From Candidatus Latescibacterota bacterium (GTDB lineage Bacteria > Latescibacterota > UBA2968): a stretch of DNA of 31,674 nt. The stretch covers positions 1 to 31,674 of the forward strand of contig JAYODI010000070.1 in the NCBI GenBank assembly GCA_038279365.1. Reading direction: 5' to 3'. The notes under the pieces are model-generated. The model was not told the DNA's origin, searched no databases, and saw only the letters and a list, made by a program, of their open reading frames with translations. This document shows positions 1 to 31,674 of the stretch, piece by piece. How positions within the stretch are numbered: the stretch's first letter is position 1; the number at the start of each line of letters is the position of its first letter. Made by a program: the position numbers and the translations under genes.

Positions 1-5
1 ACATA

Positions 6-45
6 GAAAAGGCGCTGATCGGGAGGGTTTGATCAACGCCTTTTC
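6..45. terminator. Inverted repeat/intrinsic terminator (3' end of candidate minus-strand sRNA 1)
   Basis: GAAAAGGCGCTGATC (6-20) pairs with GATCAACGCCTTTTC (31-45) around a 10-nt loop; A-run and T-run at the ends. Confidence 0.6.
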
Positions 46-69
46 GGGATGTTGCATGGTACTGTATTA

Positions 70-95
70 GACGCAACATCTTGGGTTTGGGTTCC
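70..95 (-). promoter_or_regulatory. Putative ECF-sigma promoter (GGAAC-N17-CGTC)
   Basis: Minus strand reads GGAAC ccaaacccaagatgttg CGTC TAA, matching the GGAAC/CGTY ECF promoter pattern; a second copy lies at 174-198. Confidence 0.45.
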
Positions 96-138
96 AAAAA
101 AAAGCGGTGTTGACTCAGCCGGGGTAGAGTCAACACCG
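96..138 (-). terminator. Intrinsic terminator (3' end of candidate minus-strand sRNA 2)
   Basis: Perfect 12-bp stem CGGTGTTGACTC (105-116)/GAGTCAACACCG (127-138), followed on the minus strand by a T8 run (96-103). Confidence 0.7.
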
Positions 139-173
139 ATGTGTTTGCGGTAGGATGTACCGCGTAGTTATTC

Positions 174-198
174 AACGCTTTTAGATGGTGAAAGTTCC
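174..198 (-). promoter_or_regulatory. Putative ECF-sigma promoter (GGAAC-N16-CGTT)
   Basis: Minus strand reads GGAAC tttcaccatctaaaag CGTT GAATA. Confidence 0.45.
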
Positions 199-336
199 AT
201 TTTGCGAGACAAAAAAAGAGTCATATTCATGATGTTGTAAAATATAATGTTAGAATTTTGAGTTGTTGTTTTAACCTGTAGAACCTGCCTGTTTTTAAAA
301 AAAATTCAGTATTTTTAAAATTTTTTTAGAATGTTG

Positions 337-365
337 AGCCATTTGGTTTTCCAAATGGCTTTTTT
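337..365 (+). terminator. Intrinsic terminator upstream of the EET locus
   Basis: Perfect 10-bp stem AGCCATTTGG-TTTT-CCAAATGGCT followed by a T-run. Confidence 0.6.
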
Positions 366-395
366 GTTTTCATCATGGGCATTTGGTGTGTGTTT

Positions 396-411
396 GAGAC
401 ATATATGTCAC
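396..411. promoter_or_regulatory. Putative upstream activator sequence (bEBP enhancer dyad)
   Basis: GAGACATATATGTCAC with palindromic core GACATATATGTC, about 90 bp upstream of a -24/-12 promoter; similar dyads precede the other two sigma54 promoters. Confidence 0.55.
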
Positions 412-496
412 ATGTATTACTTTTTTATATTTTGTGAAATTTTTGGTAAGATATTTATAAACAGCATGTTATTAAATGTTTCAATTGTTTGAATTG

Positions 497-513
497 TTGG
501 CATTGGTGTTGCA
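497..513 (+). promoter_or_regulatory. sigma54 (-24/-12) promoter P1
   Basis: TTGGCATTGGTGTTGCA: GG(499-500)-N10-GC(511-512), matching the YTGGCAC-N5-TTGCW consensus. Confidence 0.75.
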
Positions 514-581
514 TCTGAGTGAGGCAAGTGACATTCTTGTCATGTGTTCCAAGGTGGTGGGTGTTTCTGGGAGGTTCGCTG

Positions 582-1517
582 ATGGTGTATCGCGCTACAG
601 ATGTGATGATTGGAAAGAGTCAGCCCATTCGAGAAGTTTTTAATATGGTTGAACGTGTGGCTTCTTCGAATGCCAATATTTTGATTCAGGGTGAAAGTGG
701 TGTGGGGAAAGAGTTGGTTGCACAAGCGATTCACCGTCAAAGCCCACGCAACAATGCACCTTTTGTGGTGATTGATTGCACGGCTTTGCAAGAGACTTTG
801 CTTGAGAGTGAGCTTTTTGGGCACGAACGCGGTGCTTATACGAGTGCCACCCATTTGAAATATGGGTTGTTTGAGGTTGCCCATGAGGGTGTTGTTTTAC
901 TGGATGAGATTGGCGAGTTGTGCCCCACAATTCAGTCTAAGCTGTTGCGTGTTTTAGAAACGGGCACCTTTCGCCGTGTTGGTGGCACGCGTGATATACA
1001 GGTTGATGTGCGTGTTTTGGCAGCAACAAATCGCAATCTCGATCAATTGGTGACCGAAGGATCTTTTAGAGAAGATTTGTATTATCGTCTTAATGTTGTC
1101 TCCATTCAGGTGCCTCCTTTGCGTGCGCGCCCACAAGATATTCCATATTTGGTGTGTCACTTTATTTCTCGTACAAATCAACATAGGGTGCAAGGTGTGT
1201 CTGATGAAGCAATGGCATTGTTGATGCGTTATCAATGGCCAGGTAATGTGCGAGAGCTCCGCAATATTATAGAGCGTGCGGCGTTGCTGTCTCAAAATAA
1301 GTGTATTCTTCCCGAAGATTTACCCATTGTTTTGAGAAATGGAAATGGGCTACAATCGCATAACAATTGTGGGTTTTATACGTTGAGAGAGGCTGAATGC
1401 AATCATATTGCAAATGTTTTGGCACAAGTTCGTGGACATCGCGCACGCGCTGCAGAGATATTGGGTATTAGTGAACGACAGTTGTATCGAAAGATCAATC
1501 AACACAAATTGCTGTAA
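582..1517 (+). CDS. sigma54-dependent transcriptional activator (AAA+ bEBP with Fis-type HTH), no N-terminal regulatory domain
   Basis: Walker A GESGVGKE, ESELFGHERGAYTSA (GAFTGA-loop variant), Walker B LLDEIGE, FREDLYYRLNV, WPGNVREL and C-terminal HTH (AAEILGISERQLY). Start placed at ATG 582 after GGAGG; the ORF track starts at GTG 519. Confidence 0.93.
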   Translation: MVYRATDVMIGKSQPIREVFNMVERVASSNANILIQGESGVGKELVAQAIHRQSPRNNAPFVVIDCTALQETLLESELFGHERGAYTSATHLKYGLFEVAHEGVVLLDEIGELCPTIQSKLLRVLETGTFRRVGGTRDIQVDVRVLAATNRNLDQLVTEGSFREDLYYRLNVVSIQVPPLRARPQDIPYLVCHFISRTNQHRVQGVSDEAMALLMRYQWPGNVRELRNIIERAALLSQNKCILPEDLPIVLRNGNGLQSHNNCGFYTLREAECNHIANVLAQVRGHRARAAEILGISERQLYRKINQHKLL

Positions 1518-1520
1518 AAG

Positions 1521-1625
1521 GTGTCATGTGTGGCAGGTTGTGTGTGACGGAAATGACAGGTATATTTGATTATAGAAAACAATGGTTTAGGATAATTTGG
1601 GATGTGCGGGTGTCAATATTGTCAG
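1521..1625. promoter_or_regulatory. Cluster of putative enhancer dyads (TGNCA-N4-TGNCA-like)
   Basis: GTGTCATGTGTGGCAG (1521-1536), GTGACGGAAATGACAG (1544-1559) and GTGTCAATATTGTCAG (1610-1625) lie upstream of P2. Confidence 0.5.
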
Positions 1626-1704
1626 GTCGAATGGGTTTGTTTTAGAGCCGTGTATTTAAGTGATTGTTTTTATGATCTTTAAAAAAAGAATAATGGATGG
1701 TTTT

Positions 1705-1721
1705 TTGGCCTGACTTTTGCA
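1705..1721 (+). promoter_or_regulatory. sigma54 (-24/-12) promoter P2
   Basis: TTGGCCTGACTTTTGCA: GG(1707-1708)-N10-GC(1719-1720), about 50 bp before the next start codon. Confidence 0.7.
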
Positions 1722-1772
1722 ACACTATCGAACATAGTTTGTCTGTTTGATGCCATTTGCCCGGAGGTTGCT

Positions 1773-2141
1773 ATGCCAGATATTCTGGTTGTTGATCGGG
1801 ACTTGAAGTCTTTAGGGGCAATGATACCGCGTATCCATACGTGGGCATATACAGTTGATGTTGCTGAGACATTGCAACAGGCAATAGAAATGTTGGATTT
1901 GCATGCATGTGGTATTGTCATATTAGCTGTGTATGTAGATGACTTTGACGCATCAGATGCAATTGCCACCATTTATCAGGCAAACCCCAAAGCGCGTATT
2001 GTGGCTGTGGGTGATCGGTCGTCGTTAGAATTGGAACGCGCAGTTCGCTTGTCAAAGATCTTTTATTACATGATTCGACCCATAGATTTTGATGAGCTCA
2101 AAGCTGTGGTAAGCCGAGCACTTGAAAAATCCATTAATTAA
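1773..2141 (+). CDS. Stand-alone atypical (pseudo-)receiver domain protein
   Basis: REC-fold pattern (ILVVD..., IVIL, IVAV, YYMIRPIDFDELKAVV). The phospho-acceptor Asp position is Ala (IVILA), the beta4 Thr/Ser is Gly and KP is RP. RBS GGAGG upstream. Confidence 0.8.
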   Translation: MPDILVVDRDLKSLGAMIPRIHTWAYTVDVAETLQQAIEMLDLHACGIVILAVYVDDFDASDAIATIYQANPKARIVAVGDRSSLELERAVRLSKIFYYMIRPIDFDELKAVVSRALEKSIN

Positions 2142-2235
2142 AAACTTGAATAATTGCAATGCTGATTTTATTCTTCACTGAGGCGATGTTGGGGTTTTGT
2201 TCTAAGGCGTTGGGTCTGGTTAGGAGGTTGGTTTT

Positions 2236-3369
2236 ATGAAACGAATGTGTTGGGTTTTTGGGATGGTTTATCTGTTGGGCGTTGTTTGGCCAAGTGGTGT
2301 TCAGGCACAATCGGTGTTGCTCGATGGCAATTTGTCTGCAGGTTATCAAGGTTTGGATGGCTTGGTAGATGTCAAAGCAGGTCAAAGGGTTGCCATAGAG
2401 GTATATGGCAAAGACGTTGCAGGAGTCAGTGGGTTTTCTGCTTTGGTGACCTATTCGGCTACGCAATTGCGTTTTGATGGGTTTTCGGCAGGTTCTCTCA
2501 TTCCTGGTTTCACGGGTTTAAACATTGTTCCATCTGCTGGCCAAATTGAAATTGGCGGTGCTTCCGTGAATGGTACTGCAAGTGTGTCTCAAGGCCGTTT
2601 GGGTGTGATCTATTTTCAAGTGTTAGAAGGTTTTTCGGGTAATGTGGCCGTATCACTCAGCCAAGGTCGCATTGTGAAGGGAGCTGCTTCCGAATCGATT
2701 GATACCCAAGCGCAGGTGGTGGTGGGGTTGGCTGTTTCTGGACCCGTGATGATTGATGGTGATGCCACACCTGGTTTGCAAGCCGCCCGTCGTGTTGTGG
2801 ATGTGAACGTCGGCGATGTCATTTCTGTTGAAGTTTATGGCCGAGGCATTTCAGGGGCATCGGGCTTTTCTGCTATTTTGAGTTATGACAAAGCGCAGTT
2901 GTCTTTTGAAGGGTTTGATGCTACAGAGATTATTCCTGGTTTTACGGGGTTGCGTCTTGATGCGGGTGGTACGGTTGAAATTGGTGGGGCGTCCGTAACG
3001 GGCACTGCCGGTTCGGCTGAAGGTCGTTTGGGTGTGTTGCGCTTTAAGGTGCTTCGGGGCTTTACAGGTACCACGTCTATTGAGTTGGTTGGTGGTCGCT
3101 TGACTTTGGGAGCAGACATCACCAACTATACCAGTGATTTGATTTTGTCTGTTTCGGGCATTGCTGGCGGTGGGCCGCTTGTCAAAACGCCCGATTTTAA
3201 CGGCAATGGTGTTGTTGATTTTCCCGACTTTTTGATGTTTGCTGGCGCTTTTGGCAAAAAGGTAGGGGATGTTGGCTTTCTGGAAGCACTCGATTTGAAT
3301 GACAGCGGTGCCATTGATTTTCCTGATTTTTTAAGTTTTGCCCAACAGTTTGGCAAATCTGTTGGTTAA
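2236..3369 (+). CDS. Secreted protein with two tandem cohesin-like beta-sandwich repeats and a C-terminal dockerin-like double EF-hand
   Basis: Signal peptide (...VQA|QS). Two about 145-aa repeats (VEVYG..G.SGFSA..SY...QL.F.GF.A...IPGFTGL....G..EIGGASV.GTA....GRLGV..F.VL.GF.G). C-terminal DFNGNGVVDFPDFLMFAGAFG / DLNDSGAIDFPDFLSFAQQFG. RBS AGGAGG. Confidence 0.75.
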   Translation: MKRMCWVFGMVYLLGVVWPSGVQAQSVLLDGNLSAGYQGLDGLVDVKAGQRVAIEVYGKDVAGVSGFSALVTYSATQLRFDGFSAGSLIPGFTGLNIVPSAGQIEIGGASVNGTASVSQGRLGVIYFQVLEGFSGNVAVSLSQGRIVKGAASESIDTQAQVVVGLAVSGPVMIDGDATPGLQAARRVVDVNVGDVISVEVYGRGISGASGFSAILSYDKAQLSFEGFDATEIIPGFTGLRLDAGGTVEIGGASVTGTAGSAEGRLGVLRFKVLRGFTGTTSIELVGGRLTLGADITNYTSDLILSVSGIAGGGPLVKTPDFNGNGVVDFPDFLMFAGAFGKKVGDVGFLEALDLNDSGAIDFPDFLSFAQQFGKSVG

Positions 3370-3475
3370 TCGTTTCCTTTTTTTAACGTCCCTACAAAGT
3401 TTGCAACAGCTGTTTTGTTGGGAACGCGAGATATAAGTTGGATCAAGTTGTCACATTTTACGAAGGGGGAATACC

Positions 3476-6184
3476 ATGAGATGGGGCAGGTGGTTTTTAA
3501 GCACGCTTCTGGTCTGTCTAACGCTTAGCCCAATGTGGGCGAGTGATACGCCAGATGAAGAAGTTATTATTATTCGAACGCCTTTAACCCGTATTCAGGT
3601 GGTGGCCGTGGCGCCACGTTTGATTAATGAGGGTTTGGTTGATACGACAATTGTTAAAGGTTCAACCAGTGGTTTACCCATTGTGGGTATTGGTGAACAA
3701 ACGTATGTTGCTGCCGCTGTTGGTGGGCTTAAGGATGTAACAGCATTTACATGGTCGATTACAAGCCAACCCACGGGATCGACGGCAACCTTAGTAGACG
3801 CACCCAAAGTGGGCAAAACATTTACACCCCAAGTAGCGGGTGATTATGTGATTTCATTGAAGATGACCCATGCGGGTGGCGATACCACATTGACCAAAAC
3901 GATTACTGCCGCAACCTATGTGGGTGCAGATCGTTGCGGGCAGTGCCACCCTCAAGCCAAAGCCGATTGGGAAAAAACCAAACACGCGCAAGCTTTGACC
4001 AAAAAGATCAGCGGTTTTCAAACGGGTCATTTCCAAGCGCGTTGTATCAGTTGTCACTCTGTAAGTAGCAACACATCGGCGGTGAATGTGCCCACTGCTG
4101 ATAATGGCAGCTTTTGGGATGTGGCCGCTGATTTGGGTTGGACATTTCCATCAGACTTAACCCAAGGCACGTGGCAAGAAGTGGGTAGTGGCGAAACACC
4201 ATCGGCTAATGCGATTGTTGACGGTGCTTGGAATATTGATCTCAAAAATTCAACATGGGATCAAATGCCAGCCGGGCTTAAAGCCATGGGCAATATCCAA
4301 TGCGAAAGCTGCCACGGTCCTGGTAGTGCTCATGCTGCAGGTGCGTTTGCACAAGCCAATAAGAAAATTGGTGACAGTTTGGAAAATGGTGTGTGTGCAA
4401 AGTGCCATGATGACGGTCACTATCATGTGCGCCCACACGAATGGGATCAATCTGGACATGGAAAAATATGGTCGCGTGACAGTGCCACCTGTGCACCTTG
4501 CCACTTAGGTAGTGGTTATGTACAGTCTGTGGTGAAAGGTCAAGAACTCACACCAGGTAGTTTTGAATTGGGTGTGACACAAACGTGTGCCACATGCCAC
4601 GATCCACACAGTGCAAAAAATGATCATCAAATTCGCGTGGCTGGTGTGGTTACATTAAACGCTTTGGTTCCTGATCCTGCGGGTAATCATACCAATACCA
4701 TCACGTCTTTTACAACACCCGATTTGGGTACAGGTGCCATGTGCGCCCAATGTCACCATTTGCGTCCTACACGTGATGTTCCTGGTGCACGTATTCACCA
4801 TTCGCATCAAGCTGAAATGGTGAATGGTATTGGGGGTTATCACTACCAAGGTGAAATTTATGGTTCGGGCAGTCACAAGTACATGAAAGACGCGTGTGCA
4901 AATTGTCATATGGCAGCCGCACCTGCGGGAACAGATGCCGTGTTGGGTAGCCATTCTTGGAAGATGCATGATGACAATGGTACGCCAGACAACATGGCTG
5001 ATGATCATTACAATACAACCGCGTGTTCAACATGTCATGGGCCACTGCAAAACTTCGATGTGAACGGTGCAACCACCGAAATCGAAGAAATGTTGACGGT
5101 ATTGGGTGGTTTGTTGCCCAGCAGTGGTGCAACAGAAGCTCAAACCAACGCCAAATGGAACCATGATTTTGTTGAAGCCGATGGCACAAATGGTATTCAC
5201 AACTTTGTGTATGCCCGCAAACTGTTGGCCGATGCACTTAAATCTGCCAGCCCCACCACCACACCTGCCCCATTGGCCGGTGACTTTAGTGGTGATGGCA
5301 AAGTAGACTTTACCGATATGTTTATGTTTACCTCGCAATTTGGTAAGAGTGCTTCTTCTACGGGTTGGGATGCGCGTTACGATTTGAGTGGCAACGGCGT
5401 GGTTGGCTTTACCGACTGGTTGATGTTCCTCGACAGCTTTGGCAAAACGTCTGCTTCGGGCAAACCGGTTTTGGTAAACAATGGCCGCAATATGGGTGGC
5501 GACTTTATGTTGGTGGGCTCCAATCGCACAGCCATCGACCAAGATCATATTGGTGTGACCTTGCGTGCGATCAATATGACCGAAATGCGCGGTTATGGTG
5601 TCTATGTCAAATATGACCCACAAGTGCTTGAGTTTGTGCGTGCGGTGCGTTCTGAAGAGGGTATGTTAACATCAGAAAACACTGGTGCATTGGCCGCCCA
5701 AGAAGTAGAAGAAGGTCGTTTGTTGATTGCCGATGCCACGGTTGGTAATGTGGCTGTTAAAGGGTCAGGTGCTTTGGTTGATTTGATTTTCCGTCGCATT
5801 GGCGCAGTTGCCCAATCTTCGGTACAAATTGATTTGGCCCAAATGGCCGACTTGAGCTTTGGCATCAATGTTCCTGGCGCACCGGTTCAGGAAGTTGTTT
5901 CTGCGCGTGAATATGCACTCACGCAAAACTTCCCGAATCCATTTAACCCAGCCACAAGCATTCGTTATAGCCTCGCTGCACCGGGTGATGTGAAGCTTGT
6001 GATTTACAATGCGCTCGGGCAAGAAGTGCGCACATTGGTTGACAACTATAAGTTGTCTGGCGAATATGCCGCGCAGTGGGATGCTCGGGATGAAGCTGGG
6101 CGCGCAGTGGCCAGTGGTGTGTATGTGTATCGCTTAGAGGTCAATGGCTTTATACAAACCCATCGTATGGTGTTGACGCGTTAA
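3476..6184 (+). CDS. Secreted nonaheme cytochrome c with N-terminal Ig-like domain, dockerin-like and cohesin-like modules and FlgD-Ig/T9SS-type C-terminal domain
   Basis: Signal peptide; 9 CXXCH (CGQCH, CISCH, CESCH, CAKCH, CAPCH, CATCH, CAQCH, CANCH, CSTCH); NrfA/c552-family-like tail DGTNGIHN; dockerin-like GDFSGDGKVDFTD / DLSGNGVVGFTD from about nt 5279; cohesin-like GYGVYVKYDPQVLEFV...GSGALVDLIF; C-terminal QNFPNPFNP...IYNALGQEVRTL...WDARDEAG..VASGVYVYRL (5912-6184). Confidence 0.88.
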   Translation: MRWGRWFLSTLLVCLTLSPMWASDTPDEEVIIIRTPLTRIQVVAVAPRLINEGLVDTTIVKGSTSGLPIVGIGEQTYVAAAVGGLKDVTAFTWSITSQPTGSTATLVDAPKVGKTFTPQVAGDYVISLKMTHAGGDTTLTKTITAATYVGADRCGQCHPQAKADWEKTKHAQALTKKISGFQTGHFQARCISCHSVSSNTSAVNVPTADNGSFWDVAADLGWTFPSDLTQGTWQEVGSGETPSANAIVDGAWNIDLKNSTWDQMPAGLKAMGNIQCESCHGPGSAHAAGAFAQANKKIGDSLENGVCAKCHDDGHYHVRPHEWDQSGHGKIWSRDSATCAPCHLGSGYVQSVVKGQELTPGSFELGVTQTCATCHDPHSAKNDHQIRVAGVVTLNALVPDPAGNHTNTITSFTTPDLGTGAMCAQCHHLRPTRDVPGARIHHSHQAEMVNGIGGYHYQGEIYGSGSHKYMKDACANCHMAAAPAGTDAVLGSHSWKMHDDNGTPDNMADDHYNTTACSTCHGPLQNFDVNGATTEIEEMLTVLGGLLPSSGATEAQTNAKWNHDFVEADGTNGIHNFVYARKLLADALKSASPTTTPAPLAGDFSGDGKVDFTDMFMFTSQFGKSASSTGWDARYDLSGNGVVGFTDWLMFLDSFGKTSASGKPVLVNNGRNMGGDFMLVGSNRTAIDQDHIGVTLRAINMTEMRGYGVYVKYDPQVLEFVRAVRSEEGMLTSENTGALAAQEVEEGRLLIADATVGNVAVKGSGALVDLIFRRIGAVAQSSVQIDLAQMADLSFGINVPGAPVQEVVSAREYALTQNFPNPFNPATSIRYSLAAPGDVKLVIYNALGQEVRTLVDNYKLSGEYAAQWDARDEAGRAVASGVYVYRLEVNGFIQTHRMVLTR

Positions 6185-6187
6185 TTT

Positions 6188-6225
6188 AAAAAGCAGGGCA
6201 GGCCAAGGTGCTTGCCCTGCTTTTT
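6188..6225 (+). terminator. Intrinsic terminator
   Basis: AAAAAGCAGGGCAGG ... CTTGCCCTGCTTTTT directly after the cytochrome stop codon. Confidence 0.8.
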
Positions 6226-6302
6226 ATTTGGATCGTGATTTCAAAAACGCCGTATGTGTCTATTGTCTCTGTGATGACAGATGCAACGGCGTTTCACTGT
6301 GA

Positions 6303-6318
6303 GAGACATTTGGGTCAC
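6303..6318. promoter_or_regulatory. Putative enhancer dyad
   Basis: GAGACATTTGGGTCAC aligns with GAGACATATATGTCAC at 396-411; about 110 bp upstream of P3 with an AT-rich spacer. Confidence 0.55.
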
Positions 6319-6423
6319 ACATGAGACGCAACATGGTGCATGAATAGATTTGATTTTTGTATTATAATTCTTTTTTTTGTTGTAAATATAGCGTTTTACA
6401 TTAATTACACATTTGAGAAGATC

Positions 6424-6440
6424 ATGGCACACAGATTGCG
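6424..6440 (+). promoter_or_regulatory. sigma54 (-24/-12) promoter P3
   Basis: ATGGCACACAGATTGCG: TGGCAC-N5-TTGC, a near-perfect consensus, 35 bp before ATG 6475. Confidence 0.82.
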
Positions 6441-6474
6441 ATGTTGCATGGCAAACAACACAGGTGAGGGCGTT

Positions 6475-7725
6475 ATGCAACGGTTTTGTATCGGTTTATT
6501 GTTCGTTTTGATGCTTGGCATGTCTGCTGAGAGTGCCACATTAAGTGGGCGCTTGACGTCATCGGCCTACTCTTGGCAAGCCCGTGAAGCTGGGGGCAGT
6601 GATGTCCGGCATTTGCGTTTGTATCAGGTTGCAATGCTGAATATGAGCCAAATGGGTGGTCAAGCCTTGTCATTGCACACACATTTGCAATTTTCGGGTG
6701 ACTTGCTCGATGAACGGAATGGGCGTGAACACTATCGCATTTACAGTGCTTATGCCAAGTGGGCACAAAATGGGTGGGATGTGCGCTTTGGCCGTCAACG
6801 TATTTATGGCGGGGTAGGTTTTGGCACCATTGATGGTGGTCGTGCAGCGGTGCAAGCAACCGATTGGTTACAACTCATTGGTTATGCGGGTATGCTTACA
6901 CCCGTGATCCCCGACGATGGCATTGGTACGTGGGATGAAGGGCATTTGTGGGGTGGGCAGGTGATGGTGGATGTGCGTGAGACTTATTTGACCATGAGTT
7001 ATGCTGAGCGCAGTCGTGAACCGCTGGCTTATTTGGGTGCGGGGCGATATTCTCAAGTGTCCATCAATCAAGAGGGTACACAATTTCGCCGATTGGGTTT
7101 TGATGCCCGACACGATTGGGAAAATGCATCGTTGTATGGGCGTGTTGATTTGGATGCCGATGCTTGGTCTGTGCAAGAATTTGAAGTGACAGGTGAGGCG
7201 CAAGTTTCGGATGCCATCGGTTTGGCTGCCGAATTTGAACATCGCAAACCCACTTTGTATCTCAATTCGATCTTGAGCGTGTTTGAAGTTCAAGACAACC
7301 AAGAAGTGGAAATGCGTGCAACCTATAAAGTAAATGATCAAGCCAAAGTATTGTTACGTGGCACACGTTCGTTTTTTGATGGTGATTCGGCATGGCATTT
7401 GGGGGCAGGACTGATTTGGGGGCAGGCTTATTTGGGGTATGCAAGGCGCGTGGGATATGGCGGTGACAACAATTCGTTTACCGCGTCTATCCAACACCCT
7501 GTTAATGAACAGTGGACGGTTCATGCCGATGGCAGTATGGCGAGTTACCGGTTATACGATACACAAGTGTCACGAAATCGGGCATGGACGGGCAGTGCTG
7601 GGGCGCGTTATCAGATGAAAAAAACGTTGAGTTTGGATGTGGAAGCACAAGTTTTAAACAATGCATTTTACAATCGTGATGCACGCATTTTTGTGCGGGG
7701 TTCTTTCTGGTTTTTCAAACGGTGA
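6475..7725 (+). CDS. Outer-membrane beta-barrel, putative porin of a porin-cytochrome conduit
   Basis: Signal peptide (MQRFCIGLLFVLMLGMSAESA); alternating amphipathic beta-strands; aromatic C-terminal strand (IFVRGSFWFFKR); no heme motifs; immediately precedes multiheme genes. Start moved from 6340 to 6475 (RBS GAGGG, downstream of P3). Confidence 0.78.
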   Translation: MQRFCIGLLFVLMLGMSAESATLSGRLTSSAYSWQAREAGGSDVRHLRLYQVAMLNMSQMGGQALSLHTHLQFSGDLLDERNGREHYRIYSAYAKWAQNGWDVRFGRQRIYGGVGFGTIDGGRAAVQATDWLQLIGYAGMLTPVIPDDGIGTWDEGHLWGGQVMVDVRETYLTMSYAERSREPLAYLGAGRYSQVSINQEGTQFRRLGFDARHDWENASLYGRVDLDADAWSVQEFEVTGEAQVSDAIGLAAEFEHRKPTLYLNSILSVFEVQDNQEVEMRATYKVNDQAKVLLRGTRSFFDGDSAWHLGAGLIWGQAYLGYARRVGYGGDNNSFTASIQHPVNEQWTVHADGSMASYRLYDTQVSRNRAWTGSAGARYQMKKTLSLDVEAQVLNNAFYNRDARIFVRGSFWFFKR

Positions 7726-7732
7726 TGATGGC

Positions 7733-8893
7733 ATGAAACAGATGATGCTTTGGATGTTTGTGGCCGTTCTTTCTTTGGGATGGCAAAGTGCTTTGGCACA
7801 AGAACCCTTTGTGCCGTCTACGGCAATTAAATTTAGTCATAAAGACCATGTCGATGCTGCAGAGTTGGAATGTGCGGTGTGCCACGATGTGAGCGAAAGC
7901 ACGTCTGCACGTGATCGCTTATTGCCTGCCAAAGCTGTTTGTGCAGAGTGCCACGATGTAACCGATCAGGATGAATGTGCGTTTTGCCATACTGACATGA
8001 GTCAGTTGGGCAAAATTCAATCGGTTGATTCCGATATCTTGTTTGCTCATAAAGATCACTTAGCTTACGACGGGGTCGATTGTGCCACATGTCATGCAGG
8101 CGTTGAAAAGTCTGTGAAGACGGGTGGGTCGCATATGCCCAATATGCCTACGTGTTCCACATGTCACAACGATGCACAAGCGCCCAAAGCGTGTGCGGCG
8201 TGTCATACCGATTTGAGCAATTTGCGCCCCGAGTCGCATGTTTTGGGCTGGACAAAAGGTCATGGACGGCGGGTGCGTTTGGGCGATACATCGTGTTTAC
8301 CTTGTCATAGTGAACCCGACTGCCAAGAATGTCACGAAGGTGCAAAGTTGACGGTTGCAGTGCCGCCATTGGGCTCACAGGCTACATTTGCCCCACAAAG
8401 CAGCGGGCAGGCGGGTTTGATTTTGAAGAATGTTCATGAATTGAATTATCGTTTTACACATGCTTTAGAAGCCAAAGGCAAAACAAAAGATTGTGCCAAG
8501 TGTCACGAGCAAGATACATTTTGTGCCGATTGCCATCAGGCCGATGTGGGGTTTGTGAAACCCGCTTGGCATGGCGGTGCTGATTGGGGGGCCATTGCAG
8601 GGGCCGTGGGTACAGGCGGTGGTCGCCACGCCACATTGGCTCGGCGCGATATGAATCGGTGTGCATCTTGTCATGCTGCAGTGGGTGATGACCCCACGTG
8701 TATGTTGTGCCATATGGATCGCACACCCGGGTTGGGCAACGACCCTAAGACACATGGACCTCGTTTTAAGTCGCAAGTAGGTGAAGGTGATTTCCACAAC
8801 AATCCCAATTCACTTTGTTTTAACTGTCACACATTTACAGGACCAGCCGGTGGGGCTGGGTTCTGTGGGTATTGTCATGGGCCGCAAAATTAA
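7733..8893 (+). CDS. Periplasmic 14-heme cytochrome c (c3/c7-like N-terminal modules)
   Basis: Signal peptide (..SALA|QE); 14 CXXCH counted; FSHKDH/FAHKDH c3/c7-type His motifs; start at ATG 7733, 7 nt after the porin stop. Confidence 0.9.
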   Translation: MKQMMLWMFVAVLSLGWQSALAQEPFVPSTAIKFSHKDHVDAAELECAVCHDVSESTSARDRLLPAKAVCAECHDVTDQDECAFCHTDMSQLGKIQSVDSDILFAHKDHLAYDGVDCATCHAGVEKSVKTGGSHMPNMPTCSTCHNDAQAPKACAACHTDLSNLRPESHVLGWTKGHGRRVRLGDTSCLPCHSEPDCQECHEGAKLTVAVPPLGSQATFAPQSSGQAGLILKNVHELNYRFTHALEAKGKTKDCAKCHEQDTFCADCHQADVGFVKPAWHGGADWGAIAGAVGTGGGRHATLARRDMNRCASCHAAVGDDPTCMLCHMDRTPGLGNDPKTHGPRFKSQVGEGDFHNNPNSLCFNCHTFTGPAGGAGFCGYCHGPQN

Positions 8894-9953
8894 ATTTATC
8901 GTGCTGTGTGGTTTGGTGGCGTTGGTGGGGTGCAGTGATGTCAAAAATGTACCCACTGGACCGACCACAACATCTGCTTTAAGTGTTCATACACCAGGAT
9001 GGATCAATCCTGCTGCATCTGATTTTCACGGTGCGGCCTTGGCCAAGGTCGGATATGATATGTCGGGTTGTCGAACATGCCATGGTGCAGATTATGCTGG
9101 TGGCATTTCTGAAAGCTCATGTATCAAATGCCACCCTGGCACGCCCGAAGACTGTTCGACCTGTCATGGGCAACCGCCTGCCGCACCGCACCCCCAAGTG
9201 GCCAATTGTAGCTTGTGCCATGGCCAAGTGGTGGATGCATCAGGCACCATTATTGACCCATCGTTGCATATTAATGGTCAGGTCAATGTGCGCTTAGGAC
9301 ATCCGCAAGGCTTTGCCAACCCATCATCGGAGAATTTTCATGGTGTGGCCATTAAGGCGGCGGGTTGGTCGATGGCAGAATGTCAAAGTTGCCACGGGCA
9401 AGATTATCGGGGAGGCGTTGCAAGCGATGTGTCGTGCTTGACGTGTCATCAAAAGAGCCCCGAAGATTGTTCGACCTGCCACGGCGATATGAATAATCCG
9501 GCACCTCCTGAAGATATTGCAGGCAATACGGCAACCACATTGCGCACAGTAGGTGCCCATCAATCGCATTTGTCGGGTGGTTTCTTTGCCGGTGGTATTG
9601 CTTGCTCCGAGTGTCATACGGTGCCCACACATTATCTTGACCCAGGGCATGTGGATTCTGATGAACCTGCCGAAGTCATTTTTGGTGCGTTGGCCAAGAC
9701 CCGTGGTTTAAGCCCTGTTTGGGATGGTGAAACATGCAGCAATACTTATTGTCATGGTTCTGCAAAACCCAAGTGGACGTCTGTTGGCACTGGGGAATCG
9801 ATTTGTTCAACGTGTCATGCCATTCCGCCACCACTTCCACACCCACAAACACAAGTGTCGTGTGCAACGTGTCACCCGCGCGTGGTGGATGAAAATTTGA
9901 TTATTATAGATAAGACCTTGCACATCAATGGTCAGGTAGATGTAGGGCCGTAA
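8877..9953 (+). CDS. Multiheme cytochrome c lipoprotein (10 CXXCH + 1 CX4CH)
   Basis: MGRKIKFIVLCGLVALVG|C lipobox; 10 CXXCH plus CSNTYCH followed by CSTCH (Geobacter-type CxxxxCH...CxxCH module); start overlaps the upstream gene by 17 nt. Confidence 0.88.
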   Translation: MGRKIKFIVLCGLVALVGCSDVKNVPTGPTTTSALSVHTPGWINPAASDFHGAALAKVGYDMSGCRTCHGADYAGGISESSCIKCHPGTPEDCSTCHGQPPAAPHPQVANCSLCHGQVVDASGTIIDPSLHINGQVNVRLGHPQGFANPSSENFHGVAIKAAGWSMAECQSCHGQDYRGGVASDVSCLTCHQKSPEDCSTCHGDMNNPAPPEDIAGNTATTLRTVGAHQSHLSGGFFAGGIACSECHTVPTHYLDPGHVDSDEPAEVIFGALAKTRGLSPVWDGETCSNTYCHGSAKPKWTSVGTGESICSTCHAIPPPLPHPQTQVSCATCHPRVVDENLIIIDKTLHINGQVDVGP

Positions 9954-10003
9954 TACTGTGAAAGATGTGAAGGGTGTCGCATTTCCTAATCAGGAGGTGT
10001 GTG

Positions 10004-11908
10004 ATGAGGCGGTGGACGCTGGGTGGGGTGATGGTGTTGTTGATGGTGGGCATTGTTGGGGCAGAGATTGCGAATGAAGATTGTTTGGAATGCCATAGCG
10101 ATCCTGAACTGACCAATGCGGCAGGACAATTGATGTGGGTTGATCCGGCGCATTTAGAAAAATCGGTGCATGAGGGGTATACGTGTGTGGAATGCCATAC
10201 GTCTATTACCGAGTTGCCTCATGCAGAAGAAGGATTGCCCAAGGTTGATTGCCAAGTGTGCCATGAAGAGGCGCAAGAAGTTTTTGAAACCAGTGCACAC
10301 GGGCTTGCGGTGGCACGCGGTGATGAAGATGCGCCCAATTGTGCAGATTGCCATGGCAGCCATGGTATTTTGGCGGTGGACGATACGGAATCGGCTGTGT
10401 TTCACCAAAATTTGGTGTATATGTGCGCGCGTTGTCATGCCAACACCACGATGAATGAAACACACAAATTTTCTGTTGAGGCACCCGTTGAAGCTTATTG
10501 GCAAAGCACGCATTTTCGCAATTTAACAGACAGCAAAAAGCATTATGCCGATTGTGTCGATTGTCATGGTAGCCATGGTTTAAAGGCTGCATCAGATCCT
10601 TCGTCAACCATCTTTTGGCGCAATATTCCACAAACATGTGGCAAGTGTCACAGTGATATTCAACATACGTATCAGGCCAGTGTTCATGGCAAAGCTGTAG
10701 ATCGAGGTGTGCGCCAATCGCCTGTGTGCACAGACTGTCATGGCGAGCACGAAATTCGTGGCCCCAAAGACCCCAAGTCGTTGGTAAATAAAGCGCATGT
10801 TTCTGAAACAACATGTGTGTGGTGCCACGAGTCGGTGCGTGTGACACAAAAGTTTGGGTTGGCACAAGGGCGCATGCAGACCTATTTGGATAGTTACCAC
10901 GGTTTGGCCAACAAGGGTGGGTCAACGGTGGTGGCCAATTGTGCCAGTTGTCATGGTGTGCACGATATTTTGCCCTCAACTGATCCCGCCTCTTTGATTC
11001 ACAAAGATCGCTTGGGTGAAACGTGCGGCAAATGCCATCCAGGTGTGGGCAATTTGGTGTCGTTGGGGCCCGTGCATGTGAATATGACGTATGAGAATGG
11101 TGGCAGCAATATCACCGATTATGTGCGTCAGTTTTATATGTTGCTGATTTTGTCTACCATCGGTTTTATGTTGGTACACAACGGGTTGGATTTGGCACGC
11201 AATTTTAGGTTGCGCGAAGGACTGCCCCACGGTGATGATTTTTTGCGGTTTACCGTTTCAGAACGTTTACAACATGCCACCATGGCGTTGTCATTTATGG
11301 TGCTGGCCTATAGTGGATTTGCTTTGCAATTTCCCAATGCGTGGTGGGCAGCACCGTTTGGTGGGTGGTTGTCTGAGAGTGAAGAGCTTCGTCGTTTGAT
11401 TCACCGTTTTGCGGCTGTGGCGATGGTGGGTGTTTGTGGGTTTCATGCTGCATATTTGGTTGTTACTGGGCGTGGGCGACAACAGTTGATGGCGATGGCA
11501 CCCAAGCTACGCGATTTTCGCGATTTTGGCCAGATGGTGCGTTACTACCTCAAGCGAACAGACAAACAACCCCGATTTGCACGTTTTAGTTATATCGAAA
11601 AGTTAGAATATTGGGCGCTGGTGTGGGGCAGTGTGGTGATGACGGTGACGGGGTTTGCACTTTGGTTTGCAAATATCTCGTTGCGTTATGTGCCCAAGTG
11701 GGTGTTGGACGTTGCCACGGTGATTCATTATTACGAAGCGTGGTTGGCAGTTTTGGCCATTATTGTGTGGCATTTTTACTGGGTGATTTATAACCCGCGT
11801 GTTTATCCAATGAGTTTGGTGTGGTTGACTGGGCGTATGTCGAAGAAGGCCATGGAACACGAACATCCTGAAGAGTTGGAAGAAGAGAAGAAGCGAATAG
11901 ACGAATAG
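10004..11908 (+). CDS. CbcL-like inner-membrane quinol oxidoreductase: 11-heme c domain fused to an FdnI/HydC-type diheme cytochrome b
   Basis: 11 CXXCH, then about 5 TM helices with cytochrome-b His motifs (ERLQH, RLIHRF, GFH, VIHYYE, VWHFY) and RFSYIEKLEYW; RBS AGGAGG before ATG 10004. Confidence 0.85.
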   Translation: MRRWTLGGVMVLLMVGIVGAEIANEDCLECHSDPELTNAAGQLMWVDPAHLEKSVHEGYTCVECHTSITELPHAEEGLPKVDCQVCHEEAQEVFETSAHGLAVARGDEDAPNCADCHGSHGILAVDDTESAVFHQNLVYMCARCHANTTMNETHKFSVEAPVEAYWQSTHFRNLTDSKKHYADCVDCHGSHGLKAASDPSSTIFWRNIPQTCGKCHSDIQHTYQASVHGKAVDRGVRQSPVCTDCHGEHEIRGPKDPKSLVNKAHVSETTCVWCHESVRVTQKFGLAQGRMQTYLDSYHGLANKGGSTVVANCASCHGVHDILPSTDPASLIHKDRLGETCGKCHPGVGNLVSLGPVHVNMTYENGGSNITDYVRQFYMLLILSTIGFMLVHNGLDLARNFRLREGLPHGDDFLRFTVSERLQHATMALSFMVLAYSGFALQFPNAWWAAPFGGWLSESEELRRLIHRFAAVAMVGVCGFHAAYLVVTGRGRQQLMAMAPKLRDFRDFGQMVRYYLKRTDKQPRFARFSYIEKLEYWALVWGSVVMTVTGFALWFANISLRYVPKWVLDVATVIHYYEAWLAVLAIIVWHFYWVIYNPRVYPMSLVWLTGRMSKKAMEHEHPEELEEEKKRIDE

Positions 11909-12026
11909 ACGAATAGACGAATGGACGAATGGACGAATAGACGAATGGGCGAATAGACGAATGGGCGAATGGGCGAGGTGGGTTTTGATTCGCAGATTCG
12001 CAGTTTCGTAAATTCGTTGATTCGCC
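11894..12026. repeat. 8-bp tandem repeat array with an inverted partner array
   Basis: 10 copies of CGAATRGR (11894-11973), then 5 copies of an 8-mer with a (A/T)TTCG core (11987-12026), the reverse complement of CGAAT. Confidence 0.9.
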
Positions 12027-12038
12027 AGAGAGGTTTAA

Positions 12039-13544
12039 ATGAATACGAAACGTTTGCCCGATATATTTTATAACTGGTGGAGTGTTGTTGGTGCTTTTGT
12101 TGCTGTCGCATCTTTTTGCGTGATTGTGCTTTTGTTATTGATAGATATTTTTGTTCAAGGCACCACACTTTATTTGGGCTTGTTGACGTTTATGATTTTG
12201 CCTAGCTTTTTGGTGGCTGGGTTGGTGATGATTGCATTGGGTGCGGTATTAGAGCGTCGTCGCATTGCACGCGGGGTTGTTTCTACCTTTCCAAGACAAC
12301 TGAATATTGATTTTGAAAATGCCAAGCATCGCAATGCAATTGTGATTTGGACGATTGGAACGGCTATTTTTTTATTGGGTACGGCTATTGGTACTTATAA
12401 AGCCTATCAGACAACGGAGTCGGTTGTGTTTTGTGGTGAGTTGTGCCACAATGTGATGTCACCCGAATACACAGCCTATCAAGTTTCTCCCCATGCCAAT
12501 GTATCTTGTGCAGAATGTCATATTGGGCCAGGGGCTGAGTGGTTTGTAAAGGCCAAGTTGAGTGGTTTGCATCAGGTCTATGCGGTCTTGACAGATTCAT
12601 ATCAAAAGCCAATTCCAACACCCATTGAAAATTTGCGCCCAGCACGTGAAACGTGTGAACATTGTCATTGGCCCGAAAAGTTTTTTGGTGGGCGTCAAAA
12701 GATATTGCCCCATTTTTTATCCGACGAAGAAAATACACCCTATCCCATTTCTATGCTTTTAAATATTGGTGGGGGCGGAAAAGGTGGCCACGCCGAAGGG
12801 ATTCACTGGCATGTGGCAAAGAGTCATCATATGGAGTACATTGCAACAGATCATGATCGCAAAGATATTGTGTGGGTGCGCTTGACCAAAGACGATGGCT
12901 CTGTGGCCGAATATACAATGGGTGGAAAGCCGTTAGAAGCCGAGCTGAAAACAGCCCATGCACCTCGTTCTGTAGATTGTTTGGATTGCCACAATCGCCC
13001 GAGTCATAATTATCGCTCGCCTATTAAAATAGTTAATCAGGCATTGCACTTGGGTAATATGGATGTGTCTTTGCCCTATATTAAACGCGAGGCCGTGACG
13101 GTTCTGGATAAGGTGTATGAAACAACACCCGATGCCATGCAGGCGATAGAGGCACATCTCACAAAGTTTTACAAAGACGAATATCCCGATTTGTTGAAAG
13201 AAAAGTCGGATGCTGTAACAAAGTCGATCGCGGCTGTTCAAAAGGTGTATCGCGAAAACTTTTTTCCTGAGATGAAGGTGTCTTGGAAAGCCTATCCCGA
13301 TCAAGTAGGACATTCAGAATTTATTGGGTGTTTTCGTTGTCACGGATCTGAGTTGGAAACGGCAGATGGTGGCACAATCAGTAAGGATTGTAATTTGTGC
13401 CACACTATTTTATCGCAGGGGACAAAGGATTTTGCCGCTTTGAGGCCGGGAGGGATAACCTTTCGTCATCCGGTGGATATTGATGGGGCAGAATTGGAGG
13501 CCAATTGCACAGAATGTCATGAAGGTGGCTCAGAATTGTATTGA
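12039..13544 (+). CDS. imcH: ImcH-like heptaheme inner-membrane cytochrome (NapC/NirT-family N-terminus)
   Basis: Three N-terminal TM segments; NapC/NirT-like FCGELCH...SPHANVSCAECH...KAKLSGL...CEHCH; 6 CXXCH + 1 CX3CH = 7 hemes in 501 aa, matching the Geobacter ImcH architecture. Confidence 0.78.
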   Translation: MNTKRLPDIFYNWWSVVGAFVAVASFCVIVLLLLIDIFVQGTTLYLGLLTFMILPSFLVAGLVMIALGAVLERRRIARGVVSTFPRQLNIDFENAKHRNAIVIWTIGTAIFLLGTAIGTYKAYQTTESVVFCGELCHNVMSPEYTAYQVSPHANVSCAECHIGPGAEWFVKAKLSGLHQVYAVLTDSYQKPIPTPIENLRPARETCEHCHWPEKFFGGRQKILPHFLSDEENTPYPISMLLNIGGGGKGGHAEGIHWHVAKSHHMEYIATDHDRKDIVWVRLTKDDGSVAEYTMGGKPLEAELKTAHAPRSVDCLDCHNRPSHNYRSPIKIVNQALHLGNMDVSLPYIKREAVTVLDKVYETTPDAMQAIEAHLTKFYKDEYPDLLKEKSDAVTKSIAAVQKVYRENFFPEMKVSWKAYPDQVGHSEFIGCFRCHGSELETADGGTISKDCNLCHTILSQGTKDFAALRPGGITFRHPVDIDGAELEANCTECHEGGSELY

Positions 13545-13577
13545 GTTTGTCGATGAACAACCTGAAAGGGGGATGTT

Positions 13578-14129
13578 ATGAAACGGTGGAAAAAAGGTTT
13601 TTGGATGGCGGTATCGCTTTTGGTGATTCCGACACTGGCCTCTGGAGATGATGTGGCAGAAAAGCCACAATATATTGGTTCTGAATCTTGTGCAAAGGTG
13701 TGTCACAAGACGGCCAAGCAAGGTGAACAGTTGCGCATTTGGCAAGAATCATCCCATGCCAAAGCGTGGGAAACCTTGGCGAGTGAGAAGGCGCTTGCTA
13801 TTGCCAAAGCCAAAGGTATTGCAGATCCGCAAAAGAGTGATCAATGTGTAAAATGCCACACAACTGCACATGGGGTTGCTGCCGATTTGTTAGATGCAAA
13901 GTTTTCACATACCGAAGGTGTGGGATGTGAATCTTGCCACGGTCCAGGGAGTTTGTATAAAAAACGCAGTGTGATGCAAAATCGCGAAGCGGCTGTGGCT
14001 GCTGGTTTGTTGCTTCCCGATGAAAAAACCTGTGTGAAATGTCATAATGCAGAAAGCCCAACATTTAAACCGTTTAATTATGAAGAACGGTGGAAACTGA
14101 TTGCGCACGGAAAACCTGCCGCAGAATAG
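13578..14129 (+). CDS. Periplasmic tetraheme cytochrome, c554-like
   Basis: Signal peptide; YIGSESCAKVCH (CX3CH), W..S.HAKA, CVKCH, GVGCESCHGPGS, CVKCH. Confidence 0.85.
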   Translation: MKRWKKGFWMAVSLLVIPTLASGDDVAEKPQYIGSESCAKVCHKTAKQGEQLRIWQESSHAKAWETLASEKALAIAKAKGIADPQKSDQCVKCHTTAHGVAADLLDAKFSHTEGVGCESCHGPGSLYKKRSVMQNREAAVAAGLLLPDEKTCVKCHNAESPTFKPFNYEERWKLIAHGKPAAE

Positions 14130-14148
14130 TTGGGGTTATATTGATGTG

Positions 14149-14188
14149 AAAGAGGGGTTACATCTTGTCGATGTAACCCCTCTTTTTT
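14149..14188 (+). terminator. Intrinsic terminator ending the EET operon
   Basis: Perfect 16-bp stem AAAGAGGGGTTACATC/GATGTAACCCCTCTTT plus T-tail. Confidence 0.88.
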
Positions 14189-14317
14189 GTGCCATAAAGA
14201 AGTTATCTCTGTCTTGATTTATTGGTTTGCCATCTTTCTGATGGGTACCATTCGCGTGATGTTTGATCTGTAATGAAGAAGGCATAAAAACGATAAATCA
14301 ATTTATGAGAAAGACAT

Positions 14318-14352
14318 AAAAAAGCACCTACGTGAGATTCACATAGGTGCTT
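14318..14352 (-). terminator. Terminator downstream of tRNA-Leu
   Basis: Minus strand AAGCACCTATGTGA-ATC-TCACGTAGGTGCTT followed by Ts. Confidence 0.75.
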
Positions 14353-14362
14353 GTCATTTTTA

Positions 14363-14449
14363 TGGTGCCGAAGGAGGGAATCGAACCCACACGTCCCGAA
14401 GGACACTGGATTTTGAATCCAGCGCGTCTACCAGTTCCACCACTTCGGC
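14363..14449 (-). tRNA. tRNA-Leu (anticodon CAA)
   Basis: GCCGAAG...CTTCGGC-ACCA acceptor stem, anticodon arm CTGGA-TTCAAAA-TCCAG, long variable arm, TTCGA T-loop; 87 nt. Confidence 0.96.
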
Positions 14450-14524
14450 ACCTCAAATCCGGTAGGCCAATAATATCTCAATGTGATGGGGGTATGTCAA
14501 GAAAAAAACCAAATCAAAGTTTTA

Positions 14525-15091
14525 TTAAAAAGGCATGTTTTCAGATCTGGGTGGGCCCAGAATCTCATTGTAAACAATGGCTTGGCGAACACTTTGTTTA
14601 GAAAAGTCCAGTTTTAACCTCTGTTTACGCTTTGTTTTGGGTTTTATGGTCTGTTTTAAACGTGACAGGCGGCTATTGGGGTCATTTTCATTATAGGCCA
14701 AAGATTCCTCTATGGGGCGTTTAGCGCGCACGGTTTGAAATTCTGGGCCTTTTGGGGTTTCGTGCACGGGCCTCTTGCCCTGTATTTCACGGAATTCTGG
14801 GCCTTTGGCAGACTCATCAACAGATATTTTGCCTTTTACCTCTTGAAATTCTTGAACAACGGGCTTGGGTTCGGGCTTTTTTTCTTTTTGAGGCGCACCT
14901 AAGAGAATTTCCCACTCCGATAGGTCTACATCTTCTTCAAATGGGTCATTGCGACCGACTTGTGTGGATGGATGTTTGCGCTGTAGTTTGGATTCATCGG
15001 GTTCTGGGTTGCGATGTTCTTGCCATTTTTTGAAAAGGGTTGAAATGGCACTAAAGAGCAAGAATAAGACAACAAGTATTTGGGCATCCAT
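14525..15091 (-). CDS. YqfB-like membrane-anchored hypothetical protein
   Basis: N-terminal TM helix (MDAQILVVLFLLFSAIS), low-complexity middle, C-terminal RQAIVYNEILGPPRS; third gene after nfeD-floA. Start placed at ATG 15091. Confidence 0.65.
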   Translation of the reverse strand: MDAQILVVLFLLFSAISTLFKKWQEHRNPEPDESKLQRKHPSTQVGRNDPFEEDVDLSEWEILLGAPQKEKKPEPKPVVQEFQEVKGKISVDESAKGPEFREIQGKRPVHETPKGPEFQTVRAKRPIEESLAYNENDPNSRLSRLKQTIKPKTKRKQRLKLDFSKQSVRQAIVYNEILGPPRSENMPF

Positions 15092-15198
15092 AAGATTAGT
15101 CCAGGGAGAGCAATAAAAGATAATGGTGTAAAGCGTTTTAACCGTGAAATGAGCAAGAGGTGACAATGGGATGTGTTCCCGTTGTCACCTCTGATTAT

Positions 15199-16173
15199 CT
15201 ATTGATTGTCTTCTTCGGTTTCATCTGCAATGCCTTCACGCATGCTGGTGTCGGCTTGGATATTGCGCATGCGATAGTAATCCATAATGCCCAAGTTGCC
15301 ACTGCGGAACGCTTCTGCCATGGCACGGGGTACTTCGGCTTCAGCTTCAACCACGCGGGCGCGCATTTCTTGCACGCGAGCTGTCATTTCTTGTTCTAAT
15401 GCAACGGCCATGGCGCGGCGTTCTTCGGCACGGGCCTGAGCAATATTTTTATCGGCTTCGGCCTGATCCATTTGCAATTTGGCCCCAATGTTGTCACCCA
15501 CATCCACATCAGCAATATCGATGGAGAGAATTTCAAATGCGGTACCTGAATCTAAACCTTTGTTCAAAACTGTTTTTGAAATCATATCGGGGTTTTCTAA
15601 GACCGATTTGTGTGTTTCTGCTGACCCGATGGTGGTGACAATGCCTTCACCTACGCGGGCCATGATGGTCTCTTCACCTGCACCACCCACCAATCTTTCA
15701 ATGTTGGCACGCACTGTAACGCGCGATGTGGCTTTGACCTGAATGCCATCTTTGGCCACGGCGGTGACCATGGGTGTGGAGATGACTTTGGGATTGACGC
15801 TTACTTGTACGGCTTCGAGCACATCTCGGCCAGCAAGGTCGATGGCAGCGGCACGCTCGGGGGTGAGGTTAATGCCGGCTTTGTCGGCGGCAATGAGGGC
15901 TTTGACCACATTTTCAACATCGCCACCGGCCAAAAAGTGGGCTTCGAGAAAGGCGGTCGAAATTTCCAAACCCGCTTTGGTGGCGTTGATTTGAGAGCCT
16001 AAGATGGTGCTTGGAGGCACACGGCGCAAGCGCATCCCAACGAGTTCGCCAATGCCAATGTGAACGCGTGCGGCAATGGCGGAAATCCAGAGGCCTACTG
16101 GAATGAAGTAAAGGAAGATGGATAAAAGTAAAAATCCACCAATGACGATGAGTAACAGTAAGACGGCTTCCAT
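15199..16173 (-). CDS. floA: Flotillin-like protein FloA (YqfA/UPF0365)
   Basis: [73 protein letters not shown]. Confidence 0.93.
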
Positions 16174-16263
16174 TGATCATATCTCCTAAAGAGGCCAGGG
16201 ATTACAGGTCAAATGCTTTGTTTCTGACCTGTGACTTGCAGACCTGTGACTTACGACTGTTGT

Positions 16264-17607
16264 TTATGACGTTATTTCATCCGATTTGCGAACCAAAACA
16301 TGGCTGCCTTCAACTTCTATCACTTTGATGGGGGTATTCTTTTCCAAAAAACGGCCTTCTGTAGCCACGCTAACTCTGCGCCCATTAAACTCCCCAGTGC
16401 CACCTGGGCGCAAATCGGTTAAGGCAATGCCCGTTGCGCCTTTGAGGTCTTCATAAGGGGATGTGCGATACCCATCGGAGGCTTTTTCTTCTGTGGTTAA
16501 GACCACGCGTTCCCAAAAAGCAGACCGAGGTAAGGCACGGATCATAATGATGGCGAGCAGGGTGGTTAAAATAAGCGCCGCCAATAAGGGGGTTAAGGCA
16601 TCACTTACAGAACCCCATGTCCATAGCTCTGTGCGACCCATGAGGCTTAAAAAGAGGCTGACCATCATCAGGCCAATGCCAGGGATGCCAAGCACGCCAA
16701 AACCTGCGATAAAAAAGAGATCGACAAAAACCAAAATGGCACCAAGTAAAAAGAGCAAAATTTCACTCCAGTCGGCAAGGTGTACCAAAAGATGGCTGCC
16801 AAAGAATAATCCCAAACAAATAAGCCCTAAGGTGCCACCAATGCCCCACCCAGGACTTTGAATTTCAAAAATGAGCCCTAAGAATCCGAGTGACATCAGC
16901 AAGGATGCCACAACGGGAAATGTCAGCCAACGCACAATGACTTCTGTCCAATTGGTGGTTTGGCGCAAAATGTTGGCATCTTCGAGGTTATAATGTTTAA
17001 GTACGGCAACGAGCTGTTCAGACCGCTTGGCCTCTGTGATTTTGTGTTCGGCAATGCCTTGTTCAACAGCTTCATCTGTGGTCAATGTCAGCAATTTGCC
17101 TTTGGGGGCAAGTCCTTCAATATCCACGTCTTCATCTACCATGCCTTCGGCCAATTTGGATGATCGACCTGTTTTTTCGGCTGTGGCTTTCATTTCGTTT
17201 CGAAAATAAGAGATGATTTTTTCACTGGCTTTGTTGCCTTGCATGTCTACGGCTGTGGCCGCACCAATGGTGCCACCATCAATCATGACAATGTGGTCGG
17301 TGGCCAGTGAGATGAGTGCACCCGCAGAGATGGCGCGCGGGTTGATGAAGGCAATGGTTTTGATGTCGCTATACAAGATGGCGTCGCGAATGGTTAATGC
17401 GGCATCGAGTGCACCACCTGGTGTATCAATTTCGAAGATGACTGCGGCAACATCGTTTTTTTCTGCCTCGGTCATCACACGGGTCACAAAGGCCGCCACC
17501 CCTCGTTCTATGGTGCCGTTAATGGGCGCAACATACACCTCTTCGGCTGTGGCGATGCTTTGGATCATCAAAAAACTAAGGCATAAAAAGAGGAAATGTT
17601 TCATCAT
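16264..17607 (-). CDS. nfeD: NfeD/YqeZ membrane-bound ClpP-class serine protease
   Basis: IDTPGG, AISAGALI, TM bundle and C-terminal OB-fold (G.ALTDLRPGG); adjacent to floA. Confidence 0.92.
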   Translation of the reverse strand: MMKHFLFLCLSFLMIQSIATAEEVYVAPINGTIERGVAAFVTRVMTEAEKNDVAAVIFEIDTPGGALDAALTIRDAILYSDIKTIAFINPRAISAGALISLATDHIVMIDGGTIGAATAVDMQGNKASEKIISYFRNEMKATAEKTGRSSKLAEGMVDEDVDIEGLAPKGKLLTLTTDEAVEQGIAEHKITEAKRSEQLVAVLKHYNLEDANILRQTTNWTEVIVRWLTFPVVASLLMSLGFLGLIFEIQSPGWGIGGTLGLICLGLFFGSHLLVHLADWSEILLFLLGAILVFVDLFFIAGFGVLGIPGIGLMMVSLFLSLMGRTELWTWGSVSDALTPLLAALILTTLLAIIMIRALPRSAFWERVVLTTEEKASDGYRTSPYEDLKGATGIALTDLRPGGTGEFNGRRVSVATEGRFLEKNTPIKVIEVEGSHVLVRKSDEITS

Positions 17608-17742
17608 ATTTCTCCAAATGGTGTCTTACCTCTTATGTACCATATATAATAGGGTCTGTCAATGGATATAAAATGGTGAAATGGCAGATGGCAAAAGGCA
17701 AATGTGTTCTTGGGGTGGCAGATCGCGTGCGGTGGAAGGGTA

Positions 17743-17772
17743 TTGACAAGTGCGTGGTGACCGGGTTAATCT
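17743..17772 (+). promoter_or_regulatory. Possible sigma70 promoter for the PhyH-family gene
   Basis: TTGACA-N18-TAATCT. Confidence 0.35.
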
Positions 17773-17902
17773 ATGCTTTATTTCTCTCATGGGGTTAGCT
17801 ATATTGGAATTTCATGTTCAGGTATTAAACGTGCAGTTATTGTGCAAAATGGCAAGGAATTGAAAAGCGTTTTTTAATTCCCAATAACAGAGGGTTTGGA
17901 TT

Positions 17903-18790
17903 ATGGCTGATTATCAAGTTTTAACAGATGAGCAGGCAGAACAATTTTTACGTGAAGGGTATGTGAAGATTGAAGGGTGTTTTGAGAAGGCCGATGTACA
18001 AGATTGGCTCGATTTTGCGTTTGAAAGATTGGGCTATGATGCACAAGACCCATCCACTTGGGCCGAAGAGCGCATTCATATGCCGTCGATGAACCAAGTA
18101 AATGTGGCCGAATTTTCTCCCAAAGCATGGGGCGCCATTTGTGATTTGATGGGTGGGGCGGAACGCATTAAAACGCCTGTCACTTGGCGAGATGGGTTTA
18201 TTGTGAATTTTAAGCAGGGAAATGGTGAGCCCTGGGAGCCGCCTTCCCCGCATGTGAAGGGCTGGCACAAAGATGGGGATTGGTTTCGGCACTTTTTAGA
18301 CAGCCCAGAGCAAGGGTTGTTGACGATCATTTTGTGGGATGATGTGTTGCCCCAAAGTGGTGGCACATTTGTGGCCACCGATTCGGTGGGCCCTATTGCA
18401 CGTTATTTGGTGAATTATCCCGAAGGGCTAACACCCAAAGATGGGGCATTTGGGAAGTTGATTGATCAGTGTGAACATTTTGTAGAGGCCACAGGCAAAG
18501 TGGGTGATGTCTTTTTGTTGCACCCTTATATTTTGCACGCGTCCTCTCGAAACCCGTCGGGTCGGGCGCGGTTTATTACCAACCCCGCTGTGTCGTTTAA
18601 CGAGCCTATGAACTTTAATCGTGAAAATGCGGATGATTATTGTCTGGTTGAAAAGGCGGTGTTGCGGGCTTTGGATGTGGATCGGTTGGATTTTCAAATT
18701 ACGAGAGAACGCGAGCGCATTGTTCCCGAACGTGTGGCCCGCCAACAAAAGATGTTGGAAGAGCAAAAAGCCCGCTTGGGTGTGGCGTAA
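17903..18790 (+). CDS. Phytanoyl-CoA dioxygenase (PhyH) family Fe(II)/2-oxoglutarate oxygenase
   Basis: F..EGYV start, WHKD (HxD), GGT, GDV.LLHP.ILHASS.N.....R facial-triad and 2OG motifs. Confidence 0.88.
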   Translation: MADYQVLTDEQAEQFLREGYVKIEGCFEKADVQDWLDFAFERLGYDAQDPSTWAEERIHMPSMNQVNVAEFSPKAWGAICDLMGGAERIKTPVTWRDGFIVNFKQGNGEPWEPPSPHVKGWHKDGDWFRHFLDSPEQGLLTIILWDDVLPQSGGTFVATDSVGPIARYLVNYPEGLTPKDGAFGKLIDQCEHFVEATGKVGDVFLLHPYILHASSRNPSGRARFITNPAVSFNEPMNFNRENADDYCLVEKAVLRALDVDRLDFQITRERERIVPERVARQQKMLEEQKARLGVA

Positions 18791-18794
18791 AGGG

Positions 18795-18888
18795 TGGCAA
18801 AAGGCAAATGTGAAACGGCAAACGTGGCGCATGCACCGCTTTGGGGGGAAGGGATGGGCCTTTTGCCATTTGCTGTCTGCCGTTTCAC
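18795..18888. repeat. 7-bp tandem repeats with an inverted partner array
   Basis: TGGCAAA-AGGCAAA-TGTGAAA-CGGCAAA (18795-18822) and TTTGCCA-TTTGCTG-TCTGCCG-TTTCAC (18862-18888); a related copy lies at 17676-17706. Confidence 0.75.
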
Positions 18889-18901
18889 TGCTTTTGAAGT
18901 C

Positions 18902-18930
18902 TTGACAAAAAAAAGGCTTTCCTGTATTTT
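18902..18930 (+). promoter_or_regulatory. sigma70 promoter of tRNA-Met
   Basis: TTGACA-N17-TATTTT, 23 bp before the tRNA. Confidence 0.6.
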
Positions 18931-18953
18931 TGGTCACCTTGGATTTATAATGT

Positions 18954-19029
18954 GGCGGCATAGCTCAGTTGGTAGAGCAGCGGAATCATAATCCGTAGGT
19001 CGGGGGTTCAAGTCCCTCTGCCGCTACCA
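18954..19029 (+). tRNA. tRNA-Met (anticodon CAT, probably elongator)
   Basis: GGCGGCA...TGCCGCT-ACCA acceptor, anticodon arm GCGGA-ATCATAA-TCCGT, TTCAAGT T-loop; 76 nt; lacks initiator C1:A72 and the three G-C pairs. Ile2 cannot be fully excluded. Confidence 0.93.
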
Positions 19030-19037
19030 TGAAAATG

Positions 19038-19077
19038 AAAGCGCAACAGACTGTTTTAGAGTCTGTTGCGCTTTTTT
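19038..19077 (+). terminator. Intrinsic terminator after tRNA-Met
   Basis: AAAGCGCAACAGACT/AGTCTGTTGCGCTTT stem plus T-tail. Confidence 0.88.
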
Positions 19078-19338
19078 GTGTTTGATTGTTTTGGGCGTGT
19101 ATGTATTTGATACAGCAGTAAATTGACTTGGTCAAAAGACTTACCTTATGTGGTGTTTTGGCGATGGGGGTGAATGTTATTTTGAGGATTTTGTGTATAA
19201 AATATTGTTAATAATATTATTATGATATTTTTTTGCAGTGGCCTGACTATTGCTTTTATATTTTTGTTTGCAGAGAAGTGAATCTCATAACCATACATCA
19301 TTTGCGTATCCAACGATTGAGAGGATGGATATCGTTCT

Positions 19339-21960
19339 GTGACCAATAAACAATTGGAACAAAAGCTTTTTGCCTTAGAAGCTGAGAATCGGACTCAAAA
19401 AGGTCTGCTTCACATTCAGCAAGCCGTTCAAGAAATGGTGCGTCCACAAGATTTGGAACGCGTGATGCAGGTGTGTTTGGAAGAAACCAATCACATGGTT
19501 TCGGATATTTGTTCCATTGCCCTGCACTTGGTTGTTGATGATGAACATTGTCTTGTAGAAACATATCGCTTTGGTCTTCGGGGCTCAATCACAATGGGTG
19601 AACGTAGAAAATCTTCTTTTTTGACCCAGTGTTGGAAAAAAGGCGAAATGGACAATATGACAGATGTGCAGTTGGGGGAAGATTGGAATGTACGCCGAGT
19701 TAGAGAGAATTTTGGTGGTCTCTTGATTCGCAGTTATTTAGATGTGCCATTTACGCTTGGTGTCATATCGGTGCACAGTTTAAAGCCCAATGCATTTTCG
19801 CAGGCACATGAAGATATTTTGGTGCAAATAGGAAAGATTTTTTCTGCAGGCATTGCACGTATGCATGAGCTTGAACAAGTGGAAGATCGGTTGCGGTTGG
19901 AGCAGGTGTATCGCAATGTTGCGCATATGGCTTTGTCATCTTTGAATTTAGACGGTGTGCTGGATAACTTGGGTATTCATATTGTTCAAGCAGATATTTT
20001 TAAAACATTATCTATTTCTCTTGTGGATTATGATCACAACCAAGTCGAAGTTGTGCGCAGTTTTGTTTGTGAAGGCGAAGGTGTAACGGTTCACAAAGAA
20101 CACCATGGCATGGGCATTCGGTATGGATTGGATGCAACAGATCCAATTGCCATAGTTGCCCGTACGGGCGAGTTTTTGATGATCGAAGGATATGATAAAC
20201 GCTTTACAACAACCCGTGCGCCAAAACATTTTGCCAATAAAGCTTTTTATTTTATTCCGGTGGTGGCCAAAGATAAGACCATTGCTGTTTTGGCTACCAG
20301 CAGTCCATTAGAAAAAAAAGAAGAGATGTTAAAAAATATCGATGCCATACAGCCCCTGCTTGATCAGGTGATATTGGCCATTGAACATGCTCGACTTTAC
20401 GAATATGCTCAAAATGAAATTCAGACCCGAATACAGGCAGAAGAAGCTTTGAAATCGTCAAAACAACGTTATCAAGCCATTGTTGAAACCGCTGTTGATG
20501 CCATTATTACAATAGACGAATATGGAATGATCGAAGCGACAAATCCTGCTACAGATAAACAATTTGGTTATGCACCAAATGAATTGATTGGGCAAAATAT
20601 TAAGGTATTGATGCCAGAACCTTATTGTTTAGAACACGATGGCTATTTAAGAAACCATCAATTAACGGGCCAAAAAAAAATTATAGGAATCGGGCGTGAA
20701 GTGGTGGGGTTGCGAAAGGATAAAACAACATTTCCTTTGCATTTGGCTGTGACTGAATCGCATATAGGAAATCAAAAAAAATATACGGGTATTCTTCGTG
20801 ACCTTACGAAAGAGAAACAGAGAGAGCAAGAGTTTGTCAAACTCCAACGCCTTCGAGCGGTTAGTGAACTGTCTGCAGGTGTGAGTCACAATCTAAACAA
20901 TATGCTGGTGGGTATTAAGGGACCAGCTGAGTTTTTAAAAATGAAAAACAACAATCCCGAAGTTTTGGAATATGCAGATGATATTTTGACGGCAGCGCTC
21001 AGGGCCCGAGATTTGGTGCAAAGACTGCACCAATCCACTCGGAGTACTCAGCCCATTGCATTGGCGTCTGTGCATATTGACACACTTATTACCGAAGCCC
21101 TTCATCAAACCCGGCCCAGATGGAAAGATGAAGCAGAAGCCAAAGGGATTGTGATTGAAATAGAAACTTGTTTGGGGCAAGTGCCGCCTGTAAAGGCAAC
21201 ACAGTCTGAGATGAGTGATATTTTTGTCAATTTGATATTTAATGCTGTGGACGCGTTGCCTAAAGGAGGCAAGATCAACATTCAAACAGAATGTGTTGGA
21301 GATGAGGTGATATTGACTTTTGCAGACACGGGCATTGGCATGGATGAAGAAATCAGAAAACGGATTTTTGAGCCGTTTTTTACGACCAAAACAAATGTGG
21401 GAACGAGGTTAGGTTTGTCTACGATTTACAACTCATTACACCATTGGGATAGTCGTATAGAGGTTGACAGTGAAGTGGGGGAGGGGACAACCTTTCGCAT
21501 CTATTTTCAGGCTTATCCAGACGTAATTAAACAAGAAGCTGTGATGCCCGTAAGAAGTGGGCGACCTGGTAAGATTTTGATTGTGGAAGACGATGATGTG
21601 GTCAGAAAAACATTGTCTCAAATGTTGTCGGCTTATCACAAAGTAACGGTTTTTTCCGATGGTGAAAAAGCATTGGAAACATATGCACCTGGATATTATG
21701 ATGTTGCAATTATTGACTTGGGTATTCCCAAAATATCTGGCGACCAAGTGGCTCAACGGATGCGGTTGCGAGATTCTTTTTTGGCTACCATTATGATTTC
21801 TGGATGGGTCCTCGAAGCGAACGACCCGCGTTTGGATCTGTTTGATTTTCAGCTTCAAAAACCATTTGCATCGCCACAAAATTTGTACGATATGATAGAT
21901 CATGCCATACGGCTTTACGATCAGCGTGTGATGCAAAATGGGGCAGACATATCAATTTAG
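19339..21960 (+). CDS. Cytoplasmic hybrid sensor histidine kinase (GAF-GAF-PAS-HisKA-HATPase-REC) with a FixL-like PAS domain
   Basis: Two GAF-like regions; PAS LMPEPY..EHDGYL...IIGIGREVVG.RKD.TTFP; H-box AGVSHNLNN; N-box NLIFNAVDA; DTGIGM; FEPFFTTK; REC (IVEDD, IIDLGIP, LQKP); no TM segment; GTG start after GAGGA. Confidence 0.9.
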   Translation: MTNKQLEQKLFALEAENRTQKGLLHIQQAVQEMVRPQDLERVMQVCLEETNHMVSDICSIALHLVVDDEHCLVETYRFGLRGSITMGERRKSSFLTQCWKKGEMDNMTDVQLGEDWNVRRVRENFGGLLIRSYLDVPFTLGVISVHSLKPNAFSQAHEDILVQIGKIFSAGIARMHELEQVEDRLRLEQVYRNVAHMALSSLNLDGVLDNLGIHIVQADIFKTLSISLVDYDHNQVEVVRSFVCEGEGVTVHKEHHGMGIRYGLDATDPIAIVARTGEFLMIEGYDKRFTTTRAPKHFANKAFYFIPVVAKDKTIAVLATSSPLEKKEEMLKNIDAIQPLLDQVILAIEHARLYEYAQNEIQTRIQAEEALKSSKQRYQAIVETAVDAIITIDEYGMIEATNPATDKQFGYAPNELIGQNIKVLMPEPYCLEHDGYLRNHQLTGQKKIIGIGREVVGLRKDKTTFPLHLAVTESHIGNQKKYTGILRDLTKEKQREQEFVKLQRLRAVSELSAGVSHNLNNMLVGIKGPAEFLKMKNNNPEVLEYADDILTAALRARDLVQRLHQSTRSTQPIALASVHIDTLITEALHQTRPRWKDEAEAKGIVIEIETCLGQVPPVKATQSEMSDIFVNLIFNAVDALPKGGKINIQTECVGDEVILTFADTGIGMDEEIRKRIFEPFFTTKTNVGTRLGLSTIYNSLHHWDSRIEVDSEVGEGTTFRIYFQAYPDVIKQEAVMPVRSGRPGKILIVEDDDVVRKTLSQMLSAYHKVTVFSDGEKALETYAPGYYDVAIIDLGIPKISGDQVAQRMRLRDSFLATIMISGWVLEANDPRLDLFDFQLQKPFASPQNLYDMIDHAIRLYDQRVMQNGADISI

Positions 21961-21970
21961 TCGATTACAG

Positions 21971-22010
21971 AAAAAGCCATCTGTCTCATTGAGATAGGTG
22001 GCTTTTTTTT
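21971..22010. terminator. Bidirectional intrinsic terminator between convergent genes
   Basis: AAAAAGCCATCTGTCTCA-T-TGAGATAGGTGGCTTTTTTTT. Confidence 0.85.
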
Positions 22011-22029
22011 ATGGCTTAGTGTGGAAGTT

Positions 22030-23280
22030 TTAAGGTTCTAAGATCATGCGAATTTCGGTGTGGTAATCGGTGTAGTGAATGTAGGTGCCGTGCATCCAGA
22101 GGACGCCTATTTTGTTGGCGGGATAATTGCGTGGAATGACGGGACGAACATTGAGTTTGGTTGAATTTTTTGTGATGGCTTGTGATGTCCAGGTTGTGCC
22201 ACCGTCAGATGTTTTCCAGCGTTCAATTTCGAAAATGCCGTTAATGGGGCGTGCGAGGTAAACAATGGATGGATCGGCGTGGTTGAGTGAAATGCCACCG
22301 GAGTATTCGGTTTCACGTTCTTGTTCACCGTTGGGTGTTTGCGGAAACCACTGACCGCCTGGCGTGATGTGATGTGTTTGCCAACCCTCGGGAGTATGAA
22401 TGGCATAGTGGTAGTGATGTTCGGTGACGGTGGGGATGGTGGTATAAACGAGAATGGGACTGCCGTTTTTGCCGAGGGCGATGTCCCAAATCCAGGCGCG
22501 TTTTTGGGTGGGTTTGGCATCATAGACCACATCGCTTTCTGAATGGGCAATGGGCAAGTTTTCTATGGTGCCAATTTGGGTGCCATCGGCGCGATAGAAT
22601 TTGCCTTTTTCGTATTTGATGTAGTAGACAGAATTGGTGGGTTCGTTGCGAGGATGACCGTCGTTAAAAGCAAAGTGAACGGTGGATTTGTTGTCGGAGA
22701 CGGCTTTGAGATATGGGCGAATGTTGGATGCTTCGCGGCCTTCTTCTTGAACGAGAATATGTGATGCTGACCAATGAATGCCATCTTTGGAAGTGGCAAA
22801 CGTGGGTTTCCAAGTGGGACCACGCCAGACCACGAAGTATAGACCTTCATCGGCAAGATAAGCGGGGTGACTGTAGGTAATGCGGTCGGTGTCTGATACG
22901 GTGACTTCATCTTGCCATTGGGTGATGTCTGCTGGGTTTAATGTGGTGCGACAATAGAGGCCTACTTTGTTGTGGCGGGCATAAAAGACCATGAGGCGGT
23001 TGTCGGGCAAGGTGAGAATAGACAAGGTGTTGTGATCATCTACATCCCAATTTTCTTCGAGGATAAATGTTTTTTTATCACCCGATTGCGGGTCATATGA
23101 TCCAATGATGAGTTTGCCATCGTGCGTCATCCAGCCAGCAAAGAGCTGGTTGTTGAGATACACGGCGCGTGGGTCTTGGAACCAACACCATGCGCCATCT
23201 GTGGTGAGGGTTTTTGTTTCACTGTGTGTCATTGTAGCCGCCATTAAAAAAGTGAATAGGAAAAATGTGATTTTGAGCAT
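22030..23280 (-). CDS. Secreted BNR-4 repeat (beta-propeller) protein
   Basis: Signal peptide from ATG 23280; DGAWCWFQDPRA, DDHN, TYSHP, RPYLK, WIWDIA, YSGG, TSDGGTTW (Asp-box). Confidence 0.82.
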   Translation of the reverse strand: MLKITFFLFTFLMAATMTHSETKTLTTDGAWCWFQDPRAVYLNNQLFAGWMTHDGKLIIGSYDPQSGDKKTFILEENWDVDDHNTLSILTLPDNRLMVFYARHNKVGLYCRTTLNPADITQWQDEVTVSDTDRITYSHPAYLADEGLYFVVWRGPTWKPTFATSKDGIHWSASHILVQEEGREASNIRPYLKAVSDNKSTVHFAFNDGHPRNEPTNSVYYIKYEKGKFYRADGTQIGTIENLPIAHSESDVVYDAKPTQKRAWIWDIALGKNGSPILVYTTIPTVTEHHYHYAIHTPEGWQTHHITPGGQWFPQTPNGEQERETEYSGGISLNHADPSIVYLARPINGIFEIERWKTSDGGTTWTSQAITKNSTKLNVRPVIPRNYPANKIGVLWMHGTYIHYTDYHTEIRMILEP

Positions 23281-23294
23281 AAAGAGCCTTGGGT

Positions 23295-24110
23295 TTAAAA
23301 TTCGTAATCGATCCACCACGTGGTATCCTGATTGGGTGCAATGGTGCGTTCGAGAAAAGGCTCCCAAGAAAATGTATTGGAATTTCCCCAAATGGGGAAA
23401 AAGGATGGGACATAACTACATGTGGCCCCCACAAGACCGAGAAGGGGGTGTTTTTGCAATAGGGTGAGGTTGGTGTGGGCATTGTGGGTGAGGGCTTGAT
23501 AAAAGCCTTTTTCCCAAGGCCAATCTTTGCGGCTGATGAAGCCATTGTCTAATTGTTCAAAACCAGGATTGTCTGGGAAGGTGACAGGTATGTTGAATTT
23601 GCACAATTCATCGGTGTGAGGTTGTGGGTAAAAAGGGTGTGGAAACCAGTTGATTGGGATAGGTAATTTGCCTGTGTTTTTGATGTGTGTATGTGAGCGA
23701 AGGGTTCGATTTTGAAGGGTAAGGGTGCGGGTGAGTTCTAAGGCAAATGAGTGATGGGTTTGTGTGGTGGTGAAGGTGATTGTGCTATCTGTTTTTTGGA
23801 TGTGCCACTGGCAAAATTGGGTGACAGTATTGTCTTGCAGGTTGCACAGACCAATGCCGATGATGAGGGCTGTGTGTGTGGGTGTTGTGGGCTCTTGAAG
23901 TGGCCCTTTGTTGAAGGCATCGGGCATGCCTTGTCCATCGAACCAGTTGAAGCTGTTGGGATAGGTTGGGCCAGAGAGCAGGTTGCCGTGTTTGGTATCG
24001 GTCACTTGAAAGATGTATCCGCCCGTACAATAGCGGGTGCCAAATCGTTCTTGGTCAGCAACAGGATCGAGTATAGAGATTTCGAGTGTTTCATTTTTGA
24101 GTGTGATCAT
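23295..24110 (-). CDS. Galactose mutarotase/aldose epimerase-like hypothetical protein
   Basis: Beta-rich; RTLTL....L....IKNTG..PI..NWFPHPFY and WEPF resemble aldose-epimerase superfamily motifs; sits within the operon. Confidence 0.55.
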   Translation of the reverse strand: MITLKNETLEISILDPVADQERFGTRYCTGGYIFQVTDTKHGNLLSGPTYPNSFNWFDGQGMPDAFNKGPLQEPTTPTHTALIIGIGLCNLQDNTVTQFCQWHIQKTDSTITFTTTQTHHSFALELTRTLTLQNRTLRSHTHIKNTGKLPIPINWFPHPFYPQPHTDELCKFNIPVTFPDNPGFEQLDNGFISRKDWPWEKGFYQALTHNAHTNLTLLQKHPLLGLVGATCSYVPSFFPIWGNSNTFSWEPFLERTIAPNQDTTWWIDYEF

Positions 24111-24127
24111 GTGATGTGCTTTCTAAA

Positions 24128-25399
24128 TTAGTCTGTAATCGCTTGGTAAATGAGGGTACGCAATTTGGCGTGGTCGTCTAAGCCGCGTGTGGGGCGCAGT
24201 TGGGTGCAGTATGATACCACCAATTGTTCTTTGGGATCGACCCAATAAATGTTGTGATAGGCACTGCCCCAGCCATATTCGCCAACAGAACCGGGTATGC
24301 CACGGGCGCCCACATCTTCAACAACAAAAAAGCCCAAACCAAATCGTTGCCCTGGGCGAAATGCGAGGGTGTCGATGTGGTTGGTGGTCATGAGTTCAAT
24401 GGTTTTGCGAGAGAGCAGTTGTTTGTTGTTAAATGTACCTCCGTTGAGAAGCATTTGTAAAAAAGTGGCATAATCTTGTGCTGTAGAAAGAAGCCCCGCA
24501 CCGCCAGAGAAGTTTTTGCGTGGGCCTTCTATGTAGTCGCCTTGACCTGATGCGCCATTTTTTTCTGGAGCACGTTTGAGACCGCTTGAGTCTGTGGCTG
24601 AATAAACCACTGCAAAGCGGTCTTTCTTTTTGGGTGGCAAAAAGAAATGCGTGTCTTTCATGTTGAGGGGGTCAAAAATATTTTCTTGAAGAAATTTGTC
24701 AAGCGGTTGGCCACTGACGCGTTCGATGAGGGCACCGAGAATGTCTGTGGAATACCCATAAACCCAACGCTCACCAGGTTGGGAATTAAATGGGAGTTTG
24801 GCCATGCGTGCAACCGTGTCGCCAATGGGCTCATCTCTGTGGGCAAAATACCAACCCGTGATGTTGGCTTCTTTCCACAGGTCGTTTGCTGGGCCATTTC
24901 CATAGCTCACACCAGAGGTGTGGGTGAGCAAGTCGCGAATGGTGATTTTGCGTTTGGCAGGGACAATGTCATAACCGCCCCCCTCTTTGGGTTGGGCAAC
25001 GGTGGTTTCATTAAATTCGGGTATGTATTTGCCCACGGGTTCTGCAATGAGGAGTTTGCCCTGTTCTTGGAGCATCATCACACCCACACTGATGATGGCT
25101 TTGCTTTGTGAGGCCAAGCGCACAATGGTGTTTTCTTGCATGGGCGCATTGGCTTCGCGGTCTCTTTGGCCAAAGGCTTTGAGGTAGGCAATTTTGCCTT
25201 TTCGTGCGATGAGAATAACGGCACCAGGGAGTTTGTCATTGTCGATATAATTTTGAAAGTGTTGGGTGAGGCGTTCTAAGCGTTTGGACGACATACCCAC
25301 CGTTTCGGGTTGGACGCGTGCCAAGTCTTGTGCAGATATGGGTGTGTAGATGATGCTCAGAATAAGTAAAAATGAGACAGGTAGGTGGCGTTTATACAT
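24128..25399 (-). CDS. Secreted serine hydrolase, beta-lactamase class C/EstB-like family
   Basis: Signal peptide; SxxK (ASQSK); ITIRDLLTHTSG; PG..W.YGYS; GGAGL.ST; YGWG. Confidence 0.9.
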   Translation of the reverse strand: MYKRHLPVSFLLILSIIYTPISAQDLARVQPETVGMSSKRLERLTQHFQNYIDNDKLPGAVILIARKGKIAYLKAFGQRDREANAPMQENTIVRLASQSKAIISVGVMMLQEQGKLLIAEPVGKYIPEFNETTVAQPKEGGGYDIVPAKRKITIRDLLTHTSGVSYGNGPANDLWKEANITGWYFAHRDEPIGDTVARMAKLPFNSQPGERWVYGYSTDILGALIERVSGQPLDKFLQENIFDPLNMKDTHFFLPPKKKDRFAVVYSATDSSGLKRAPEKNGASGQGDYIEGPRKNFSGGAGLLSTAQDYATFLQMLLNGGTFNNKQLLSRKTIELMTTNHIDTLAFRPGQRFGLGFFVVEDVGARGIPGSVGEYGWGSAYHNIYWVDPKEQLVVSYCTQLRPTRGLDDHAKLRTLIYQAITD

Positions 25400-25443
25400 C
25401 GCAGATTCCTTTGCTTGGAAAGGGTTATTGGGAAGAGGTGTGC

Positions 25444-26250
25444 CTACCCCCTTCTTTTGGGACCTGTTTGAATAATGATCCAGTTAATAGGGCGAGGAAA
25501 GATACGTGCAAACCATACTGTGAGTTTCATAAAAAATGGGATGATGATTTCGCGTTTGTTTTTGAGAATGCCTTTGACAATGGCCGAGGCAACTTGATTG
25601 GGTGTGAGTGTGGGGTATAAAAGCTTGAAGGTTGCTGCTTTTGGAATGCGATTTTCAGTGTTGGGATTGTTTTCAAAATAGGGTGAGTTTACTTTGCCGG
25701 GTGCAACGAGCATGACGCGAATACCTGTGTTGTGCAAATCGGCCCTAAGTGCTTCACTAAATCCGCGCATGGCCCACCGTGCTGCTGTGTAGGTGGTGGC
25801 ACCTGGCATCGAAAAATAGGCAGAAGCAGAGGTGATGTTGACAATGAATCCCCGTTTTTTTTTAAGCATGTGGGGTAAAAATGCATGGGTGATATTGAAG
25901 GCACCAAAGTAAGGTGTGGCCATCATGTCGATGGCTTCGTTGGGGGGTGTGTCTTCGGTGTGTTTCCATTGGCCTGATCCTGCATTGTTTATGAGGATAT
26001 CTGGTATACCTATTTCTTGGACAATGGTCTGCCCGATTTGGGCAACGATTTGCGCTTGGGTAATGTCTATAGAATAGGCGCTTGCCTGGCCACCTGAGGC
26101 AACGATTTGTTCGGCTATGAGTTGGAGTTTGGTTGTGTTGCGTGCAAGTAGAACAACGTGTGAGCCTGCTTGGGCCAATGCAAAAGATGTTGCTTCTCCA
26201 ATGCCACTGGATGCACCTGTAATGACGGCAATTTGATTTTGTAAGTGCAT
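25444..26250 (-). CDS. Short-chain dehydrogenase/reductase (SDR)
   Basis: TGASSGIG, LINNAG, ITSAS and YTAAR (YxxxK variant); start placed at ATG 26250, next to the upstream stop. Confidence 0.9.
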   Translation of the reverse strand: MHLQNQIAVITGASSGIGEATSFALAQAGSHVVLLARNTTKLQLIAEQIVASGGQASAYSIDITQAQIVAQIGQTIVQEIGIPDILINNAGSGQWKHTEDTPPNEAIDMMATPYFGAFNITHAFLPHMLKKKRGFIVNITSASAYFSMPGATTYTAARWAMRGFSEALRADLHNTGIRVMLVAPGKVNSPYFENNPNTENRIPKAATFKLLYPTLTPNQVASAIVKGILKNKREIIIPFFMKLTVWFARIFPRPINWIIIQTGPKRRG

Positions 26251-26251
26251 G

Positions 26252-29131
26252 TTATGAAATAATTTCTTCAAAAGCACGACGAACCAAGGCACGTTTGTCG
26301 TTTTTAAATTGCTCGGCTTCTGGTGGCATGGGCAAGCCGAGTTTTTGACTGATGCGTGATAAAACAAGCACGAGTTGCCAACGGTAGTTGTCTTGTGTTT
26401 TGCTGGCGGGGCTGTTGTTGGGCGATGGTTCTTTGGGGGTTAGGTTGGTTGTGAGATTGCGCACAGGCAAATCGATAATGTCGGGAATATCGTGTGAGGC
26501 CAGTGCGATGAGCAAGCGGTTGACGGTTTCGCGATCTGAGTGGGTGAGGATGTTGCGATCTACGAGTCGCTCGAGGGTGAGAGACATGCCTGTGCGCACA
26601 TTGAGCGTGAGGTTGCCTTGCCCGATGAAGTCTTGAAAAACGGGCAATGTGTTTTTGGTACCACAGGTGCGTAAAAAAGAAATGGCGGCCATCCAGTTGG
26701 GCACCACGCGGTTAAATTTTTCGGGGGTTTTGGCTTCGTCGGTGTCTTCATAACCGTATTCTTGTGCGCGAATGGCAGTAAGCAATCGGTGTTCGGCGCG
26801 TGTGTCGCCCCATAGGGCGAGAATGCCTGCAGCAAGCCAACTGGTAAGTGGGTTTTGGCTGTTGAGGGCTTTGACAACGTTGTTTTGTACTGTGTCTTGT
26901 GCACGATAGAGATACCAAAGGGTTTGAGAGGGTTTGCCTGCGTGTAAATCGGCCAAACCCGCTTCTATTTGTTCGTGTGAGATATCTGTGTTGTCGGTGA
27001 GTTCGCTCAGGGTGTTGATGCCATCGGTGGGGCCAAAGTCGCGTGTGTCATTCGATTTTTCGAGATCGAGGGCTCCGGTGTCGGCAAGCTTTTGTCGAAG
27101 CTTGGCAAATGGGATATCGCGCGCCCCACTTTGGTGTTGCACACTTAAAGCGGCGGCATCGCCTGCAATTTCTCCAAGGCGTTGGATGTCGCGTTGCATT
27201 CTAAATGAGTGATGGGCATCTTGTGAAACACCTGCAGCACGACAAGCGATCCAAACATTGTCAAGGTCTTTGGGTAAGATCATGCGATATGGAATTTCAC
27301 AGGCGGTTCGGCCCTCTCGCCATTGGCGACACAGCCACACCCAAAAGAGGCCTTCATCGCTTTCAAATTCACAATCGACGGCGTGGTTGTCATAGTGCGC
27401 GCCAGTATAGCCAACCGCATCTGGAAATTTGCGTCGTTCGATGAGATCGGCCAATGTGACGACATAGTCGGTATTGATTTGGCGCGATTGACGCAGGCCA
27501 ATGGCTGGGGCGATATACGTCCAGCGCGATTCGTCGGAATAGGTGTCTTTTAAGTAGTGACAAATGCCCGCGATGCGTGCTCGGGTGAGGTCTTCGGCAT
27601 CTGTGGGGTCTGTGAACCCGGCATCGAAGTTCAGGAGTTCCATGGAGATGTGATTGTCGCGTATGCCCAAGCGACCACCCGATTGGCTGTAAGCGTGAAC
27701 AAGGCCATCGCCTTTGCGCCCAAAGGTGAAAGATGCACCGGCTTGTACGGCAAGGTCACCGTCTCCTGTGGCGTCTATAAAAGCGTGGGCATACAAATGG
27801 GTAAGACCATTGGCCCCTGCTAAGGTGATGTGGGTGACGGTGCGGTCTGTTTGATGAGCGGCACAGACGAGGGTGCCTTTGAGAAAGGTGATGCCCGATT
27901 CGTCGAAGAGGTCTTCGAGGATGAGTTTGCGGGCTTCGGGGTGAAACCCTCGGGTGTGCTTTTTGCCACCAAAAAGGTGCATGATGTCGAGGGTGCGTTG
28001 GTCTGCTTCGGCTTGTAGGCCACCTGGTATGCCATAATAGTACCAGTGAATACCGCCTCCGGCTCCAATGCCCCCTGGGAAATCGTAAGGTTCAATGGTG
28101 GTGACTTGGGCTCCTGAACGCGCCGCGGCAATGGATGCATAGGCCCCACCAGTACCTGCACCAGCAACAAGGACTTCGGTGTGTAAGGTGTTTTGGGGAA
28201 CGGGATTGATTGGGCGGTTGAATATGTTGGCAGGGGGAGTGCATTGGGCCATTTGTTCGAGTTGTGAGGCCATGTCTACGCCAAGCACAAAGCGGTCAGA
28301 TAGCGTTTGAATTGCGCGATTGCACAAAGCAGGTGACGCTGTGAGCACATTTTGAGGTAGATTAATAAGGGGTGTTTTGTTGGCGCCATATTCGGGGCAA
28401 TCTATGAGGCTGCAATGGCTCAGGGCGGTGTTGTTGAGCAGGTTGTTGTTTGTGTCGTAGAAGGCTTGGAGTGCGGGAACGATTTGTTTGCGTGGGTGTT
28501 CGATTTGGCCAGGTAATGTGATGGTGAGCCTGCGTTGGCGTGGCCAAAGCGTGGATGACCATGTCAGGTCGGCGGTTTCGAGTGACAGGTGTTGATCGGT
28601 TTGGTTGGGCCATTCGAGGGCTTGATAGTATGCAAAGAGATGGCGTTTGGATGGGGTGCGGGGTTGGGCTTGGGGGTCGATTTGTCGGATGACTTCACCT
28701 GTTTCGGTGGCATCGATCCATTGTTTGGCAACCAGGCGGTGATAGCCCGATTTGGTGGCCACAATCACGGCTTCGAGCATTGTATCGTTTTGTTCTATGG
28801 CTACGGGTGTGCTGTAATAAAGGAGATCAATATTTTTTTGTGCCAAAAAGTGAGTGGCAATAACTTCGGCCAATGCACCATCTGTTTCTGTTTTTGTGGT
28901 GGCGTTACGCTGTTTGAGCTCGGCCATATAGGCAGACCAAAGTGGGTGATCGGATGCGCCCGTGTGTGGCATATAAGCACGACCACTTTCCCAGAGCAAA
29001 TCTGATTGGCGGCTCACGATGCAAATGGATCTGTTTTGTTCCAATAGGTGCAGTGCTGCACCAAAAGCGGCATAACCCGTACCAAAGATGATGACATCAA
29101 ATGTGCGGGTAAAACAAGATTGGAAGGACAC
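26252..29131 (-). CDS. Large FAD-dependent oxidoreductase with a duplicated FAD_oxidored-type domain
   Basis: DVIIFGTG...WIDATETG and EVLVAGAGTGG...AAARSGA...FIDATGDGDL, IPYR, R.Q...GE.AG.AAAL; GTG 29131 is preceded by AAGGAG. Confidence 0.85.
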   Translation of the reverse strand: MSFQSCFTRTFDVIIFGTGYAAFGAALHLLEQNRSICIVSRQSDLLWESGRAYMPHTGASDHPLWSAYMAELKQRNATTKTETDGALAEVIATHFLAQKNIDLLYYSTPVAIEQNDTMLEAVIVATKSGYHRLVAKQWIDATETGEVIRQIDPQAQPRTPSKRHLFAYYQALEWPNQTDQHLSLETADLTWSSTLWPRQRRLTITLPGQIEHPRKQIVPALQAFYDTNNNLLNNTALSHCSLIDCPEYGANKTPLINLPQNVLTASPALCNRAIQTLSDRFVLGVDMASQLEQMAQCTPPANIFNRPINPVPQNTLHTEVLVAGAGTGGAYASIAAARSGAQVTTIEPYDFPGGIGAGGGIHWYYYGIPGGLQAEADQRTLDIMHLFGGKKHTRGFHPEARKLILEDLFDESGITFLKGTLVCAAHQTDRTVTHITLAGANGLTHLYAHAFIDATGDGDLAVQAGASFTFGRKGDGLVHAYSQSGGRLGIRDNHISMELLNFDAGFTDPTDAEDLTRARIAGICHYLKDTYSDESRWTYIAPAIGLRQSRQINTDYVVTLADLIERRKFPDAVGYTGAHYDNHAVDCEFESDEGLFWVWLCRQWREGRTACEIPYRMILPKDLDNVWIACRAAGVSQDAHHSFRMQRDIQRLGEIAGDAAALSVQHQSGARDIPFAKLRQKLADTGALDLEKSNDTRDFGPTDGINTLSELTDNTDISHEQIEAGLADLHAGKPSQTLWYLYRAQDTVQNNVVKALNSQNPLTSWLAAGILALWGDTRAEHRLLTAIRAQEYGYEDTDEAKTPEKFNRVVPNWMAAISFLRTCGTKNTLPVFQDFIGQGNLTLNVRTGMSLTLERLVDRNILTHSDRETVNRLLIALASHDIPDIIDLPVRNLTTNLTPKEPSPNNSPASKTQDNYRWQLVLVLSRISQKLGLPMPPEAEQFKNDKRALVRRAFEEIIS

Positions 29132-29271
29132 GGTGAGGCTCCTTATGTATTGCGCTTCATGAGATGCAAGGATGGGCTTATGAGGCAACCAATATAATAT
29201 AGCTTAGGTGGGTATTCAAGGAGAGATCGGGTTGGTGGATTGGTTTTTGTGTGTGTTTATGGAAGGGGACA

Positions 29272-30441
29272 ATGATGAGCAAAATGACAAATCGTGAACG
29301 GGCCATGGCGGTGTTAAACTATGAGGAGTATGATCGATTGCCATTGGTGCATTTTGGTTTTTGGAGTGGGCATACGTTACAACAGTGGGCGCGTTTGGGG
29401 TATTTAACCATGGCAGAGGCAGATGCTTGGGCTGATGGCAATGAGGTTGATGCGATGATTACCCAGCGATTGGGTTTTGACTTTAATTGGCAATCGCTGT
29501 TTTCTCCTGCGAACCGGTTGTGGCCGGGTTTTGACACCGAAGTGATTGCCGAGTTGCCCGATGGTACAAAACATGTAAGGAATGGACATGGTGTGGTGGT
29601 GATGCAACGGCCTGAGGCGGGATCTATTCCGGCAGAAATTGACCATCTCTTAAAAGATAGAACATCGTGGAACGCACATTTTAAGCATCGTTATGTGTGG
29701 GATGAACGACGTGTGACGCAAGCTGTTGTGCGGCGAAATGGACACGCATTGCGCTACGATCGTGGCGGATTGGAAATTTTAAAAACAGGCCAGTGGGATA
29801 CGCCTTATGGTTTAAATTGTGGCAGTTTGTTTGGGCAAATTCGCGATGTGTTGGGTTTGGAAAATACGTGTTATTTGCCTGTGGATGATCCTGAATTGAT
29901 GGATGAAATGATTTCTGCTGTGGCCGAATTGTCCTATCAAAATACAAAGTATGTTTTAGAGGCTGGTGCAAAATTTGATTTTCTCCATTTTTGGGAAGAC
30001 ATCAGTTTTCGCAGTGGGCCTTTGGTATCGCCTAAATTTTTTGCTGAAAAAGTGGCACCTTATTATCGGCGTGTTACCGATTTGGGCAAAAAACACGGCA
30101 TTGATATTGTTTCTTTAGACAGTGATGGGTGCATTGATGCATTGGTGCCCATTTGGTTGGAAAATGGCGTAAATACGATGTTTCCAATTGAAGTGGGGGT
30201 TTGGCATGCAAGCATTGAACCGTGGCGGGCACAATATGGAAAAGAAGTGCGCGGTGTGGGTGGGGTGAATAAGAATATCTTTTCAAAAGACCGTGTTGCG
30301 GTAAATATCGAAATTGAACGCATCAAAAAATTGGTTGCGCTGGGTGGTTATTTGCCGTGTATTGATCATCGTATTGCACCCGATGCGGAGTGGGATTTGG
30401 TGCGTTATTATTGTGATCGGATGCGTGACACTTTTGGATAG
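29272..30441 (+). CDS. Uroporphyrinogen decarboxylase (URO-D/CIMS-like) family protein
   Basis: MTNRER......DRLP, WEDI.F..GPLVSP, DSDG, FPIE, GGVNK, GGY.PCIDH; start at 29272 or 29275. Confidence 0.85.
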   Translation: MMSKMTNRERAMAVLNYEEYDRLPLVHFGFWSGHTLQQWARLGYLTMAEADAWADGNEVDAMITQRLGFDFNWQSLFSPANRLWPGFDTEVIAELPDGTKHVRNGHGVVVMQRPEAGSIPAEIDHLLKDRTSWNAHFKHRYVWDERRVTQAVVRRNGHALRYDRGGLEILKTGQWDTPYGLNCGSLFGQIRDVLGLENTCYLPVDDPELMDEMISAVAELSYQNTKYVLEAGAKFDFLHFWEDISFRSGPLVSPKFFAEKVAPYYRRVTDLGKKHGIDIVSLDSDGCIDALVPIWLENGVNTMFPIEVGVWHASIEPWRAQYGKEVRGVGGVNKNIFSKDRVAVNIEIERIKKLVALGGYLPCIDHRIAPDAEWDLVRYYCDRMRDTFG

Positions 30442-30452
30442 GATGACCATCT

Positions 30453-31586
30453 ATGATTGAACGAATTAAAATTACAGATATTAAATTGTTGAATTTGAGG
30501 GTGATTGAAGAAGTGGGTGTGCTGGAACCTGCGTGGAATGTGGGTGGGGAAATGAAGATGCAACGGGGAGGCGGATCGGTGGTGGAGATACATACCGATC
30601 GGGGGGTGACGGGGATTGGGCCAGGTGTGTCGCGAGACTTGTTGCCAACACTAAAACAGCATCTGATTGGACAAGACCCATTTGATACCGAACGTCATTT
30701 GAAGGTGTTGGGGTATTATGCGCGTGGGGCGGGTTATAAAGGCAGTGCGGGTATTGACATTGCCTTGTGGGATGTGATTGGTAAAGTGAGCGGTCAACCA
30801 TTATATAAACTGTGGGGAGGTGGGCGAGATCGCATTCCAGCTTATGCCAGTATGGTGCGGCTTTCGACACCTGAAGAACGTGCAGATTTGGCGGTGCAAT
30901 TGAAGGAACAAGGTTGGCAAGCGATGAAGTTGCGCATTCACCATGAAACCATGGCCGAAGATATTCGCACGGTGGAAATGGTGCGCAATGCAGTGGGTGA
31001 TGATATGGATTTGTTGGTAGATGCCAATCAGGCCCAGTCGGCAACGGGATGGCAACCTGGGGTGTTGTGGGATTATCGGCGGGCATTGGAAACGGCGCGG
31101 GCCTTACAAGATTTGAAGTGTGGATGGTTGGAAGAGCCTCTGCCTCGGTATGCCTTTGATGATTTGGCACGGCTCAATGCCGAAGTGGATATGGCCATTG
31201 CGGGTGGAGAAAACAATCGGGGCCTCCATGAGTTTGTGGAGATGGTGAAAAAAGATGTGTATGATTTGCTTCAACCTGAAGGAATGGTGAATGGTGGCCT
31301 GACCGATTTGCGGAAGATTGGCACATTGGCCGAATTGTTTGGCAAACAAATTGCCCCACACCATGGTGGGCGACAGTTGGGTACGGTGGCGCATGCCCAT
31401 TTGGTGGCGTCGTGGGATCATTCGCCGTATTTGGAATTGTTGCATGACCCACCTGTGGGTGATTATCGCCATGGGTTTTCGGCATTGGTGAATCCATTGG
31501 TGGTGGATGGCGATGGGTGTGTGGCTTTGCCACAAGGTGCGGGGTTGGGTGTGGAGATTGACCGCGACTTGGTGATCGAAGACTGA
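30453..31586 (+). CDS. Mandelate racemase/muconate lactonizing enzyme family (enolase superfamily), possibly an acid-sugar dehydratase
   Basis: GIDIALWD..GK..GQPLY.L.GG, KxR (MKLR), VDAN, WLEEP, GGEN, PH, P.G.GLGVE. Confidence 0.92.
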   Translation: MIERIKITDIKLLNLRVIEEVGVLEPAWNVGGEMKMQRGGGSVVEIHTDRGVTGIGPGVSRDLLPTLKQHLIGQDPFDTERHLKVLGYYARGAGYKGSAGIDIALWDVIGKVSGQPLYKLWGGGRDRIPAYASMVRLSTPEERADLAVQLKEQGWQAMKLRIHHETMAEDIRTVEMVRNAVGDDMDLLVDANQAQSATGWQPGVLWDYRRALETARALQDLKCGWLEEPLPRYAFDDLARLNAEVDMAIAGGENNRGLHEFVEMVKKDVYDLLQPEGMVNGGLTDLRKIGTLAELFGKQIAPHHGGRQLGTVAHAHLVASWDHSPYLELLHDPPVGDYRHGFSALVNPLVVDGDGCVALPQGAGLGVEIDRDLVIED

Positions 31587-31674
31587 TATGATGGTATCGA
31601 CGCGAAGTAGGGCATAGAAAAGTATTGGAGCGTTGGGTGATGGCACTCACGCTCCGTTTTTTTTGAGTATATTA

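Follow-up and report, generated by a model that had tools for sequence, protein, structure and literature searches.

A cohesin-dockerin adaptor beside an OcwA-fold nonaheme cytochrome in a Latescibacterota genome: a candidate scaffolded surface reductase

Bacteria are known to fix cytochromes to their surface with lipid anchors, through association with the wall or by polymerising the cytochrome itself. The window analysed here, a 31,674-nucleotide contig of a Candidatus Latescibacterota bacterium, raises the question of whether a respiratory cytochrome can be held at the cell surface by cohesin-dockerin modules. Predicted folds, gene pairing and sequence classes suggest, at roughly even odds, a terminal reductase plugged into the cohesin-dockerin surface network of its lineage by a dedicated adaptor, with up to two cytochromes per adaptor. 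If true, nature would here have put cellulosome-style assembly to respiratory use; the locus would also supply a cohesin-dockerin pair that is new and possibly orthogonal, and a means of modular cytochrome display for engineered electroactive cells.

The adaptor-cytochrome unit and the downstream operon

Features of the unit and of the stretch upstream of it, with signal peptides of adaptor and cytochrome judged by eye, are as follows (window coordinates):
498..512, +, sigma54-type -24/-12 motif 5' of the gene for the activator (motif scan; putative function)
519..1517, +, sigma54-dependent activator with AAA and HTH_8 and no receiver domain, start uncertain (domain search)
1706..1720, +, sigma54-type motif that probably drives the receiver, adaptor and cytochrome genes (motif scan)
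1773..2141, +, stand-alone receiver domain, gene probably opening the unit (Response_reg at 31.4 bits against a cut-off of 30.2)
2236..3369, +, adaptor, 377 aa: Sec-type signal, cohesin, cohesin, dockerin; no hemes, no C-terminal sorting domain (CTD)
2311..2730, +, adaptor cohesin 1, adaptor-specific class (fold, sequence class)
2743..3159, +, adaptor cohesin 2, adaptor-specific class (fold, sequence class)
3184..3360, +, adaptor dockerin, type-II-like, generic consensus of the genome (sequence match, alignment)
3476..6184, +, nine-heme cytochrome, 902 aa: signal, Ig-like domain, OcwA-fold core, dockerin, cohesin, T9SS-type CTD
3581..3916, +, Ig-like beta-sandwich at the N-terminus, kept throughout the family (model, alignment)
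3917..5251, +, nonaheme core of OcwA/OmhA fold, with three helices at its end (predicted fold)
5273..5455, +, cytochrome dockerin, private signature (alignment)
5483..5893, +, tail cohesin, pre-CTD class (Pfam, fold, sequence class)
5909..6181, +, FlgD-Ig/T9SS type A CTD (FlgD_ig, TIGR04183, fold)
6187..6226, +, intrinsic-terminator-like hairpin followed by U's, 3' of the cytochrome gene

The preliminary description drew a two-gene unit running from a promoter "P2", a label to which it gives no definition, to a terminator. A terminator-like element is there, a hairpin of -28.5 kcal/mol (z -5.1) that none of 200 shuffles matched. Sigma54-type motifs are enriched (8 against 2.8 expected; 0/100 shuffles) and, since the nearest one upstream precedes the receiver gene, the transcription unit probably holds three genes (receiver, adaptor, cytochrome) under a sigma54-type promoter rather than two. 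No exact counterpart of the motif at 1706-1720 lies upstream of the adaptor in genomes G002 or G054. Sigma70-like promoters were rejected, their 12 sites against 12.3 expected being at chance level. Contigs from three RNA runs of two studies fall on the locus (best X1), and one 176-base contig of X2 bridges the adaptor-cytochrome gap; contigs of this kind say nothing on whether the genes are transcribed, from which strand or together, and the shares in X2 and X3 are small.

Beyond the hairpin lie the following features:
6425..6439, +, sigma54-type motif ahead of the conduit operon, shared with G002 (motif scan)
6475..7725, +, putative outer-membrane beta-barrel; start placed by RBS within an ORF open from 6340
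7661..8893, +, 14-heme cytochrome, probably in the periplasm (domain search, motif count)
8781..9953, +, cytochrome with 10 CxxCH and 1 CxxxxCH, lipoprotein-like signal by eye
9974..11908, +, 11-heme cytochrome fused to cytochrome b (domain search, motif count), a layout we take to be CbcL-like
12039..13544, +, NapC/NrfH-like membrane multiheme cytochrome, 6 CxxCH and 1 CxxxCH
13578..14129, +, c554-like tetraheme cytochrome, 3 CxxCH and 1 CxxxCH
14151..14183, +, terminator-like hairpin closing the operon (hairpin scan)

By gene content this resembles a porin-cytochrome-type operon. As in MtrCAB and the Geobacter Pcc conduits, a putative barrel gene is flanked by multihemes and quinol-oxidising membrane cytochromes; in those systems, however, the terminal protein is a decaheme lipoprotein, whereas here it has the OcwA fold and a CTD, and the barrel has no Pfam or NCBIfam family. 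The nearest Atlas clusters of the barrel are unnamed (0.98), and the nearest named ones are beta-barrels (0.92). MtrC is exported by the T2SS. Electrons would pass from the quinol-oxidising membrane cytochromes to periplasmic multihemes, through the barrel and on to the surface.

Modules of the adaptor and fold of the cytochrome

The description of gene 1 as a heme-free protein with two cohesins and one dockerin is upheld by its coordinates, Pfam Cohesin, predicted fold and closest PDB sequence. No CxxCH motif is present; Pfam Cohesin covers two stretches (49.4 bits, cut-off 24.1), and the repeats, 48% identical to each other, take a cohesin fold in the models (best match 2vo8, VIA Z 16.1, rmsd 2.3, 129 aligned), with cohesin entries in all 18 top VIA rows. 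The dockerin falls below the Pfam cut-off (18.7 against 22.9 bits), and its best PDB sequence match is the cellulosomal dockerin 2Y3N_B (E 1.2e-10). Domain searches and predicted folds likewise agree on gene 2 as a nine-heme cytochrome (9 CxxCH motifs) with a dockerin, a cohesin and a FlgD-Ig/T9SS tail. Its Dockerin_1 (18.2 bits) and tail Cohesin (20.4 bits, cut-off 24.1) scores are under the Pfam cut-offs, and the tail cohesin fold (VIA Z 9.7, rmsd 3.1, 113 aligned, many cohesins tied) is weaker than that of the adaptor. The dockerins align with Asp at loop positions 1 and 12 of both repeats, and each of the two models contains two dockerin helices. The sorting domain exceeds the cut-offs of FlgD_ig (35 bits, cut-off 27) and TIGR04183 (33.9 bits, cut-off 23) and is structurally PorU-like (Z 9.5), in keeping with T9SS type A cargo (PorU, PorZ and mirolase CTDs).

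The cytochrome had been set beside MtrC and OmcS, a comparison that gives way to another, as the predicted core has the fold of a characterised class of surface terminal reductases, OcwA of Thermincola potens (6I5B; Z 14.7, rmsd 3.5, 333 aligned) and OmhA of Carboxydothermus ferrireducens (6QVM; Z 14.1), at about 25% identity. It shares with both the core fold and a C-terminal three-helix bundle (helices 529-546, 554-567 and 574-591 in the model), and with OcwA the nine CxxCH motifs, set in a c554+NrfA-like core. Exactly six non-motif His are invariant in 51/51 alignment rows and fit six bis-His hemes. OcwA was already placed among nonahemes from Gram-negative bacteria in PMC7829351. MtrC itself was rejected as the closest relative: PF22113 is over its cut-off but the best fold match is OcwA, and the protein has nine motifs, not the ten hemes of MtrC/OmcA, and no lipobox by eye.

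A core of this fold might also serve a surface or periplasmic enzyme rather than a mineral reductase, with two open hemes reducing or detoxifying nitrite, NO or hydroxylamine and the scaffold holding the enzyme. OcwA has two penta-coordinate hemes and nitrite/NO/hydroxylamine-type activities in vitro (PMC6703420, PMC9250108), including reduction of nitrite and hydroxylamine (PMC6703420). The invariant His are consistent with this, as are the c554-like and NrfH-like genes of the operon and the His-His pair 441/442, which aligns with the OmhA pair. Of the two distal His-His sites of the penta-coordinate hemes, the first is Tyr316-His317 here; the model holds no hemes. For His/Met ligation of heme 9 there are candidate Met only, M479 (50/51 rows) and M497 (40/51 rows). 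We nevertheless consider such an enzyme very improbable, given that the export tail, the barrel and the partners with 10-14 hemes suit a chain that delivers electrons to the outside, and that both OcwA and OmhA sit at the surface and have been linked to the reduction of iron or electrodes (PMC6703420, PMC7829351).

Pairing of the adaptor with the cytochrome

The conserved synteny proposed as a check is present, the adaptor lying directly upstream of a dockerin-bearing cytochrome in 3/3 genomes (G000, G002 and G054, the last from another order). An adaptor is tied to 10 of the 18 cytochrome orthologue clusters; 16 adaptor/cytochrome pairs share a source and lie on contigs of exactly equal size, P0127 and P0202 have consecutive source locus tags, and the pairs P0226/P0018 and P0227/P0016 surfaced only after a cohesin-only profile search. 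The remaining eight clusters have no tied adaptor, four of them on contigs roomy enough (P0012, P0013, P0017, P0019). A search for long adaptors (661-2000 aa) returned no scorer though such proteins exist, and is uninformative. P0223 (7 cohesins), P0225, P0228, P0229 and P0242 ranked high in the cohesin search, but none of their cohesins scores above 80 bits against the adaptor profile; they were rejected as adaptors and treated as scaffoldins of another kind, and no contig with a cytochrome could be tied to any of them.

The cytochrome dockerin bears a private signature, namely a non-Phe residue at position 13 of repeat 1 and Trp648 at position 13 of repeat 2. This Trp is found in 38/38 cytochrome rows against 0/202 heme-free rows, in one of 57 dockerin rows of the source genome (the cytochrome itself) and in 0/55 rows of relatives, top scorers of the cytochrome-dockerin profile included. 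On that profile, held-out orthologues score 72-124 bits against at most 67 for others, the circular 134-bit scores of the three training dockerins having been set aside. Mean identity among orthologues is 68% for the dockerin, 69% for the CTD and 56% for the core, and the dockerin's departure from the lineage consensus is fixed across orthologues down to 44% core identity. The adaptor cohesins also stand apart, 20/20 grouping together without any of 73 others (SH 92, unstarred), and the held-out G054 cohesins score 119-127 bits on the adaptor-cohesin profile against at most 88 for non-adaptor cohesins. These classes point to the adaptor cohesins as the likely partner of the cytochrome dockerin.

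Complex prediction, another of the proposed checks, was run on adaptor cohesin 2 and the cytochrome dockerin, and its score of 0.46 (best control 0.01) supports the pair weakly, in a range (0.60 or under) that holds only 18 of 157 solved pairs and both mismatched pairs to reach the mark, out of 116/157 and 2/215, respectively. At least 97% of contacts recur between runs, and partner pLDDT is at least 82; since similar complexes are already solved, the prediction may be memory. Binding is proposed on co-occurrence and sequence classes, with weak support from the model. Co-inherited neighbours would also form sequence groups of their own.

Dockerin-bearing cytochromes form one clade (15 rows, one change, SH 100), so that co-occurrence and the Trp signature amount to one evolutionary event. 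Outside this clade no dockerin, cohesin or adaptor accompanies the family in 86 ORFs at 75 further loci, nor does Pfam Cohesin or Dockerin occur in its long tails (0/45); the heme core is found in 16/168 phylum genomes, against cohesin-dockerin matches in 67/132 class genomes. A general lack of the adaptor and modules in homologous loci, which the preliminary description would have counted against itself, is thus seen at family level, and makes the modules a lineage-specific add-on, not a requirement of the cytochrome family. Searching metagenomes with the full-length alignment gave no new dockerin-bearing cytochrome locus among 79 (5 detailed), the search being swamped by CTD matches.

It had also been cautioned that the modules might be generic appendages, and the genome bears this out in part: it encodes 54 proteins with a dockerin, 15 with a cohesin and 28 with a CTD, six other, unrelated proteins end in dockerin-cohesin-CTD, and dockerins also occur on subtilase, sulfatase, lyase-like, peptidase and Ig/ASH adhesin proteins (40/57 module-bearing proteins scanned). 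The tail would then be a mobile export or anchoring cassette with promiscuous binding and the adaptor a co-inherited neighbour, in line with the bare family loci outside the single clade. We regard this as unlikely, because the cytochrome dockerin departs in a fixed manner from a near-unbroken lineage consensus, and because the distinctive adaptor-class cohesin pair is kept in short and long adaptor forms.

The real partner of the cytochrome dockerin could instead be a tail cohesin, its own or that of another cytochrome, giving a clasp or the head-to-tail chains of the preliminary description, which the adaptor would cap or branch. Cytochrome tail cohesins, with the tail cohesin of the G054 adaptor, form a supported group and keep invariant residues, and the dockerin-cohesin linker has low confidence in the model and is possibly flexible. 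Such self-pairing seems rather unlikely, as the tail cohesin belongs to a generic pre-CTD class that heme-free proteins also carry, its closest relative adjoins a generic dockerin in the G054 adaptor, and the adaptor's special cohesins would be left without a partner.

Export and attachment to a wider network

Of the T9SS genes proposed as a check, SprA (TIGR04189 261 bits, cut-off 200; also in 5/5 relatives) and PorV (4/5 matches over cut-off) are there, along with a PorU-like C25 protein with a CTD (259.6 bits against a cut-off of 420, partial sequence). GldM and GldN gave no match in the genome, in a search that gave none in control genomes either. Outside Bacteroidota, T9SS is described as only possibly present (PMC11285876). 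The nonaheme would mature in the periplasm and then leave by SprA/PorV-type export through its CTD.

In the preferred reading, of a reductase tethered through its adaptor, the distinctive dockerin and the two distinctive cohesins would join up to two cytochromes to one adaptor, whose generic dockerin would engage a cohesin of the wider network carrying hydrolases and adhesins. The reductase would thereby be tethered and clustered, in a Ca-dependent manner by analogy with known dockerins. Counted against it are the generic modules in the genome, the single clade, the 8/18 untied clusters, the conserved residues that the cytochrome tail cohesin has for itself, the reduction of nitrite and hydroxylamine by OcwA in vitro, and the unmatched GldM and GldN. 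The adaptor, lacking a CTD, has no evident T9SS route, which is also counted against this reading.

The layout resembles that of cellulosomes. Duplicated Ca-loop/helix dockerins are shared with cellulosomal type II pairs (2Y3N, 4U3S/4WI0), and tandem cohesins with a terminal dockerin with adaptor scaffoldins (ScaA dyad 3L8Q, among the top fold matches), the cohesin models matching types I, II and III about equally. Cellulosomes, however, carry glycoside hydrolases, whereas here the cargo is a respiratory cytochrome with Gram-negative export and no carbohydrate-binding module (CBM). The locus has neither a scaffoldin with a CBM nor plant-cell-wall hydrolase cargo, domain search finding no CBM in the adaptor, and no glycoside hydrolase family appears at E 1e-6 among the 40 module-bearing proteins scanned. 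The 2015 Latescibacteria paper (PMC4454575) mentions scaffoldins zero times. Further parallels are putative non-cellulosomal surface scaffolds in Ca. Stygibacter (Cloacimonadota, PMC8542988), with a CTD-bearing scaffoldin-like protein, and in ANME archaea and partner SRB (PMC9012536, PMC5244752, PMC10553843); in the passages covered of these four papers, hydrolases, transporter binding proteins or S-layer domains serve as cargo, unlike the multiheme cytochrome here, and no dockerin fused to a multiheme cytochrome is described. The role of dockerins and cohesins in multiheme-cytochrome adhesion on which PMC5244752 speculates becomes testable with four small heme-free domains.

The conductive lattice envisaged earlier is speculative, since the adaptor has no hemes. 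A more elaborate "electrosome", which we judge quite improbable, would use two orthogonal cohesin-dockerin codes to build a branched mesh in which adaptor and cytochrome alternate, with hemes close enough for hopping. Each adaptor would bind two cytochromes by the private code, and each cytochrome tail cohesin the generic dockerin of a further adaptor, packing nonahemes densely on or beyond the outer membrane and connecting them with the network of hydrolases and adhesins. Having no CTD, the adaptor may then exit by riding on a CTD-bearing cohesin partner, as may 41 dockerin-only proteins of the genome.

Modules of the adaptor and the cytochrome

The window, which is the entire contig C57 of a 6.0-Mb genome (G000), carries a heme-free adaptor gene followed by a multiheme cytochrome gene:

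2236-3369, + strand: gene 1 (adaptor), 377 aa, zero heme motifs
3476-6184, + strand: gene 2 (cytochrome), 902 aa, nine CxxCH motifs

Close homologues (P0005, 76% identity; P0127, 73%) are labelled Ca. Latescibacterota in their source records. In Pfam and NCBIfam searches, both cohesins of gene 1 scored over cut-off and its dockerin under it; in gene 2, the dockerin and cohesin scored under cut-off, and FlgD_ig and TIGR04183 over it. The weak domain calls are confirmed by predicted structures, in which the adaptor repeats adopt cohesin folds (Z up to 16.1). Among PDB sequences, 2Y3N_B, a dockerin from a cellulosome, matches the adaptor dockerin best (E 1.2e-10); in a profile search, the type II X-dockerin 4U3S came next. 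The cohesin and dockerin modules that a preliminary description had read on both genes, and the FlgD-Ig/T9SS-type C-terminal sorting domain (CTD) on gene 2, are borne out.

Evidence for a dedicated pair

Sequence evidence suggests that adaptor and cytochrome form a dedicated pair. The adaptor lies directly upstream of the cytochrome in 3/3 genomes with the dockerin-bearing form (G000 and the relatives G002 and G054), as cohesin-cohesin-dockerin in G000 and G002 and as three cohesins-dockerin-cohesin-CTD in G054. Contigs of identical size and the same source are indirect evidence of linkage for 16 adaptor/cytochrome record pairs, many of them near-identical strains and one possibly repeating a locus already counted; two include long adaptors (P0226, P0227) recovered only by a cohesin-only profile search. 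When full-length orthologues are clustered at 90%, 10 of 18 clusters are tied to an adaptor; the eight untied clusters comprise four on 3-4.5 kb contigs and four on longer contigs (P0012, P0013, P0017, P0019), for which 10 of 150 hits were looked up.

In dockerins of this lineage, position 13 of each repeat is almost invariably Phe, and the adaptor's own dockerin is of this generic type. In 38/38 rows of the cytochrome dockerin, the Phe of repeat 1 gives way to Met/Leu/Ile/Val and that of repeat 2 to Trp, a residue found there in 0/202 heme-free rows. The adaptor cohesins (n=20) form a group separate from 73 other cohesins (SH 92, unstarred; 92/96 on 46 rows, unstarred) and share a conserved Gly/Ser/Ala-rich strand set, and the cytochrome tail cohesin groups with cohesins preceding the CTD in heme-free proteins. 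The dockerin-bearing cytochromes form one clade, so that pairing and signature evidence count as one event, and the divergence together of linked genes limits the pairing, dockerin and cohesin evidence alike.

Complex modelling lends weak support to binding of the cytochrome dockerin by adaptor cohesin 2, with a score of 0.46 (best control 0.01), contacts agreeing in at least 97% between runs and partner pLDDT of at least 82. The mark was reached by 116/157 solved and 2/215 mismatched pairs, although only 18 of the 157 solved pairs, and both mismatches, reached it with scores of 0.60 or lower, and look-alike complexes are already solved.

The alternative, raised as a caveat in the preliminary description, is that these modules are common generic appendages. 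The modules are indeed generic in this genome: dockerins occur in 54 of its proteins, cohesins in 15 and CTDs in 28, with a dockerin-cohesin-CTD ending in six proteins besides the cytochrome and a dockerin alone in 41; scanned cargo (n=40) includes subtilase, sulfatase, chondroitinase-B-like, heparinase-like, M10 and M28 peptidase and many Ig/ASH proteins. It would not readily account for the adaptor pairing, the private dockerin or the private cohesins. Within the class, the cohesin-dockerin module has matches in 67/132 genomes, some holding nine-cohesin scaffoldins (L257), and dockerins in 90/132; no publication on such a lineage-wide system was found. Scaffoldin-like proteins of relatives with tandem cohesins and a dockerin include L257 3463-8970 (nine; G018), L258 6947-10570 (four; G030) and P0223 (seven).

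Distribution, export and published record

The OcwA-fold family is spread over many phyla: 75 of 78 fetched GTDB loci have an ORF of at least eight hemes on the core, and 35 of their 86 family ORFs carry a CTD. Lineage profiles found dockerin or cohesin in none of the ORFs of the 78 loci, and Pfam found neither in the 45 of 80 tails searched, the remainder being two dockerin-bearing, 32 short and one duplicate. The heme core is present in 16/168 phylum genomes, 13 of which have a cytochrome and neighbours devoid of dockerin or cohesin in the 16 fetched stretches, several of which terminate near the gene and three of which hold six-heme forms. Stygiobacter electus strain 09-Me, whose CTD-tailed nonaheme (L044 9971-12118) has no dockerin, is a possible cultured host for T9SS export tests of the family.

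Of the T9SS that the preliminary description proposed to look for, G000 encodes SprA, several copies of PorV and a C25 protein resembling PorU, together with one secretin; GldM and GldN were not found in searches in which no positive control gave a signal. The adaptor itself has no CTD, and adaptors of three relatives have their own. Most dockerin proteins of G000, including sulfatase, lyase-like proteins and peptidases, are without a T9SS-type CTD, and two proteins (C80, C104) carry cohesin-CTD only. Proteins of the latter kind may carry the CTD-less dockerin proteins out of the cell, or these may be retained in the periplasm.

We regard the cohesin- and dockerin-carrying cytochrome as genuine and partly new: the surface reductase class and the plug-and-socket modules are known, and their combination was not found described. 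A full-text search, with most subscription journals and the survey of non-cellulosomal modules by Peer et al. 2009 (which could list such fusions) outside its scope, returned no dockerin-bearing multiheme cytochrome or adaptor, and zero matches for Latescibacteria with cohesin and dockerin; literature joining dockerin, cytochrome c and extracellular electron transfer concerned methanotrophic archaea, among the matches listed. Neither fusion nor adaptor is described in the portions covered of PMC9012536, PMC10553843, PMC5244752, PMC8542988, PMC6703420, PMC9250108, PMC7829351, PMC11323493, PMC7399161, PMC11285876, PMC13608581, PMC11708057 and PMC4454575. The covered part of PMC9012536 lacks 'multiheme' and 'CXXCH', with no multiheme domain in the first 10 places per term of its S4 Data, and that of bioRxiv 10.1101/2025.05.29.656830 has no mention of dockerin, cohesin or T9SS.

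Electron-transfer neighbours, proposed assembly and regulation

The cytochrome core resembles OmhA by sequence (E 5.7e-4), and its predicted structure matches OcwA and OmhA in Foldseek (E 2.4e-8 and 2.2e-7) and OcwA, OmhA and MccA in structure comparison (Z 14.7, 14.1 and 9.2). Six non-motif His, invariant in 51/51 aligned relatives, fit the six bis-His and two open hemes given for OcwA in the part of PMC6703420 covered. The genes downstream encode a putative barrel, cytochromes with 14 and with 10+1 hemes, a fusion of an 11-heme cytochrome to cytochrome b, and NapC/NrfH-like and c554-like proteins. G002 retains all six; G054 retains the first three, after which its contig stops. The putative beta-barrel (6475-7725; unnamed family) adjoins multiheme genes, and has homologues in L053 and L197 beside CTD-tailed nonahemes without dockerin. 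In P0023, P0026 and L062 9785-13777 (16 CxxCH), the entire Ig-plus-core unit is tandemly duplicated within one chain, a covalent core pairing that parallels the proposed two cytochromes per adaptor.

Most likely, electrons from quinol would pass through the membrane cytochromes and the periplasmic ones and reach the surface by way of the barrel, and the CTD would direct the folded nonaheme out through SprA. There, the adaptor's private cohesins would bind the private dockerins of two cytochromes, and its generic dockerin would link the cluster to the general network. If the cytochrome tail cohesin accepted the adaptor dockerin, for which about 50 other dockerins could compete, an alternating branched mesh would result, not the head-to-tail chain proposed earlier. 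With no hemes in the adaptor and the dockerin attached to the helix bundle, conduction would need extra core-to-core contacts, and direct hopping would call for heme edges no more than about 14-20 A apart; a conductive lattice is unsupported and in our view improbable.

The two-gene unit of the preliminary description stands at its 3' end, where a terminator-like hairpin directly follows gene 2. Sigma54-type motifs number 8 in the window against an expected 2.8; those at 498, 1706 and 6425 each precede a gene block, which probably makes the receiver gene 1773-2141 the first of the unit. In G002 (L033 14992-19784), ferredoxin-type membrane redox-like genes, judged by eye from N-termini, lie upstream of the adaptor in place of the receiver and sigma54 activator. 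The distribution is patchy (1/30 other genomes of the family), and a tRNA-Leu(CAA) (14363-14449, - strand) just past the electron-transfer block could mark an insertion site; the fetched stretches of G002 and G054 contain no tRNA. Beyond it lie:

14525-17607, - strand: NfeD-FloA (flotillin) operon, ordinary
18954-19029: tRNA-Met

The motifs at 19239-19253 and 1706-1720 are near-identical (TGGCCTGAC...TTGC), the latter preceding the receiver gene and the former a GAF-PAS hybrid histidine kinase (19339-21960), whose signal might reach both the stand-alone receiver and the activator that lacks a receiver domain.

Follow-up and report, generated by a model that had tools for sequence, protein, structure and literature searches.

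The window analysed here, a 31,674-nt stretch of DNA from the genome of a Candidatus Latescibacterota bacterium, carries six genes that probably encode a Pcc-type conduit, which would be switched on by sigma-54 and export respiratory electrons to an external acceptor. The genome is 98.5% complete with a bin contamination of 7.4%, so genes on other contigs may partly come from another organism. The features of the window are:

519..1517, +: sigma-54 activator with AAA+ and HTH domains, without a sensor domain; sigma-54 site upstream at 498-512
1773..2141, +: stand-alone receiver domain; sigma-54 site upstream at 1706-1720
2236..3369, +: secreted cohesin-cohesin-dockerin protein, no haem
3476..6184, +: OcwA/OmhA-family nonahaem cytochrome, separate transcription unit
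6187..6227, +: terminator hairpin separating the nonahaem gene from the porin operon (-28.5 kcal/mol at 6187-6226)
6307..6331, strand not assigned: imperfect palindrome
6425..6439, +: perfect sigma-54 -24/-12 promoter site, 35 nt upstream of the porin start
6475..7725, +: outer-membrane beta-barrel porin, 416 aa, kin of Pcc porins (OmbB/ExtB/ExtE)
7733..8893, +: 14-haem periplasmic cytochrome, 7 nt downstream of the porin
8877..9953, +: 11-haem lipoprotein with a TIGR01904 domain
10004..11908, +: CbcL-type quinol oxidoreductase, 11 c-haems and an FdnI-like cytochrome b domain (PF01292)
11894..11976, +: 8-bp unit repeated in tandem (about 9.6 copies), spanning the CbcL-type stop codon
12039..13544, +: ImcH, 501 aa, three N-terminal helices, CX3CH and six CX2CH
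13578..14129, +: periplasmic tetrahaem cytochrome, c554-like
14148..14190, +: intrinsic terminator, 17-bp hairpin with a T tract

Organization and transcription signals of the conduit genes

A sequence-only reading had described six co-oriented genes with 47 c-haem motifs, or 56 with the upstream nonahaem, between a promoter (P3) and a strong terminator. Six plus-strand ORFs indeed lie within 6475-14129, with gaps of 7, -17, 50, 130 and 33 nt in order, and both motif counts were reproduced: 14 CxxCH in the 14-haem protein, 10 CxxCH and one CX4CH in the lipoprotein, 11 CxxCH in the CbcL-type protein, six CX2CH and one CX3CH in ImcH, and three CxxCH and one CX3CH in the tetrahaem cytochrome (44 canonical and three atypical motifs), to which the nonahaem adds nine. 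Shuffled proteins (1000 shuffles each) contained a mean of at most 0.11 CxxCH motifs and a maximum of two. The terminator was recovered as a 17-bp hairpin at 14148-14186 (-28.6 kcal/mol). There is also a promoter site upstream of the porin gene, but it is of the sigma-54 -24/-12 type and not sigma-70-like. A scan for sigma-70 promoters gave 26 sites against 26.5 expected, i.e., chance level, with none in 6184-6475; this promoter and terminator scan overlooked both real hairpins.

The site at 6425-6439 was called with the sigma-54 -24/-12 consensus. One such match per window was also obtained in 18 of 100 shuffles, so that the match alone is not beyond chance. A similar site precedes the porin gene in eight of ten related loci of this type, with one genus supplying four of the eight, compared to a baseline of about 6% of random 600-nt windows, and RpoN is found in the genome. 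The palindrome at 6307-6331, kept in a same-genus relative (a comparison of two sequences), is a candidate activator (enhancer) site, and in the same relative the pairing of the hairpin at 6187-6226 is preserved by a two-sided change. The activator encoded at 519-1517 is a candidate regulator of the conduit; it carries GAYTSA in place of GAFTGA, a variant loop that speaks against the export reading. The tandem repeat at 11894-11976 is probably not specific to the conduit system, as 16 arrays of this type are present in the genome.

These signals suggest that the six genes are co-transcribed. In a single metatranscriptome run, 35% of the words were present and contigs reached 26 of 30 bins plus intergenic DNA; none of the contigs listed spans the operon, and 12101-13200 had no coverage. 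Since the contigs cover intergenic DNA and none listed spans the operon, this run shows neither transcription nor co-transcription.

A 22-stranded porin predicted to house the 14-haem cytochrome

The expectation that the 6475-7725 product forms a beta-barrel was confirmed by an AF2 model with 22 strands and no plug (pLDDT 86.8), whose fold matches are barrels; Pcc porins have 18-22 transmembrane strands according to the accessible text of PMC4245776. The porin matches no Pfam or NCBIfam model and is therefore overlooked by routine annotation, and its family profile matches 1255 proteins (50% clustering). Compared pairwise with Geobacteraceae porins in the OmbB layout, it shows 23-24% identity over 357-417 aa (E 2e-8 to 4e-12), and the family profile also finds Geobacteraceae porins of each of the three layouts, with E values from 1e-29 to 1e-67, the OmbB/Ext labels being assigned by layout and the profile possibly including Geobacter-like rows. 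The FCB porins form a separate clade (SH-aLRT 99) in a quick tree that gave long-branch warnings and left the sister of the clade undecided. No Pcc porin was named among the generic barrels (ushers, TonB-dependent receptors) that fold searches with the porin returned, an absence that excludes nothing.

The 14-haem protein consists of an N-terminal six-haem c7/ActA-like extension and a C-terminal eight-haem module of the type of OmaB, an octahaem cytochrome. An alignment of 181 aa (27% identity, E 2e-12) links it to an octahaem protein of 231 aa encoded next to a Geobacteraceae porin (locus L145), and the homologous stretch is the part that contacts the barrel in the complex model (residues 147-365). 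An adjacent OmaB-homologous periplasmic cytochrome with 5-14 haems is likewise a mark of Pcc systems in the accessible text of PMC4245776. Structure prediction of the pair, proposed as a check of the conduit, placed the cytochrome inside the barrel with a score of 0.71, compared to 0.00 for the best of three controls; the mark for this score is reached by 116 of 157 solved pairs and 2 of 215 mismatched pairs. Between runs, 57% or more of the contacts agreed, the partner pLDDT was at least 66, and all 22 strands were contacted, by partner residues 147-365 only, in a complex that was modelled without haems and may be biased by the solved MtrAB barrel-cytochrome complex. Hence, the eight-haem module is predicted to sit inside the 22-strand barrel.

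The lipoprotein cytochrome and the putatively secreted nonahaem

The lipoprotein starts at ATG 8877 and has a lipobox with Cys19 and Ser at +2, which is conserved in relatives; in E. coli, the +2 residue directs lipoprotein sorting. It is 27% identical to cytochromes at the ExtG position of Geobacteraceae loci, and no match was found in the PDB. An outer-membrane multihaem lipoprotein is a further mark of Pcc clusters (PMC4245776), and this protein is a candidate for it. The suggestion that every compartment is covered depends on a putative surface exposure of the lipoprotein. Shewanella MtrC is exported by a type II secretion route. In this 98.5% complete genome, no GspF/PilC was found, so an MtrC-type export route seems to be missing and offers no explanation for a surface-displayed lipoprotein, a point against the export reading.

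The upstream nonahaem (902 aa) has a signal peptide and, in its C-terminal region, dockerin-like, cohesin-like and type IX secretion domains (TIGR04183, 33.9 bits against a cut-off of 23); SprA and seven PorV-family genes that score above cut-off in a single stretch are present in the genome. Its family profile reaches OcwA (6I5B, E 2.9e-39) and OmhA (6QVM, E 2.6e-23) through a homologous nine-haem core, and also matches NrfA and octahaem nitrite reductases. The single-sequence match of the whole protein to OcwA is weak (E 6e-10), and OcwA was not returned when the haem region was searched alone. An AF2 model made without an alignment (pLDDT 34) was not used. Thus, from its domains, the nonahaem appears to leave the cell by type IX secretion, a route previously not tied to electron export.

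The type IX tail is present in 59 of 89 nonahaem homologues, from sources named Latescibacterota, KSB1, Calditrichota, Ignavibacteria and Marinimicrobia, and tailed copies lie near a conduit in six distinct loci. The cohesin-cohesin-dockerin protein at 2236-3369 is a candidate tether. As dockerin-like domains occur in 54 proteins of the genome, seven of which end in dockerin-cohesin-tail, this tail is a general cassette of the lineage; this, together with its presence in only 18 of 89 nonahaem homologues, weakens the idea of a cytochrome-specific "cellulosome". We tentatively propose, with somewhat more doubt than confidence, that FCB bacteria possess a self-contained, potential-tuned export system (a single sigma-54 operon encoding ImcH, CbcL and a Pcc wire), in which the terminal reductase would be a type IX-exported OcwA-type nonahaem, held by dockerin-cohesin in Latescibacterota and replacing the type II route of Shewanella. 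If true, a type IX-exported multihaem cytochrome would be a new way to place redox proteins outside the cell; none of the papers listed in our literature searches reports such a system.

Inner-membrane quinol oxidases, distribution and maturation

The CbcL-type protein combines a multihaem domain with a cytochrome b domain, the fusion (with 3-23 CX2CH) that defines CbcL/MtrH/MtoC. A Desulfuromonadales protein of 619 aa with nine haems matches it at 27% over 568 columns (E 7e-52), and the four membrane histidines (His424/467/575/590) line up as well. It has four clear hydrophobic segments and one weaker one and stops before a sixth helix; members of this group have six transmembrane helices, a few four or five (PMC6295460). 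ImcH is 40-43% identical over about 495 residues, i.e., full length, to records named Geobacter or Geobacteraceae, lies within the expected size of about 495-519 aa, and its helices and motifs are nearly identical in register to those of GSU3259 (motif starts 132/157/206/314/431/451/490 versus 132/156/205/311/428/448/486). The tetrahaem cytochrome is a candidate electron shuttle.

Among 168 Latescibacterota genomes, the porin occurs in 27, including 7 of 7 ImcH carriers and 13 of 14 CbcL-type carriers, these being kin genomes and not independent. All six genes occur together in 9 of 80 ImcH loci, seven of them in Bacteroidota. Maturation genes, another suggested check, were found as CcmA/B/C/E/F/H, and no ResB-type maturation was found in the genome. 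MqnA/D-family genes are present, and a second cluster (contig C193) encodes a PCC3/PCC4-type inner membrane protein of about 300 aa. A search of the ESM Atlas returned only unnamed clusters.

Direction of electron flow and alternative explanations

The direction of flow had been held to be unreadable from sequence. As the inner-membrane genes are those of ImcH and a CbcL-type protein, we consider it arguable, with outward flow favoured. The operon would be turned on by sigma-54, probably under anoxia, and menaquinol oxidation would fall to ImcH or the CbcL-type protein, whose Geobacter counterparts work with acceptors of high and mid potential. Electrons may then enter the 14-haem protein at its six N-terminal haems, either directly or by way of the tetrahaem shuttle, and follow the eight-haem OmaB-type module through the barrel. 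At the surface, they would reach the 11-haem lipoprotein and the OcwA-type nonahaem, which would be exported separately. The final acceptor could be Fe/Mn oxides, humics, conductive particles or a partner cell.

Other explanations are less probable. There is a modest chance that no electrons reach solids, the lipoprotein facing the periplasm and the 47-56 haems acting as a store or feed for soluble acceptors (sulfur species, selenium oxyanions, nitrogen oxides) when conditions shift between oxic and anoxic. The lack of a detected GspF/PilC and the nitrite or NO reductase activity of OcwA-family proteins in vitro, together with the profile matches described above, are consistent with this, as is Ignavibacterium album, which has a similar layout and, in the accessible text of PMC4245776, neither grows on nor reduces Fe(III)/Mn(IV) oxides; mineral reduction is therefore not assured here. 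However, a modelled cytochrome that fills the barrel lumen is more in keeping with a wire than with a solute channel, SprA and PorV are present in the genome that encodes the nonahaem with its secretion tail, and the related Geobacter conduits are required for solid acceptors (PMC6148476, accessible portion). Slightly less likely is a conduit that mainly imports electrons from Fe(II), reduced humics or partner cells; in this case, quinone would be reduced by the CbcL-type protein, and ACIII plus a haem-copper oxidase would serve as the sink. CbcL/MtoC homologues are also found in Fe(II) oxidizers, with no distinguishing feature (PMC6295460), and nine relatives have the porin and the 14-haem protein and lack an ImcH/CbcL match; both observations count against the export reading, and ACIII does adjoin a haem-copper oxidase in the genome. 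On the other side, the operon holds ImcH, for which no role other than quinol oxidation had been implicated, OcwA reduces iron oxide in vitro, and an equivalent cluster comes from an anode-enriched organism (PMC8258643, accessible portion).

It is very improbable that the genes form two or more units, with a constitutive porin trio and the quinol oxidases as separately controlled passengers. Gene order is shuffled among relatives, ImcH being adjacent in only 2 of 20 loci of the phylum, and the repeat in the 130-nt gap upstream of imcH folds at -42.8 kcal/mol, as such a division might predict; yet there is a single sigma-54 site upstream and a single strong terminator downstream, no other gap exceeds 50 nt, and the order is identical in a same-genus relative (L031). 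Electron export from a single operon is thus the reading we prefer. The literature covered, as far as its text was accessible, yielded no genetic test of any FCB-clade member.

Comparison with known systems

The barrel, the modelled lumen cytochrome, the conserved gene set and Ccm uphold the assignment as a porin-cytochrome conduit, which is kin to Geobacter Pcc and not, as had also been suggested, to MtrCAB. It shares with Shewanella MtrCAB the cytochrome-in-barrel principle and a generic fold match to MtrB (Z 16.3, rmsd 5.2, 350 aligned, rank 23 among barrels). It differs in having 22 strands compared to 26 in MtrB (PMC12133095), in the lack of a family hit or sequence match to MtrB, which a PDB profile search did not return, and in having 14 haems and no TIGR03508 hit in place of the DmsE/MtrA-type decahaem cytochrome of MtrAB/MtoAB/PioAB; an MtrB/MtrA identity was thus rejected. 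PCC3/PCC4 was likewise rejected, as none of the six genes encodes a protein of about 300 aa with two WX3HX13H motifs and SGXXG (PMC5566968).

Published counterparts exist among FCB bacteria. In the accessible text of PMC4245776, the I. album pcc cluster (IALB_1840-1837) comprises a periplasmic cytochrome, a porin, a 400-aa 14-haem protein and an outer-membrane cytochrome with an atypical motif, resembling the present operon by layout only, with no mention there of ImcH, CbcL or a secreted nonahaem. In an Ignavibacteriales genome (locus L159), a 192-aa tetrahaem, a 427-aa porin, a 404-aa 14-haem protein and a lipoprotein are all homologous to the present ones. Bacteroidetes_1, abundant on an anode, has seven genes (JNFKJAOJ_00295-00301) for six multihaem cytochromes and one barrel, termed hypothetical, with ImcH and CbcL unnamed, in the accessible part of PMC8258643. 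As far as that source allows, they correspond by eye to CbcL-type, ImcH, tetrahaem, porin, 14-haem, lipoprotein and nonahaem-family genes in another order, sharing short motifs with ours (e.g., GGGxHATLAxRD, RPxxxxNSIxSVF); the nonahaem-family member is a lipoprotein-like protein whose 422 aa do not suffice for the 902-aa tailed form. In this partly accessible literature, the conduit set is thus already in print, for I. album by layout and for the anode Bacteroidetes genome. No such cluster was found described in the accessible texts on Caldithrix (PMC5317091), Melioribacter (PMC3534657, PMC5492636) and Effluviviacota (PMC11323493), nor was a publication on a Latescibacterota porin-cytochrome cluster found in a search that did not cover subscription journals.

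OcwA and OmhA are surface cytochromes of Gram-positive iron reducers, a family marked by two pentacoordinate catalytic haems with conserved His, and OcwA has nine haems like the present nonahaem, which in contrast belongs to a diderm and carries a dockerin, a cohesin and a type IX tail. Another parallel is G. sulfurreducens OmbB-OmaB-OmcB/ExtABCD/ExtEFG, with related porins and, as in the present genome, ImcH and CbcL homologues (PMC6148476, PMC13591261, PMC4251993, accessible portions), although porin identity is only 23-25% and the periplasmic cytochrome has six additional haems here. The core architecture is known and hence not surprising in itself. What is new is the phylum, hitherto viewed as polysaccharide degraders, to which Geobacter-type electron export would be extended, and the OcwA-family nonahaem with a type IX tail in a genome without detectable GspF/PilC. 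Also new, and a difference from Geobacter, is the presence of both quinol oxidases inside the conduit operon, which makes this one operon a compact test of the hand-over from ImcH/CbcL to the conduit, left open in the accessible text of PMC4251993.

Organization and transcription of the block

A recount agreed with the sequence-only reading on the six ORFs, on how they are ordered and on haem numbers: the block has 47 haem motifs (44 CxxCH and three atypical), with nine more from the upstream nonahaem gene; shuffled versions of the proteins gave at most two. The lipoprotein gene starts at 8877, and the intergenic spacings are 7, -17, 50, 130 and 33 nt. Strong hairpins lie on both flanks, the second being the terminator claimed after the block:

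6187-6226, strong hairpin, one flank of the block
14148-14186, strong hairpin, other flank of the block

We infer that the six genes are co-transcribed, which the single RNA run examined could not show. An 8-bp tandem repeat spans the stop of the CbcL-type gene (11894-11976), and 16 arrays of the same unit occur genome-wide. Downstream lie tRNA-Leu(CAA) (14363-14449), an ordinary NfeD-FloA flotillin operon (14525-17607) and tRNA-Met(CAT) (18954-19029).

The promoter called P3 is present, its type being that of a sigma-54 site at 6425. Taken alone, such a site is too common to be significant; it does, however, precede the porin in 8/10 loci that share this type, compared with 0/9 of a second type and a background of 4-6%. 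RpoN is encoded in the genome. Upstream of the block lie an activator that lacks a sensor domain and a stand-alone receiver domain, each with its own sigma-54 site. A further sigma-54 site (19239-19253), nearly identical to the one at 1706, is followed by a GAF-PAS hybrid histidine kinase (19339-21960), which may act as the sensor for that receiver domain (at 1773).

The porin and its partners

No Pfam or NCBIfam model matched the porin, which was modelled (AF2, 36 homologues) as a plugless 22-strand barrel (pLDDT 86.8); fold searches with this model returned generic barrels only. A 145-sequence profile detected porins in 4/5 Geobacteraceae genomes, with neighbourhoods showing OmbB-OmaB-OmcB, ExtEFG and ExtABCD layouts, the first assigned by the haem number of OmaB. 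The Ext layouts used for comparison come from excerpts of PMC6148476. Direct identity to the Geobacteraceae porins is 23-24%, and the FCB porins form one clade (SH-aLRT 99) in a quick tree of 42 porins, which does not fix the sister group of that clade. By these profile matches, neighbour layouts, identity and tree, the pore is judged to be kin of the porin-cytochrome conduits (Pcc). Hence, of the proposed likeness to MtrCAB and Geobacter conduits, the Geobacter part stands, while no sequence link to MtrB was found.

In the 14-haem protein, residues 148-327 match a 231-aa octahaem protein adjoining a Geobacteraceae porin, and residues 25-158 match c7/ActA-type proteins. Structure prediction of the pair, as had been proposed, gave a modelled insertion with a score of 0.71, versus 0.00 for the best control; the score mark was reached by 116/157 solved pairs and 2/215 mismatched pairs. 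In the model, residues 147-365 of the 14-haem partner contact all 22 strands, with confident contacts named for none of the first six haems; contact agreement between runs was at least 57% and partner pLDDT at least 66. As the complex was modelled without haems, and resemblance to solved MtrAB may help the score, the model supports, but does not show, binding. Ser occupies position +2 of the lipoprotein, which also contains a CX4CH domain and is similar to cytochromes found in the ExtG position. In one relative the lipoprotein (L034:1-3234) is expanded, its tandem repeats carrying 33 or more haem motifs before the contig edge truncates it.

Inner-membrane proteins and direction of electron flow

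The 501-aa protein falls within the published definition of ImcH, matching the Geobacter reference GSU3259 motif for motif, and the c/b fusion is of the CbcL type, with four membrane His aligned and probably five helices. According to excerpts of PMC13591261, G. sulfurreducens ImcH serves acceptors above -100 mV and CbcL those between -100 and -210 mV. Since ImcH has been implicated only in quinol oxidation, unlike relatives of CbcL, which operate in both directions, the reading tilts towards outward flow.

In summary, the block is real and very probably constitutes a Pcc-type electron conduit across the envelope, which most likely exports electrons. The earlier statement that sequence cannot tell the direction now holds in part: ImcH tilts the reading outward, and a conduit carrying electrons inward, as the two-way CbcL relatives would allow, is improbable but keeps some weight. 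A periplasmic or soluble-acceptor role for the block is unlikely, if a little less so than inward flow.

The nonahaem cytochrome and the host genome

The closest named homologues of the porin (81%) and ImcH (85%) are from Ca. Latescibacterota. The host genome, at 98.5% completeness with 7.4% contamination, carries CcmA/B/C/E/F/H, the maturation genes that the sequence-only reading had wanted sought, and ResB had no match in it. It also encodes ACIII adjoining a haem-copper oxidase, NrfAH and MqnA/D-family genes. By gene content, the host looks like a facultative respirer capable of maturing the block's cytochromes.

The upstream nonahaem groups with OcwA/OmhA (profile E 2.9e-39; the single-sequence match is weak) and ends in a dockerin, a cohesin and a type IX tail. 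Such tails occur on 59/89 nonahaem homologues, with tailed copies near a conduit in six distinct loci, and SprA and several PorV proteins are encoded in the host. As GspF/PilC had no match in this 98.5% complete genome, type IX export would plausibly put a terminal cytochrome outside the cell. A secretin gene is present (G000:C70:13992-16460; L164:4993-7461) despite the lack of a GspF/PilC match. The dockerin-cohesin cassette is general in the host genome and so need not be specific to the cytochrome. A dockerin-like EF-hand pair occurs in 54 host proteins and a cohesin-like domain in 16, and seven end in dockerin, cohesin and type IX tail, which suggests a lineage-wide surface assembly system.

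Another porin-cytochrome cluster in the host is of PCC3 type (G000:C2:7400-8135 and C193:1-6237; loci L166 and L165). Its repeat-rich cytochrome is split across the two contigs, which share a 55-nt overlap, and the two parts have 9 and 11 motifs. The cluster further encodes a barrel-like protein, a 4Fe-4S/FAD oxidoreductase, a 20-haem cytochrome and a membrane protein in which SGXXG accompanies two WX3HX13H motifs.

Distribution among relatives

Among 168 phylum genomes, the porin was found in 27, ImcH in seven, the CbcL-type gene in 14 and the nonahaem in 13; the porin was co-present in 7/7 ImcH genomes and 13/14 CbcL-type genomes. Loci were examined for 20 of the 27 porin-bearing genomes, and 19/20 had an 11-14-haem partner and 10/20 a multihaem lipoprotein. 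Nine (L041-L049) are of the second type, which shares the porin and the 14-haem protein; after these, 8/9 encode a lipoprotein with two atypical CX3-4CH cytochrome c-like domains. These loci contain no sigma-54 site, and their genomes (three single-contig) gave no match to ImcH or CbcL; this type is a candidate for an inward or differently wired conduit.

In the 80 ImcH loci retained out of 345 relatives, many ending at contig edges, a porin of this family lay within the fetched flank in 15, and all six genes were present in nine, seven of them from Bacteroidota records. The tetrahaem-porin-multihaem-lipoprotein set was found in 3/5 further genomes, reached via Ignavibacteria/Bacteroidia records. 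In several relatives, Rieske/cytochrome b genes and a CcmF-type gene are inserted into the cluster (L070:11589-13120, L070:19227-21464, L035:5838-6941).

Comparison with published clusters

In the portions of PMC4245776 available, I. album IALB_1840-1837 is counted among the Pcc clusters, its 14-haem protein being 400 aa long, and Fe(III) and Mn(IV) oxides are described as not used by this organism. Excerpts of PMC8258643 describe a cluster of seven genes from a Bacteroidetes genome found on an anode; compared by eye, its sequences match the six genes and the nonahaem family. Excerpts of PMC7399161 report clusters of such kind in anode Ignavibacteria. Given these clusters, the conduit core is an additional member of an already described Pcc branch of putative function. 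In the open-access literature, we found no report of a type IX-exported nonahaem near a conduit. Whereas imcH in PMC6295460 lacks adjacent mtrAB, ImcH here lies within a Pcc operon. The core is thus already known, and what is new is the host, the packaging of ImcH and CbcL together and the putatively secreted nonahaem.
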